Part shown: positions 1 to 64,000 of the stretch, in pieces
Layout: each line of letters starts with the position of its first letter
Numbering within the stretch: position 1 is the stretch's first letter
From: a virus
IMG/VR virus record: IMGVR_UViG_3300032236_000879
Span: 1-64,000 of that record
Reading direction: 5' to 3' (one strand)
Length of the DNA stretch: 64,000 nt
Translations under genes and position numbers: made by a program
Notes under the pieces: model-generated
Seen by the model: only the letters and a program-made list of their open reading frames with translations
Told to the model about the DNA's origin: nothing
Database searches by the model: none

Positions 1-514
1 TGACATTACCGGTACTAACGTTATTAGGAACAAGAAGATTACCTGTCAATTTGTTGAAAGTAAATCCGGAAACACCGCCAAAATTGCCTGAATCATTGAA
101 TTGTACTTGTGTGTTAGCGCCGCCAGGTGTCCCATTGCCGCCGCTGCCATTCCCACCCGGAGCCCATGATAGTGTACCTGCACCATCAGTCTGTAAGAAA
201 TATCCGTTCACTCCTCCCCTGATAGAAACGTTTGACACATTACCTAATGTTAAAACATTTCCATTCCAAGTCGCGTTTGGAATTCCAGCAAATGCACCAT
301 TATTATTATACTGCAATTGAGTATTAGCGCCGCCGGGGCTTGCATTGAACGGTTGACCGTTTGCATACTTATAATCTGAAGCATAGACTACATTAGCGGT
401 TACATTACCTGATGTTAGTACATTAGTAATAATATTGCCATTTGCATCAGCAAGGGGTACTTCAGGTATGCCAACTGAAAATCCACCAAGCGAGTTAAAA
501 TAATTTGCAGTCAT
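1..514 (-). CDS. tail fibre/virion structural protein (partial; runs off the window start)
   Basis: Manual translation from ATG at 514: MTANYFNSLGGFSVG...PGGANTQLQYNNNGAFAG...GYFLQTDGAGTLSW...PGGANTQVQFNDSGNFGG, typical Gly/Asn-rich phage fibre repeats; late promoter upstream. Confidence 0.75.
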   Translation of the reverse strand, partial: MTANYFNSLGGFSVGIPEVPLADANGNIITNVLTSGNVTANVVYASDYKYANGQPFNASPGGANTQLQYNNNGAFAGIPNATWNGNVLTLGNVSNVSIRGGVNGYFLQTDGAGTLSWAPGGNGSGGNGTPGGANTQVQFNDSGNFGGVSGFTFNKLTGNLLVPNNVSTGNV

Positions 515-538
515 GTCGGGTTCTTTCGTGTGATATAG

Positions 539-550
539 TATTTATAAATA
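539..550. promoter_or_regulatory. palindromic TATTTATAAATA: two overlapping back-to-back T4-type late promoters
   Basis: TATAAATA on both strands between divergent genes (514- and 605+). Confidence 0.6.
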
Positions 551-592
551 TTTTGGGTTTTTTACCGCAGAAAAAAGTTTTTAGGTTCGCTT

Positions 593-600
593 TATAAATA
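593..600 (+). promoter_or_regulatory. T4-type late promoter TATAAATA
   Basis: Exact gp55 consensus, 4 nt before the ATG at 605. Confidence 0.65.
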
Positions 601-604
601 CAGT

Positions 605-973
605 ATGATCATAGAACAACCAGCCAGACCTATATGCTCCCATTGTAAGTTTGCATTAGCCAAACCAAATGGAAAAAGTAAACACGGCTTTCAAAAATGG
701 CACAAGTATTGTGTTGACTGTGCAAAGACATTATATAGCGGTAGGTTCAAACACCTACAATATAAGAAGAATGAATGCGAAAAGTGCGGCTTTATACCAG
801 AAGACAGGATTCAACTTGATCTAGTATATGCTGATGGCAACAAAAAGAACAAAACAAAGAAAAACTTATTGACACTCTGTGCTAATTGTACTAGAGTACA
901 CAACAAGAAAATTCGCACAGGTAAGAAGTCAATATTGAATGTCACGGTCGACGGTGACACTAGAATTGCTTGA
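605..973 (+). CDS. Zn-finger / degenerate HNH-like protein
   Basis: Four CxxC pairs (CSHC, CVDC, CEKC, CANC) and QLDLVYADGN..N....NLLTLCANC, resembling the HNH motif without the catalytic His. Confidence 0.6.
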   Translation: MIIEQPARPICSHCKFALAKPNGKSKHGFQKWHKYCVDCAKTLYSGRFKHLQYKKNECEKCGFIPEDRIQLDLVYADGNKKNKTKKNLLTLCANCTRVHNKKIRTGKKSILNVTVDGDTRIA

Positions 974-1994
974 TCCCTGCTCTTTTAAGTTCCTGTAGAT
1001 GTTCCCATGGATCAAATCTTTTACGGTCTTCTTCTACTAAAGCTGATAGTCTTTTGTTATTTTCTACGAGCCTATTCCAAACTTGTTCACGCAACTCTTT
1101 CACATTTGGATTAGTTTGTATGAAGTTCTTTAATGTTTTTATAACCTTTAGCATCCTAAGATGTTGGTTAGATTCATCATCATATGAATGGTTGTCCATC
1201 AAGTCATCAAATAGATCAAAGCCCAAATCTCTTAGCTTACTTGCTTCATCCGCAGCACCAAACCATATAGGTATTTGATGCCAAGCAAAGGCTTTGTGTG
1301 TCTTCTCTGTGATATAGGAGAATTCTTGAGAATTTTCTATGATCACATTACATAGATTCTTAAACATTACTTCTGTTTTAGGAGGATACAAACATTTTAT
1401 TATATTCACTTCACTGTCAATCATCATAGGAATTGAATAAGGATATAGAATCTTTCTACAAGTTTCAATACTGCTGTTGTTTTTATTCAGAGTTCCGAAA
1501 CTAAATCTACCATGATCTCGTAAGGTGTCTAATAAAAGTTTCATGAATTCTGCTCTAATCACTGTAGGCCTGCGAGATAATGCAATAAAATGTGTATCTA
1601 CTTCTATGTTTTTCCAGTCTATATTTTCTTTTTGCAGTAAGTCATACCAACCAAATTGATTTAAGGTATGATATCCTGCTTCAGTATTTTTATACTTACA
1701 TATACTTCTAGCTTCTTGTACCATGATTCTATTTGAATCAAATAAATTCAAACTAATAATGCGATCAACAAATGCAGTAGAGTCTATAGGTTCCCAAGTA
1801 GAGTCTACAATTATAATAGAATCTTTTATTAGTTCATAGTTCTCTTTAAGAATATTACTTAGATCAATTATACATTTTGGTGTAGCAGTAGACGTATATT
1901 CATCATAATTAAAAACTAACATTTCTGAAATTTTTATTCGTAAGATGTTAGTCTCATCATCAAATAGAATGAAGGGATTCAGCCAGTGTTTCAT
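960..1994 (-). CDS. putative glycosyltransferase-like protein (GT-B, GT10/exostosin-like C-terminal domain)
   Basis: NVIIEN...YITEKTHKAFAWHQIPIWFG...LRDLGFDLFDD motif resembles the ITEK motif of GT10-like/phage glycosyltransferase families. Confidence 0.5.
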   Translation of the reverse strand: MKHWLNPFILFDDETNILRIKISEMLVFNYDEYTSTATPKCIIDLSNILKENYELIKDSIIIVDSTWEPIDSTAFVDRIISLNLFDSNRIMVQEARSICKYKNTEAGYHTLNQFGWYDLLQKENIDWKNIEVDTHFIALSRRPTVIRAEFMKLLLDTLRDHGRFSFGTLNKNNSSIETCRKILYPYSIPMMIDSEVNIIKCLYPPKTEVMFKNLCNVIIENSQEFSYITEKTHKAFAWHQIPIWFGAADEASKLRDLGFDLFDDLMDNHSYDDESNQHLRMLKVIKTLKNFIQTNPNVKELREQVWNRLVENNKRLSALVEEDRKRFDPWEHLQELKRAGIKQF

Positions 1995-2770
1995 GATCGG
2001 TGCCTGCAGTTACTACCGTGCCAGCGAGCGTAGTTACTAGGACCAAAAGTTTTATGACAATGTGGGCAAGTTTTCTTTAAGTCTTCTCTGTTATTAGGAT
2101 TATTTTTTGAGAACTCTTCTTTCATCCTAACAGCAACTTTATCACCGAATCCTTCTGGTTTAGCTTTGCCTTTTTGTGCAATAGATCGTTTTAGTTTTTC
2201 TTCTTCGCTCATGGGACCTTTGGATTTACCTTTACTTGCTAAAGACATCTTTATGCGAGTATCTTCAGATCGTTTTTGTCCAAATATCTTAGCAACTCTT
2301 TTTGCCTGTCCTTCGGCTTGTTTAATAGGATCTATTTTTCTATGTTTGGCAGCTTTTTTCAGATTCTCTCTATGTTCATTTGTAATTTCTACCCCACCTT
2401 TATTCCACGGTATTAGATTTTTAGATTTCATAACTATAGAATGATTTTTAGCGTGTTCTATTCTATATTTTTCATATACTCTTGCTGTAATAGAGGAAGA
2501 ATATCGTTGTTGGTATTTATTTTCTGCCTTCATTCCCTGAAGTGCATATAACATTTTATTTCGTTGTTCGCCTTCTGTCATCTTAATAAGAAGCCAATGA
2601 CAAATAAAATGTTCTTTTCCTGTTAAGTCTACAAGATTATCTCTGTCATCGGAGCCTCCCAATGATTGAGGAATAATATGATGTCTTTCCGTATAAGTTT
2701 CTAATACACGGTCTCTTGCTCGGTCTGTAATGATAAAATAGAGTTTGGTATATTTATTATCTTTAAACAT
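1991..2770 (-). CDS. HNH homing endonuclease (Mob-like) with NUMOD3-like repeats
   Basis: ERHHIIPQSLGGSDDRDNLVDLTGKEHFICH HNH motif; SEDTRIKMS / SEEEKLKRS repeats; C-terminal CPHC...RWHG..C; GATAAATA promoter at 2792-2799(-). Confidence 0.85.
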   Translation of the reverse strand: MFKDNKYTKLYFIITDRARDRVLETYTERHHIIPQSLGGSDDRDNLVDLTGKEHFICHWLLIKMTEGEQRNKMLYALQGMKAENKYQQRYSSSITARVYEKYRIEHAKNHSIVMKSKNLIPWNKGGVEITNEHRENLKKAAKHRKIDPIKQAEGQAKRVAKIFGQKRSEDTRIKMSLASKGKSKGPMSEEEKLKRSIAQKGKAKPEGFGDKVAVRMKEEFSKNNPNNREDLKKTCPHCHKTFGPSNYARWHGSNCRHRS

Positions 2771-2820
2771 AATATCACCTTTCAGTGATATTATTTATCA
2801 TATTAGGATAAAAAGTAATA

Positions 2821-2848
2821 GAAAAGGGGACATTTCTGCCCCCTTTTC
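2821..2848 (-). terminator. intrinsic terminator downstream of the major capsid gene
   Basis: GAAAAGGGG-N-CCCCTTTTC inverted repeat ~40 nt after the gp23 stop. Confidence 0.7.
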
Positions 2849-2889
2849 CACCGTAAATAACTTTCTAATAGTTATCACTGTAAAGTGAA

Positions 2890-4086
2890 CTATTGGAATG
2901 TAAGGTTCTGAACAGCAATTTCCCCAACGTAGTCTGCCGCGTTGCCGAAGCTGCTTGCAGTATTGGTGAGTTCTATGTAGCCATAACGTGTCATGAATGA
3001 AACGACCGGCTCGAAAGTGGTCGGATCAAGGACGACGCCTGAAGACATCAACGGAATGTATGGGCAGTAGAATGCTGCTGCGTCAGTTTCCGATGAACCC
3101 TTATAGCCTACGAGTACTGGCTGAGTGTCTGGTGCGTAGCTGTTTACGAAAACGCGCATTGCACCGTTCAAAGTACCAACGAACTTAGTGTTAGTTGGAG
3201 CTTCGAAAGTACCTTCAGTAGTACGTGCGAAAGCTGAAGTTGTTGCTGACTGAAGAACAGTCAATGAAGCTGGGGATACAACAGCCCAGTTACCTGCACC
3301 ACGACGAGTGCGCTGTGCAATCAAGTTTGCAACGCGGTTGATGAGAACTGCAAGAGCAGCATGTTCGTCACCGACGTAAGTAGCAGTACCTGATACAGTT
3401 GCCTGGTTGTAAGTATACTCAGTTGATGCAAGAGTTGCCAATGAGAGCAAGATTTCCTGATCGATTTCAGCAGTGATTTCTTGTGCGAGAGCAGCCATGA
3501 TTTCTGCTTCAACGTCAATACCATGCTGTGACTGTGCGTCCTGAGCAGCTTCGAAAGTCCAGCGAGCTTGTAGCTTGCGTGACTTGGCTTCTACGGCCTG
3601 ACGAAGGATCTGAACAGAAATCTGCTTACCACCATTGCCTTCAAGAGTTGCAGTGTCAGCACCAGTGTAATAGTTGGTGCTAGTTGCGCCAGCTGGTACA
3701 CGTGAGTATGCCTGTGCGATCTTGAATGGTGAAAGAGCTTCTTCACCAGCATTAACAGAAGTTGCTGCTGCTGAGTTGTCAGTCAATGAGTTAGCATAGC
3801 GAACACGTAGAGTATGAATCTGACCAACTGGGCCAGTCATTGGCTGAATGCCGACGAGTTCGTTTGCAATAACAGTTGGCATAACACGACGAATTACTGG
3901 AAGAATAACGCGATTGAGTGTTGCGATATTACCAGCAGTTGTAGTGCCTGCTGAAGATTCAGCAAGAAGCTGCTTCTTCGTATTTTCAAGTAGAACACCC
4001 ATAGTTGACTTACGAGTGCCCTTTAAGCCTTCTAACAGGGCGTCTTTAGTTTCGTCCCAACGGCTTTCTAAAAGTACTTTTGACAT
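2890..4086 (-). CDS. gp23: major capsid protein (T4 gp23-like)
   Basis: GIQPMTGPVGQIHTLR, AKSRKLQARWTFEAAQD..HGIDVEAE, FYCPYIPL, DP.TFEP...FMTRYG are gp23 signatures. Confidence 0.97.
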   Translation of the reverse strand: MSKVLLESRWDETKDALLEGLKGTRKSTMGVLLENTKKQLLAESSAGTTTAGNIATLNRVILPVIRRVMPTVIANELVGIQPMTGPVGQIHTLRVRYANSLTDNSAAATSVNAGEEALSPFKIAQAYSRVPAGATSTNYYTGADTATLEGNGGKQISVQILRQAVEAKSRKLQARWTFEAAQDAQSQHGIDVEAEIMAALAQEITAEIDQEILLSLATLASTEYTYNQATVSGTATYVGDEHAALAVLINRVANLIAQRTRRGAGNWAVVSPASLTVLQSATTSAFARTTEGTFEAPTNTKFVGTLNGAMRVFVNSYAPDTQPVLVGYKGSSETDAAAFYCPYIPLMSSGVVLDPTTFEPVVSFMTRYGYIELTNTASSFGNAADYVGEIAVQNLTFQ

Positions 4087-4113
4087 TTTTATATTCTCCT
4101 AAACTATGTCTAA

Positions 4114-5223
4114 TTAAAGCCCTGCCAGGCGCTTAATATCGATTACATTGTCTTTTTCTGATGAATCGATTTCTTCAAATTTCTTGGCAGATTTATTACC
4201 AGTTGCTTCTACAATAACAGATTCATTCAAAGCCTTCTTTGTTGAAGTAGGTTGAACTGCACCAGTATTAAGAACAGCTGGTAAATATTTGTCGAAAGCA
4301 GCCTGTAACTTTGAGGTTTGGACACTTTCGAGTAAAGTCTTCATTACCTGAGCCTTTTCAGCATTTAGAGTGCTTAGGAGCTTACCTAATTCTCTTTCAC
4401 GCTGAGTTGATTCTTTGATAATTCTAACTTCACGTTCCTTATTTTCAACTAACCTAGCTGTTTGCGTTAGTCTTGCATTAGCTTCAGCGAGTTGACGGTC
4501 TTTTTGAGCAAGTGCTTTCATAATCTTGCGAGTTTCAGCCTTATCGTTTAGATAAGTTACTGAGAATTCACTTGCAAATGATTCGAAAATCTTGCGTCCG
4601 AAATTATTTTCTTTGGCGAGCTTGATATCTTCTTTAAGCTGAAATAGTTCAGCCTTAAGTTGTGATGTGACTGCTGCATTGACTTTCTTAGCACTTTCTG
4701 CAATGAATCTTGCTTTGAGTGCTTCAAGTTGTTTGCGACCTTCTGCGACGAGCTTAACCTTAGCTTCAACAACAGCTTGTCTATCTTGAGCGAACTCTTT
4801 GATTTCACGAGCTAAAGCATGAACAATGAATTGTTCTAGCTTCATGTTGTTTTCCATCTGAAGTTGACGATCGGTGCGTAGCTCTCTGATTTCTTCAGCT
4901 AATTTAGTAACCATGAAATCATTGAACTTTGTAGCGTTTTCACGCAATTTTACTTGTGTTCTAACGCGGTCTTCGTTCATTGCTTTTCTTTCAGCAGCGA
5001 ATTCTTCAATTTCTGCTTTAAGATTTTCTGTCATCATCTTATCAAGGGCTTCTACCATTACGCCACGATCATGTTCGTAACGTTGTGCAAATTCCTCATG
5101 GAGTTCTGCACGGATCTCGTTACGGGCTTCATTTAACTTAGATTGCCAGGCTTCATTTAATTGAACCCCGATATCTTCGTTGATAAGTCCGCTTTCGAGT
5201 AGTGGTTTGATAGCGTCTAGCAT
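4114..5223 (-). CDS. gp22: prohead core scaffolding protein (gp22-like)
   Basis: Coiled-coil protein between protease and capsid genes; likely start MLDAIKPLLE at 5223 with an AAGGGA SD. Confidence 0.8.
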   Translation of the reverse strand: MLDAIKPLLESGLINEDIGVQLNEAWQSKLNEARNEIRAELHEEFAQRYEHDRGVMVEALDKMMTENLKAEIEEFAAERKAMNEDRVRTQVKLRENATKFNDFMVTKLAEEIRELRTDRQLQMENNMKLEQFIVHALAREIKEFAQDRQAVVEAKVKLVAEGRKQLEALKARFIAESAKKVNAAVTSQLKAELFQLKEDIKLAKENNFGRKIFESFASEFSVTYLNDKAETRKIMKALAQKDRQLAEANARLTQTARLVENKEREVRIIKESTQRERELGKLLSTLNAEKAQVMKTLLESVQTSKLQAAFDKYLPAVLNTGAVQPTSTKKALNESVIVEATGNKSAKKFEEIDSSEKDNVIDIKRLAGL

Positions 5224-5239
5224 TTTATCTAGTCCCTTA

Positions 5240-5878
5240 TTATAATTTGAGTTCATTGATGAGACGCTTTACTTCCTCACCTAAGAATCTCTGTACTTTT
5301 TTGTCACCACCTGCGCCTTTAGCGATCTCAAGAATTTTATGACCGTGCTTCATATTCATGACGCCTTCATAAATTGCCTTAGGATACGCATTAGGTGCGC
5401 TCGGTTGAGCAACGATATCGACAGTGATTATTTCAAAATCACTGACACGGCCATCCATGTCGTTCACATTACCTGATCCACGACTGGAAACGCCTAGCTT
5501 AACTCCCGACTCTAACATAGTCTTCACGAGTTGACCCATTGGAGTTGGGAGAATTTTCAGTTTCCCGAAACCATTTGGACCGTCCATCCACATACGAGTG
5601 ATCATATGAGATACGCGATCCAGATTAATCTTTAGATCGTCTGGGTGATCTACTTCGCCCAGAACAGAATAACCTTCTTCAATTTGTTTATTCAAAGTAT
5701 CTACAGCATTCTCGATTTCTTTGACGGGGTAAACACGCTCATTTGCGTTCTTTACCCCGCCTTGAATGAAAATACCTTTCATATAGAGAGACTTTAGTTT
5801 GTCGTCGCCTTCAGTGATGGCTTCGACAACTATGCCTGCTCTATCGAAAGTTAGATTTTCCCTAAGATACAAAGCCAT
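5240..5878 (-). CDS. gp21: prohead protease (gp21-like)
   Basis: GIFIQGGVKNANERVYP, LGEVDHP, LGVSSRGSG, DIVAQPSAPNAYP motifs. Confidence 0.95.
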   Translation of the reverse strand: MALYLRENLTFDRAGIVVEAITEGDDKLKSLYMKGIFIQGGVKNANERVYPVKEIENAVDTLNKQIEEGYSVLGEVDHPDDLKINLDRVSHMITRMWMDGPNGFGKLKILPTPMGQLVKTMLESGVKLGVSSRGSGNVNDMDGRVSDFEIITVDIVAQPSAPNAYPKAIYEGVMNMKHGHKILEIAKGAGGDKKVQRFLGEEVKRLINELKL

Positions 5879-5894
5879 TTGTTCTCAGATTCCC

Positions 5895-6755
5895 TTAACG
5901 AACTGGTCTACGAGAAGAACGTTTTCTTGACTCTGCGACCGGGCTCTTAGTATTCGCTGCTCCATCCTTCTTTACAGGAGCTGGAGTCTTGCTTAGATCG
6001 ATTCCTCTGTGACCTGGTGCATTCTGGAATTTACCTGCACCCGGTAGATCGCGTTCACCCTTTGAATACATGTTGCTTGGGCCCTTTGGTCCAGTTGGAA
6101 CTGTTTCAGCAGCACCGGAGAATCTTACTGGTCTGCTTGCCATTCCTGCTTGACCTGCATTTGCGGCTGAACCTACTGCGCTTCTTCTCTGTGCGCCATT
6201 GTCGCCGTGAGACATAGAAACCTTCTGAAGCTGAACAGCTTCCATCATTGCTTCTTCGTCTTCTTCGTCACCTTCTTCGTCTTCCATATCTTCATCACCG
6301 AAGTCTTCTTCTTCATCACCGAAGTCTTCTTCTTCATCACCGAAGTCTTCGTCGTGATCGTCTCCGCCCATGATTTCTTCGAACTCAGCCATCAACTGGT
6401 CGAGCTTGTCTTCGATACGAATTACGGCACTTTCAATTTCTTCATGTTCGATGTCTTCTTCATCATGATCCATTTCATAATCATTCATGAAGTCTTCTTC
6501 TTCATCTTCCATATCATCATCGAAGTCGATGTCTGATTCGTCATCTTCCATGACGCCTGATTCTTCAGCATTGATCTCATCAAGTAGATCACCTACTTGA
6601 CCGCCCATCATACCTTCTTCCATATCTTCGTCCATAAGTGACTCAAAGATTTCACGTGACTTTTCAACAACGATTTCATGGAATAGTTCACGAGCTTGAG
6701 CTACGTCTTCATTGATGATAAGATCATGCAATTGCTTAAATTTTCTAATGTCCAT
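5895..6755 (-). CDS. acidic prohead core/internal protein
   Basis: Very D/E-rich, in the head operon between portal and protease; AGGAGA SD; CATAAGTA late promoter at 6792-6799(-). Confidence 0.6.
   Translation of the reverse strand: MDIRKFKQLHDLIINEDVAQARELFHEIVVEKSREIFESLMDEDMEEGMMGGQVGDLLDEINAEESGVMEDDESDIDFDDDMEDEEEDFMNDYEMDHDEEDIEHEEIESAVIRIEDKLDQLMAEFEEIMGGDDHDEDFGDEEEDFGDEEEDFGDEDMEDEEGDEEDEEAMMEAVQLQKVSMSHGDNGAQRRSAVGSAANAGQAGMASRPVRFSGAAETVPTGPKGPSNMYSKGERDLPGAGKFQNAPGHRGIDLSKTPAPVKKDGAANTKSPVAESRKRSSRRPVR
6289..6350. repeat. 21-bp tandem repeat x3 (encodes EEDFGDE)
   Basis: TCTTCATCACCGAAGTCTTCT repeated at 6289, 6310, 6331. Confidence 0.9.
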
Positions 6756-6867
6756 TGAATATTTCTCCTGATAGAAATGGCTTTGTATAGTTACTTATGC
6801 CATAGTCATCAAAAGCATTCAATAAGTATGTATTTTTTACATTTTTAGAAAATATACCCCAAATAGC

Positions 6868-7089
6868 TTAAATGCCGGGCGCTGCAGGCTTAGGACCATA
6901 TTGGGTTTTTACTTGTTGTAGATATAGTTTACGTTCATAGTTCCGAACATCAATCATTCGGCGCAACTTTCGTATTTGCTTGAGGGTTAGTTTAGTTTTT
7001 CTGGATGTTCGGTATACAGGTCTACTATTATCCCCATTGATATCTTGGGTACCTAACACCGGCGGATCAAACATCTCTAACAGTTTCAT
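6868..7089 (-). CDS. small basic head-module protein
   Basis: 73 aa, SRKTKLTLKQIRKLRRM; GATAAATA at 7095-7102(-), 5 nt before the ATG. Confidence 0.7.
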   Translation of the reverse strand: MKLLEMFDPPVLGTQDINGDNSRPVYRTSRKTKLTLKQIRKLRRMIDVRNYERKLYLQQVKTQYGPKPAAPGI

Positions 7090-7104
7090 ATGATTATTTA
7101 TCTT

Positions 7105-8913
7105 TTAAATCTGTATTGCGCCGGCTGCTGCGCTAGCTGGTCCGGCTGCTCCGCCCGGAACTGCCGCCCCGCCTGTATCTGCTACAGGACCAGCAGTTTC
7201 AAGTCCTGCGCCCCCTTCAAATTCATTTCCGGCACCTTGAATTTCATCAGCAGTATTCTGATCAGATTCAAAGTCACCCACAGATACTCCGATATTTCTA
7301 AGATCAGAACCCTTAGTGTCCTGAGTAACATTCTGTGCATTTTCTTCTTCCCAAAGCTTTTCATTCTTCTTGATTTCTTCTTCAGTCAAGCCTAAGAATC
7401 TTTCGAGAGCAAATCTCTTTGACATATACGGGAAACCTTCTACGGAAGTGAATGTAGATACTCTTGCAGTATCCAGTTCAATCTGACGATATGCAGCAAA
7501 GTTTTGTGGAGGATTGAAAGTGATATTGAACAAGCCAGTATCGATATTGAATCCTCTCCAGCGCAAGAATAGTTTGAACTCTTAATCCAACTTCATGCAG
7601 ATATAATTCTGCAAGCGTTCACAGTATTTGTTGAATCTAAACTCTTGAATCATCGCTGTGCCCACCCGACCATCAGATAATGGAGTAGAACTATCATCTG
7701 GACCAGTCGGCAAGTATGAAGATGGAACACGAAGACCACGAGCAAGACGATTGTTGAAATACTTCAAGTCATCGATCTCTCCGAGATTCTGTCCACCAGG
7801 AAGAACTTCAACTGATGATCCCCGTCCTTCTGCGGTCACAGGGAAGAAGTAGTCTTCATTCATTGATAGTGGATTGTATGATGCATCAACAATAGATGAA
7901 CCACCGTACAATGAAGGAATTCTACGCTGGTGGATTTCATTCTTGACCCGCTCAACGAATGCCATAGCTAAGTGAGATGGCATATTACCGACATCGATCT
8001 TGAACATTCTGCGTTCAGGTGCACGTTGTACACGATAGATCAGAACAGCGTCTTCCAGCAGTTCTTTCTGCTTGTAAACTTTGAAGATATTTTCAAGCAC
8101 AGATTGTCCGAACGGCCAAAATCTATCTAGACCTTCAGTCAGGGACAAGTGAACGATATGCTTCGCATCAACCGCAGATTCAGATTGACCTAGGGTGAAT
8201 CTTGAACCAGTTGTATTGTAAGGCATTGCCGGAACAGTATACGGTGTATTAGTTCCTCCACCAGAGCCACCGAGACCTGTTGCTGGGTTTGCTGCAAAGT
8301 CGGTGTTAGTTTTCTGTGCTACTGACAGATTCTGTAGATTGATATTGATATCCTTGATGACATACTGTTCTGGTTTCTTGCCTTCAGATTCATTCACGAT
8401 GACTTTAATGACTTTGACCATATCGACCCAGTATAACTTGAAGTTTTCTGGATCACGAACAAATACCTGATCTCCGTACTTCACGACGTTACGGAAAATC
8501 TTGAACATACGCACATCAAATTCATTGAGCTTGCACCACTGCTGTAGCTGCTTAGTGAGCAATTCTACTTCACGTGGAGTAGGATCTTCTTTGTATTCAA
8601 AAGAGAATGGGGTTTTATTATGTTCATTGCGTAGGGTCGAAAACTCTGCTAGAATGTCTAGACATGCATTGATTTCAGCATCAACGTCCATCATTTCATA
8701 TTGATTGTAGCGTTCGATTCTGTTAGGGTGACCTGTATAGACTTCCGGAAGTCTAGACATATAATTCTTATATCCAAACTCAGTGTTGTTCCAACCCCCC
8801 GTAGGGGATCCGTTCTGCCCAGGTGAGCCATTCCATGCACCCGAATTACTGTTGATGCCGGAAATAGGACTGGATACGCCGCTCTTGTTTAGAAATTTCT
8901 TTTTATATGACAT
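7105..8913 (-). CDS. gp20: portal vertex protein (gp20-like), interrupted by one in-frame TAA at 7582-7584
   Basis: LLEDAVLIYRVQRAPERRMFKIDVGNMP, EDYFFP...GRGSSVEVLPGGQNLGEIDD..YF; reading continues in frame across the stop: CMKLD*EFKLFLRWRGFNID. Confidence 0.92.
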
Positions 8914-8947
8914 AGGTACCTATTCTCTTACTACAGACTATTTAGTT

Positions 8948-11900
8948 TCAATATGCATGTTTTAATAACTTCTGTTGGACATGATTGGTGCTTTCTATCT
9001 TGCCAATCACCCGGTCAAATTTATGTGCCATAGATCGAACCATTTCTGTGGTCAATCCCTTATTCTTTGTAGTAGGGGTAGTAGTATAATTAGGATTTGG
9101 TTTTGATACAGATTTTGTTACATTGTGTTGCAATTCATTAATTACAGCATCTTCAGACGTTGAAGCTATTTTAGTTAAGATTGAATTTGAGTCTAACGGA
9201 ATCACTAATTCAGTTCCATGTAATTCTATTGGATAGCCATCATGAGGTCCCTCAAATAAACCACCAACTTTTGCTTTCATAGCACCATCCCGAATCATTG
9301 CAATATCTTCTTGCGCTCTTCTACCGACTTGTTTAGCCCATTTACTACCTTCTAATTGATTAGCCGCTCCATGTAGGTCCCCTGCATCTAATGCTCGCGT
9401 AAAGTTAGGCCATTTTCTATACCAAGCAGGCCCTAAATTGAATGTCATATCAATCAGTGCCCCCTTTCCTCTTTCATTTAATCTATTAAAACCGGGAATA
9501 CCCGATGCAGCCTGAGCATGTCTCGTATAATCTTGTTGGAACATTGCTTTGACTTCATCTTTAGAAAACTCCCTATTATATTGAGGAGGTAGACTATGTC
9601 CATCTCCAATCAAATGTCCGACACCTACTGTCCATAGTCCCAAAGAATCTTTATACGGTCTAGTTCTTACTCCTTCATGTCCGGCAATAGTATCCATGAT
9701 CCAGTTACCGAATGAACCAAATGCACCAGCCACTGCGTTAAATGCACCGGATCCCATTTTACCTAACCAACTTCCAGCAGAACCTATAGCACCAGCTGTT
9801 GCACCTACCACACCACCTGCTATTGCTGCCGCCCCATTTGCCAATCCAGTGAGTGCTTTACCCAAATTACCTGAATCTGCTGAAAGTATACCCATAGCTT
9901 TTGAAAAATTCAAGAATGCTTGGGTATTTTCTGTAACTTTAGGTCCTATATCAATAGCTGCGAATTTTTTAAAACTGTCCAAAGGACCATCTATACTAAA
10001 TAATCTACCGATTGCGGCTCCTGCAATAGTGCTTATTGTATCTTCAAAGCTGCCGGTTCCTTTGAATGATGCCATTGCTTTTGCAAAATAAACAAATGAA
10101 TCTGCATTTGTTTTAACCGCCTTTGAGTCAATTTTTAATCTTGAAAAATTTTCTAAATCTTTATAAGGAGGCTTAGCTCCGAATAACTTACTAATACTAC
10201 CGTATACTCCTTTTACTGCATCTGCAATGGCACGTCCGGCACCCAATGCCGAAATTGCAGCCATTGCTTTTGCATAAGCCATTAGTGAGGCGCCGTTATC
10301 TTCTATCTTTTTCCGATCAAGATTCATTTTTTGCAATCTGTTTAGGAGTTCAGATACTTGTGTTAACGGATCCTTATCACCGGTGAAAAATCTTACTATA
10401 GTTCCCATAGCATTTGACATAGCACCTGCGCCCATAGCAAGTATACCCACTCCTAACCCTGCCATACCTATTCCTGCTTGTTTTAGATTTTCTCCATTAA
10501 TTTCATTAAATGACTTCAATCCTTTAGAAAGAGAAGGCAATGATGCGCCTATTATGTAAACTGCTCCTGCTATGCCAGCACCAAATTCAGCTATCGCAGT
10601 CGCTAGCACACCGGCACCTAAGATTACCTGAGGTGCAGCTTTACCTGCATCAGATAATGCACCTGCAATAGATTTCAAAGATTCAGCGAATCCTTGTTTA
10701 GGGCTTGCATTCACCTGTTCTTTTGATTTTCTACCCATTAACTTTTCAGGCAGCACATTTTCAGATACCATTGCTGCTTCTTCGGCAATCTCTGCCTTTT
10801 CAGCAGTTGGTATATTTTTTCCAAATAATGATGATATGAATTGTTTTCCGGCCTTAGTTGCTCTTGATGCAATTATTGTAGTAAACGCAGCAGTTATAAC
10901 TGTAGCTGTAGTAGCAAACAATGCAAACATTCCAGTATTTCCTAGCAATGGATTCATAGACGCTACTAAATCATCGACTACTTGACCTGCATCAATCTGC
11001 ATTTGAGTCATTTTATTTCTAGCTTGTTGTGCCGGATCAGTAGCTACTGGTCCCTTTTTATTCTTATTATCTTCTATGAGTTTGCGAGCAATATTCCCCT
11101 GAGCCCTAAAATCATCAAGTGATTTATTTAAATTTTCTGTGCTACTTTCTATGTATTGTTGATTAAATCCATACTGTTTTGCAACACCTTCATTAAACGT
11201 TGCCGCAGTTCCCATATTTTGTAGATTTCGTTTATACCCTTGAACCTGTTGATCCATTAATTGTGCACGAGCTTCTCCGATGCCCTTTTCAGCTTCAATA
11301 GATTCATATGATCGATTCATTTGATCTTTCAAAATTTTATCAAGATCAATGTTACGCCTTAGCAGGGTCACACTAGCATTAGTATACATCCCTGTAGCTA
11401 ATTTACTTTGTACTGCTGTTAAATATTCTGCATCATGTGTTTGTTCTGCGGTGTTAAGCAACTGATCTTCAATTGCTAATCGCTTTCTTATTTCATTTTG
11501 CCTTTCTATCTTAGTTTTTGGATCATCCAGTTCTGCTTGTAACCGGGCTTGATGTATTTGAATATCAAAATTAGCTTTAGCCTTCAACATGCCCTTTTTA
11601 GCTTCTTCTGCATTTCTATTTGTGATCGTAGAAATCATAGTAATAGTTTCAGCATATTCTAGTGCATGTTTTTGTGCTACACCTGTTTCTACTGCATTTT
11701 TGTCTAGTATCAATCCAGATTGTGTTTGCAGTTCAACATAGTCGGCCATTCTATCCATAAGTTGTTCTTGGCTAACACCTAAACGCTGGAAGGCTTGCCG
11801 TTGTTCTGCACTAACAGCAAACATTTTTGCAAGCTGTTTTATTCCATTGCCGGTATTTCCACCAAGCGCAATCAAACTAGTTCTAGCATGGTCTGTTGCT

Positions 11901-12478
11901 TTAGTAAAAACCTCAATATTTTGTGAAGTTAAACCTGCATTATGAGCCATATCATATAGGTCTTTAGAAGTGACCTGTCCGACTGCGCCCATATTAGAAA
12001 GAGAATCAACCCCTTTCAATATTCCATCAGCTTGTTTAAATGCTTGTTCAGTTATTTTACTAAGAACAAAAAATGATCCGCCTACTGCCATTCCTAAGGC
12101 ATTGAAACTAGATCCTAATTTAAGAGATGTTTTTCCTAATTGGTTTACAGTGCTACCGTACTTAGTAAACCCGGCTTCGCTGCTTAGAACCGTTTGATAA
12201 AAAGTTTTTGATGCTTCCCACAATCCTTTGAATGCTTCTGCTATATTAGTTGATGCATTTTGTACTGTGTCTGCTGCTTTTTTATCGGCTTCGGTTCGTT
12301 TGTTTATTGCTGCTGTATTGCTATCTTGAGCATTAATACCTGCCCGTTTGATAATTGTATCTTTTTCAGCAACTCCGGTTACAACTGCTACTTGATCAAC
12401 CACACCTACTAGATTACCAGTGAAACTTGTGATAGTGTCTGCTAGTTGTGCTAATTCTAATTGTAAATTTTGGTCCAC
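8948..12478 (-). CDS. tape-measure-like protein with C-terminal T4-type (GH24) lysozyme domain
   Basis: Long helical Ala/Gly-rich body; HEGVRTRPYKDSLGLWTVGVGH (E-x8-D-x5-T) near 9620-9690. Confidence 0.8.
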   Translation of the reverse strand: MDQNLQLELAQLADTITSFTGNLVGVVDQVAVVTGVAEKDTIIKRAGINAQDSNTAAINKRTEADKKAADTVQNASTNIAEAFKGLWEASKTFYQTVLSSEAGFTKYGSTVNQLGKTSLKLGSSFNALGMAVGGSFFVLSKITEQAFKQADGILKGVDSLSNMGAVGQVTSKDLYDMAHNAGLTSQNIEVFTKATDHARTSLIALGGNTGNGIKQLAKMFAVSAEQRQAFQRLGVSQEQLMDRMADYVELQTQSGLILDKNAVETGVAQKHALEYAETITMISTITNRNAEEAKKGMLKAKANFDIQIHQARLQAELDDPKTKIERQNEIRKRLAIEDQLLNTAEQTHDAEYLTAVQSKLATGMYTNASVTLLRRNIDLDKILKDQMNRSYESIEAEKGIGEARAQLMDQQVQGYKRNLQNMGTAATFNEGVAKQYGFNQQYIESSTENLNKSLDDFRAQGNIARKLIEDNKNKKGPVATDPAQQARNKMTQMQIDAGQVVDDLVASMNPLLGNTGMFALFATTATVITAAFTTIIASRATKAGKQFISSLFGKNIPTAEKAEIAEEAAMVSENVLPEKLMGRKSKEQVNASPKQGFAESLKSIAGALSDAGKAAPQVILGAGVLATAIAEFGAGIAGAVYIIGASLPSLSKGLKSFNEINGENLKQAGIGMAGLGVGILAMGAGAMSNAMGTIVRFFTGDKDPLTQVSELLNRLQKMNLDRKKIEDNGASLMAYAKAMAAISALGAGRAIADAVKGVYGSISKLFGAKPPYKDLENFSRLKIDSKAVKTNADSFVYFAKAMASFKGTGSFEDTISTIAGAAIGRLFSIDGPLDSFKKFAAIDIGPKVTENTQAFLNFSKAMGILSADSGNLGKALTGLANGAAAIAGGVVGATAGAIGSAGSWLGKMGSGAFNAVAGAFGSFGNWIMDTIAGHEGVRTRPYKDSLGLWTVGVGHLIGDGHSLPPQYNREFSKDEVKAMFQQDYTRHAQAASGIPGFNRLNERGKGALIDMTFNLGPAWYRKWPNFTRALDAGDLHGAANQLEGSKWAKQVGRRAQEDIAMIRDGAMKAKVGGLFEGPHDGYPIELHGTELVIPLDSNSILTKIASTSEDAVINELQHNVTKSVSKPNPNYTTTPTTKNKGLTTEMVRSMAHKFDRVIGKIESTNHVQQKLLKHAY

Positions 12479-12493
12479 TGTTAATCTTCCGTG

Positions 12494-15400
12494 TTATGAC
12501 ATTGAATATTTCAGAATTTTAGATTGGGTATTATGACTATTATCTAGTGCAGTAAGAACATGATCTAATTTGTGATTTATCATATTGTACAATTCTAAAT
12601 TTAACATCCCTTGATCTTCTGGAACCAGCTGCGTATGCTCAGTCAATGCGTTCATTGTTTTGATCTGATTCAGAGATTCTACATTAGTCCTTGCTAATTT
12701 CATTAATAAAGAATCTAGTTTAAGAGGAGCTAATTTTTTTCCGGTAGGCATTGAAGGAACACCCGGTTCATCTACTGTATTGCTAAAAATACCACCGTCT
12801 CTAGCTTTCATAGTAGCTGCTCTTTTAAGCCAAGCCGGAGTAGAAGCAGCAGTATAATCTGCTCCCCATAATGTTAATTGCGGATGTGAATCATCGATGT
12901 GAATATGATTTCCTTCACCGCCTATGCCAGTAAATCCTGCTCGTATTGCAGATTGTACGACGGCAGTTTGATCTCCGGTTATTCCTAGATCAAGTGCCCT
13001 TTTAACTACGTGTGGATTATTCTTGCCGCTTATTGTACCCTTAGGTGTTATCCACCCTTCAGGTCTTGCACCACTTGTAACATATATGGATTTATTACCC
13101 AATGCACCTTGTACTTTACCAAACTTTTGTAACGTATTGGGGTCAACACCTTCAGTCTTACCTATAAATCTGTTATAGATTGATTTACCAAATTCTATTG
13201 CACTTTGGGACAGTGAGCCGGTTGCTCCGATAATCGACCCTGCCGCGCTTGCTCCGCTTTTTCCTCCAGATTGGAAACTCTGTGCAATACCGCCAAAAAA
13301 TCCTCCTCCGGATGCATTTTCTCCACCACCTGCAGGTTTTTCTCCGCTATTAGGTAAAGAATTATTTCCTCCTCCGGATTTAGCAGCTAGCATATTAGCT
13401 GATTGTGCATACTTATAAAAGGCATCAGCGTTGTCTTTAGCTTTAGAACCAAAATCCATTTTTGCAAATTTACCAAATGCTTCGACTGGACCGTCACCGC
13501 CAAATATCTTATTAAATCCTGCTCCTGCTAAGGAACTTATAGTATCTATTAATCCGGGTCCGCCCTTATAAGCAGACATCGCATTAGCAAATGCAATAAA
13601 TGCAGTAGAGTTTGAATTTGCTTTCCCTGCATCGATCTTGAGATTAGAAAAGTAAGTAAATTGATCAATCGGCGGTTTCCCACCAAAGAATTTTGAGATT
13701 CCTCCTGCTATTGCTCCTCCTGCTTCTGCAAGTGTACCTAATGTCCCTAATGAAGAAGTAGCAGCCATAGCTTTAGCAAAAGCAACCAATGCATCTGAAT
13801 TGTTTTGAACTTTTGTTTTGTCAAAATTGAATTGTTGAAGTTCAATAACTTGGGTTGAAACTTTTTGTATAGGATTAGTATTGCCGGTAAAGAATTGCAT
13901 GATATTACCGACTGCACCTACTATTTGGCCGCTGCCCATAGCAAGTATTCCTGCTCCTAATCCCGCCATTCCAATACCAACTTGTTTAAGATTAGGACCA
14001 TTCAACTTATCAAATGCTTTTAATCCATTTGCAAGAGACGGCATTGCTTTTCCCATAACCCAAGTTGCACCTGCTAAGCCTGCACCAATCGCAGTAATCG
14101 CAGCTCCAATTGCACCTGCACCTAAAACTATGTAAGCCGGAGTAGGGGGTTTACCTGCTAGAGCAAGACCTTCTACGATTCCCTTCAAGAACCCACCTGC
14201 TACGCCGCCACCTGAATTCGCTGCCTTATTAAGATTCTGCAAGCCTACATCTGCTGCGCCGTTTGCAGCTTTTCCGACAAGCGCCTTTTCACCTTCTTGC
14301 ACAGCTTCTGTGGTTATTTTTTTTCTACCTAGTATTCCCATTAGACCGCCGCCCGAACCGCCTAGCATTCCCATCAAACCACCTGTAATACCGGATGTGC
14401 CGCCGCCTCCTTTTTTACCCCTAAACAGTATGGCTGCTGTCAATATCGCAGCAACACCTGTAGCAGCAACTGCAAGAGCTTTTAATGCACCTGTATTTCC
14501 TAATAAAGGATTCATTGACTTTACCAAATCATCCACAGTTTGTCCTGCATAAATCTCCATATTAGTCAAGTTATTTCTAGCAACTTGTGCAGGATCTTGG
14601 TCCGTTTGGGCATTTGTCGTGCCGTCTTCAGGATTGCCTGTTTTTTCTCTAGCTAATCTATATCTTTCTTTAGTTTGCTCTAGTGTTTCTTTTCCTAATT
14701 TTGCTGCATTAATTTGCATCTCTGAACTTTGTAGGGTCCCTTCAGCAAAGTCTTTGTTAAAAGTCGCAACTGTTCCTAAATTTTTATTATTTCTTTTAGT
14801 TGCCTCAGCAAGTTCATGTGTTAATCCTGCAGTGATATCACCGGCTAATTTTTGTTTTCTAAGTTCTTCTATACTAAGTTTATTGGCTTCTGCGTCAATT
14901 TTTTCCTCATTGACTCCTGCCCTCAATAACACGCTACTAAGAGGTCCATATGCTCCGGTTGCAAGTTTTTCTTGATAAGCTGCTAATATTCTTGGGTCTT
15001 TTGTTGCGGCTGCTGCTGTTAATTTTTGATTTTCAATTAACAGTTGTCTCTCTGCTGCTTCTCGTTGTGCTTTGGGTAGACTTTCATCATCCATTTGTGC
15101 TTGGAGTTTAGCCTGATGTATCTGAATATTAGTTGCAGCATGGGCTCTTTCTTGATCAGCTTGTGCTTCTTTTGCATTTTGTGAAGTGGCTGCAGCAATT
15201 ACCGATAAATCTTTAGCATACTCTAAAGATAGTCTTTGTAATGTTCCGTCAGCTATATCTTTTTTGCTGATCGCCATACCAGATTTAAGCTGCAACTGAA
15301 TGTAATCAGTCTGACGCTGCATCAATTCTTCTTGACTTACACCCAAACGCTGAAAAGCATTACGTTGTTTGGTCGTTACTGAAACTAAATTTCCTAATTC

Positions 15401-16054
15401 TTTGATGCCATCTCCGGCGGTAAGACCCAAAGAAATTAAGCTACCACTAAGGGTGTTAGCTGTTTTTGTAAATATCTGAAGATTATGTGAATTGAGTCCC
15501 ATTCGGTGACCCATTTTATACATCTCATCAGATGTTATTTGTCCAGCAGCACCGATCTCAGATAGATCGTCAATTCCTTTTAAAAGTCCATCAGCTTGTT
15601 TAAATCCTGCTTCTGTTGCTTTACCGATAGCAAAACTTAATCCACCTAGTAGTTTACCAAATATACCAAAGTTTTTTCCAACATTCCATGCAGCTTCACC
15701 TAAACTACTAACTGTACTTCCGTACTTCTCAAATCCTGCTTGATTACTTAAAACTGCTTTAGAGAAGCTATCTAATGCCGATCTTGCCCCGTTGAATCCT
15801 TTTTGAAGGTTGCCAGATACTTCTTTTATTGTTTCTGCTGCTTTTTTATCAGTTTCTTCCTTCTTAGAAATACCGGCAGTACTATCATTATTGGCAGTAG
15901 TGTTTCGTGTAGTTGAAGTTTTATTCTGTTCATTGGCTTTATTTAATTCATCAAAAGATTTTATAACTTTAGACAAAGCAGTAGTTTGGCTAACCAATAC
16001 TCTATTAAGCTCGGTTATAGATTGCTGTAATTCTAAAATTTCTTCAGGATCCAT
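12494..16054 (-). CDS. tape-measure-like paralogue with C-terminal M15-like peptidase domain
   Basis: Paralogous to 8948-12478 (AFQRLGVSQE, DPAQ.ARN, VDDLV.SMNPLLGNTG); VTSGARP...PHVVKRALD...HIHID (H-x6-D...H). Confidence 0.72.
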   Translation of the reverse strand: MDPEEILELQQSITELNRVLVSQTTALSKVIKSFDELNKANEQNKTSTTRNTTANNDSTAGISKKEETDKKAAETIKEVSGNLQKGFNGARSALDSFSKAVLSNQAGFEKYGSTVSSLGEAAWNVGKNFGIFGKLLGGLSFAIGKATEAGFKQADGLLKGIDDLSEIGAAGQITSDEMYKMGHRMGLNSHNLQIFTKTANTLSGSLISLGLTAGDGIKELGNLVSVTTKQRNAFQRLGVSQEELMQRQTDYIQLQLKSGMAISKKDIADGTLQRLSLEYAKDLSVIAAATSQNAKEAQADQERAHAATNIQIHQAKLQAQMDDESLPKAQREAAERQLLIENQKLTAAAATKDPRILAAYQEKLATGAYGPLSSVLLRAGVNEEKIDAEANKLSIEELRKQKLAGDITAGLTHELAEATKRNNKNLGTVATFNKDFAEGTLQSSEMQINAAKLGKETLEQTKERYRLAREKTGNPEDGTTNAQTDQDPAQVARNNLTNMEIYAGQTVDDLVKSMNPLLGNTGALKALAVAATGVAAILTAAILFRGKKGGGGTSGITGGLMGMLGGSGGGLMGILGRKKITTEAVQEGEKALVGKAANGAADVGLQNLNKAANSGGGVAGGFLKGIVEGLALAGKPPTPAYIVLGAGAIGAAITAIGAGLAGATWVMGKAMPSLANGLKAFDKLNGPNLKQVGIGMAGLGAGILAMGSGQIVGAVGNIMQFFTGNTNPIQKVSTQVIELQQFNFDKTKVQNNSDALVAFAKAMAATSSLGTLGTLAEAGGAIAGGISKFFGGKPPIDQFTYFSNLKIDAGKANSNSTAFIAFANAMSAYKGGPGLIDTISSLAGAGFNKIFGGDGPVEAFGKFAKMDFGSKAKDNADAFYKYAQSANMLAAKSGGGNNSLPNSGEKPAGGGENASGGGFFGGIAQSFQSGGKSGASAAGSIIGATGSLSQSAIEFGKSIYNRFIGKTEGVDPNTLQKFGKVQGALGNKSIYVTSGARPEGWITPKGTISGKNNPHVVKRALDLGITGDQTAVVQSAIRAGFTGIGGEGNHIHIDDSHPQLTLWGADYTAASTPAWLKRAATMKARDGGIFSNTVDEPGVPSMPTGKKLAPLKLDSLLMKLARTNVESLNQIKTMNALTEHTQLVPEDQGMLNLELYNMINHKLDHVLTALDNSHNTQSKILKYSMS

Positions 16055-16099
16055 TTACATTCCAATTTTGATAAAATAAATAATTAGGATTTTACCCAC

Positions 16100-16123
16100 T
16101 AAATACATAACAATGTATTTATT
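16100..16123. promoter_or_regulatory. face-to-face late promoters forming an inverted repeat
   Basis: TAAATACAT-aaca-ATGTATTTA between divergent genes 16054(-) and 16158(+). Confidence 0.55.
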
Positions 16124-16157
16124 ACAAATATAAAACCTATTTTTTAAGAGGAACTAT

Positions 16158-16985
16158 ATGGATAACAACCCATTAAAGCAGTATTTCAGAAGACCATCAG
16201 TTTACATGAAATTGCCGTCACAAGGTCAAGGATATCCGGTAGGAGCACTAGACCTACCGGTAACAGGAGAAATTCCAGTTTACCCTATGACAGCAATCGA
16301 CGAGATTACTACTAGAACTCCTGACGCTTTATTTAACGGTACTGCAATTGCAGACTTGATAGCTAGCTGTTTGCCTAATATTAAGGATCCTTGGGCAGTT
16401 CCTAATGTTGATCTTGATGCTATTTTGGTTGCAATTAAAGCAGCATCTTCTCCTTCAGGTGAAATGGATTTAGATACAGCATGTCCTAATTGCAATGAAG
16501 TATCTACATATAAAGTGAATCTTTCAGCCATACTCACTTCAATTGCTAGCCCGGATTTTTCTAAAGAATTAGAAATGGGTGAACTCAGGGTGAAGTTGAA
16601 GGCAGTCAGTTTTAAGGACATAAACACTGCATCTATCAAACAATTTGAATTCCAAAAAATAGCTACCCAGATCGAATCGATAGAAGATGATACACAGCGT
16701 AACAAATTATTAAAAGAATCATTGGAGAAGGTAACTGAACTCACAATGGAGTTAGTATGTCATGCAATTGAATATATTCAAACACCAAACGTGAAGGTAG
16801 ATCAAAAAGAATATATTCTTGAATTCTTAAGGCAGTGTGATCGTAATGTATATGTCACTATTAGAGACCGCAGTTCAGAATTACGTCAGGTGAGCGAAAT
16901 TAAACCAGTAAATATCACATGCGATAGTTGCCAGCACCAGTACGAACAATCAATCACACTAAATCCAACGGATTTTTTCGACTAA
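16158..16985 (+). CDS. baseplate hub assembly protein (gp26-like)
   Basis: NPLKQYFRRP, VYPMTAIDE, DLDAILVAIKAAS, two CxxC motifs, C-terminal DFF. Confidence 0.75.
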   Translation: MDNNPLKQYFRRPSVYMKLPSQGQGYPVGALDLPVTGEIPVYPMTAIDEITTRTPDALFNGTAIADLIASCLPNIKDPWAVPNVDLDAILVAIKAASSPSGEMDLDTACPNCNEVSTYKVNLSAILTSIASPDFSKELEMGELRVKLKAVSFKDINTASIKQFEFQKIATQIESIEDDTQRNKLLKESLEKVTELTMELVCHAIEYIQTPNVKVDQKEYILEFLRQCDRNVYVTIRDRSSELRQVSEIKPVNITCDSCQHQYEQSITLNPTDFFD

Positions 16986-17209
16986 CGCTTCTTAAATCTG
17001 TGCCCGAACAGATTAAGAAGCTGATTGATTCATACGAAGAAGAGGTTGATTCTATCAAGAAATCATCATTGGAAATGGCCTGGCACATGAGGGGCGGTGC
17101 TACATATGAAGATATTTTGAACATGTCTTTTCAAGAAAGACTAAGCATCAATAAGATGATAGAAGAACATCTAGAGATCACAAAAAAATCACAGATGCCA
17201 TATTTCTAG
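16979..17209 (+). CDS. gp51-like small hub chaperone, probably expressed by -1 frameshift from the upstream ORF
   Basis: WHMRGGATYEDILNMSFQER motif; no SD-supported start; overlaps upstream ORF in the -1 frame at T TTT TTC. Confidence 0.6.
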   Translation, partial: RLTLLKSVPEQIKKLIDSYEEEVDSIKKSSLEMAWHMRGGATYEDILNMSFQERLSINKMIEEHLEITKKSQMPYF

Positions 17210-17248
17210 TGAGGGGAACTATTCATTTAGTTCTCCTTACTTTTTGTT
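17209..17248 (+). terminator. intrinsic terminator
   Basis: 13-bp stem GTGAGGGGAACTA/TAGTTCTCCTTAC (two G-U pairs) followed by TTTTTGTT. Confidence 0.75.
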
Positions 17249-17363
17249 CTCATTGGGAGTTGTCCTTCAGACAACTTATACCTCACTCACTCCGTTCGTT
17301 TCGGTATATTCTTTTTCATTCTCTATAAAGGTAACTCGTCATTTAATCTTTTCTTTAAACCAA

Positions 17364-17735
17364 TTGCCGGTTTAGAGCCATGGTAGTGCTATTCAGCACT
17401 ACCAATGGTTTAGGACACTGCCATGGCCCGTCACCTTTGCCGTCTATCCCCCGTCAATCTAGCTTTTTGTGCTGATTGACGCCACCGGTTGCCCTGTAAA
17501 GTTCGCTGGGGCTGTAGTGAGGCTATCTTTCGATTCCTCGGCAACGCATGTTCTGTGACTTCAAGACAGAATAGATCACAGACTCATTCAGGGTTCGTCT
17601 ACCTAACGAGAGCCCTGTCGGTATTCCGTAGACTGTTACATCCACGCACTTTGAAGGAATGCACCTTCGACTCCAGAATCCGTTCGCAGTGTTTCATGCG
17701 TTCTCAAGGAGAGTCGAGCTACCCCGACCAAACAG
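17364..17735 (-). ncRNA. candidate large structured non-coding RNA (family not recognised)
   Basis: No credible ORF, GC-richer than its flanks, about ten nested helices; most G-U pairs and a GAAA tetraloop favour the minus strand. Confidence 0.6.
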
Positions 17736-17759
17736 CTATGTAGGGTTCTGTGGGTTTTA

Positions 17760-18323
17760 TTAAGTGTTGATTGTTAGTACGTTTGCGCTAGACTTGGTGT
17801 CAATATGTGTACTAGATGAGCCAGAATAGACTTTAAGAAGGTCTTTGTTGAGCTTAAAGAAGTGATCAAATTCAATAATAACCCAGTCCCCTAACTTAGC
17901 GGAACTGTAATAGACAAAGTTGTCCGTAACCCAAGTGCATCGTGTTTGCACAGCAACGTACTTGCCCTTGCGGTTGAACTTCATGAATAGGATGTTGCAG
18001 TCATCATCTTCTGCTACATCCATCAGTTGTCCTAACCAAGATTCAAGTTGCTTGCAATCGCCTGACAACAGCAGATGAAAGGGGAAGTCACCATATGACT
18101 TACACTCTGCATTAAACTTAGTAAAGGTTTGTCCAGGAACGATATCGCCTTTGAAACTACGAACCTGTCCCTCATGCAAATACTGCTTGCGAGCTTGATT
18201 CTTTCCTCCCACATAAGCGCCTGAGCCAGGAGCCCTGATGAAACTCTCTTTGTAGAGATCAGAGAGGTACTTTGCGACCTCTCTTTCGAACGATGAACCT
18301 TTGGCTTTACTTGGTGACGGCAT
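17760..18323 (-). CDS. PD-(D/E)XK nuclease, Holliday junction resolvase-like
   Basis: SKAKGSSFEREVAKYL...GSGA...GDIVP...AECKSY, Hjc-like signature. Confidence 0.75.
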   Translation of the reverse strand: MPSPSKAKGSSFEREVAKYLSDLYKESFIRAPGSGAYVGGKNQARKQYLHEGQVRSFKGDIVPGQTFTKFNAECKSYGDFPFHLLLSGDCKQLESWLGQLMDVAEDDDCNILFMKFNRKGKYVAVQTRCTWVTDNFVYYSSAKLGDWVIIEFDHFFKLNKDLLKVYSGSSSTHIDTKSSANVLTINT

Positions 18324-18331
18324 ACTATAAT

Positions 18332-18985
18332 TTATCTTTCTATTAAGGGGGTGGGAATATTTTTACAACGATCACCGTGCCAACGTTTCATTACGCCAAC
18401 ACCGCCTTCGGTACCGCAATGCGGACACATTGTTGTGGTCTGTTTTCCTTTTGTCTTACCCAAACTTTCGGAAGACCGTCTAGCTCTCATTTCTGCCGCT
18501 TTTTCGGCTCCAAATATTTCTTCATATGATTTGCCTTTTTTCTTAGCTGACATTAATGCTTTGGTTTCGTTATTATGAGTTTTATCATAGAATGGGTTTA
18601 ACGAACCCTTCATTCTAGAACTGTGATTCTTTGCATTTTGTTCTCTCGCTACCGCATATTCTTCCGGAGAGATCGTATAGGTTCGAGCTTGGTTTTGGCT
18701 TTGTTTATTCATCATTCTCCAAAGTGCAGACCACATTTTTCCGTTTTCTGTGCCGGTGGTCATTTCTATTAGAAGTTTATGACAAGTGAAATGTTCAGCA
18801 GCAGTTAACCATACCTTGTTGCTGATCTTATCTTCTCCGCCCAAAGATTTAGGAACGATATGATGATCTTCGATATATCCTCGTACTAACATTGCATCTT
18901 TCTTTTTCATAGTTCTGGGGCAGACAGTTTCGGCATTATTAATAATGTTATAATACTGATCATATGCGGCATTTTTGATAAACAT
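18332..18985 (-). CDS. HNH homing endonuclease with NUMOD3 motif
   Basis: EDHHIVPKSLGGED..SNKVWLTAAEHFTCH; NPFYDKTHNNETKALMS; CPHC...RWHGDRC; likely start ATG 18985 with AGGAG SD. Confidence 0.85.
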   Translation of the reverse strand: MFIKNAAYDQYYNIINNAETVCPRTMKKKDAMLVRGYIEDHHIVPKSLGGEDKISNKVWLTAAEHFTCHKLLIEMTTGTENGKMWSALWRMMNKQSQNQARTYTISPEEYAVAREQNAKNHSSRMKGSLNPFYDKTHNNETKALMSAKKKGKSYEEIFGAEKAAEMRARRSSESLGKTKGKQTTTMCPHCGTEGGVGVMKRWHGDRCKNIPTPLIER

Positions 18986-19031
18986 AAGTTCTCCTATAGG
19001 ATTCACTTCTTATTTATCTTTTATTTGTCAT

Positions 19032-21113
19032 TTAATCAATTTCGGTAGTGGTACTATATGTGGTAAATCCTGCTTCCTTAACGACTTTCAGAACACTGGG
19101 AACACGACCAGCTAGTTCTTCCCGATGACTCACAAGCCAGATAGACTTGCTGCGCCGTCGAGACATGTCCTTGAGAATAGCCATTGAGTTTTCGACCCCG
19201 ATGCTATCAAGACCACTGTCAATGAGTTCATCAATGAACAATGTGTTGATCGGGAAGTACAAGTTCTCCCAGACATCACGGAAAGCGAATGACAAGCCTA
19301 GGATAAGCCTATTGCGTTCGCCACGGGACAGATTGTCAAAGTCAAGCTCACGGCCGAGTTCAGTGATTTCAACTGAGAGGTCATTCATGAACACAACCGT
19401 GTGAGGTAGACCGATCTTGTCAAGATAGTGCGTCAGTCGTGCGTTCAGATATGACAGGTTTTGGTCGATGATCTTCTTACGAACAAAGCTATCCTTGCTT
19501 GTTAACAAGTCAAGCAGGAACTTCAAGTGATCGCCTAGCTTCGATAGCTCATTGATCTTTTCAAAATTAACTTCTTGAAGTGCGTTTGCTTCCATGTCAC
19601 TGATCTGATCCACATAAGGATCGACTTCAGCTACCTTCGTCTCAATCTGCTTGACTAAGCCGGCTACCACGCTGCGATGTTCAATCGCTTCTGCTTCCGT
19701 ATCATAATGTGTTGCAGGCGGAGGGCCTAAGACTTCATTGGTACATGCTTCATCGATCTGTTCAGCATATGGATCAGTTTCTGCCATTTTAGTATTGATC
19801 TGATTTTGAATGTTCTCAAGTTCAGACTCATGCTTGATAGCTTCTGCTTCAGTCTTGTAGTGCGTGACAGGAACCAAACCCAAATCAAATATAGAATTTT
19901 TATTTTTTTCTAACTCAGTTTGGGTTTGGGTAAGCTCATCATGTGCAGCAGTAAGAAGTTCACGTTTACTGCTTACAACGGCAGTATGATTTTCATCATG
20001 AAAGTCTTGACCGCAAGCATAACACTTGTTTTCTTCAAGTGTCTTGATCTCACTTTCTAGCTTTGTGACGAGTGCCTTATCCTTCTTGAGCGTTGCTTCC
20101 AAAGAAGCAATCGTCTTGTTCAGCGAAGCAAGCTCAATCTTATTGGCGTTATAAACCTTAAGATTAGAGTGAGCCTGTAACTCAGCAGCGATATCAATCG
20201 TCTTGATGTTATCATAGCTAGCCTGCAGGACTGCAACATCTGCATCTCGTTTTTGCATCCATGCAGTCTGCCTAGCAATAAGCGCATTGCATGTATCTTG
20301 CTTCTTCTTCTTTTCATTATAGATTGCTAGATCAGCATGAGCCTTTAGTTCTGCGGTGATGTCGATCTTGCTTAGTTCGTCAAAGTCACTCACAAGATTG
20401 TTGAGGTCTTCGCTGTGCTTTGCATTCCATAGTCGCTGGCGCCTGCGCAGATTCTCAATCTGTTCTTCGACTCGCTTGTTAGCTTCCTGAATAGTCTTGA
20501 CCTTGAACTGCTCTTGTTCAATGGTATCTTTGTTAGACTTCATTTTGGTCTTGATCGCTTCTGCTTTCTCTGAAAGCAGGGTGATACCGAGAAGCTGTTC
20601 AATGATCTTGCGCTGCTCACCGGCACCCAATGAAAGGAAAGGTTCAGTATAGGTGTTCAATGCTACGATATGCTTGAACATATCATGAGTCATTCCTAGA
20701 GTACGCTCAATTTCTTTTTGCGTGTCCTTGTTCTCGCCTTGAGCAGTGTCTTTGTCTTCTTGTTGCTCTACACCGTTGACATAAAACTTCAGGATGTTTG
20801 GTCTACGACCACGTTCGATCTTATAGTCAACCCCCTTAGAACTATATTCAAGCGTGATCATCATACCCTTTCCGTTGGTACGATTGATCAGATTGTCTTT
20901 TCGAATCTTGTTTATGGGTAGGTCAAATAACGCATAGGATAATGCTTGCATGAGTGAAGTTTTGCCGGTTCCATTACGAGATCCGGCTCCACCCAAATCT
21001 AGATTCTCACCTAGAATAAGAGTAAGTTCTTTGTTATCAAAGTTTACAGCTTGTGTCACTGCCCCAATAGAAAGGAAATTACGTAAGGTTATATTCTTGA
21101 TTACAATACTCAT
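19032..21113 (-). CDS. gp46: recombination ATPase, Rad50/SbcC-like (gp46)
   Basis: Walker A RNGTGKT, zinc hook CYAC, signature LSRGE, Walker B FIDELIDSGLD, VSH. Confidence 0.95.
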   Translation of the reverse strand: MSIVIKNITLRNFLSIGAVTQAVNFDNKELTLILGENLDLGGAGSRNGTGKTSLMQALSYALFDLPINKIRKDNLINRTNGKGMMITLEYSSKGVDYKIERGRRPNILKFYVNGVEQQEDKDTAQGENKDTQKEIERTLGMTHDMFKHIVALNTYTEPFLSLGAGEQRKIIEQLLGITLLSEKAEAIKTKMKSNKDTIEQEQFKVKTIQEANKRVEEQIENLRRRQRLWNAKHSEDLNNLVSDFDELSKIDITAELKAHADLAIYNEKKKKQDTCNALIARQTAWMQKRDADVAVLQASYDNIKTIDIAAELQAHSNLKVYNANKIELASLNKTIASLEATLKKDKALVTKLESEIKTLEENKCYACGQDFHDENHTAVVSSKRELLTAAHDELTQTQTELEKNKNSIFDLGLVPVTHYKTEAEAIKHESELENIQNQINTKMAETDPYAEQIDEACTNEVLGPPPATHYDTEAEAIEHRSVVAGLVKQIETKVAEVDPYVDQISDMEANALQEVNFEKINELSKLGDHLKFLLDLLTSKDSFVRKKIIDQNLSYLNARLTHYLDKIGLPHTVVFMNDLSVEITELGRELDFDNLSRGERNRLILGLSFAFRDVWENLYFPINTLFIDELIDSGLDSIGVENSMAILKDMSRRRSKSIWLVSHREELAGRVPSVLKVVKEAGFTTYSTTTEID

Positions 21114-22126
21114 AGGTTGCGATAAATCTCTAACAGTAGCTTAGGATCATAGAAATCACTTTCAATCTTTGTGATTTGATCAATGACGATTTGGTCAACA
21201 CTTTCAAAGCTGACTTCACCGGGAGCGAGGTCTTGGGAATGTTCAGTATTCTTGATAGGAATCAGTGACATTTCTCGTAGTTTATATTGTGGAATGAGGG
21301 TTTCACGAATGAAGGTTGCTTCCTCATATGAGATATCGATATCAAGATGAACACGAACACATGATTTAGGAAGCAGAAGCCCGTCAGGATTATCTAGAAC
21401 CTCACTCAACTTATAGACACGAAACAGCGGTTGACCTGACCACGAATAAAATTCAGGGTCACTGCCCCATTCTAGGATCATCATTCCTCGGGCATCATCA
21501 CCTGCATCTGCGTAGTTATGCGGAAACGCATTCCCGATATACCAAATGTTCTTCTTGCACTGGCGCTTGTGGAAATGCCCAGAGAACACCCATTCAAAAC
21601 CTGCGACATACTCTGAATTGATTTCTCCATGATCAGGCATCTCTACCATCGCATTCATATAGAAGTGTGGCAACTCTAGATGGGCAAATAGATACTTACC
21701 CTTCATCTTTAGTAGCTTCTTATAGTCCTCACCGACTAACCAAGGAGCAATGACTACATCATCTTGCATGAACCAATCATTCACGATTGTGACATTAGGT
21801 AGATGTGTTGCCCATTCTACTGAGTGAATGTCCCTGCGATCACGATAGTAAAGATCATGATTGCCAGGAATGAAATATACATGATCAAATGCAGAATTTA
21901 GTTTCTCTAAAGCACGAAGACCGAACTGAAGGGTGTGCATATTGATGCTCGCTCTATGGTGATTGTAATCACCTAGAAAGAAACAAGTCTCACACCCTTC
22001 AGCTTTAGCTTTACTGATAAACCAATCTACGAAATCAAGACAATCTTGGTTGTGCTGTAAACTGTTACTCTTTAGTCCGAAATGAATGTCTGTAAAGACA
22101 GCCGCTTTTTTGAATAGTTGTGCCAT
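21110..22126 (-). CDS. gp47: recombination nuclease, Mre11/SbcD-like (gp47)
   Basis: DIHFG, GD, GNHD, SGHFH metallophosphoesterase motifs; adjacent to gp46. Confidence 0.95.
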   Translation of the reverse strand: MAQLFKKAAVFTDIHFGLKSNSLQHNQDCLDFVDWFISKAKAEGCETCFFLGDYNHHRASINMHTLQFGLRALEKLNSAFDHVYFIPGNHDLYYRDRRDIHSVEWATHLPNVTIVNDWFMQDDVVIAPWLVGEDYKKLLKMKGKYLFAHLELPHFYMNAMVEMPDHGEINSEYVAGFEWVFSGHFHKRQCKKNIWYIGNAFPHNYADAGDDARGMMILEWGSDPEFYSWSGQPLFRVYKLSEVLDNPDGLLLPKSCVRVHLDIDISYEEATFIRETLIPQYKLREMSLIPIKNTEHSQDLAPGEVSFESVDQIVIDQITKIESDFYDPKLLLEIYRNL

Positions 22127-22132
22127 ACTTAT

Positions 22133-22161
22133 ACTATATTGTCCTTGATTGTAAATTGCAA
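22133..22161 (-). promoter_or_regulatory. sigma70-type promoter for gp47/46 (leaderless)
   Basis: TTGCAA-17-TATAGT, 6 nt before the ATG; no SD. Confidence 0.6.
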
Positions 22162-22175
22162 TCGGTTAGGTTACC

Positions 22176-23060
22176 TTAGTCTAGCTGCATTTTTGTATCA
22201 CGCATTTGTCTCGTGAATGAAGGATTCAATCCATTCATCTCAAGGATATCATCGCGGATATTCTGATTCCTCTTTTCAGTGTTAAGAACACGGCAGAAGC
22301 TATTAGTAATGGCTGCGGTATAATAAGCAAAAGGATTAGAAGATTTAGCTTCATTGAATCGAAGCCCGACGTAAGTTAATTGAAGGATAGCCGAATTGCG
22401 CATCTCATCGTTGTACGTGTATCCACGCCAGTTGAACTTCATTGCATACTTCTCACACAGCATCATATACATGCGAGCTAGCTTGTTCGTGATTTTTCCG
22501 TGGTCCTTAGAGAAATGTCCGTTCTCAATGCCGCCTACCCAGTGAGACTTACCGATACATCGCATTGTGTTGGTTTCGTCTAACTTGAAATGCTGGAAGG
22601 GAGGAAAATTAACCTTAATGTGGACCATATCATCTACGTCGTTCCGGGTGGTCTTATCTTCTAAATCTGAAAAATCTTCACTGTCGTCTTCATCAAACAT
22701 GATGATATCTTTGGCAGTTTTTTTCTTAGTTGATTTTCTAGGTTGCTTCTGTGCTACAGGGATGTGATCCCAAGTCATGACCCTGAATATGAGATCAGTG
22801 ACTGGGATATCTTCTGCTGAAATCTTCTCATTTAATTCTTGTGATAATCTAACTGCTCGCACCTCTTTGGCTGATTGTACTTGTTCTGGCTTCAGTGCGT
22901 ATTCTAAACTAGTTTCCACTGGAGAATCCGGCATGTCGATAATCAAGTCATAGCGATGATATTCCGGAAGTGTGAAGTAGCAGTATGAGTTTTTGCTTGT
23001 GTGTATTTCTTTTAATATGTCTTTGTTGTTTAGATAATTGATAGGTCTCTTAGAAGTCAT
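22176..23060 (-). CDS. gp55: late transcription sigma factor (gp55-like)
   Basis: NYLNNKDIL...NWRGYTYNDEM...FNEAKSSNPFAYYT...EKRNQ; next to gp47/46. Confidence 0.88.
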   Translation of the reverse strand: MTSKRPINYLNNKDILKEIHTSKNSYCYFTLPEYHRYDLIIDMPDSPVETSLEYALKPEQVQSAKEVRAVRLSQELNEKISAEDIPVTDLIFRVMTWDHIPVAQKQPRKSTKKKTAKDIIMFDEDDSEDFSDLEDKTTRNDVDDMVHIKVNFPPFQHFKLDETNTMRCIGKSHWVGGIENGHFSKDHGKITNKLARMYMMLCEKYAMKFNWRGYTYNDEMRNSAILQLTYVGLRFNEAKSSNPFAYYTAAITNSFCRVLNTEKRNQNIRDDILEMNGLNPSFTRQMRDTKMQLD

Positions 23061-23089
23061 TAGTACTGGTTTTCCTTTATAGTAACACT

Positions 23090-23118
23090 ATTGTACTAGT
23101 ACTGTTGTATAAATGCAA
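23090..23118 (-). promoter_or_regulatory. sigma70-type promoter for gp55
   Basis: TTGCAT-17-TACAAT upstream of an AAAGGA SD. Confidence 0.6.
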
Positions 23119-23151
23119 CAGTATTGGGTAAAAATTGGGGTTTTTCTGAGC

Positions 23152-23159
23152 GATAAATA
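23152..23159 (+). promoter_or_regulatory. late promoter GATAAATA for the baseplate operon
   Basis: The same motif recurs before late genes at 31684, 32236, 35651 (GATAAGTA), 55165 and 61895. Confidence 0.6.
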
Positions 23160-23192
23160 CAATGTAGAGAAATATATTTATCAGAGGGAAAT

Positions 23193-24758
23193 ATGGTTGA
23201 ACCAGTAACGTTTAATGCTAGCGGCGGCGGCACAATTGTTGCTACACAAGATCCAAACACCGGACAGCCTACCTATGTTCTCAAGTTACCGAGCGGTACT
23301 GTATTAGGACCTATATCGCAATCTGATTTTAGTAGTGGTAATAAAGGTTTTAGTGATTCATTAAGTGGTAGAGGCGGCAATGTAGCAAGTTTATCATTAG
23401 GAAATTTTACTGCGTCTGATATCACTGTTCCTGCTGACATAGATTTTTTGCAAGGTTTGTATATCAATAATCAAAATATTGCAGCACAAGCACAACAAGA
23501 CTTTCAAACACAAGATACTACTGCATCTAATACTACTGCGGCAGACACTCCGACTGCAACTGCACCTGCTGTAGCACCAGTAGTAGAAACTTCTACACCT
23601 GCAAATACAACAGACCCGTCAGTATTTCTTAATGCTGCTAGTGCTGCCGGTATTGCTAACACACCGCTTCCTAATAATACTACTATAATACCTGCACAGA
23701 GTGATCCTATAGTAGCAACCGGTTTAAATACTGATACTGTGCAAAATTCTACACCTGAAGTAGTTGCAGTCATCGCCCCCACAGCAATCACACCAGTAAC
23801 AGCAGAAACTATAAAAACACCTCCGTTAACTGATGCACAGATATTAGATATTGCTCCTCCTGTATTACCGGATGTTGGAACTGTTGCACCTTCTGCTACA
23901 GGTGGATCACAGGGTATTACTGGTGCTAAAAAATCTGCACAAAAATCTGCGACTCAACAAGATCAAGCTAATGCAAATGCAAAAAATGACTGGAGAGTTA
24001 GACTTGCGTTAGCTCCAGGTGCAAATTATTTGTACAAAGCAGCGACTGAAGGAACGTTATTATACCCCCTTAATAAGACAGATGGTGTGATATTTCCATA
24101 TACACCTACTGTAAGTGTGGCATACGCAGCAACATATGATGCGCAGTCACTCACCCATAGTAATTATAAAGTCTATCAATACCAAAGTAGCAGTGTTGAT
24201 TCGGTTACGATATCCGGAGATTTCACCTGCCAGGACGTGTTCGAAGCAAACTATTTAATGGCAGTGATTCACTTTTTTAGATCAGCGACAAAAATGTTTT
24301 ATGGACAAGATAGTAATCCTAAAAACGGAACTCCTCCTCCGTTATGTTATATTTATGGATTAGGGGCATTTCAATTTGATGGTCTTCCTTTAGCAATTAC
24401 CGCTTTTACATATAGTTTGCCGGCAGATGTGGATTATATTCCTACAACAGGTGCAGCTCCTGCAGGAGTTTCTCAAACCTCAACTCCAAATAGAAACAAT
24501 ACATCTAATAGTTCACTTCTTTCAGGATCAGGAAGAATGATAGGTTTACGGGTTGGGGCAGGCGGAACACCCGCTCTTCCCGTTTATCCTACAACTACTT
24601 CTTCTATCAACCAAACTACTTCATGGGTACCTACAAAAATTCAGCTTTCTGTAACATGCGTCCCTGTTGTAAGTAGAAATGCAGTATCCAATAAGTTTAG
24701 CCTAAGAGATTATGCTACTGGCAACTTACTTAACCGAACAAACGGAGGATTTTGGTAA
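23193..24758 (+). CDS. baseplate/tail-tube initiator-like protein with Pro/Thr-rich N-terminal extension
   Basis: GVIFPYTP, HSNY, GTPPPL...G..QF..LP tube-initiator-type motifs; precedes the gp53-like gene. Confidence 0.55.
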   Translation: MVEPVTFNASGGGTIVATQDPNTGQPTYVLKLPSGTVLGPISQSDFSSGNKGFSDSLSGRGGNVASLSLGNFTASDITVPADIDFLQGLYINNQNIAAQAQQDFQTQDTTASNTTAADTPTATAPAVAPVVETSTPANTTDPSVFLNAASAAGIANTPLPNNTTIIPAQSDPIVATGLNTDTVQNSTPEVVAVIAPTAITPVTAETIKTPPLTDAQILDIAPPVLPDVGTVAPSATGGSQGITGAKKSAQKSATQQDQANANAKNDWRVRLALAPGANYLYKAATEGTLLYPLNKTDGVIFPYTPTVSVAYAATYDAQSLTHSNYKVYQYQSSSVDSVTISGDFTCQDVFEANYLMAVIHFFRSATKMFYGQDSNPKNGTPPPLCYIYGLGAFQFDGLPLAITAFTYSLPADVDYIPTTGAAPAGVSQTSTPNRNNTSNSSLLSGSGRMIGLRVGAGGTPALPVYPTTTSSINQTTSWVPTKIQLSVTCVPVVSRNAVSNKFSLRDYATGNLLNRTNGGFW

Positions 24759-25075
24759 TGTCGGGCAATCAAAGTTTATACCCTGCTACTAGTCCATATA
24801 ATAGTACGAACGTGGCTAACAATTTATTTTTAGATGTTATGTTGTATCGTCCTATACCTATGTATCCTAGTGATGTATATATGGTTCTAACTTCGGTGTA
24901 TGAGTATAGACCTGATCTATTAGCATACGACTTATATGGTGATGCAAAACTTTGGTGGGTATTTGCTGCACGAAATCCAAACAGATTAGGACCTAATCCT
25001 TACTTTAATTTTACTGCTGGTACAGGGATATACATACCTAATATAGATACATTGAGGACGGTATTAGGAATATAA
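24758..25075 (+). CDS. gp53: baseplate wedge protein (gp53-like, LysM-like)
   Basis: YEYRPDLLAYDLYGDAKLWWVFA.RN motif. Confidence 0.8.
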   Translation: MSGNQSLYPATSPYNSTNVANNLFLDVMLYRPIPMYPSDVYMVLTSVYEYRPDLLAYDLYGDAKLWWVFAARNPNRLGPNPYFNFTAGTGIYIPNIDTLRTVLGI

Positions 25076-25076
25076 G

Positions 25077-27902
25077 ATGAGTGTAAATTCTTCTGTAACT
25101 GTAGGCGGATATACTATAAAATATTCAGCAGCTAGTAATGGTTATGTAACAATAACAATATTTTCAAATTCAACTTCAAAAACTGTAGCAATAACTCAAG
25201 GTGCTGATGTTAATACTGTAATTTCTACAGCGGTCAACCAAATACAAAGAGATGTTAAGACTGGCAGTGTAACTTCAGTAGATGCAGACACTTTAACAAG
25301 TTACTTAAATTCATCAGGTGTAACTGATCTTAATAACCTAGTAAGTCAGGCAGCTCCGACAGCACCGCCTCCAACTCCGCCGCCCCCGACCACACCTGCT
25401 ACAACGCCAACGACTACCCCTCTCCCTCCGCAACCGCCACCGTCAAGTGCAAACACATTGACTGGACCGGCAAATAGTGATAGCGGATCTATTCAAAAAT
25501 CTTCTTCCGGAACTACTCCGAAATCTCCTGCTGCTGTTGCTGGCGCAGGCGGAGCTACTCCAAATAGCGTGAGTGGATCTTCTACTGCTCCTAGTAAACC
25601 ACAAAGTGCTTCTAGTTCTAAATTGCCTACTACTCCAAATGGGTATCAATTTCAAGCAAGCATTGCTAGCACTCAACAAGTAGCACAATATTCTGCCCCT
25701 GGAAAACGACTAAAAAATCCATTAGGAGAGTTTCCAACATACACATATCAACTTAGCTTGTATATGATCACCCCTGATGCATATGAAGCATTTGTTACTA
25801 GTGGTAGAACAAAGATCGATATTTTTAATGATCTCACTAAAGGAACCGGTGCCGGTGGAGCATTCCTTATTGCACAAAGCGGAGGGATCAACAATACTAC
25901 TACAAAAAGAATGCCGGGCTTTGAATTTGATTATGGCATTGATAATTTAGAAATCAGACAAGCGATTAATGCTAAAGCTACGCAGGATGCTAATACCATT
26001 TCTGCAATTGATTTAAATTTCCAAATATCAGAACCTTATGGATTTTCTTTGATTCAAAAACTCAAAAAAGCAAATGACTTGATTTCTGCTTATTCCGGCG
26101 GCCCCCAAAACACACCGGAGAATGGAACTAGACAATTCTTTATCTTAGGTATTAGATTTTTTGGGTACAATACAAACGGTATTCCTGCCAAACCTACTGA
26201 TAAAATGTCTTATAATGGAAATGCAGCCAATCAACCCAATGTAGATGGAATGATCGATCCTTTAGCACAGAATGGAGTATTGTTCGAACACTTTTATGAT
26301 ATAGTTATAAAAACTTTTACATTTAAACTTGATGGAAGAATGATAGTCTATAACATAGAAGCAGCTAATGCAGGCACTCAAGCAGGATTTTCAATAAAGC
26401 GTGGAACTATTAAAGAAAACACCCCTATTACCGCAAGTACTGTGGCAGAGATGTTAGATAAATTAATAGTTAAAATTAATAATGATCAGAAACTATTAGC
26501 TGATCAGAAGAAAATACAATATCCTAATACATGTGAAATTGTTTGGATGCCGGGAACACAACCTATAATTGATGCTACCATGGTATCAGATGCTGATAAG
26601 GATAAATCTAAATCGCCCGGAAGCGGAGCTACCTCTACGAAAGATGTTACGGTTGCAAATGAAGTTTCTCATCAGACTGCTAGTGTGGGTGTTGCTCAGA
26701 CTATAAACTTTCCTTACGGTATGAATATTATGGCAGCAATAAATCAGGTAATTGCTCAAAGCTCATATATCAATGATGCATTAAAGGTAATTTATACAAC
26801 AGCACTAGAATCATCGTCTGCAACTAAATCACCGGCTGAACAAAAAAATCCACAGCCTAAAAATGTTAGTTGGTTTAGCTGCTATGCACAAATAAAAACT
26901 ATAAAATGGGATAGCATAGTGAATGATTGGGCATATGAGATGCAATATATAATTCAAAAATATGAAACGCCTGTTGTAGATAGTGCTTATGTTTTTTCAG
27001 GAAAATCATATCCAGGTGCCCATAAGCGATATGAATATTGGTATACCGGAAAAAATTCAGAAATTCTTCATTATGAACAAACATATGATAACCTATTTTT
27101 TAATGTAGCAGTAGCTCCTGACGAAGGTAACGGCGGCGCAAAACCTTCAGGTAGCAGCGGTGCCCCAACACCAACTAGTGGCACTACAAAAAACACAGCA
27201 ATTGTTCCTGGATTATTTACTTCACAACCGCGTTTAGGAAAAACAGGGGACGGCATGGAAGCTACTAACAATTATACTACGTCATTGTATGATCCGAATT
27301 CGTATTCTCAAGTGCGTATGAGTGTTTTAGGAGACCCAGATTATCTCATGCAAGAACCATCATTTAGTGAACAAGTTGTATATGACAAAGTATATGGAAC
27401 CAATGGATTTAATATTAATCCGGGCGGTGGCCAAATCTTTGTTGAAGTAGATTTCAAAGAAGCAATAGATTATGAAAATCAATTTGGTACATTAAGTATA
27501 AATGAGTCTATAAACTTTCTTAAATATCCACCTGAGATTGCTGAAAAGATAAAAGGAATTGCATTCATACTCACTGATGTCAGTAGTAAATTTAGAGGAG
27601 GGTCTTTTACTCAAGATTTAACTTTAATTCTACCTCCTTTTGCTAATGCAAGTGCATCTAGTAGCTCAGTTGATAGTGGTAGGCCTCCGACAAATGTTAC
27701 GCCTAATAATGCAAATAATGGGTCACCGCCCGGAAACACCACTCAGTCATCCGGTAGTACAGGGACAAAGGCTGACCCTACCTTTAATTCAAGTAATCCT
27801 ACTACTGTAGCAACAAATACTAATAACCAGACTCCTGCACAAGGTACTACTCCTACAGGGGCCAATGCCCAACCGGTAGCAAATGATGATTCACATGGAT
27901 AA
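25077..27902 (+). CDS. baseplate hub protein (gp27/gpD-like, tentative)
   Basis: Between gp53 and gp5; SVLGDPDYL and SKFRGGSFTQDLTL hub-type motifs; Pro/Ser/Thr-rich termini. Confidence 0.5.
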   Translation: MSVNSSVTVGGYTIKYSAASNGYVTITIFSNSTSKTVAITQGADVNTVISTAVNQIQRDVKTGSVTSVDADTLTSYLNSSGVTDLNNLVSQAAPTAPPPTPPPPTTPATTPTTTPLPPQPPPSSANTLTGPANSDSGSIQKSSSGTTPKSPAAVAGAGGATPNSVSGSSTAPSKPQSASSSKLPTTPNGYQFQASIASTQQVAQYSAPGKRLKNPLGEFPTYTYQLSLYMITPDAYEAFVTSGRTKIDIFNDLTKGTGAGGAFLIAQSGGINNTTTKRMPGFEFDYGIDNLEIRQAINAKATQDANTISAIDLNFQISEPYGFSLIQKLKKANDLISAYSGGPQNTPENGTRQFFILGIRFFGYNTNGIPAKPTDKMSYNGNAANQPNVDGMIDPLAQNGVLFEHFYDIVIKTFTFKLDGRMIVYNIEAANAGTQAGFSIKRGTIKENTPITASTVAEMLDKLIVKINNDQKLLADQKKIQYPNTCEIVWMPGTQPIIDATMVSDADKDKSKSPGSGATSTKDVTVANEVSHQTASVGVAQTINFPYGMNIMAAINQVIAQSSYINDALKVIYTTALESSSATKSPAEQKNPQPKNVSWFSCYAQIKTIKWDSIVNDWAYEMQYIIQKYETPVVDSAYVFSGKSYPGAHKRYEYWYTGKNSEILHYEQTYDNLFFNVAVAPDEGNGGAKPSGSSGAPTPTSGTTKNTAIVPGLFTSQPRLGKTGDGMEATNNYTTSLYDPNSYSQVRMSVLGDPDYLMQEPSFSEQVVYDKVYGTNGFNINPGGGQIFVEVDFKEAIDYENQFGTLSINESINFLKYPPEIAEKIKGIAFILTDVSSKFRGGSFTQDLTLILPPFANASASSSSVDSGRPPTNVTPNNANNGSPPGNTTQSSGSTGTKADPTFNSSNPTTVATNTNNQTPAQGTTPTGANAQPVANDDSHG

Positions 27903-27908
27903 TATAAT

Positions 27909-30900
27909 ATGACACAAGACGTAGTAAAAACAGTAGGACCTATAAAATCTTCAAAACCAGATGTCGGTGGTGCTGCTACAAAAAACTTTCCGGTGTTCGG
28001 TATTGTGAAAGATAATATTGATCCTACGCGATCAGGTAGAATCAAAGTATTGCTAGCTGATAAGATACCGAACAATTCAGATGATGCATCAAATTGGGTA
28101 ACAGTTAGTTTCCTCTCTGACTTTTTCGGTAAAATAGATAGTGCTGCTGGAACAGGAAAAGACGATCACGGCACATATAAATCAAACCCTACTTCATATG
28201 GACAATGGCATGCTCCTCCTGATATCGGGACAAAGGTAATCTGTATTTTTGTTAATGGAGACCCTAATTATGGATTTTATATTGGATGCGTTCCGGAAGC
28301 AGAGACACTTCATATGGTTCCTGCGATTGGTTCATCTGATAATATTATAGCAAACGGCGGTGAGGCACAAAGCTACGGCGGTGCAACTAGATTACCGGTC
28401 ACAAATTTAAATACTAATAATGCTTCTAATGCAGATAGTCCTAATTTCAATAATAGTCCTCGCCCGGTTCATAGTTATTCTGCTACTATCATGAACCAGC
28501 AAGGTATCTTACGAGATCCTATTCGAGGTCCTATCTCATCTTCTGCATCACGTGAAGCAGCATCTCGGGTAGGTTGGGGAGTATCTACTCCTGGTCGTCC
28601 TATCTATGAGGGAGGATATGATGATTCTACTGTAACTCAGAACTTAGATGCAAGCAAGAATGCACAATTAAAAGTTGTTGCTCGCCGGGGCGGACATTCT
28701 ATCGTCATGGACGACGGAGATATCATCGGCAGAGATCAACTTGTTCGTATTCGTACTGCATTAGGACATCAGATTTTAATGAGTGATGACGGTCAGACAT
28801 TGATGATCCTTCATTCTAATGGTCAATCATATATTGAGTTAGGTAAGGAAGGTACGATTGACATGTACTCTACTAACTCAGTGAATATCAGAACACAGGG
28901 TGACTTAAATTTACACGCTGACCGAAACGTCAATATTCATGCCATGGAGAATCTCAATATCCAAGCAAAGAATCTTCAGACTAATTCTGAAGAAAATACA
29001 ATGATGCGATCAGGGTCAGACTTTAACGTGTCAGCTACAGGTAAACTTACTGGTCTTGCGGGTGGACCTGTTGCTTGGGCTGCCGGCGGCGAAGCAAGTT
29101 TGGTAGGTGGCGGACAGACATTTGTTAATGGCAGTAAAGTAAATCTCAACAGCGGTTCTCCTAGCACGACTCCTGAAGCAGTCAAGCCTATCCCGTTGGT
29201 AGCACAAACGGATACACTACATGATCAAGAAAAAGGATTTGTCGCTGCACCAGGAAAGCTACTCACTATCGTATCTCGTGCCCCAGCACATGCCCCCTGG
29301 GCTAATGCAGGACAGGGTGTTGATGCTAAAACAAATCTTGATGCAGCAAGCCAACTTCCTTCAGCAGCAAGCCCGGCAGTTCAATCAGCTACTGCGACTG
29401 CCTCTAATAATGCAACTCCGCCCGCAGTAGCTACAGTTGCATCAGCGCCGTCGAGCGTACCGGCAGTTTCTGCTGCTATGGATAAAAATACTACAGCAGC
29501 AGCACTAGGTGCAGTAGCAACTTCAGCAGCAGCAGGGCCATTATCAGCAGCAGTAACTCAGGGTGCAGCAGTGGTCAATACTGCACAGGGACCTATCGCT
29601 GCGGTAGGATCATTTGCACAAACTGCATCTCAGCTTGCTGCGGGTGGAATATTAAAGCCTGGATCAGCTACGTTGGTAACAAGTTTAGTTCAGTCAGGTG
29701 CAAACATCACACAGGCGATGCCGTCATCATTGTTCACTGGAGCAGGTGGGGTACAAAATCTTACTAGCCTAGTACAAAATACTACAGCACAGGCTACATC
29801 TGTTGTCAATACCATGCAACAAGCACAGACTGCATTAGGACAGGTGGGAGCTATTACCGGTGCTGAATCTGCCACTCAAGTGACTGGCATGGTTACCGCT
29901 GCTGCAACTGTTGGGCTGGGTTCTACTATCTCTGCTATTCAACAAACAACCACTACAGCATCTTCAGTGGCAAGTGGAGCTATTCCAATAGCCGGTATTG
30001 TAGGAGTCGAAGGCACAGTGACAGGTGCATTGAATTCTGCAACCGGTACACTAAACAGTGCTGCAACTACATTGACTAGTGCAGCAAGTGGAGCATTAAA
30101 AAACGCGACAGGTGCAGCAGGATCGCTCGCCGGAGTTGCAAACTCATTGACCGGATCTCTGTCGGGTGCAGCAACAGGTATACTAGGGTCAGCAAAATCT
30201 GCATTGGGTGCGATTGGATCAGGGGCAGCCGCAGCAGGGTTAGCACAATCTATTGGTGGATTGGGCGGAATTCAAAGTGCATTGACTGCAATGGGAAATG
30301 TTCCTAGCTTAGCTTCACTTATCAACAAAGCAGAAGGAGTAGCTGCATCAGCATTTAATGCAGTAAAAAATTCATTCAAGCCACTACAAGCAGGTGTTCC
30401 GCAAAATCTAACACAAATCGCAAAAGAAAATGCTGCATCAGCCGCAGCGGTCGCGAGCCAGACCACACAAGCAAGTAGTAATTTGTTAAACTCTGTGGGG
30501 GCTATTGCTGGAAATGGAGCAGGCACTGGTATCTTGACAGGAGCATTATCTGCTGCTACAAGTGCTATAGGAAGTGTAACAGGCGCAGTGAACACAGTCG
30601 GCGGCGCAGTAGTAAATGCATCTGGATTAAGTTCTATTGCAGGAACAGTAGGTGGTATCACGAAATCAGTTGCATCATTGAACAATAGTGTATCAAGCAT
30701 TACCGGAGGCATTACCGCTGCTACTAACAAGTTAAGTGCAACCGGTGGATTAGGAACTGCGGTAACTTCTACTATCAATAACCTATCAGGAGTTGCGGGC
30801 AGTGTGTCTAATGCAGTGACAGGTTCAGTGTTGAATACTACGATAGGTGGAATACAAAATGCTGTAAACAACGTGAGTGCAATAGCCGGTGCAGGAGCTA

Positions 30901-31688
30901 CGATTGCATCAGGTGGAACGGCTGCATTAACAAATGCCGCATCAGTAATTCAGCAAGGAGCATCTGCTGCGGTATCCTCTGCTCTAGCGAGCGGATTGAG
31001 CAATCTTCCAGGAGGAATCAATACGGTCAATAATGTTGTGAACCAAGCAGCAGGAGCAGTAAATTCTATTCCAGGAACTGGAGCATTGACTGGTGCGATC
31101 AAGACAGCACAGACCGCAGCGATGAATGGATTATCTTCATTGACAAGTACATCAGGTGCACTGACTGCTGCTACGAGTGGTATAACCGGAGCATTAGGTG
31201 GTGCAGCAAGCCAGTTAGGTGGACTGACTGCATTAGCATCTGCTGGACTACCGGTAGGTGCAGTTGCACAGCTACAATCCTCTATTGCCTCGCTCACTAG
31301 TGGAACACCGGGGGCGATTTCTCTACCTACTGTAGGATTCAATACCACAGACAGAGGATCAATCACAGCACAGATCACATCTACTCTAGGTGATCCAGGT
31401 ATTCCAACTCCGAATTTAGTCGGGTCTATCCCTGAAGCTACTAAATCGGCAGTTGATGATGCTAAACAAAAGGCTGAACAAGAGTATCAGGCTGCTGGTG
31501 CTGCATATGATGCAAAAACCGCAGAAATAAAAGTACTACTAGATGCATACAAAAAACTAGATGCAACATTACCGCCGGGCGATCCTGCAATCGATGCAGC
31601 TTATAAAAAGTATCATGATCTCTATTATGGAGCAGAGTATGCTGCAATAAAGAAACGCTACTTCGATGCGGTAAAAGCTACAGTATAA
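27909..31688 (+). CDS. gp5: central spike (gp5/VgrG-like OB-fold + beta-helix) with long Ala/Gly/Ser/Thr extension
   Basis: VKDNIDPTRSGRIKV, W..PPDIGTKVICIF..GD, GHQILMSD, beta-helix repeats; no lysozyme motif. Confidence 0.8.
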   Translation: MTQDVVKTVGPIKSSKPDVGGAATKNFPVFGIVKDNIDPTRSGRIKVLLADKIPNNSDDASNWVTVSFLSDFFGKIDSAAGTGKDDHGTYKSNPTSYGQWHAPPDIGTKVICIFVNGDPNYGFYIGCVPEAETLHMVPAIGSSDNIIANGGEAQSYGGATRLPVTNLNTNNASNADSPNFNNSPRPVHSYSATIMNQQGILRDPIRGPISSSASREAASRVGWGVSTPGRPIYEGGYDDSTVTQNLDASKNAQLKVVARRGGHSIVMDDGDIIGRDQLVRIRTALGHQILMSDDGQTLMILHSNGQSYIELGKEGTIDMYSTNSVNIRTQGDLNLHADRNVNIHAMENLNIQAKNLQTNSEENTMMRSGSDFNVSATGKLTGLAGGPVAWAAGGEASLVGGGQTFVNGSKVNLNSGSPSTTPEAVKPIPLVAQTDTLHDQEKGFVAAPGKLLTIVSRAPAHAPWANAGQGVDAKTNLDAASQLPSAASPAVQSATATASNNATPPAVATVASAPSSVPAVSAAMDKNTTAAALGAVATSAAAGPLSAAVTQGAAVVNTAQGPIAAVGSFAQTASQLAAGGILKPGSATLVTSLVQSGANITQAMPSSLFTGAGGVQNLTSLVQNTTAQATSVVNTMQQAQTALGQVGAITGAESATQVTGMVTAAATVGLGSTISAIQQTTTTASSVASGAIPIAGIVGVEGTVTGALNSATGTLNSAATTLTSAASGALKNATGAAGSLAGVANSLTGSLSGAATGILGSAKSALGAIGSGAAAAGLAQSIGGLGGIQSALTAMGNVPSLASLINKAEGVAASAFNAVKNSFKPLQAGVPQNLTQIAKENAASAAAVASQTTQASSNLLNSVGAIAGNGAGTGILTGALSAATSAIGSVTGAVNTVGGAVVNASGLSSIAGTVGGITKSVASLNNSVSSITGGITAATNKLSATGGLGTAVTSTINNLSGVAGSVSNAVTGSVLNTTIGGIQNAVNNVSAIAGAGATIASGGTAALTNAASVIQQGASAAVSSALASGLSNLPGGINTVNNVVNQAAGAVNSIPGTGALTGAIKTAQTAAMNGLSSLTSTSGALTAATSGITGALGGAASQLGGLTALASAGLPVGAVAQLQSSIASLTSGTPGAISLPTVGFNTTDRGSITAQITSTLGDPGIPTPNLVGSIPEATKSAVDDAKQKAEQEYQAAGAAYDAKTAEIKVLLDAYKKLDATLPPGDPAIDAAYKKYHDLYYGAEYAAIKKRYFDAVKATV

Positions 31689-31708
31689 ATACTACAAAGG
31701 AATGATCA

Positions 31709-32212
31709 ATGCCGCAATACGTAGGATTTAGTACTCAAAATGCATGTCTACCAAGAAGCACTAACATGCAACTCAATAGTTCTATGGGTTCTAGTGTAAG
31801 CATCAACGGACTCAACATCAATGGTTACGGAATTCCTACTGGATATGGCGGAATCGGGAACTCATTGATTTCTGGAAAGAAGTTTACTCTAACTGATAGT
31901 CAACTAGTGATTCGAGATTTTCTAAACGCATTGAATATTCCTCTAGGATCAGTTGTCGGTCAACCCGGAATAGGCACCTCGCTCTGGTCATTCTTGTTCG
32001 AACCTAATACTATAGATGTTCAGACACAACTTGAACTTGAACTTCGCAGGGTTGCTGCTCAGGATCCTAGAATCGATCTTAATCTTGTGCAGGCTTTTCC
32101 GCAAGAAAACGGTATCCTTGTAGAAATACAATTTTCAATAGTGCCTTTCAATAATCCACAAACTTTAAATGTATTCTTTAATCAGCAAACATTAGTTGCT
32201 GCTCCGGTATAA
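31709..32212 (+). CDS. gp25: baseplate wedge protein (gp25-like)
   Basis: P.IGTSLWSFLFEP...QDPRI motif; between gp5 and gp6. Confidence 0.82.
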   Translation: MPQYVGFSTQNACLPRSTNMQLNSSMGSSVSINGLNINGYGIPTGYGGIGNSLISGKKFTLTDSQLVIRDFLNALNIPLGSVVGQPGIGTSLWSFLFEPNTIDVQTQLELELRRVAAQDPRIDLNLVQAFPQENGILVEIQFSIVPFNNPQTLNVFFNQQTLVAAPV

Positions 32213-32267
32213 CAAAAATCCACTTTTTTGATAATGATAAATATATTCATATCAAAAGAGTATAATT

Positions 32268-35200
32268 ATGGCAACAAGTACTAGACAATCTGCATTATTT
32301 GGACTGAATGACTGGAAGACATTCTATCAAACATATAATCAGGCCGATTTTCAAAGTTATGACTATGAAACCCTGCGCAAGGCTTTCATCGATTATCTAC
32401 GTCTGTACTATCCTGAAACTTTCAACGACTACACCGAATCTTCTGAATTCATCGCATTACTAGATGTTATCGCATTCATGGGTCAAGGTCTTGCTTTCCG
32501 CGATGACCTAAATGCTCGTGAAAATTTTATTGATACTGCTGAACGTCGTGACTCAGTTATCAAGCTCGCGAACCTCGTGAGTTATACACCGAAAAGAAAT
32601 CTTGCCGGTCAAGGATACTTAAAAGTAATCAGTGTTTCAACAACGCAAAATATCACTGATATCAACGGCATGAATCTAGGCAATCAGACAGTTCTTTGGA
32701 ATGATCCGGCTAATGCGAACTGGCTAGAACAGATGAATACGATCTGGAATGCTGCAATGATCAATACACAAAGGATTGGCAGACCAGGCAACACGACTGA
32801 TATTTTAGGTGTTACTACGAGTGAGTATGCATTACAGATTCCTACTACATCACTTCCGATCATTCCGTTCACTTCTAATATCAATGGCATGAACATGAAC
32901 TTTGAATTAGTGAGCGTATCAACTATCGGTGAAGATTATGTTTACGAGATTCCTCCTGCACCTTCAGGTCGTTTCAACATGCTATATCGTAATGACAAGT
33001 TAGGATTCGGATCTCCAGAAACAGGATTCTTCTTCTACTTCAAGCAAGGTTCTCTACAGAATTATGACTTCACCCTTCAGCAACAAGTTGCTAATCAAAA
33101 TATCGGTATTGGTACTATCGAAGGGGTGAACAACACTGATACATGGTTATATCAGATCAATAATAATAACACACGGACCTTATGGAAGCAAGTAGATAAT
33201 ATCTACGCTGATGCGTATCTACAGACTGAAACATCTGGAAGAAAGATTTTCTCAGTAAACTCAGGATTCAATGATACTGTTTCATATATATTTGGTGATG
33301 GAGTATTTTCTGCGATTCCATTAGGAAATTATAGAGCATATGTTCGTGCAGGAAATGCGTTGACATATACTATCGATCCTAATGAGATGAACAATGTCAC
33401 TATCTCGTTTACATATATTGATAGAACAGGTAAACCTCAGACCTTGACTATCGGACTAACACTGACATTAGTTGTGAATAATGCACAGGCTCGTGAAACC
33501 CAGCAAGACATCAAGCAACGTGCACCTACTCGCTACTATACACAAAACAGAATGGTCAATGGTGAAGACTACAATAACTTCCCGTACACGCTGTATAGTT
33601 CAATCATCAAGTCTAAGGCGCTGAATCGTTCTTCGATTGGAGTATCAAAGAACTTAGATTTACTTGATCCTACTGGCAAATACTCAAGCACTAATTCTTT
33701 TGGTAGTGATGGTGCACTATTCCAGAGTGATGTGGAAGGATTCTTGAATCTAACTATCACGAATTCTAGTGACATTATTTCATTCTTCACGAATAATTTA
33801 GCTGCGGTACTTGGACTGAATAGTGCCAATCAATATTATGTACAGAATTATCCTAGATATCTAATCACGGATCCTGCAACAACCCCAGCATCTCAATTTG
33901 TATATTGGAAAACAAGCACAGTTGATACTAGCACAGAATCAGGTTACTTTTATAGTGTGCTCGGTGCCCTAGAATCTCCGCTTTCGGTAGGAACATATTC
34001 TTCTACTAATCTAAAGTATATAACAACAGGAGCGTTGTGTAAATTCGTCGCTCCTATCGGTTATTACTTTGATCCTAATAATCGTTTAATCCCCGGTATT
34101 CCAGGATCAGGTGATTCTACTTATATCTGGACAACTGTTCTCAATGTAGCAGGTGATGGCAGTAATAATAATCAAGGAACGTTTGCTAATGGAACAGGCC
34201 CAATAAAGATCAGCGGGTATCTACCTGACGGTGTTATCTTGACCAATGTCATTCCTGTATTTGACAATAATATTCCTGCTGCGGTAATTCAAGAATGTGT
34301 TCTGAGAATGGAGCTACAGCAGAACTTTACATTAGAATTTGACAACTCATTGTTGATTACACAACAACGTTGGTCAGTAGGTAAATATAATAATCCAAAT
34401 TATTTTGTAAAGTTTACATCTACTGGTGTCAATATGTATACTATCACATACAGAGCATTAAACTATTATTTTGGTTCTGTTGCAAGCACTAGATTTACTA
34501 TGAATAACAATGAGATAGTATATGATCCTTATTCGGGTAAGATCATTCAAGATTTCGTGAATATTCTTTCAATCAATACCCAACCTAATTCAACACAAGC
34601 ATTGGGTAAAGATTATAAGATAAATGTCATAGGTCAAACAACACAGAGCGATGGTTATGTGAATGATTTTGAAGTACAAGTTGCAGCTACAGATGTAAAC
34701 AACAGACAACTACTATTGAATCCAGATTTTTTCAGTGAAGTGACTGGATATGTTTCAGGTGGCACCAATACAGGAATCTATGTTTTCTTTGAAACAGTCA
34801 TTGATCCTCTAAATCTGTCACGCCAATACATTATTCCTACGACTGATGTTGTCTATGTATATCCTACTTTGAGTCAGATCGAAGTAGTGAAATATGATTA
34901 TCCTTTAGGACAATTGTTTTATGCATATAGCGATGGGATTTTTTACAAGTCAGTGCAAGATTATACGGTCGTAACTCCATCTTATATTATGACTCCGCAA
35001 CCACAATATTCAGTATTGCCGGGTCGTCAGGGACTATCCTTCCAGTACAGACATAACTCTAATAACACAAATAGAATTGATCCTGTCACTACGAACATCA
35101 TTGATCTATATGTGGTGACTCAATCATACTATACAGCATATCAAAATTATATTCAAGATACTACCGGTACTGTTCCTGAACCAAATCGACCAACGATCAA

Positions 35201-35648
35201 TGAACTTAGCCAAGACTACGGACAAGTTCAAGATTATAAAATGCTATCAGATGCAGTGATCTTAAATAGTGTTGTGTTCAAGCCGCTGTTTGGTCCAAAA
35301 GCTGAACCTGCACTTCGTGGTACTATCAAAGTTATCAAGATGAGCAGTACAAGCGCAAGTGACAGCGAAATTAGAAGTGCAGTACTGACTGCTATGAATA
35401 CATATTTCAATGTTAACAATTGGAACTTTGGTGATACTTTCTACTTCTCAGAATTAAGTGCTTATCTACATGCACAGTGCGGTGATTTGATTAGTTCTGC
35501 GGTTCTTGTTCCTAATGACCCAAATAAAAGATTCGGAGACTTATATGAAATCAAATGTTTACCCTATGAAATTTTCGTGAACGCAGCAACATCAAATGAT
35601 ATCGTAGTCGTAGCGGCTCTTACACCCGCAGAACTTCAAATTGCATAA
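32268..35648 (+). CDS. gp6: baseplate wedge protein (gp6-like)
   Basis: ENFIDTAERRDSVIKLA.LVSY.PKR, FGDGVF, TQNRMVNGEDY. Confidence 0.85.
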   Translation: MATSTRQSALFGLNDWKTFYQTYNQADFQSYDYETLRKAFIDYLRLYYPETFNDYTESSEFIALLDVIAFMGQGLAFRDDLNARENFIDTAERRDSVIKLANLVSYTPKRNLAGQGYLKVISVSTTQNITDINGMNLGNQTVLWNDPANANWLEQMNTIWNAAMINTQRIGRPGNTTDILGVTTSEYALQIPTTSLPIIPFTSNINGMNMNFELVSVSTIGEDYVYEIPPAPSGRFNMLYRNDKLGFGSPETGFFFYFKQGSLQNYDFTLQQQVANQNIGIGTIEGVNNTDTWLYQINNNNTRTLWKQVDNIYADAYLQTETSGRKIFSVNSGFNDTVSYIFGDGVFSAIPLGNYRAYVRAGNALTYTIDPNEMNNVTISFTYIDRTGKPQTLTIGLTLTLVVNNAQARETQQDIKQRAPTRYYTQNRMVNGEDYNNFPYTLYSSIIKSKALNRSSIGVSKNLDLLDPTGKYSSTNSFGSDGALFQSDVEGFLNLTITNSSDIISFFTNNLAAVLGLNSANQYYVQNYPRYLITDPATTPASQFVYWKTSTVDTSTESGYFYSVLGALESPLSVGTYSSTNLKYITTGALCKFVAPIGYYFDPNNRLIPGIPGSGDSTYIWTTVLNVAGDGSNNNQGTFANGTGPIKISGYLPDGVILTNVIPVFDNNIPAAVIQECVLRMELQQNFTLEFDNSLLITQQRWSVGKYNNPNYFVKFTSTGVNMYTITYRALNYYFGSVASTRFTMNNNEIVYDPYSGKIIQDFVNILSINTQPNSTQALGKDYKINVIGQTTQSDGYVNDFEVQVAATDVNNRQLLLNPDFFSEVTGYVSGGTNTGIYVFFETVIDPLNLSRQYIIPTTDVVYVYPTLSQIEVVKYDYPLGQLFYAYSDGIFYKSVQDYTVVTPSYIMTPQPQYSVLPGRQGLSFQYRHNSNNTNRIDPVTTNIIDLYVVTQSYYTAYQNYIQDTTGTVPEPNRPTINELSQDYGQVQDYKMLSDAVILNSVVFKPLFGPKAEPALRGTIKVIKMSSTSASDSEIRSAVLTAMNTYFNVNNWNFGDTFYFSELSAYLHAQCGDLISSAVLVPNDPNKRFGDLYEIKCLPYEIFVNAATSNDIVVVAALTPAELQIA

Positions 35649-35663
35649 AAGATAAGTATATAC

Positions 35664-38600
35664 ATGGCTAGAATTAGAACACTTAATTTTCTTCCAGAGG
35701 TTTTTCAAACTCCTCCTAACGCTCAGTTTTTGGCAGCGACATTAGATCAACTCGTAAATTCTCCCAACGTCGCTAACGTTCAAGGTTATGTGGGAAGTAA
35801 GTTTGGCACCGGCGTCAATGCTACAGATGCTTATGTGCCCGAACCTACTAAAGCTCGTGTTGACTATCAGTTAGATCCTGCAGTGGTCTTCACCAAACCA
35901 AACGAAACGACTGCAAATGATTTTGTGACTTATCCTGGAATCCTTGATGCTATTAAATTAGCAGGAGGAATCACAGATGATAACAGCAAGTTGTTCACTA
36001 GCCAATTTTATTCATGGGATTCATTCACTAACTTAGATCCATTGATTAATTTCAATCAGTACTATTGGCTACCGGATGGTCCTCCTGCAGTAACAGTTGC
36101 AGCTTCTACTATATTCTCCAAAGAAGCCTTTGTTGTAACTAGTAATACCAATTCATATAGTATTGTAAGAGAAGGTTCTACTACTTCAAATGCTAATCCT
36201 CCGATCACCTTATTGAGAGGAGGTACATATACTTTTGCAGTCAATCAGAATACCCGATTCTGGATTCAAGGGGCTCCGGGCATATCAGGTTATAGTCCAA
36301 CCCAGCCTAATCAACCGGTTCGTGATGTTTATGGTGTAACGAATAACGGAGTAGAAACTGGATTTGTGACATTCGAAGTTCCGCTGAAGAATGCACAGGA
36401 TGAATTTAATTTTCCAAATACTGTGAATGTCGATGTGATCAGTACTACATCATTTGATAACATCAATGGTCAGTTCGTTAATTCATTTGCAGGCATCGAC
36501 GGTATCACATCACTATTAGGATTGACTGTTGCATTCTACAACACGCCGCAAGAAATCGCATACATCTCTTCCTACTACGGTGAGACCTCGTATGATACAA
36601 ACGATCCTGCGTTAGTTCCTCCGGCTACGCTTTCTATTGCTAGCTGTAATACGAGCGCATTCACCCTTGCATCAGGAAATACTAGTGGTTTGGTTGTAGG
36701 TGGTACTGTAACTTTCACGGGAACAGTATTCGGTGGAGTCAATCCTGGTCAAGTTTATTTTATCAATAGCATTCCTAGCTCTAATTCATTCACTATCGCA
36801 ACTTCATTGAATGGTCCGACCCTAACCCTGACTGCTGCATCAGGCAGCATGACTGCAAACGTCAATCAGGGCTTGTATGAAGATGGATATAATGCAAACA
36901 TTAATACAACATTCTTCACTGTAACCTATATCGGTGATCCTACTAATCCAATCATTCGACTAGTACCGTCAGGTGCGATTCCGTCAAACACGAAGATCGT
37001 GCCCGTATATGGAGTAGAGTGGAACAATAGACCATTCTATCTAGATGTTGCCAACAATCTAGAATTGATTCCTTATATTAGTGCTCCGCTTGATGTTCTT
37101 TACTATCAGGATGGAACTGATCCTAATAAAGTGGGAACTATTCACCTAATCGAAAGCAATCTTAATAATACTATCGACGTTGATCTACAGATCCTAGGTA
37201 AAAAGAATTATACTGCTCCAAATGGGGTTGTATTCACTAATGGGTTGAAAGTAGAATTTGACGGCGACGTTATTCCTACAAGTTATCTGACTGGACAATA
37301 CTATGTTCAGGGTGTAGGTACAGCCATCGAATTAGTAAATGTAGAGACTCTCGTTGTTCCGGAAAAGTTCAGTGAAGGTGAATATATCGCATGGGATGTA
37401 ACAAGCTGGGATATCGGAAATTATGACATCAGCCTTGACATTCCAGTGCTTGCTGATTATATTGTAATTGCGCGTAATGCAATCAGCAAGAATGCATGGG
37501 CACGAAGCAATCGTTGGTTCCATATTGATGTGATCAATGCAACTGCAAAATATAATAATGATCCTACTATTGTCACAACGTATGCAACTGCTGCCAATAA
37601 AGCAGCAAGACCTATTATTGAATTCTATCCGAATCTAAAACTGTTTGATTCTGGTGCTACTGGTGTAAATCCAGTAGACTTTATTGATACTACCAATACT
37701 GATGCGCTCTCGACTGTTCCCGGATCAGTCGCATATTATCCGGATGTTCAAGTGTATTCGACTGCATCTGCTACTATTACTGCTAGCCCTACGACTCCTG
37801 TCTCTGCCGGTTCATTCGTTGTAGGAAACACCTACCAAATCAGTACATATGGTACAACGACTGACTGGAATGCGATTGCTGGAACTTCATATCAAAACTA
37901 CGCAGTAGGAAGCAGATTTGTGTGCGTGAATGCGGGTTCTGGTAATGGTTTTGCAGTACCATTGGCAACATCAACTACTATCACAGTTGCAGCAAGTGCA
38001 CTTAATGGTACACTTGCTGATTATATGTTTATTGCTGACTCTACTGGTATATTACCTGCTAATTCACAGATCACTAATATTTCAGGAACAACTACATTAA
38101 CATTGACAGTAACTTGGGCAATTCCTCAGAATGTTGTCGGAGCATCAGGCGTAATTCTATATGCGAGTGATACTACTGTCAATAACTACGGACTATTTCC
38201 GGGCGCTCGTGTTATCTTTGCAGGAGATAGTGATCCTAACGTAAGAAATAAAATCTATGTTTCTAATTTCTCTGTGATCGCACCTTCTACTACACCAACC
38301 ATTACTTTGATTGTAGCAGAAGATGGTATAATCGGACCAGACACACAAACAGTAATAACCCGGGGTTATACAAATGCTGGATTGAGTTACTGGTTTGATG
38401 GCTTATATTGGAATCAAGCACAGCAGAAAGTATATTTGAACCAAGCTCCAAAGTTTGATGTATTTGATGCGAACGGTGTAAGCTTCGGAGATAGCACAGT
38501 ATATCCTAGCACGACTTTTGCAGGCTCTAAGTTATTTGCTTACGGTCTAGGGACAGGAACTAAAGACCCTGTTTTAGGGTTCCCGATTCGTTATAGTTCA

Positions 38601-41600
38601 GTATCTAACCTAGGGGATATCAGCTTTGATGTCTCGCTAAATTCTGATACGTTTAACTACGTCTATAATAGTAATCCAGTAACACAAAAAGTAAACACCG
38701 GATATGTTTATAATTATACCAATGCAGCGACTTACAAGAGATTGTTAGGTTGGGAAACTGCAATCGCGCCTAGCCAGCAGTATCAGATTCTGGAGTTTAA
38801 TTTTGTTCCAGGAACCACACAAACATCTAATCAGTTCTTGTGTGATATTGCACCTCTTGCTCCTTTGGGGCCACATGAAACTGGTTGGCCAAGAGTCAAG
38901 GTGTACATCAATAATGAATACCAAGATACAAATACATACACCTATACAACAACTGATACTACCACTACTGTAATACTCAATACTCTTCCTACAGTAAAAA
39001 CTGTGATTCAGATTTTGATTCTAAGTGATCAAGTGAGCAAGGCAGGTTATTATCAGATTCCGTTGAATCTAAGCAACAATCCATTCAACACTGACTTGAC
39101 AGTTGTTAATACAGGTGATATTAGAACACAGTATCAAGATATCTTTATCAATTCTCCTATCGTTACAGGAACTATTTTCGGTACAAATAACTTCAGAGAT
39201 TGCGGTGATCTAGTACCTTATGGCACTAAGATCATTCAGAACAGTGCTTCACTTGTGTTGCCTGGAATGTCCCTACGTAATCCGCAATATAATCTATTCA
39301 ATGCTCTGCAATTTAACTCTAATGAATACATCAAGTACAAGCAATTGATCGTAGACACTGTGCAGAACACAGATTATGTTCAGCGATATACTCCTTCACA
39401 AATTTTGGATGATGCGATCTCACAGATTGCCGCAGCTAAAAGTGAAGTAAATGCATTCTTCTGGTCAGACATGCTACCAAATCAGAATTCATATATTAGC
39501 AATACATATGTCTTTAATAATGATTTGGATAGATCACAGTATCCATTGAGTCATGTATATAATTTCGAGAGTGCAAATTATAATGGTGTTCTAGTTTATT
39601 TGACCCGTAATATCGGTGGAATCCTTGCTGAAAGACAATTGATTACTGGTGTCGAATATGTCATTAGTACTGATTCACCCACGTTGACCATCACTATTCC
39701 AATGTTGCAAGGTGACAATGTAACAATCAAAGAATATAATCAGACTTATGGTTCTTATGTACCAAATACTCCAACTAAGTTAGGTATATATCCTAAGTTT
39801 ATTCCGGGAGTTGTACTTGATCCGAATTACACGATCCCTACTTACTTCATTCAAGGTCATGACGGATCATATACCAAACTATACGGTGATTATATTCCTG
39901 AAGCTAATGTACTAGTTGATTTCAGAGATCAGGCACTATTGGAATTTGAACAGAGAGTCTATAACAACCTCAAGTTAAGCACAGAGACACCTATCAAGCG
40001 TTATGAAGTTGTTCCTGGATTCTTTAGGACTTCAACATATACTTGGGATCAGTATCTACAAATCTATTCGACTCAGTTTCTAAATTGGATCGGTCAGAAT
40101 CGAATCGATTATAAGACACAGTACTTCTCACGAGTAAATGAGTTCACTTACAACTATACTAATTCTACAAGTAAAGTAGACAATAATCCTATCGTCCAGG
40201 GATACTGGAGAGGACTATACGAATACTACTATGATACTACTACTCCAAACACTACTCCATGGGAGATGTTAGGATTTGAGATCATGCCAGATTGGTGGAC
40301 CTCTCGCTACGGTCCCGCTCCGTATACGAGTGATAACGGAATCCTCTGGGGCGACCTAGAGCAGGGACTAGTATGGAATAACGGTGAACCTTATATCAAT
40401 CCTCTCGTAGCTCGACCTGGCTTATCAAAGATCATTCCAGTTGACTCTAATGGAAATCTACTCTCTCCTTATAAAGTGATCGTAGGTAATTATAATCCAA
40501 GCACATTCAATAAAGATTGGAAAGTCGGTGATGATGCTCCTGCTGAATTGAGCTATCGTCGTAGTTCAACTTATCCGTTCGACTTGACTAGAATCTTTGC
40601 ACTAACCCGTCCTGCTGAATTCTACAATCTCTGTGTTGATCTGGATCACTACAAATATAATGTAGAGTTCAATCAGTATCTTGTTGATGATAGAAGCCAT
40701 CTAGTCCCAGCAAATATCCAAGTATACGGTAATGGTATAGCAAAGACCAGCTATCTAAACTGGATCGTTGATTTTGAAAAGCAACAAGGAATTGATTCTA
40801 CTACTGAATTAACAACATCACTCAATAACCTAGATGTAAGACTAGTATATCGTCTTGCTGGTTATAGTGATAAGTCATTGCTTCAGTTTTATGTTGAAAA
40901 ACCATCACCTAGCAGTACCAACGCATCACTGTTGATTCCAAATGAAAGCTATGCTATTCTACTATATGATAACCAAGCATTTGATCGCATCATGTTTAGC
41001 GGTGTCATTGTTCAGCAGAATGATTCATACTGGACAGTATATGGTAACTCACAGACTAATGCGTACTTCCAGATACTTGATCCAAACTTCAATGGAAATT
41101 GGACAACACTAACTACTGAAAATATATCAGTGAAGGTAGCACAATCATACAGCACTAATGTTTCTCTAGTGCCATATGGTACTAAGTTCTACAGCACACA
41201 AGACTTAGCACAATTCCTGATCTCATACGGTAAATATCTAGAATCAAAAGGAATGGTTTTTGATGCAATCGAAAATGGAATTCATGTCACTTGGCAACAG
41301 ATGGTGTATGAATATCTATACTGGGTTCAGACAGGATGGTCAATCGGAAGTATAATCACATTGAATCCTGCTGCAACAACAATGGATATCAATCAGCCGA
41401 GTGCCATCGTTCAACCATTGACGATCCAACAGCAGAATTTTGTGTTGAATCAAAATCTATATCCTATCAAGCTCAACGATCTCTGCATCAATCGTGATGG
41501 TACATTGCTTCATATGCACACGTTGAATGCAGGAGATACTATGGCTTATGCACAGTTCAACTTGAGCAATTTTGAACATGGTATCGTGTTTGATAACTAT

Positions 41601-44600
41601 ACCCTATTCAATGACACCATCTATAATTTGATAACCGGACTTTATCAGAATAGAATCTTTGTTCGAGGACAAAAGACTGCTGAATGGAACGGAACGGTCA
41701 ATGCTTGGGGATTCATTCTAAATCAGACTGATATTCACGAATTCAATTCTTTCACGAAATATACTAAGGGTGAGATTGTAAAATACAAAAATAAGTATTG
41801 GACTTCATTAACCATCATTGAACCATCCGGCGTCTTTGATGAGACAAAGTGGAAGCAGATCAATTACAGCAAGATTCAGCAAGGAATGTTTGCTAACCCA
41901 AGCACTCGTGCATATGAAAGCACGTTGTATTATGATGCACAGAAGGCTAATCTACACCAAGATGCTGATTTGTTATCCTTCTCATTGATCGGCTATCGTC
42001 CGCGTGATTATCTCGCACTCATTGACTTGACTGATACTGCACAAGTTCAAGTCTACAAGAACATGATTAGAAATAAAGGTACGCTCAATGCATTGAATGC
42101 ATTCAAGGGAGCTAACCTTCCACAGGGCGGAATTCAGTACGACATTTATGAGAACTGGTCTATTCTAACAGGCACATACGGCGGTGTGCTAAATGAAAAT
42201 TTTGTAGATTTCAGGCTTCAACAAGCAGACATGACAGGTGATCCTGCAATTGTCAGCCTAACCAACGGTAACGGTACAGCAGGAACGATGCAAGAAGTGT
42301 CGATATATGATCTATACAACTATGGCACGGAGATCACTTCACCTGACATTCTTAGTACTACAACAGCAACACCTACACAGATTCTATATCCTAGTGCAGG
42401 ATACGTCAACTTCAATGATGTCAAGATGTCAACATATTTCTATTCGGGATTGCCTACCGCAACAGATATAAATGGCAAGATCATTCCTATTCAGAATTTC
42501 TATGTCGGTGAATTCATCTGGATGGCAAACTTCAAAGAGAAGTGGGGCGTCTTTAGATGGAAGCCTATCGGTCAAGTAACCCAGGTCAGAAATAATCAAA
42601 ACCAAACAGCAACAGTCACGTTCAACACTCCGCACGGATTGAGCAAGTTAGATCCAATGGCAATCATCAACTTTGCTACATCGGTTGACGGGTACTATAT
42701 CGTGACTGACGTTGTTAATTTATATGAAGTCATCATTAATCTATCAATCGTTGGTGCTAATCAGACAACTGTTCAAGGGCGTGGGCTGGGCTTCGCATTC
42801 GAATCACAGCGTGTTGCGACTCCAAGTGAGATTGAAACACTTAATTTAACTGAGAATGAATTCATCAAGAACCTAGTGTGGGTAGATGAAAATAATGACG
42901 GTGGTTGGGCAGTCTATGAGAAGAGCATCAATTACCTATATCAAAATCAATTACAGCTTCCAGAATCTACTACATATGGTTCCGCAGTCGCATACACTGA
43001 TACATCAGGATATCTCGTAGGGGATGCGGGCGCTAACCGTGTTTATCGATATTCTTATAACAATGTATCCGGTCAATCGACACTCACTCAAACTGTTGTA
43101 CCATACGGTGGATCCATTGCTACCTCATTCGGATCAAATATCGCATATGCTAAGAATATCTATGTGATCGGTGCTAATGGTCCAGGTGAAGATGACATTG
43201 GTAATTTTATCTATGTAATAAATGATAGCATCATTTCAACTGATATGCTAAAATATCAGAATGATTACATCTATGCGTCAGCCGCTGACATCGCAATGTC
43301 AGATGATGCTAATTGGCTATATGTGTCTGATATTGCAAATGGGCTTGTTTTAGCATATCGCAGAGATAACATCACATTTAATGCAGGGTATTTCACTTCA
43401 GGTGAAACTTACATTATCGATAGTTTAGGCACTACTGATTTTACTGCTATTGGTGCTATACAAAACAAAGTTGGAATTGCATTTATTGCAACTGGTCCTG
43501 GTACAGGAACAGGTGTCGCAACACAAGCATCATACAAGCTAGCGCACATCATCAACTGTGCTGATTTGGGACTGACTGCTGATAGTAAATTCGGTAATTC
43601 TCTATCAACCAACTATGATGGTAGTGTTCTGATGATAGGTGCTCCTGATGTAGCTGATACTAGTCCGGTTCTTGCTAACTGGGGTGCGGCATATGTTTAT
43701 CAGCGAGCAGTACAAACATTTGAAGCTCAGTATTCGAGCGTTCCTTATCAACCGTTCGCATTTAATCTAGCCTGGACACCCCAGACAAACACATTCCTTC
43801 CTCCGCAGACATTGACTTCGACTACTGTTATTGGAAATTACATTTATGTTAATGATGCAACTTATCTTAGAATAAACATGCCTGTCATGTTCATCGCTGG
43901 AAGTGCAGGTGCTGGATTAAATAATAGCGGAATCAATCCATACGTCACTTATTATATTGCAGATATTATAGAAAACACAATTGCATTAAAGACCTCACGT
44001 TCAACTAGCACTATTGTTAGCTTGATTGATGGTACAATCACATGCACTATGTATCCGCAATATGATGTGAACGGAAGCACTAGGGTTTATGTTTCTGTTA
44101 ACGGCAAAGTGGTTCAAGATAACAACTATGCATTAGCCGGAAGTACTCTGTACTATACAGGTAATTTACAAGTAGGTGACATTGTTAACGTTAGTGGTAC
44201 TGATTTCTTTATGGCGCAAGAATTTAATTCTGAGTACAACAATAGACCTGATGTATATTTTGGTACTTCTGTTGCAGTCACAAAGTATGGATCAACTGTT
44301 CTTGTAGGTTCACCGTATGAAATCGATACAGACGGTAAAGAAGGTGCAGTATATAGTTATACAAACGGCGGTGCAAAATATGGTCTAGTGATCGGTACAT
44401 CACCTTGTAATATCACATCTGCTAGAACATTATTAATTAATGGGTTTGCAGTATACTTACCTATCGGAAATGCCGCTGTAGTGGCAAATGCGATAAATGG
44501 TTCAAATATTAATAATATACAAGCAGCCGCAACTGCTGATAATAAGATCATGATTCAGCTTATTAATAGTTCTCTGGCAGGAGTTGATAACAAATTGTTA

Positions 44601-47600
44601 TTGACAACATTTGACAGTAATCTATTTGGTGAGCTGGGTGTGGAACTATTTACTAATACTCAGATTATCAAGTGCCCGCATCAATTTGGTCCAACTGAGT
44701 TCGGGTACAAAGTAAAAACAAATCATGCAAATAGTATCGTAATCTCTGCTCCTGTTGGTACACGATATGAAGGTACAGTATTTGATTTTACAGATGACAA
44801 TAATCTAGACAATGATACTGTGTTCGATAATAATGCGACTCAGTTTGTAGATACTTATCCAAATGCCGGTGCAGTATATATGTTTGAGTATCTCTCAAAT
44901 TATAATGAAAATCTGGCAAATCCTGGAACATGGACTTACGCACAAAGCACAAATGATATCTCAACTGATTATGGATATAATCCTCAATACGGTGCAGCAC
45001 TAGATTTCAATCAATATAATGTGATGATAGGTTCTCCGAACTTCCAACCATATACTCTTGGTGGAGAAGTCATCGTTTATAATAATGCTACAGGCGCGAA
45101 TGACTGGACAGTCTATAGACAGAGTGCACCTGTTGTAGATATCAACAAGGTTCAGAATACACAACTGTATAGTGCTTCTACTAATAACACACTCACCAAT
45201 CTTGACTACATCGATCCTCTGCAAAATAAACTTCTAGGTGCTGCTCGTGAGAATCTCGACTTTGTGACAGGAGTAGATCCTGCTGTTTATAATGTGAGCT
45301 ATAACGCAGAAGCTGGCCCAGTCTGGGGAGCACCTCAAGTGGGTAAGCTATGGTTTGATACAGCAAACGTGAGATGGGTGAACTATCATCAGAATGATGT
45401 AGTATACAATAGCAAATATTGGGGAGAAGTATTCCCTGGATCAGACGTTGCAGTCTATAGTTGGATCGCTAGCTTCATTCCGCCTCAGAACTACCAAGGA
45501 CCCGGCGTTCCGTATGATGTGAATCAATTTGTCGTCAACAATACAATGAACTCATCAAACGTTGTTGTTCCTGTTTATTATTTCTGGGTACGTAACACTA
45601 ATGTAATTTTCAGCAAGACAGGTAAAACGTTATCTGATTCTGTCGTTCAGAATTACATTTCTAATCCTCGTACTTCCGGTATTCCATTCATGGCTCCGGT
45701 ATTACCGAACACATTCTCTATCTATAATTCAGGTAATTTCTTCAATGCAGATGACACGGTGTTCCATATTGGATTTGCGAATGGATCGTCACAGGATATC
45801 GTTCACAACGAATACTCATTGATCAGAGAAAATTTTGCAGATGATTTCTTGCCTGGATTCCCTAATACAAATAATGCACACAATGAATCAGGAGTTCACG
45901 GTGATATCGGAAAAGAATATATCTACGGTGCACCATCGTCGCTATACGCTAAGATGATCGACTCTCTTGCAGGATGTACTCCTGCAGGAAATATCGTACC
46001 TGATCCATTCTTACCTTTGGCAGTTCAATCAGGTGTTCTAGTTCGCCCAAGCCAGAGCTTCTTCTATGATAGATTTGCGGCATTAGATAATTACTTGTCA
46101 TATGCCAACAGCGTATTGATCAATTATCCAATCTTTGAATTACGTGAAGAACTCTCGTTCTTGTTCACATCCGGAACTTATTTTAATACTCCGGATTATT
46201 GGAGCTATGTTGATTGGTGGGCTACCGGTTATAATAATAGCACAAAGGCATCAGTGCAAGTAGCAGTGTATGCTGATCTATCCACATTGAATGTTCCGGT
46301 TGGTACTATCGCAAAAGTAAATCAAAATGGTGCAGGCAAGTGGGAAGTATATATTCAATCATACACCAATATTTGGACAAGAATTGGATTACAGAACGGA
46401 ACACTTCAGTTCAGCAGTTCTCTCTGGGATTACTCGGCTGGTAAGTTAGGTTGGTCAGGAAACTTCTTTGACACAACTCCGTTTGATCTCTATCCTAGTG
46501 AAGAAACCCGAAGCATCGTTCGTGCATTGAACGAACAGATTTATATTGGTGATCTATTGATTCATAGAAACAAGAGCTTGATCTTGCTATTTGAATACAT
46601 TCAATCTGAAACAATTGAATCTCAGAATTTCTTACCTTGGTTAAACAAGACTTCATTGGTTGATGTTGCTCACACCATCCGTGAACTGCTTCCTTATGAA
46701 GTATATAAAACAGATGATCAAGTATTCTTATCTGGATATGTCAATGAAGCCAAACCATATCGTGTTGTCATTAAGGACTTCTTATTCAAATATACAAAAA
46801 CTGATGTATTTGAAGGTGACATAACTGACTTTGATCTTCCTGCAATCTACGATTCAGTAAATCAACAATTCGTATCACCACAGTTAATCTATACAACCGA
46901 TACTAGCAGCGATTATGAATTTAATACTACTAGTCAAATCTGGCAGAATGTAAACTATTCTCAGTGGTTCCAACACTACGGTCTATCAGTAACTGGACAA
47001 CCTGAGTTCCCGATCACAATTTTAAGTTCATATCTAAATCGTAGATCAACTTATATTATTGTAGATAATGCACACGGTTTCCCAACTAACGGTATCATAA
47101 CAATTGGAACAGAACAGATCAGCTATTCATATGTTGATCGTGCCCTTAATATCATAGGTGGACTGACTAGAGGGGTGAATCAAACTACTCCAGTAGATCA
47201 TATTCCAGGAGAACAAATCATCATTGATCTTCCTGCTGTGATACTATTGGATGGGGGCCGTGGTTATGCTAATCCGCCTAAAGTGACAGCGGTATTCGAT
47301 ACTACAAAATATCCTGCTCCTAGAGAAGATGCGACATTTGAAGCAGTATTAGGAAATGGTTCTGTCGTTCAGATCAATGTCACTAATCCAGGGAGTGGAT
47401 ATGCAGTTCTACCTGATCTAGTAATCGAACCTGCATTGACTGTCTATTTTGATAACACAAACATCAATTCAAGATTCCATACAATTAACGTGTATGCACC
47501 TGCACTACAAACAGGCGATCTAATTCAATATAGACCTGGAACAGGCGCTGGTGCCGGAAGACTCGCAGATGGGCAGTGGTATTATATCAACGTCCTAGAA

Positions 47601-50600
47601 ACTAGCACGATTTCTGTCATCGGATTGTATACGACTTATAGCAATGCAATCAACGATCAGGATAGAGTAACAATATTCGATAATGGAACAGCCGCAGGGA
47701 TGTCATTGAATCTAGGTGCCAAAGCATCTATCATTACTTCTTCTGCACCTGTTAGAGAAAATATTGTTACACTACGTTTTGATAGAACCTCATATGGATC
47801 AAAGATTCAAGATTGGCAAGCCGATTCGTTCTATGGTGCTTATTTCGCAGGTAGCTATTATAGCGTAGATACAACATCATCTAGTTCTCCGCTTCTATTA
47901 GAAAACACAAATCCTGATATTAATACGATTACTGCTTCTGCCGATGGTGTGACGTTTGAAATTACTAGTGTTTCAAATGAAGAGCAAACCACATGGTCAT
48001 CTTACACTCGATCGGTGGGTAGCACGATTGCTGCAAATAATGCTATCAGACTCATTCCTCAAGATGGGAACAACAATCCATTAGGGGCTGAACCTAATGC
48101 ATCGGGTACGACAATTGGATTCTATGTAGGAATGCCAATCAAGTTCCACGGAACTGTCATCGGTGGAATAGTACAGGATCAAGTTTATTATGTTGCACAG
48201 GTATTGAATGAGATTGATTTTACTATCTCTGCAATATCAGGTGGATCAGTTGTCAGTTTGACAAATTCTACTGCTAATTATCCACTCTATTGCTACACAG
48301 GTGAAGTAGTCGATACTGCGCTCATCAATGTAAACTATCCAGGCATATTAACTGCTACTGCAACTTCAGCCAGTAACAATGCGATCACTGTTCCATTGAC
48401 AGCAATAGGTACAGGCGGTACTAATGGATTCTATCCAGGATTGACTGTATTTTTTACCGGCACTGATTCACAGTTTACTGCATTTGGAAATGCGATCACT
48501 GCAAATGAAGTCTATTATGTTAACACAATAATCGATGAACAAACATTCACTATTTCTGAATTCAAGAATCCTACATTTACGAATGTGCTGCATAATGTTA
48601 CAGAAAATAACACAGTTTACCCTATCACTGCTAATGTAACACAGACTATTGGTTCAACCGATATAGTTGTTGTAGATTCTACGCAAGACTTTAATCTACA
48701 TGATCCTGTGATCTTTAATTCAATGGTTGTCTCTGGGAACCCAGTAACAACATTCGGTGGAATCGTTTCGGGAACAGTGTACTACGTAAGTCAAATTGTC
48801 AACGGTACTGAAATGAAGATTTCCCAGACATCGACTGGGGTAACATATAATCTATCAGATCAAACAGGTACAGCGATTGCTACTAACCAAAGTAACGTAG
48901 TTCAGCTTACAACTGCCACTGGTCAATTGACCCTTAATGTTGCATTGCCAGTAAGCCCGGGACAAGTCAATGGACAAAAATTAAAGTTCTATCAAACATC
49001 AACCCAGTTTACTGGAATAAACACAGGTGTTATTAGCAACCTAATCAAAACAAGTGTTGATGCTACTATTGGTACTGTAAACAAGATTGCAGTTGGAACA
49101 ACAACTAATTTCTATACTAATATGCCTGTGCAGTTTGAGGTTGCAACAGGTGGGTTGCTTACAGGAACAACTTACTATGTCATAGATTATACAGGCAATG
49201 GTGGCATTACTCCTACATTACAGGTTGTTGTTTCAGCTACTTCTTCGACTGGAAATAAATTGATCTGTAAGTCTGGAACTAATACTGGTGACTTATATGT
49301 AAATATGCCATTGATATTCTCCGGTACCGGACTCGGAGGAATCATCATCGGTGAAGTATACTACGTCAAAAGTGTAGTAGATAGCACACACTTCACGGTC
49401 TCGCTATCTCCGGGCGGAGCTACATTAACTTTAGCAAATGACTCAGGGTACATGTTAGGTACCGGGGATTCTTATATCACTGTTTCACTCACACCCGGTG
49501 GTTCTCTCGTATCATTGTCTACTAGCACAACCGCTTCAACATTAGATCAGATTGTCACTGCTACTCCTACATTTGATATTTCTTATATACTCGGTGGATA
49601 TAGAGCAATCATTGCAAACGGCGGAACAGGTTTTGCAGTAGATAACGTGATCACTATTAGTGGTACTGCGGTCGGCGGAGTATCCCCTGCAAATGATATT
49701 ATAATAACAGTTGCTGCGGTTGACACAAATGGTGCAATAACCAGTATATCTCTTGCAGGTAATCCGCCCGACATTGAGTTGAGTTATTATGTGAAAGTAG
49801 TTTCTGCAACAGGATTAGAACTCTACCAAGATTCACTTTTATCTATTCCAGTAAACGGTAAGACATTACCATATACAGGATTTACAAGTGCTAATGTAAC
49901 TCAAACAAGTAGCACCGGAAATATTATTACAGTATCAAGTTCTACTGCATTCAGTATAAATGATGAAGTCATTTTTACTGGAAACGTGATCGGTAATATC
50001 GTATTAGGTCAACCTTACTACGTGATCTCAAAGCCATCATCAACACAGATCAGAGTATCACAATTGCCAAATGGTTCACCGTTCAATCCAGGCAATGCAA
50101 CAGGATCATGCTTAGTGACGAAGCCAGGAAGCTTTGCATATCTACCTGAACCATTCTACTTCCAACCATCTATCATCAGATACAATAACAGGCTATATGA
50201 ATGCTTAGTATCAAATAATGATCCTGAGTTCGTGTTCGGTAAATGGCAATTGATTGATTCGGGTGCTCGCAATATCAATGCAATGGACAGAGTCATTGGT
50301 TACTATCAACCAACTGCAAATATGCCAGGCAAAGATTTAACACAATTGTTCGAGGGCGTTTCATATCCAAACCCAATCTATTATGGTAATGCTTTCCAAC
50401 CATCACAGCAATTCGAGCTAGATACATTATTACAAGATCAACCATTCTACCCTACCGGAGTTCAACTTACTTCAGTCGTATACAATAACGGTGAATACTA
50501 TGCTGCATCAAATCTAACAGATTATTCAGCAGTATTGTATAGTACAGACAACGTAAATTGGGCATTGACTAAATTGAGTAGCGTGAATGTACACACAACT

Positions 50601-53600
50601 GATATCATTTATCACAATAGTGTCTATGTGATGACTTCGAATAATTCTGCAACACCTATCTTTAGAAGTAGCAATGGAATCGATTGGAGCACTAACGGAT
50701 ACTTCACTCCTTGGGGAGCAGACGGTTGGTCTGATTTCAACTATGATATGACTTCACTGAATGTTGCTGCACTTGCATTAAACAGTGTAACGACATTTAA
50801 TAACTTCTGGTTTGCAGCAGGTGATAGTATCGTGTCTAGCAATGACACATATGTCTGGGGCAAGGTACATTCTTATCCTTCTGCAAACGCAGTGACACTA
50901 TATAGCATTGCTTCTGTTTCGATTCCTAATTTTACAGGATTGATTGCAGTAGGTAAAGGGTTGAGACTCGACTATTCTACTGGAACAACTCAGCTAGTCC
51001 CTACAGATATTATCTCAACTAGTACAGACGGGTTGATCTGGCAAGACCTTGCCTCGCTCACTGATAAAACATTCCGCGCAGTGGCAGCTAATACAAACAG
51101 AATCACTGTTGTTGGTGACAGCGGAGTTATCTACTACTCTACTGATGGAATAAACTTCTTAGGATTGAATGAAGCAACAGTAACTAACGTAGATGACGCG
51201 AATAACATTCTATCGTTAACCAACACTGCTGGGCTGACCGTAGGGGATACTATTAGATTCACTACTGCATTTTCATCTATTCTAGCAGGAACAACATATT
51301 TTGTCAAGAGCATCATCAGCCCGACAAGAATAACAATTTCTGCTACATTAGGCGGTGCCACTAAAACATTGACTCCTTATGCTATCAATAGTCAAATCAT
51401 CGCATATAAGTATGATCCAGCTAATCCAAATCCGAATGCATTGTACAATATCATCTATGCTAATGATCTCTGGGTAGCAATCGGTGCTGCAGGAACAATC
51501 AAGACTTCTTCAGATGGTATGTCATGGACTGTACGTTCATCAGGTACAACACATAATCTGAACGGTATTATTTGGTCAGGTACAGAATTCACAGTAGTAG
51601 GTGATAACAATACAGTAATAACTTCTACTGATGGCATCACTTGGTCGGGCTCAACGATATTCAGTGTCTTGCCTTCAACATATGATGTCAAGGGAGCAGA
51701 TTTCCAATACGGATATGCACCGGAAGAACTCGTTGCAGGAAATGTTCGTGATGATCTAGCGATGACAGTAGTCACCCGTCCCGGAACAAACTGGGATGCA
51801 GCAGAATATTCAAACGTTGGATATAATGTTATATCTATTGAGGTTGCACCGAAAACACAAACACAAACTATCTATAACTTTGATCGTATTGTTCAAGTTC
51901 CAGTACAGGTATCAGTACAAGTACTAGATGCATCTACTATGTTAGGAACAACACTATCACCGACTCAGTATAGTGTAGACTGGGTGAACAAAAATATCAT
52001 CCTAAACTCTCCTATCTCATTCACTCCTGACATGCAGAAGTTGAGGATTGATATATATGAAGTTGGAAATGGGGAACAGCTAGTAAAAGCAAGTACACAT
52101 AATGATCCGATCAGAACTAACGTAGATACCGGATTTAACGAGATTTACTTAAATTGTAATTACAGTGCTAACATCTTTAATGGTAGTGGTGTGATCAAAC
52201 CCGGTTCATTTGATCTAACAGTGACTGCTGTTGCAACAGATAGCATTACCAATTCAATAACGTGCGATGATGTATCCCAGTTTTCAATTGGACAAGCGGT
52301 GACATTTACAGGGGTGGTATTTGGAAACCTACAAACCAATACCACTTATTACATCAAATCAATCAGTATGATAACTGAATCTATCACAGTATCATTATCA
52401 TATGATCCTATTACAGGAATCGCAGGACCTACTACAAACTTGACCACCGATACAGGAACAATGTCTGTTAACCTAGCATACGGTTCAGATATTCCTTGGA
52501 CTACTCCTTATGTAGTTCACAATGGAACTAGACTTGTTCAAGGTTACTCAAGTCAAGTGACAGGAACGTCTTCTATAACCAATACCGTCATCACTAATTC
52601 TACTGCTGGTATGACTGTAGGAATGCCAGTAACATTCAGTAAGAGTGTGTTTGGTGTGCTTTCTCCTATAACAAGATACTACGTAGCATCAATCATAGAT
52701 AATAATAATTTCACTGTTTCTGCAACTCCTAATGGATCAACAGTGACCCTTACTGATGCAGCAGGTGCAGCATATTATATCACTAATGATTTCGCATTTG
52801 GGTTACAGCCAAACAAAATTCAAGCAACACTCATATTTGCAACTGATACATATACTCGTGCAAATGATTATATTGCTTACTCTGTGTTCGGGGAATCTGA
52901 ACCAGCAGAATACGGATATACTGTTCCGGAAAGACAAGAATTTGTAGCGAACGGAACTACAGTAGCATTCACCTTAGGTAACTATGTCGGTGGTGATAAC
53001 CCAACAAATGCAATCGTAGAGATCAACGGGATTCGTCAATCGTCATCCAAATACACTATTAGCTTTGGTACTAATAGTGTTATATTTGCAACACCTCCTG
53101 CAAATGGTGCGATTGTCGCAGTCACGAGCTACAATGTCACTGATCGTCAATATCTAAATAGCCAATACGGTATCACAGGTAATGTTGGAAGTGCATTTGC
53201 TACTTTTGTGGTAGGACAAACTAACAACGTGACCGGAACATGGGATCAAAATTCACCGTCCGCGCAGACATGGGATGAGAATTCTCCTTCAATTATCTCG
53301 TGGGATGAGCAACAAAATTGGTTGACATTAAGTTCAGGTACTACAGGAGTATTGCACGTAAACGATCCTATCATCTTTAGTGCTCCTACTATCGGTGGAC
53401 TCGTTGCCGGACAAACATACTATGTGACTCAGATTCTTGACACAAGTAATTTTGTGATTTCTGCTACATTGGGTGGTCCGGCAGTCGTATTAACTAACGA
53501 TACCGGATCAATGACTGCAAATGCGAATGCGTTGATCGTTGCTCAGATCACTAACATAAACAATAACATTACATCTCCTATTGCAGATACAGTTGCTACT

Positions 53601-55166
53601 GCTACAGCGACCGGAACTAATAGAATAACAGTACTAAGCACGAGCGGATTTATCGCAGGTGCTACTGTTCAGTTCCGTGGTACTTCTTTCGGTGGACTTG
53701 CAACTGATGGTACTATCTATTTTGTGGGAACAATAGTTGATGGAACACACTTTACTATCGTTGATTCTACTAACACAACTGTTCCGCTCTCAAATGCTAC
53801 TGGAACAGTAGAAGTTATCGTCGGTGGTCAGCCTGCAGTACGTGTCATAACTGCAATTCAAACTGGATTCGCAACTAACACCTTAATAAGAATCGATGGA
53901 ACTCAAGGTTCTACTCAATTGAACAACAATACATATTATGTAAGAGTGATTGATCCGTATACATTTGATCTTTATACCCAACCGTTCACTGCGGCATTGA
54001 ATGGTGTTAATTATCCGGTAACTAATGTCTCAAATTATGTGTCTGGTGGATTCATATGGAGACAGGGAACATTCTATCTGATCGACACATATGCAACCGC
54101 AACTACAGCAGCTAACGGACGTATCACTGTAGCTTCGACAGCAAAGTTAGTATACGGCACTCCGGTATACTTTACCCAATCTGGATATCAGAACGGACAG
54201 ACTTTGATGGGAAATCTTGTTCAGGGAACAGAATACTATGTACGTGATATAATTGATGCTACACATTTTACGGTTTCATCAACTAGAGGTGGCCCGATAA
54301 CAACAGTCACCACTGACACTGGATATATCAATGTTACACAGTGGGAACAGGGTAATGTTGACCGTCTATGGGTAACAGTCAATGGTTATCGCGTACCTTC
54401 TTCTAAGCTAAAGCTCAATGCAGTGAATGAAGTCAGCATCTTGACTACTATTAATCCAGGCGATGAAGTTGTGATGACCAGCATGATTCCTAATGCTACA
54501 CCAAATCAAGAAATCTACTTGAACTTTGTTGATGTGTATGGTGCGGGATCAGTATATAGAGCAGGTGCTGAAACTAGAACTTGGTTGACGCAAACCTTAG
54601 GCATTCTAGATACAGTCATGTACGTCAATGATGTTACTTCTTTAACAAAAGAAATAATACAAAATGTAACTGCTCCGACAGAAGTAAACGGATACTATAA
54701 CATTGGATTAACCGTAGATAAGAGAATTCTTACTGGGGTTACAGTACTCAACCATACAAAAAATCTGTATATCAATAGCAGCTATGTGAACGTGATACTT
54801 GTAGATTCTTCTCCTATAGTGCAGATCACTGCAGGCTCTTGGATCAACACAGGTGATCTACTCACCGTTATCACACTTGAAGGTAATACAGTATTCATGA
54901 ACGGTGAACAGATCAGATTTAGTAGCGTAGATTTTGTGACTAATACATTGAGTGGACTAGAGCGAGGCGCGAATGGCACGGGTGCACAACTCATAATTCC
55001 GCAATATACTGAAGTATATGGATTGTTAGATTCGGACAGATTGACTGATGTTGAATATCATCAAGTCTGGAATTCATATGTATATAACACAGTAGATGGT
55101 GACCCTCTACAGATTAGTCAGACTGTTTCTGCTACATTCTTAAGTGCTAGTGAGTATCCTGAATGA
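35664..55166 (+). CDS. giant (6500 aa) virion/baseplate-associated protein with repeated beta-rich modules, FG-GAP-like and Asp-box repeats
   Basis: Single 19.5-kb ORF after gp6 with a late promoter; at least 14 copies of a F.G..GG...G..YYV..I....FT.S module; SxDGxxW repeats at ~50.5-51.7 kb. Confidence 0.8.
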   Translation: MARIRTLNFLPEVFQTPPNAQFLAATLDQLVNSPNVANVQGYVGSKFGTGVNATDAYVPEPTKARVDYQLDPAVVFTKPNETTANDFVTYPGILDAIKLAGGITDDNSKLFTSQFYSWDSFTNLDPLINFNQYYWLPDGPPAVTVAASTIFSKEAFVVTSNTNSYSIVREGSTTSNANPPITLLRGGTYTFAVNQNTRFWIQGAPGISGYSPTQPNQPVRDVYGVTNNGVETGFVTFEVPLKNAQDEFNFPNTVNVDVISTTSFDNINGQFVNSFAGIDGITSLLGLTVAFYNTPQEIAYISSYYGETSYDTNDPALVPPATLSIASCNTSAFTLASGNTSGLVVGGTVTFTGTVFGGVNPGQVYFINSIPSSNSFTIATSLNGPTLTLTAASGSMTANVNQGLYEDGYNANINTTFFTVTYIGDPTNPIIRLVPSGAIPSNTKIVPVYGVEWNNRPFYLDVANNLELIPYISAPLDVLYYQDGTDPNKVGTIHLIESNLNNTIDVDLQILGKKNYTAPNGVVFTNGLKVEFDGDVIPTSYLTGQYYVQGVGTAIELVNVETLVVPEKFSEGEYIAWDVTSWDIGNYDISLDIPVLADYIVIARNAISKNAWARSNRWFHIDVINATAKYNNDPTIVTTYATAANKAARPIIEFYPNLKLFDSGATGVNPVDFIDTTNTDALSTVPGSVAYYPDVQVYSTASATITASPTTPVSAGSFVVGNTYQISTYGTTTDWNAIAGTSYQNYAVGSRFVCVNAGSGNGFAVPLATSTTITVAASALNGTLADYMFIADSTGILPANSQITNISGTTTLTLTVTWAIPQNVVGASGVILYASDTTVNNYGLFPGARVIFAGDSDPNVRNKIYVSNFSVIAPSTTPTITLIVAEDGIIGPDTQTVITRGYTNAGLSYWFDGLYWNQAQQKVYLNQAPKFDVFDANGVSFGDSTVYPSTTFAGSKLFAYGLGTGTKDPVLGFPIRYSSVSNLGDISFDVSLNSDTFNYVYNSNPVTQKVNTGYVYNYTNAATYKRLLGWETAIAPSQQYQILEFNFVPGTTQTSNQFLCDIAPLAPLGPHETGWPRVKVYINNEYQDTNTYTYTTTDTTTTVILNTLPTVKTVIQILILSDQVSKAGYYQIPLNLSNNPFNTDLTVVNTGDIRTQYQDIFINSPIVTGTIFGTNNFRDCGDLVPYGTKIIQNSASLVLPGMSLRNPQYNLFNALQFNSNEYIKYKQLIVDTVQNTDYVQRYTPSQILDDAISQIAAAKSEVNAFFWSDMLPNQNSYISNTYVFNNDLDRSQYPLSHVYNFESANYNGVLVYLTRNIGGILAERQLITGVEYVISTDSPTLTITIPMLQGDNVTIKEYNQTYGSYVPNTPTKLGIYPKFIPGVVLDPNYTIPTYFIQGHDGSYTKLYGDYIPEANVLVDFRDQALLEFEQRVYNNLKLSTETPIKRYEVVPGFFRTSTYTWDQYLQIYSTQFLNWIGQNRIDYKTQYFSRVNEFTYNYTNSTSKVDNNPIVQGYWRGLYEYYYDTTTPNTTPWEMLGFEIMPDWWTSRYGPAPYTSDNGILWGDLEQGLVWNNGEPYINPLVARPGLSKIIPVDSNGNLLSPYKVIVGNYNPSTFNKDWKVGDDAPAELSYRRSSTYPFDLTRIFALTRPAEFYNLCVDLDHYKYNVEFNQYLVDDRSHLVPANIQVYGNGIAKTSYLNWIVDFEKQQGIDSTTELTTSLNNLDVRLVYRLAGYSDKSLLQFYVEKPSPSSTNASLLIPNESYAILLYDNQAFDRIMFSGVIVQQNDSYWTVYGNSQTNAYFQILDPNFNGNWTTLTTENISVKVAQSYSTNVSLVPYGTKFYSTQDLAQFLISYGKYLESKGMVFDAIENGIHVTWQQMVYEYLYWVQTGWSIGSIITLNPAATTMDINQPSAIVQPLTIQQQNFVLNQNLYPIKLNDLCINRDGTLLHMHTLNAGDTMAYAQFNLSNFEHGIVFDNYTLFNDTIYNLITGLYQNRIFVRGQKTAEWNGTVNAWGFILNQTDIHEFNSFTKYTKGEIVKYKNKYWTSLTIIEPSGVFDETKWKQINYSKIQQGMFANPSTRAYESTLYYDAQKANLHQDADLLSFSLIGYRPRDYLALIDLTDTAQVQVYKNMIRNKGTLNALNAFKGANLPQGGIQYDIYENWSILTGTYGGVLNENFVDFRLQQADMTGDPAIVSLTNGNGTAGTMQEVSIYDLYNYGTEITSPDILSTTTATPTQILYPSAGYVNFNDVKMSTYFYSGLPTATDINGKIIPIQNFYVGEFIWMANFKEKWGVFRWKPIGQVTQVRNNQNQTATVTFNTPHGLSKLDPMAIINFATSVDGYYIVTDVVNLYEVIINLSIVGANQTTVQGRGLGFAFESQRVATPSEIETLNLTENEFIKNLVWVDENNDGGWAVYEKSINYLYQNQLQLPESTTYGSAVAYTDTSGYLVGDAGANRVYRYSYNNVSGQSTLTQTVVPYGGSIATSFGSNIAYAKNIYVIGANGPGEDDIGNFIYVINDSIISTDMLKYQNDYIYASAADIAMSDDANWLYVSDIANGLVLAYRRDNITFNAGYFTSGETYIIDSLGTTDFTAIGAIQNKVGIAFIATGPGTGTGVATQASYKLAHIINCADLGLTADSKFGNSLSTNYDGSVLMIGAPDVADTSPVLANWGAAYVYQRAVQTFEAQYSSVPYQPFAFNLAWTPQTNTFLPPQTLTSTTVIGNYIYVNDATYLRINMPVMFIAGSAGAGLNNSGINPYVTYYIADIIENTIALKTSRSTSTIVSLIDGTITCTMYPQYDVNGSTRVYVSVNGKVVQDNNYALAGSTLYYTGNLQVGDIVNVSGTDFFMAQEFNSEYNNRPDVYFGTSVAVTKYGSTVLVGSPYEIDTDGKEGAVYSYTNGGAKYGLVIGTSPCNITSARTLLINGFAVYLPIGNAAVVANAINGSNINNIQAAATADNKIMIQLINSSLAGVDNKLLLTTFDSNLFGELGVELFTNTQIIKCPHQFGPTEFGYKVKTNHANSIVISAPVGTRYEGTVFDFTDDNNLDNDTVFDNNATQFVDTYPNAGAVYMFEYLSNYNENLANPGTWTYAQSTNDISTDYGYNPQYGAALDFNQYNVMIGSPNFQPYTLGGEVIVYNNATGANDWTVYRQSAPVVDINKVQNTQLYSASTNNTLTNLDYIDPLQNKLLGAARENLDFVTGVDPAVYNVSYNAEAGPVWGAPQVGKLWFDTANVRWVNYHQNDVVYNSKYWGEVFPGSDVAVYSWIASFIPPQNYQGPGVPYDVNQFVVNNTMNSSNVVVPVYYFWVRNTNVIFSKTGKTLSDSVVQNYISNPRTSGIPFMAPVLPNTFSIYNSGNFFNADDTVFHIGFANGSSQDIVHNEYSLIRENFADDFLPGFPNTNNAHNESGVHGDIGKEYIYGAPSSLYAKMIDSLAGCTPAGNIVPDPFLPLAVQSGVLVRPSQSFFYDRFAALDNYLSYANSVLINYPIFELREELSFLFTSGTYFNTPDYWSYVDWWATGYNNSTKASVQVAVYADLSTLNVPVGTIAKVNQNGAGKWEVYIQSYTNIWTRIGLQNGTLQFSSSLWDYSAGKLGWSGNFFDTTPFDLYPSEETRSIVRALNEQIYIGDLLIHRNKSLILLFEYIQSETIESQNFLPWLNKTSLVDVAHTIRELLPYEVYKTDDQVFLSGYVNEAKPYRVVIKDFLFKYTKTDVFEGDITDFDLPAIYDSVNQQFVSPQLIYTTDTSSDYEFNTTSQIWQNVNYSQWFQHYGLSVTGQPEFPITILSSYLNRRSTYIIVDNAHGFPTNGIITIGTEQISYSYVDRALNIIGGLTRGVNQTTPVDHIPGEQIIIDLPAVILLDGGRGYANPPKVTAVFDTTKYPAPREDATFEAVLGNGSVVQINVTNPGSGYAVLPDLVIEPALTVYFDNTNINSRFHTINVYAPALQTGDLIQYRPGTGAGAGRLADGQWYYINVLETSTISVIGLYTTYSNAINDQDRVTIFDNGTAAGMSLNLGAKASIITSSAPVRENIVTLRFDRTSYGSKIQDWQADSFYGAYFAGSYYSVDTTSSSSPLLLENTNPDINTITASADGVTFEITSVSNEEQTTWSSYTRSVGSTIAANNAIRLIPQDGNNNPLGAEPNASGTTIGFYVGMPIKFHGTVIGGIVQDQVYYVAQVLNEIDFTISAISGGSVVSLTNSTANYPLYCYTGEVVDTALINVNYPGILTATATSASNNAITVPLTAIGTGGTNGFYPGLTVFFTGTDSQFTAFGNAITANEVYYVNTIIDEQTFTISEFKNPTFTNVLHNVTENNTVYPITANVTQTIGSTDIVVVDSTQDFNLHDPVIFNSMVVSGNPVTTFGGIVSGTVYYVSQIVNGTEMKISQTSTGVTYNLSDQTGTAIATNQSNVVQLTTATGQLTLNVALPVSPGQVNGQKLKFYQTSTQFTGINTGVISNLIKTSVDATIGTVNKIAVGTTTNFYTNMPVQFEVATGGLLTGTTYYVIDYTGNGGITPTLQVVVSATSSTGNKLICKSGTNTGDLYVNMPLIFSGTGLGGIIIGEVYYVKSVVDSTHFTVSLSPGGATLTLANDSGYMLGTGDSYITVSLTPGGSLVSLSTSTTASTLDQIVTATPTFDISYILGGYRAIIANGGTGFAVDNVITISGTAVGGVSPANDIIITVAAVDTNGAITSISLAGNPPDIELSYYVKVVSATGLELYQDSLLSIPVNGKTLPYTGFTSANVTQTSSTGNIITVSSSTAFSINDEVIFTGNVIGNIVLGQPYYVISKPSSTQIRVSQLPNGSPFNPGNATGSCLVTKPGSFAYLPEPFYFQPSIIRYNNRLYECLVSNNDPEFVFGKWQLIDSGARNINAMDRVIGYYQPTANMPGKDLTQLFEGVSYPNPIYYGNAFQPSQQFELDTLLQDQPFYPTGVQLTSVVYNNGEYYAASNLTDYSAVLYSTDNVNWALTKLSSVNVHTTDIIYHNSVYVMTSNNSATPIFRSSNGIDWSTNGYFTPWGADGWSDFNYDMTSLNVAALALNSVTTFNNFWFAAGDSIVSSNDTYVWGKVHSYPSANAVTLYSIASVSIPNFTGLIAVGKGLRLDYSTGTTQLVPTDIISTSTDGLIWQDLASLTDKTFRAVAANTNRITVVGDSGVIYYSTDGINFLGLNEATVTNVDDANNILSLTNTAGLTVGDTIRFTTAFSSILAGTTYFVKSIISPTRITISATLGGATKTLTPYAINSQIIAYKYDPANPNPNALYNIIYANDLWVAIGAAGTIKTSSDGMSWTVRSSGTTHNLNGIIWSGTEFTVVGDNNTVITSTDGITWSGSTIFSVLPSTYDVKGADFQYGYAPEELVAGNVRDDLAMTVVTRPGTNWDAAEYSNVGYNVISIEVAPKTQTQTIYNFDRIVQVPVQVSVQVLDASTMLGTTLSPTQYSVDWVNKNIILNSPISFTPDMQKLRIDIYEVGNGEQLVKASTHNDPIRTNVDTGFNEIYLNCNYSANIFNGSGVIKPGSFDLTVTAVATDSITNSITCDDVSQFSIGQAVTFTGVVFGNLQTNTTYYIKSISMITESITVSLSYDPITGIAGPTTNLTTDTGTMSVNLAYGSDIPWTTPYVVHNGTRLVQGYSSQVTGTSSITNTVITNSTAGMTVGMPVTFSKSVFGVLSPITRYYVASIIDNNNFTVSATPNGSTVTLTDAAGAAYYITNDFAFGLQPNKIQATLIFATDTYTRANDYIAYSVFGESEPAEYGYTVPERQEFVANGTTVAFTLGNYVGGDNPTNAIVEINGIRQSSSKYTISFGTNSVIFATPPANGAIVAVTSYNVTDRQYLNSQYGITGNVGSAFATFVVGQTNNVTGTWDQNSPSAQTWDENSPSIISWDEQQNWLTLSSGTTGVLHVNDPIIFSAPTIGGLVAGQTYYVTQILDTSNFVISATLGGPAVVLTNDTGSMTANANALIVAQITNINNNITSPIADTVATATATGTNRITVLSTSGFIAGATVQFRGTSFGGLATDGTIYFVGTIVDGTHFTIVDSTNTTVPLSNATGTVEVIVGGQPAVRVITAIQTGFATNTLIRIDGTQGSTQLNNNTYYVRVIDPYTFDLYTQPFTAALNGVNYPVTNVSNYVSGGFIWRQGTFYLIDTYATATTAANGRITVASTAKLVYGTPVYFTQSGYQNGQTLMGNLVQGTEYYVRDIIDATHFTVSSTRGGPITTVTTDTGYINVTQWEQGNVDRLWVTVNGYRVPSSKLKLNAVNEVSILTTINPGDEVVMTSMIPNATPNQEIYLNFVDVYGAGSVYRAGAETRTWLTQTLGILDTVMYVNDVTSLTKEIIQNVTAPTEVNGYYNIGLTVDKRILTGVTVLNHTKNLYINSSYVNVILVDSSPIVQITAGSWINTGDLLTVITLEGNTVFMNGEQIRFSSVDFVTNTLSGLERGANGTGAQLIIPQYTEVYGLLDSDRLTDVEYHQVWNSYVYNTVDGDPLQISQTVSATFLSASEYPE

Positions 55167-55213
55167 TAAATAAAAGAACACATTCTTTGAATGTTTAATT
55201 GGAAACGGAATAC

Positions 55214-55966
55214 ATGAGTAATTCAGACGACTTTAGAAAATTGATGACTCTCCTAGAGTCGATTGAACAGGGAAATCAATCCCAGCAGCTGGATGAGATT
55301 TTTGGTATTCCTGATCTTCCGGATTGGGTTCCTGGCAGTAAAGCAAATAAAAAAATGAAAGCTGATGAAAAAGCTAGTGAAGAAAAATATAAGAAAGAAT
55401 CCGAAGAAGTTGATCGTGTTTGGGATAATATTAAGGCAAGAAGCCAATCTATTCCGGTGTGGATGTATTTCTTTTGGCAGCCAAGCCAAACAATGGATTC
55501 ATTAAAAGAAGTTGCTCAAACGACTGGAATCTTAGAACCTTTTTTTGTTGATGCTAGTTATGACCCGGTTAAAGGAACAGGCAAAGCTTCAAATCCGAAT
55601 GCTGATGCATCAGGAATAATAGGTTCAATGTTGGCGGGTATGTTAGCAGTAGGGATAGTACCATCTAGTTATCTTGTATACCAAGGTAAAATATTGAAAA
55701 GTCCCTTAACAGGTCATAGAGCTATTGTTCATAGTCCGGGTATGTTTCCCGGTATGAGTGATTTCGGCAATCTTGATCATCCGGATACTGCAAGTTCAAA
55801 AAATAAGATAATCGATATTGTAAAACGTTGGACAGGACGGGGCGGGCCTCCTAATGGCGGCGGTGAAAGAACAACTGAACCTCAAAAAACTACTGTTGCA
55901 CCTCCGGGCGGACAAGGAAGCAACGTGATTCCCCTTAGACCGGTAGCTAATAGAAGAGCAGCATAA
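55214..55966 (+). CDS. hypothetical protein with shared leader (putative capsid-internal cargo 1)
   Basis: Starts MSNSDDFRKLMTLLESIEQG...QLDEIFG; late promoter at 55165-55172. Confidence 0.7.
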   Translation: MSNSDDFRKLMTLLESIEQGNQSQQLDEIFGIPDLPDWVPGSKANKKMKADEKASEEKYKKESEEVDRVWDNIKARSQSIPVWMYFFWQPSQTMDSLKEVAQTTGILEPFFVDASYDPVKGTGKASNPNADASGIIGSMLAGMLAVGIVPSSYLVYQGKILKSPLTGHRAIVHSPGMFPGMSDFGNLDHPDTASSKNKIIDIVKRWTGRGGPPNGGGERTTEPQKTTVAPPGGQGSNVIPLRPVANRRAA

Positions 55967-55976
55967 AGGACAACAA

Positions 55977-56414
55977 ATGAACTCAGACGACTTTAGAAAA
56001 ATGATGACTCTACTGGAGTCAATTGAAACCCCGACACATCAGATAGATGAAGGCAAAGAACATCATGATGTATCATCAGGTAAATGGGCTGCTAGCGTTC
56101 CTGAAGGTCAGAAAGCACTCAATACTGCTTCAAACATAGTTTATAATAAACCGTTTGAACAACTTGACCCAGCTATTCGAAAAGTATTAGTTGCTGCTAT
56201 AACTGCTGCTGCTACAGTAGAAGAATGGTGGAAAACTGATTGGTTGGGAAACATTAAGGAACATTACTCACAGTTTATGTGTCCTAAACCCGAAGATGTC
56301 ATCAATCGTCTTCGTTCTGAATACCCTGAAATCATTACAGACAACAAACTTAATTCCGCAGTTAAACAAACCGTTAAAGAGTGGCGTAAATATCACCGCA
56401 CCGCGGCTCAATAA
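55977..56414 (+). CDS. hypothetical protein with shared leader (putative cargo 2)
   Basis: MNSDDFRKMMTLLESIETPTHQIDE; AAGGA SD. Confidence 0.7.
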   Translation: MNSDDFRKMMTLLESIETPTHQIDEGKEHHDVSSGKWAASVPEGQKALNTASNIVYNKPFEQLDPAIRKVLVAAITAAATVEEWWKTDWLGNIKEHYSQFMCPKPEDVINRLRSEYPEIITDNKLNSAVKQTVKEWRKYHRTAAQ

Positions 56415-56450
56415 ATCTTTATACACAAATAATGAAAAAAGCAGATAAAA

Positions 56451-57260
56451 ATGAACTCAAATGACTTTAGAAAAATGATGACTCTACTAGAGTCGATTGA
56501 GCAAGGGCGCCCAACACACCAATTAGATGAGATTTTTGGTATATTTGGTCGTGGGGATAAGCAGGGACAACTAGCAGACGAAATCAAGAAAACTGAAATC
56601 ATACTAAATTCAGCCATACAAGCTAAAGAACTTTGGGAAAAGCTTGAAGGAGAAAGCCAATCTGCTCCGATCTGGTTATACTTCACAACAGATCAACACA
56701 CTTCCCCCGGTGTAGTAAGTAATATACGAAGAGCCGCTGCTATCAGTAAATTTAATACCTTTTTCGGAGAGTATTCATTCGCTGACACACCATATCAACA
56801 GACTGATCTTAGAATAAATCTTGAACGTTGGGATAATATAGCTCAACCGTATGATCTTGAATACGGAGGGAATGGATTTTATTATGGTAATGCTGTAAAG
56901 TTAATACAAGTTTATAAGTGTTATAACTTTAACTTTCCTACTAGTTCTATTCTATACAAAGGAAAGGTTATAGAAAGCGGTAATTATTCTGGAGCAGGTA
57001 AGACTACGTTTGTTCATACACCTAAAGCTACTGCTAGTGGTAACCTTCAGGATGAGAATTGGAGAGATAATCCAGACTCTGGACACTCTTTTGAAAGAAT
57101 AGTTGATATTGTGAAACAGTATTGTAATTGGGAAGACGGTCATTCTATTGGTTCCTTCCCACCAGAAGGTGTATCGTTAGCCCCTGATGGTAACGGATTG
57201 GATTGGGGAATCAATCACTTTAGCGAAAAACTAGATGAACTTAGAAAGCAGCGTAGATGA
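56451..57260 (+). CDS. hypothetical protein with shared leader (putative cargo 3; paralogue of cargo 1)
   Basis: MNSNDFRKMMTLLESIEQGRPTHQLDEIFG; body shares SQS.P.W.YF, P.S...Y.GK, VH.P, I.DIVK with cargo 1. Confidence 0.7.
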   Translation: MNSNDFRKMMTLLESIEQGRPTHQLDEIFGIFGRGDKQGQLADEIKKTEIILNSAIQAKELWEKLEGESQSAPIWLYFTTDQHTSPGVVSNIRRAAAISKFNTFFGEYSFADTPYQQTDLRINLERWDNIAQPYDLEYGGNGFYYGNAVKLIQVYKCYNFNFPTSSILYKGKVIESGNYSGAGKTTFVHTPKATASGNLQDENWRDNPDSGHSFERIVDIVKQYCNWEDGHSIGSFPPEGVSLAPDGNGLDWGINHFSEKLDELRKQRR

Positions 57261-57391
57261 AATCGAATAATAAGAACAAAGTCACTCCTAGAAAACCGGA
57301 TGAGGTAGGTGGAATTTATTTTTCTTCTGCTATAAAGATTTTTGATCCAAAGACAGGTGAGATAATTTTACATAAAAGAGGAGACGGATAA
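57257..57391 (+). CDS. 44-aa small protein (absent from the ORF track)
   Basis: ATGA overlap with the upstream gene; MKSNNKNKVTPRKPDEVGGIYFSSAIKIFDPKTGEIILHKRGDG; ends immediately before the next ATG. Confidence 0.6.
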   Translation: MKSNNKNKVTPRKPDEVGGIYFSSAIKIFDPKTGEIILHKRGDG

Positions 57392-57670
57392 ATGCCAAAC
57401 ATTTATCTGACCGAAAACCTATTTAATAAGGCATTTGGAATATTACCATGGCGATATATAGGTAGTGAAAAAAATAATAATGCATTAGTATGGACATTGA
57501 CTACGCCGAACGGTGATATTATAACAGTATCCGGACTTCGTCATTGGGCAAAGAGTAACGGACATAAGTATCAAGATATATATAATAGCAAGAACGGATG
57601 GAATGCGGTAAAGCATGGCTCTGGTCGCGGCGGCGGAAGAAAGAAAAAGGAACATAACAGTGGAATTTAA
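57392..57670 (+). pseudogene. internally deleted GIY-YIG homing endonuclease remnant
   Basis: NIYLTEN...RYIGS N-terminus joined directly to a NUMOD1-like ALVWTLTTPNG C-terminal domain; only 92 aa. Confidence 0.55.
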
Positions 57671-58286
57671 TATAAAGGTGTTTATAAAGGGACACATTAC
57701 TATTACAGATGTTACTGAACCTGACAATCATATTGTTTTAGTTGACAAGGATAACCAAATCAACTATGAAAACATGTCAGAGGCTATTGCAGACTCTCTG
57801 AGCAGCCGTGGCTACGGTCAAATCTATGAAATGGCATTTGGAAACGGTGCGTCGTCTATCGATGAGACCGGGGTGATCACCTATCTTCCTCCGAACACGA
57901 CTGGACAGAATGCTGCTCTCTACAATCAGACATATGCGAAGATTGTAGATGATACGAGCGTATTCAATCTAGACCCAACCCGAAACAAAATGACAGTGCT
58001 CCATAGTGCAGGTAACTTGTACACTGATATTCTAGTACAGTGCTTGCTTGACTACGGTCAGCCTGCAGGACAAGCAGCTTTTGATAATAGCACTTCAGTC
58101 ACATCAGATTATATCTTTGATGAATTAGGATTGCTAGCTAATTACGGTACGGATGCTAACGGTAATACAATCACTAGACTTTTAACTCACGTAGTATTTC
58201 ACCCTGTACAGAAGTCTTTGAATAGACAGATTCAAATAGATTACACTGTGCGGGTGCAGTCACTTACCAATTTGGTGACTATATGA
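57660..58286 (+). CDS. conserved virion/baseplate protein
   Basis: MAFGNG, YIFDELGL, LLTHVVFHPVQKSLNR.IQIDYTVR; likely GTG start at 57660 with an AAGG SD. Confidence 0.7.
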   Translation: MEFNIKVFIKGHITITDVTEPDNHIVLVDKDNQINYENMSEAIADSLSSRGYGQIYEMAFGNGASSIDETGVITYLPPNTTGQNAALYNQTYAKIVDDTSVFNLDPTRNKMTVLHSAGNLYTDILVQCLLDYGQPAGQAAFDNSTSVTSDYIFDELGLLANYGTDANGNTITRLLTHVVFHPVQKSLNRQIQIDYTVRVQSLTNLVTI

Positions 58287-58414
58287 ACGATAAATTCGCC
58301 CCTACCTGGTTGATGATTAAACGCCACATGCATACAGGCGTGCTGTATTTCTGTAAAACTACTAGGGCCGATCCATACAAATATAACGGAGTGCATAAAC
58401 AGTGTCATATGTAA
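58283..58414 (+). pseudogene. N-terminal fragment of a Seg-like GIY-YIG homing endonuclease
   Basis: MNDKFAPTWLMIKRHMHTGVLYFCKTTRADPYKYNG then a stop after 43 aa. Confidence 0.55.
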
Positions 58415-60936
58415 TTTTAAAAAGCGATGGTACAATACTAACGACTATTGCCGACGGCACTATCAACACGACCAGTACTCCTCTAGGGCTACCGGGTAGG
58501 CTCTATCCTGGCTACGGTCAGGTAATCGACACTGACGTTGTACATCTTCTTGAGAATTTCGCAAACAGCTCACCGCCGACTGCTGCTCTTAGGGGGCAGC
58601 TATGGTTCAACACGACTAACAGTACACTCAATATAGCACCGAGTGATTCACCTGCTGCTAGCGCATGGTTAACTATCGCTACTACAGGAAGTGATGGTGT
58701 TTTTGGTAATCTCACTATTACCGGCAACATCACTGCTAATAATGCTGCAATAAGCAACAATACTACATCTAATACAATCACTGTCAATTATGCAACAGTC
58801 AATGTGAGTGCGAATATCACTAACGCGAACGTGACTGGTAATTTTGTTGCAGCTAATGTTCTAACTAACTTGATCAGCACTGGTGCACAAGTACTACCGG
58901 GACAGATGATTGGAACTTGGACTGTTTCAGGCGGACAGAACGGTAATTCATTATATGTTAATGCCGGTAACCTTGTGATCAGTAATGCAGGTTATGGTAT
59001 CAAGACTGACTTATACATGTACGCTAATGGTCAGCAAGTAAGTTTTAATGGTACATATACTAATTCAAACGTAGCTGCATTCTTACCGGTATATGTAGGT
59101 GATATTGGATTAGTAGGCGGCGGCGCTAACTTGAACGGCAATGTACTTAATACTGGTTCTTCTACTAATCCAGGAACTATCATAGGTAACTGGACTATTC
59201 AACCTGGTTCAAATCTCACTGGTCTTACTAATGTTCCGGGTTCAATCGTTACTGGTATTGTTGCTAATGCTAATACATCATTGTATACTGTGAATGTTTT
59301 AGGCATCAATCAGCCTAATATTGTTTCAGTCGGTACTTTGACTTCACTGAATATCAGTGGATCATTGACTTCAGGCCAAATAATATCTACTGTTACTACT
59401 GGAACTCCTCCGCTGACTGTGTTGTCAAATACTAAAGTTTCAAATCTTAATGCTGATCTGCTTGATGGATACACTACTGACGTTGGTCCTACTGCAAATA
59501 CTATTGCAACCAGAGACGCTCAAGGAAATGTTTCAGCTAATTACTTCTTAGGTAACGGTGCTCTTCTTACTGGCATCAATAATTTTACTTCTAACATATT
59601 CAATGGTACTTCTAATATAAACATTGCAACTCCAAACGGTAATATTGTTGCGTCTGTTAACGGAACAAGCAATATACTAACTATTTCAACAGTTGGTGCC
59701 AATATTTTAGGAACAGTGACTGCTACTGCATTCGTGGGAGATGGTTCTAGACTTACCAATATACCTGTAGGAAATATTAGCGGCACTATTTCAAACGCAA
59801 ACTATGCGTCATATGCTGGTAATATTATCAATTCTTCTCAACCAAATATCACTTCAATCGGTACGCTCACTTCGCTTAACATTAGCGGAAATCTGAATGC
59901 AGGTAATGTAATCAGTTCATTCTTCGGAAGCGGTGCAGGGTTAACTAACATCCCAGCAGGAAATATAATAGGAACAGTTAGCAGTGCTGTATCTGCTACT
60001 AGTGCTTCGACTGCTGGTTCCGCCACAACTGCTGGTACAGTAACAACTAATGCTCAACCAAATATCACAAGCGTAGGAACACTAACATCACTTAATGTTT
60101 CCGGTAGGGTAAATGCAGCTTCATTTGCAGGCGACGGCTCTGCTCTAACGAATCTTACCGTAGGTAATATTAGCGGTACGATTTCAAATGCAAATTATGC
60201 AGCATATGCCGGTAATATTATCAATTCTTCTCAACCAAATATCACTTCAATCGGTACACTCACTTCACTTAATGTTACCGGAAATATAACAGGTTCAAAT
60301 ATTTCTGGAAATCATTATGGCAATGGATTTGCGCTGACCAATATAAACGGATCTAATGTCAGCGGAACAGTAGCTCTTGCGGTATCTGCTGGTACAGCAA
60401 ATACTGCTAGCACTGTCACTACTGCGGCACAGCCAAATATCACAAGTTTAGGAATACTATCTGGATTGGGTGTTGTTGGTACAGTAAATGTTACCGGAAC
60501 TATGACAGTAAGTGGTAACTCGTCATTCGCAACTGGAACACAACAAGTTAGAGATATAATCGAACAAGTTAATCTTTCTGGATCAGCTATTTCAGGGTCA
60601 ATCAATGTCAATTTGATCGGCCCCTCAGTCAATTATTTTACCACTAATGCTGCAGGAAATTGGGCTATCAATTTTATAGGAAATAATTCTGTAACCGTTA
60701 ATTCTTATCTAGGAGTTGGTCAATCTGCAACTACGACAGTGCTGGTTACGATAGGTTCAAGTGCATATTATCCGTCTGTGTTTTCTATTGACGGTGTATC
60801 TGTTACTCCTAAATGGCTGGGTGGGTCCGCTCCTTCTTCCGGTAGTGCTAACAAGGTTAATGTTTACACATTCACTATCGTAAAGACCGGTTCTTCAGCT
60901 TTCACGGTATTTGCTTCAGTGTCAAATTACGGATAA
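58402..60936 (+). CDS. tail fibre protein
   Basis: N-terminal L.G..Y.GYG...LLENFA...P....GQLWF domain; five QPNI.S.G.L repeats; C-terminal TPKWLGG.AP...YTFTIVKT domain. Confidence 0.8.
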   Translation: MSYVILKSDGTILTTIADGTINTTSTPLGLPGRLYPGYGQVIDTDVVHLLENFANSSPPTAALRGQLWFNTTNSTLNIAPSDSPAASAWLTIATTGSDGVFGNLTITGNITANNAAISNNTTSNTITVNYATVNVSANITNANVTGNFVAANVLTNLISTGAQVLPGQMIGTWTVSGGQNGNSLYVNAGNLVISNAGYGIKTDLYMYANGQQVSFNGTYTNSNVAAFLPVYVGDIGLVGGGANLNGNVLNTGSSTNPGTIIGNWTIQPGSNLTGLTNVPGSIVTGIVANANTSLYTVNVLGINQPNIVSVGTLTSLNISGSLTSGQIISTVTTGTPPLTVLSNTKVSNLNADLLDGYTTDVGPTANTIATRDAQGNVSANYFLGNGALLTGINNFTSNIFNGTSNINIATPNGNIVASVNGTSNILTISTVGANILGTVTATAFVGDGSRLTNIPVGNISGTISNANYASYAGNIINSSQPNITSIGTLTSLNISGNLNAGNVISSFFGSGAGLTNIPAGNIIGTVSSAVSATSASTAGSATTAGTVTTNAQPNITSVGTLTSLNVSGRVNAASFAGDGSALTNLTVGNISGTISNANYAAYAGNIINSSQPNITSIGTLTSLNVTGNITGSNISGNHYGNGFALTNINGSNVSGTVALAVSAGTANTASTVTTAAQPNITSLGILSGLGVVGTVNVTGTMTVSGNSSFATGTQQVRDIIEQVNLSGSAISGSINVNLIGPSVNYFTTNAAGNWAINFIGNNSVTVNSYLGVGQSATTTVLVTIGSSAYYPSVFSIDGVSVTPKWLGGSAPSSGSANKVNVYTFTIVKTGSSAFTVFASVSNYG
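59818..60257 (+). repeat. intragenic direct repeat: 47-bp identical core at 59818-59864 and 60211-60257
   Basis: GGTAATATTATCAATTCTTCTCAACCAAATATCACTTCAATCGGTAC twice, 393 nt (131 codons) apart. Confidence 0.85.
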
Positions 60937-60941
60937 GTCAA

Positions 60942-61889
60942 ATGACTAGGTTATCAACATTTAGTGCAGATAGTTATAGAGCGTGGGTAGGTCCAGCTGC
61001 ATCTACGGACACACATTGTGCTAATAGTGGATATACCTTTCCTCTACTAATACCTAACTCATCTGATGGATACACACTGTCACAATTAGGTACACCTCAG
61101 TATAATGCACATGCATGGACTATAAACACAGGATATATCAAATACTTGATCAATGGTCAAGGAAGAGGTATTTTTGGAAACGGTACTATCGGAAACACAA
61201 GCCCGTCGGAATATATGTTGCTATATGATCCTACTGGGAAAGGCAACTACACCTATGGTCTGTTCGATGACTGTTTTCAACCTGGTACACCCCATGAAAT
61301 GGGTATTTTTAGCATAGACGATGCTGTATTTTTAGGGGGCGGAAATGAACCAACCTTTGGAAACAATCCTGCCAATGGAACAGTTTTATCCTGGCAAGTT
61401 TCTGATGGTAGAATCGTAGTTCTAATGGGTAGCACTACTTGGGGACATGCAGTCTTTCAATATTTTTCTTATCCAGGTGAATCTATAGTCCGTATGCAAA
61501 TGTCGTACACTAATACAACTTCATCTAACCATTTTATACTGGCGCAACGCGGCGGCGATTGTGATTTCGATCAATACCCCACTTTCAATGATCGGGGAAT
61601 TTCACCGACTGCACCTGCTAATGTAGCTTATTCTATCGGTCAGTTAACAACAAAATCAGTGTGTCTTTATACTCCGGGTAATTCATATACATGTAATACA
61701 TCAGTCATTGCTGATTGGCCATTGTATGATCCTGGACAAGTTCTAACTGGAATTAATAACGGAATCGGAGATTATTCGATTTATAGTGCATGGAATTTAG
61801 GAACAGTTTCTCCGGGTCAGACCGTATATGTGACCTGTTTTTATATAGTAGGATTAGGGTTATCCGAATTCCCTACTTATATATGTTAA
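60942..61889 (+). CDS. putative fibre-tip / receptor-binding protein
   Basis: Beta-rich, aromatic-rich 315-aa protein directly after the fibre gene; C-terminal WNLGTVSPGQTV. Confidence 0.5.
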   Translation: MTRLSTFSADSYRAWVGPAASTDTHCANSGYTFPLLIPNSSDGYTLSQLGTPQYNAHAWTINTGYIKYLINGQGRGIFGNGTIGNTSPSEYMLLYDPTGKGNYTYGLFDDCFQPGTPHEMGIFSIDDAVFLGGGNEPTFGNNPANGTVLSWQVSDGRIVVLMGSTTWGHAVFQYFSYPGESIVRMQMSYTNTTSSNHFILAQRGGDCDFDQYPTFNDRGISPTAPANVAYSIGQLTTKSVCLYTPGNSYTCNTSVIADWPLYDPGQVLTGINNGIGDYSIYSAWNLGTVSPGQTVYVTCFYIVGLGLSEFPTYIC

Positions 61890-61924
61890 GAAATGATAAA
61901 TAAAAATAACGGAGTGATTGAACG

Positions 61925-63151
61925 ATGGCATATACGATTGTAAAAACTGATGGTACAGTATTGACTACCATCGCAGATGGTACTATTAATACAACTAGTA
62001 CCTCTATTGGATTACCTGGTAGAAACTATGCAGGTTACGGACAGACATTGGACACAAATTTTGTCCATACACTAGAAAACTTCGCTGCATCTACTCCTCC
62101 TGCTAACCCATTGAGAGGTCAACTTTGGTTCAATACTAATAATAGCACATTATATGTTTGCCCTGCTGACGGTACTACATCTGCCTCATCTTGGTTATCA
62201 CTCACTTCAACTGCTTCAGGTGGTTCAACTACGTTCGGTGCTGTCAACGTAACAGGTAATGTTCAATCAAACAACCTAGCTGCAACTAATGGTGTTTCTG
62301 CTAACGTAGTCACTTCTAACTATCTCACCATCAGCGCAAATGCAACAATCGCTAATGCGTCAATTGCTAATGCAAATGTAACTACCCTATTGACTGTTGC
62401 AAATATCACTTCAGGTGGCCAGTCAGTCCCTGGCAACTTGACAGGCGGATGGACAGTAAATGGTTCTGTCACTGGCAACGCTCTTATAATCACGAACGGT
62501 AATCTAGCGGTAAGCAATTCTGCTGGTGCTAACCTGTACGGTATTCTCTGCGACAGATATATGTATGCGAACGGTACTCCAATCAGCTTCGCAGGTACAT
62601 ATAGTAACGCAAATGTTCAAGCATATCTTCCTACTTATACAGGTAACGTAGGAACAACTGGTGCAACGTTCTATGGCAACGTACTAACGACTGGGGCAAA
62701 CACTACTACAGGTGCGATCACAGGCAACTGGTCATTGACAACTGGTTCACGACTCAATGCTACTTACGCTGACTTGGCTGAGCGTTTTGCGGCTGATGAT
62801 GTATATGATGCAGGAACGGTTGTTTCTCTAGGCGGAGAAGCAGAGATCACTGCTGTTAAATATGAACTCTCAGAAGATGTATTTGGTGTTATCTCTGACA
62901 CTGCTGCGTATTTGATGAACTCGGCCGCAGGTGATGATACGACACACCCTGCTGTAGCAGTTTCGGGGCGTGTTCCTGTTAAGGTTCTTGGATCCGTCAA
63001 GAAGGGTGATCGTCTAGTCAGTGCAGGAACTGGTCTTGCTCGTGCTGCTAAGGGCGGAGAAGCTACTCCATTCAACGTGATCGGCAGAGCATTAGAAAAC
63101 AAGACTGATATTGGTGTCGGATTTGTCGAAGCCTTCGTATCGATTAAGTAA
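61925..63151 (+). CDS. tail fibre protein, paralogue of 58402-60936, with C-terminal chaperone/S74-like domain
   Basis: Same N-terminal domain; YADLAERFAAD..YDAGTVV...GRVPVKV.G.VKKGDRLVSAG. Confidence 0.8.
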   Translation: MAYTIVKTDGTVLTTIADGTINTTSTSIGLPGRNYAGYGQTLDTNFVHTLENFAASTPPANPLRGQLWFNTNNSTLYVCPADGTTSASSWLSLTSTASGGSTTFGAVNVTGNVQSNNLAATNGVSANVVTSNYLTISANATIANASIANANVTTLLTVANITSGGQSVPGNLTGGWTVNGSVTGNALIITNGNLAVSNSAGANLYGILCDRYMYANGTPISFAGTYSNANVQAYLPTYTGNVGTTGATFYGNVLTTGANTTTGAITGNWSLTTGSRLNATYADLAERFAADDVYDAGTVVSLGGEAEITAVKYELSEDVFGVISDTAAYLMNSAAGDDTTHPAVAVSGRVPVKVLGSVKKGDRLVSAGTGLARAAKGGEATPFNVIGRALENKTDIGVGFVEAFVSIK

Positions 63152-63163
63152 TAAGGAACACAC

Positions 63164-64000
63164 ATGAGTTACGCACAATATGGTACAGTCCAGGCAACAG
63201 ACTTTAACGCACTAGCGGGCGGTAACCCTACTACGACTGCTAATACATTGAATGCAGTATGGGCAACAGGTGGAACCAGTGCAGGTTACGGTCAGCCTGC
63301 ACTATCAAATGTCGCTGCTGGACAGACAGTTGCTGCAACTTCACAGTGGGCTACCCTAGTGGCAAATACAGCAAGTGCAGCAACTCACCAAGGTTCAGCA
63401 ATCACTGCTGTTACCGCACCGGTAGCTGGTGGCACAATAACATACTTGTCAGCTATTCCAACTAACCTAACTACGATTTATACTAACAGGTTAAATGCTG
63501 CTTCACAAGGTTCAACAGGTACAACCTCAGCCAACCGTGCATCAACATGGTCAAACAACTTAGTGTTTACTCTGTCGGCTACATTTGCGAACGGTGATGC
63601 TGCTCGCTATTTCTTTAATGCCGGCGGACAACTCAAGATCACATTCAGTCATCCAACTGGTACAACCATCGACAACTCATTGAACGCACTTGCTACTGCT
63701 TGCGGAACTGTTGTTCTTTCAGCACCGACTAGTGGTACGATTACTGTAGCATCTACTTCATATAACGGTGTAACTAAGATTGGTGGTAGCGGAACAGTAA
63801 ATGCGATTTCTACCAACTCAGGATATTATGCTTGGACTACTGCAAACACTCAGGTATTCAAACAGCTAGTTGCTTCTGCACCCGTCGGATATACAAATAC
63901 AAACATCAATTTGAATGTAAAGACCAATGGTCCAGTTGGTACAAACGGTGACGTTGGTAACGTGATCACAATCTACGCAAACTGGGCAGAACTTACTTCA
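63164..64000 (+). CDS. virion structural protein (partial; runs off the window end)
   Basis: AAGGAA SD; MSYAQYGTVQATDFN...GYGQ...ARYFFNAGG; open to the window end. Confidence 0.75.
   Translation, partial: MSYAQYGTVQATDFNALAGGNPTTTANTLNAVWATGGTSAGYGQPALSNVAAGQTVAATSQWATLVANTASAATHQGSAITAVTAPVAGGTITYLSAIPTNLTTIYTNRLNAASQGSTGTTSANRASTWSNNLVFTLSATFANGDAARYFFNAGGQLKITFSHPTGTTIDNSLNALATACGTVVLSAPTSGTITVASTSYNGVTKIGGSGTVNAISTNSGYYAWTTANTQVFKQLVASAPVGYTNTNINLNVKTNGPVGTNGDVGNVITIYANWAELTS

Follow-up and report, generated by a model that had tools for sequence, protein, structure and literature searches.

The locus described here raises the question of what fills a gap of about 550 nt that separates two convergent gene blocks in a phage genome. 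The gap lies in the window, which is the whole stretch of DNA analysed, 64,000 nucleotides long and corresponding to positions 1 to 64,000 of the IMG/VR virus record IMGVR_UViG_3300032236_000879. The parent record comprises 83,246 bases with a completeness rating of 23%, and the genes in the window identify the virus as a T4-like phage. The locus is composed of the following features.

16158-16985, plus strand: gp26-type baseplate hub gene; an overlapping 93-codon frame runs to 17209
17208..17241, plus strand: terminator-like hairpin closing the convergent baseplate-hub operon (consensus scan)
17364..17737, minus strand: conserved core of the non-coding RNA, with the 5' end near 17737 and the last conserved word ending near 17363 (conservation profile, nhmmer and pair counts)
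17760..18323, minus strand: small PDDEXK_15 nuclease gene, adjoining the 5' side of the RNA (Pfam E 9.3e-25)
18332-19006, minus strand: HNH/NUMOD3 homing endonuclease gene
beyond the HNH gene, left-reading: gp46- and gp47-like genes

The gene-free gap is occupied by a real folded non-coding RNA of about 370 nt, which hundreds of uncultured giant phages of the T4-like type carry at one and the same position. A sequence-only reading of the window had proposed a structured RNA at 17364-17735, and these boundaries coincide with a sharply conserved block in the conservation profile. The higher GC content that it described is also present, with 0.44-0.51 over 17300-17799 vs 0.35-0.41 in the flanks. 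A protein-coding gene was rejected, in agreement with the earlier remark that the region lacks a credible open reading frame: an 84-aa plus-strand frame is open in just 11 out of 127 homologues, and the lengths of the copies modulo 3 are distributed as 33, 45 and 49.

Relatives were gathered through the two flanking proteins, which gave 130 related loci, and blastn on these loci matched the gap sequence in 98 of them, 63 being distinct. At least 120 further IMG/VR stretches carry the pattern of the invariant hairpin. A profile HMM (nhmmer) matches the RNA in 215 out of 250 loci, with 196 full-length copies, of which 127 are distinct. The 127 distinct copies are 57-83% identical to the copy in the window, and the flanking proteins drop to 35-50% identity, so that the DNA of the RNA is better conserved than its neighbours. 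Related contigs carrying the RNA are 360-525 kb long and are rated complete, which places them in a jumbo-phage lineage. The search with blastn in a collection of 50,697 cultured-phage records revealed no match to the region. Among bacterial and archaeal genomes, one per species, thirteen stretches match the hairpin pattern; the eight of them scored by nhmmer correspond to the hairpin only, and no full-length copy was found in these genomes. A full-text literature search found no description of this RNA.

Both strands of the region fold better than 100 out of 100 dinucleotide shuffles, as the sequence-only reading would require of a structured RNA, with z -4.61 for the minus and z -5.04 for the plus strand. 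The strand is indicated by the cells that deviate from Watson-Crick pairing. In 57 homologues, two well-covarying helices contain, when read as plus strand, 36 A-C vs 4 G-T and 44 A-C vs 0 G-T cells (80 vs 4 together), which bears out the earlier hint that G-U pairs extend three of the helices only on the minus strand. Since the exceptions are G-U on the minus strand only, the molecule is RNA-like and belongs to that strand, and the alternative of a single-stranded DNA structure or origin is disfavoured, because the pairing exceptions are RNA-type G-U of one strand. A real structured RNA read from the minus strand is close to certain. The more specific proposal, a minus-strand phage ncRNA lying 3' of the gp47-gp46-HNH-nuclease genes, is likewise supported.

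The fold model comprises fifteen helices with 86 pairs, including two pseudoknots, and was laid on an alignment of 127 sequences. Standard pairs occupy 92.0% of the cells vs 78.6% after shuffling, and none of 500 shuffles reaches the real value. Changes on both sides were found in 63 of the 86 pairs vs a shuffle mean of 49.9 (0 out of 500 shuffles), which is the covariation among aligned homologues that the sequence-only reading had called for, and the covariation score is 0.413 vs 0.170. With the partner slid by one to three columns, pairing falls to only 34-45% of the cells, a control that flatters the model as the structure was derived from the same 127 sequences. The RNA folds compactly into a 5' domain, a multi-helix junction at its centre, which is locked by the two pseudoknots, and a 3' domain. 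The helices of the 5' and central parts are listed below from the 5' end.

17713..17728, minus strand: H1, hairpin GUCGGG/CUCGAC; 6 of 6 pairs changed on both sides, 66% of cells paired
17671..17711, minus strand: H2, CUCC (17711-17708) with GGAG (17674-17671); 100% of cells paired; double changes occur, rarely, in 2 of 4 pairs
17627..17646, minus strand: H5, hairpin; 8 of 8 pairs changed on both sides
17483..17623, minus strand: central domain, closed by the helix UACCG (17623-17619) with CGGUG (17487-17483); 98.7% paired, 3 of 5 pairs compensatory
17589..17617, minus strand: H6, CAGGG/CCCUG; 99.8% paired, 4 of 5 pairs compensatory
17548..17587, minus strand: H7a AUG/CAU and H7 UCUGUGAU/GUCACAGA; 98.7% paired, 11 of 11 pairs compensatory
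17569-17564 (CUGUCU) with 17445-17440 (AGACGG), minus strand: pseudoknot 2; 96.8% paired, 5 of 6 pairs compensatory
17488..17545, minus strand: H8, GUUGCC/GGCAAC; 96.5% paired, 4 of 6 pairs compensatory
17539-17536 (GAGG) with 17522-17519 (CCUC), minus strand: inner variable hairpin of H8; 77% paired
17511-17508 (CCCC) with 17451-17448 (GGGG), minus strand: pseudoknot 1; 95.5% paired, 4 of 4 pairs compensatory
17452..17481, minus strand: H9, hairpin CGUCAAUC/GAUUGACG with inner AGC/GCU; about 93% paired, 11 of 11 pairs compensatory

H1 is weakly supported, its low pairing being due to poor alignment there. H2 encloses a variable hairpin and the invariant words UUGAG and UCU, and the hairpin at 17670-17651 (20 nt) is a lineage-specific insert. 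The loop of H6 contains the conserved words GGGCAAUCG and GCGAACCC, and the loop of H7a and H7 carries the 5' strand of pseudoknot 2.

Several helices drawn earlier from the single sequence reappear in this model. CGTCAATC/GATTGACG, TCTGTGA/TCACAGA, CAGGG/CCCTG and GTTGCC/GGCAAC all show compensatory changes, both in the 57 and in the 127 homologues, and the 10-bp hairpin TGGTAGTGCT/AGCACTACCA is real, though nearly invariant. In the case of TCGACTC/GAGTCGA, the part corresponding to CUCC/GGAG holds throughout the family, and the remainder is partly a lineage-specific insert; the stem with the GAAA loop falls within a variable hairpin. The proposed closing helix CCGGT/ACCGG has to be replaced, as position 17370 varies freely against an invariant partner and 17487-17483 pairs with 17623-17619 instead. 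GTCGG/CCGAC is weak, being Watson-Crick in 174 out of 285 cells. The two pseudoknots, the covarying hairpin at 17646-17627, and a pair of twin repeats were absent from the earlier description. The twin repeats belong to the 3' part of the RNA, which contains the following elements.

17426-17418, minus strand: twin word A, N-C-AU-GGCA-R, where N is 17426
17370-17363, minus strand: twin word B, N-C-GGCA-A-U, where N is 17370
17382..17403, minus strand: H11, near-invariant hairpin GGUAGUGCU/AGCACUACC, flanked by words A and B; 96% paired
17375..17429, minus strand: H10, GGGCCAU (17429-17423) with AUGGCUC (17381-17375); about 80% paired, 0 pairs with both-side changes
17519-17514 and 17388-17383, minus strand: CACUAC copies 1 and 2, both complementary to GUAGUG at 17402-17397
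17298-17267, no strand assigned: tail hairpin X, with a conserved loop (consensus fold over 120 tails)
17266-17248, no strand assigned: tail hairpin Y (consensus fold over 120 tails)

Variation in H11 consists mostly of minus-strand G-U, with 13, 2, and 8 cells at three pairs. Five of its pairs are broken jointly in ten alignment rows, which are probably one misaligned group. H10 is doubtful or an alternative pairing, and it competes with a local hairpin GGN...N'CC, in which N and N' pair as U-A, G-C or G-U, and C-G, as judged by eye. Word A seems to lie in the loop closed by GGN...N'CC. The helix GAGCCATGG/CCATGGCCC of the sequence-only reading, which overlaps the 10-bp hairpin by 2 nt, does pair in the window copy, but the family shows one-sided changes only, with about 80% of the cells paired. 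Alternative pairings around CCAUGG had also been pointed out, and such pairings exist. ACUAC/GUAGU provides five conserved complementary bases with no variation; both CACUAC copies and GUAGUG are invariant, and therefore covariation cannot choose between the pairings. The RNA may undergo a conformational switch through these alternative pairings. An AU-rich spacer lies between word B and the tail hairpins, which show 54 G-U vs 44 A-C cells in the 120 tails, a count that fits either strand, and may end either the RNA or the convergent operon. If both tail hairpins belong to the RNA, its length would rise to about 490 nt.

The RNA does not correspond to a known family. Rfam 15 at the gathering threshold gave no match in the whole window, and a scan of 17100-17900 at E up to 10 revealed two chance-level matches only: Glutamine with 14.8 bits (threshold 35), and CsrB with 11.8 bits, which lies outside the element. 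The absence of tmRNA and tRNA hallmarks noted earlier agrees with ARAGORN, which detected neither in the 64 kb, and with Rfam, so both were rejected as candidates. RNase P RNA and group I or II introns, for which hallmarks had likewise not been seen, have no Rfam match at E up to 10; an intron is further rejected by the position of the element between two convergent complete genes. GOLLD (RF01998) and ROOL (RF03087) resemble the window RNA in being large, intricately folded, and phage- or prophage-borne. They were rejected, as neither model matches and the locus has no tRNA neighbourhood. In contrast to them, the window RNA occupies a constant syntenic position within a single phage lineage, and it is presumably smaller than both. 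To our knowledge, twin words covarying by identity have not been described for GOLLD or ROOL.

Words A and B are direct repeats 56 nt apart, flanking the near-invariant H11 and the invariant CAUGGCU. In a mutual information analysis of 127 sequences the helix pairs rank first, and one top pair, 17426/17370, is not base-paired. The same base is present at both positions in 114 out of 127 sequences (GG 71, CC 20, UU 20, and AA 3), vs an identity of about 0.4 expected by random pairing from those counts. The shared word is lineage-specific and often longer, as in GGCAAUGU, GGCAAGU, GCAAGUA, CGGUAA, AGUAAU, GAUAAU, and GUUGAA. Words A and B thus change together between phages by identity. The identity is imperfect, and about fifteen sequences have GUGCAA vs CGGCAA. 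Twin words that are held identical yet are free to vary follow an unusual evolutionary rule, which points to a specificity element.

A complementary partner with a consistent position could not be found for the words, either in the RNA or in its flanks. Exact complements of the 8-mer, sought locus by locus, gave scattered matches only. Within the RNA, the shared word can pair mainly with a strand of H8 (43 out of 97); this strand, the sole complementary one in the RNA, does not track the changes of the word. Pairing of 7-mers within -900 to +700 nt revealed a weak bin inside the nuclease gene, with 13 out of 125 vs 3 in the control.

An identity rule of this type is known for template-jump repeats, for recombination cores, and for matched take-off and landing codons. 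Template jumping requires that twin repeats stay identical while drifting. Such a pair of short direct repeats, identical yet free to drift, is common to the window RNA and to template-jumping RNAs such as telomerase RNA and the ncRNAs associated with defence reverse transcriptases. For comparison see 10.64898/2026.06.29.735271. A template-jump ncRNA was rejected, as PF00078 is absent from all five large RNA-bearing records, four of them rated 100% complete, and control genomes respond to the same search. A bypass of the T4 gene 60 type was also rejected: the spacing of the matched words is 56 nt, or 52 nt in a sister class described below, there is no conserved frame, and in one locus (L103) only short stop-to-stop frames reach the twin words. 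Words read like codons or anticodons, with a tRNA as the partner, are disfavoured by roughly fifteen sequences, in which the base that would open the codon is not the same in A and B. The phi29 pRNA is another structured phage RNA whose loops carry co-evolving lineage-specific words. However, the pRNA loops are mutually complementary, whereas the words of the window RNA are identical and not complementary.

The RNA is missing from 35 of the loci. Seventeen of these were scanned, and four carry the Rfam motif Polynucleobacter-1 (RF01718) at the corresponding position and in the same orientation, with model scores of 77-122 bits. In the four loci the motif lies directly behind a GIY-YIG-only gene of 142-144 aa. 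Beyond the 141-nt Rfam model, conservation continues for about 300 nt; the end of this sister RNA is formed by the two tail hairpins known from the window class, including their loop word. The Rfam motif seems to cover no more than the first third of a larger RNA. A word from the extension matched at least 120 more stretches, and 98 distinct copies were aligned. The 3' domain of the sister class consists of a word, about 20 nt, a covarying hairpin, the invariant AGUGUGAC, and a second copy of the word at a distance of 52 nt from the first. The twin 7-mer RSAURAN is identical in 105 out of 106 distinct loci and occurs in eight variants, vs an identity of about 0.17 by random pairing. Similar to the window class, no column complementary to the words was found in the sister class, and third copies or complements of each locus's own variant are not enriched. 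The upstream gene is of the GIY-YIG type in 86 out of 92 loci and PDDEXK_15 in one further locus (L049), in which the Rfam scan saw no Polynucleobacter-1. Two other loci (L100 and L051) have a gap of 500-600 nt behind PDDEXK_15 that matches neither RNA class and no Rfam family.

Weinberg et al. 2010 (PMC2864571) tabulate Polynucleobacter-1 as an RNA from Burkholderiales and fresh water with a possible cis-regulatory role. The two RNAs have in common the locus, the strand, a small nuclease gene upstream, twin words around a hairpin, and the tail hairpins. They differ in sequence: RF01718 has no match at E up to 10 in 17100-17900, the profile of the window RNA has no match in the RF01718 loci, and the words are RSAURAN there vs NCGGCAA here. 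The agreement in the wider features of the Polynucleobacter-1 functional class is thus one of architecture and not of homology. As judged from sequence, the window RNA is a new class. In its architecture it is closely akin to an orphan Rfam motif, and it probably belongs to the same functional class as the large Polynucleobacter-1 RNA.

Genes for small nucleases accompany both RNA classes. In the window class, 180 out of the 181 loci with sufficient upstream DNA have a PDDEXK gene as the immediate 5' neighbour of the RNA on its own strand, at a median gap of 22 nt, and the sole exception (L194) has a SegE-type GIY-YIG-only gene of 147 aa in the nuclease slot. Taken together, a small nuclease gene is present upstream in 181 out of 181 loci of this class and in 87 out of 92 sister loci, with gaps of about 0-22 nt. 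The gene gp46 comes next in 174 of the 180 PDDEXK loci, the HNH gene of the window is found in only five of those loci, and a gp26-type gene is convergent downstream in 194 out of 194 loci. The RNA class and the nuclease fold have been swapped independently, and the order of a small nuclease gene followed by a large RNA has been kept. This independent swapping argues against a tight RNA-protein pair. In addition, the cultured jumbo phages PA5oct and SCTP-2 possess a homologous nuclease (43% identity) with no gap and no RNA behind it, which indicates that the nuclease does not need the RNA. A search by sequence found no solved structure for the nuclease; we take PDDEXK_15 and GIY-YIG-only proteins to be plausible structure-specific nucleases.

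The simple scan detected no terminator between the nuclease gene and the RNA and no minus-strand terminator after the RNA, the only one being the plus-strand hairpin at 17208-17241. GATAAATT at 18336-18329, before the nuclease gene, is similar to the T4 late promoter consensus, and similar words precede several late genes. The common strand, the median gap of 22 nt, and the lack of an intervening terminator suggest that the RNA is co-transcribed with the upstream genes, and transcription may start from the promoter-like word before the nuclease gene.

As the best explanation of the whole, at a probability of about 0.45, we propose that the element is a nuclease-tail ncRNA, a trans-acting scaffold whose specificity lies in the twin words. 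The RNA would be made as the tail of the nuclease transcript and would then act in trans, with the folded body as the scaffold and the twin words as the specificity element. One shared partner would read both words, by base pairing or strand exchange. If both words are read by one partner, any change is needed in both. That the twin words are read by one shared nucleic-acid partner is a tentative statement, which we place somewhat below even chances; the identity rule would be equally compatible with a protein as the partner, with a role in processing, or with a role at the DNA level. An extension of the trans-acting scaffold, to which we give little credence, combines the RNA with the nuclease, PDDEXK or GIY-YIG, which lacks a DNA-binding domain. 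In this combination the words would be a programmable, guide-like address for cutting, licensing or excluding a matching nucleic acid, for example the allele of a competing phage or a branched intermediate. If true, jumbo phages would possess a nuclease system addressed by RNA, with its own code in each lineage.

Other explanations place the role of the RNA closer to its neighbours or to its own structure. The RNA may serve the upstream nuclease, either as a 3' UTR controlling the life or translation of the mRNA, or as a branched decoy restraining a junction-cutting enzyme until packaging. The constant adjacency in 181 out of 181 and 87 out of 92 loci speaks for such a service, as do the multi-way junctions in the RNA and the presumably structure-specific nature of both nuclease types, and a decoy by shape would suit either nuclease fold. 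Though a serious alternative, we consider it rather unlikely, since the homologous nucleases of PA5oct and SCTP-2 have no such RNA, the T4-like core gene order is conserved anyway, which makes adjacency weak evidence, and the identity of the words is left unexplained. A self-processing RNA would account for that identity: the words would be equivalent cleavage or ligation sites, and the hairpin piece of about 56 nt would be excised or circularised, re-forming the word at the junction. Its invariant single-stranded junction words and two pseudoknots are like those of many ribozymes, and identical words recur in both classes, at a spacing of 56 nt in the window RNA and 52 nt in its sister. However, no Rfam ribozyme family matches and no internal guide covaries with the words, so that self-processing is rather improbable.

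A similarly low probability applies to an architectural RNA forming homo-oligomers, as reported for ROOL, GOLLD, and OLE, with the conserved loops and the palindromes CCAUGG and ACCGGU as contacts. The large, ornate fold of this phage RNA with its many invariant loop words would suit such a role; its size, presumably below that of ROOL and GOLLD, and the lack of a tRNA neighbourhood would not. RNA-only complexes are described for such RNAs by cryo-EM in the preprint 10.1101/2024.12.08.627333. In the window RNA, ACCGGU is used in a covarying intramolecular helix, and the twin words are not self-complementary. The least probable reading, which we regard as very improbable, is that the 3' part is a site at the DNA level, a cruciform inverted repeat between two crossover cores for recombination or replication. 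The spacer cores of lox and att sites must match for strand exchange, and identity without constraint on the sequence itself is typical of recombination cores. The locus also adjoins gp46/gp47 and a junction nuclease. On the other hand, the exceptions in the hairpin are minus-strand G-U (the 13, 2, and 8 cells given above), which would appear as A-C mismatches on the opposite strand of the DNA, a segment of 52-56 bp would be very short to be excised, and the remaining element behaves as RNA.

Large pseudoknotted RNA classes are few, and each one that was solved has opened new biology. The RNA described here is fixed at a single locus across a lineage of giant lake phages. If the partner of the twin words is a nucleic acid, the trans-acting scaffold would possibly represent a new addressable RNA in phage-phage or phage-host conflict.

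The Rfam family Polynucleobacter-1 (RF01718) corresponds to the front part of a larger RNA of the sister class. The conserved phage RNA comprises about 450 nt, and the 141-nt Rfam model covers only its 5′ third. RNAs of this type were found in the following related phage loci:

L103, 7980-8334
L124
L126, 6061-6195 and downstream
L128, 1631-1766 and downstream
L253-L372, at least 120 further stretches retrieved with a word from the RNA portion beyond the model

The twin 7-mers in the 3′ domain, two short direct repeats, were identical in 105 out of 106 loci among the matches listed. The Rfam model and its label "sRNA / possible cis-regulatory" look incomplete.

Both RNA classes have two tail hairpins in common (window 17248-17298, no strand assigned). 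One of them carries a conserved loop word of the GAACGAAGUGAG / GAGCGAUAGCGA type, and such loop conservation is odd for a plain terminator.

Between gp46 and the PDDEXK_15 nuclease gene, the window encodes an HNH/NUMOD3 homing endonuclease (18332-19006). Present in only five out of 181 related loci among the matches listed, this gene looks like a recent mobile insertion. A 93-codon frame (16928-17209), which shares sequence with the last part of the gp26-type gene, was kept in all 194 related loci among the matches listed and is a real coding segment, however expressed. The tail and baseplate region contains a single open frame of 6500 codons (35664-55166, 19.5 kb).

The word (T/G)ATAAATA was repeatedly found close upstream of many window genes, with the start codon only 4-7 nt away in three cases. 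It resembles the T4 late promoter. Its occurrences include:

window 543, 593 and 31684
before the genes at window 23193, 32268, 55199, 61925, 2770, 19006 and 18323

L194 is the sole class-1 locus with a GIY-YIG gene among the matches listed. Radical SAM and SPASM-domain frames, unusual for that gene block, lie just upstream (L194, 5786-6681).

Two more distant relatives possess 500-600 nt without genes behind a PDDEXK_15 gene:

L100, 5046-5656
L051, 4585-5089

Since these gaps matched neither the class-1 RNA, the sister-class RNA nor any Rfam family, they may harbour an RNA of yet another, third class at this position.
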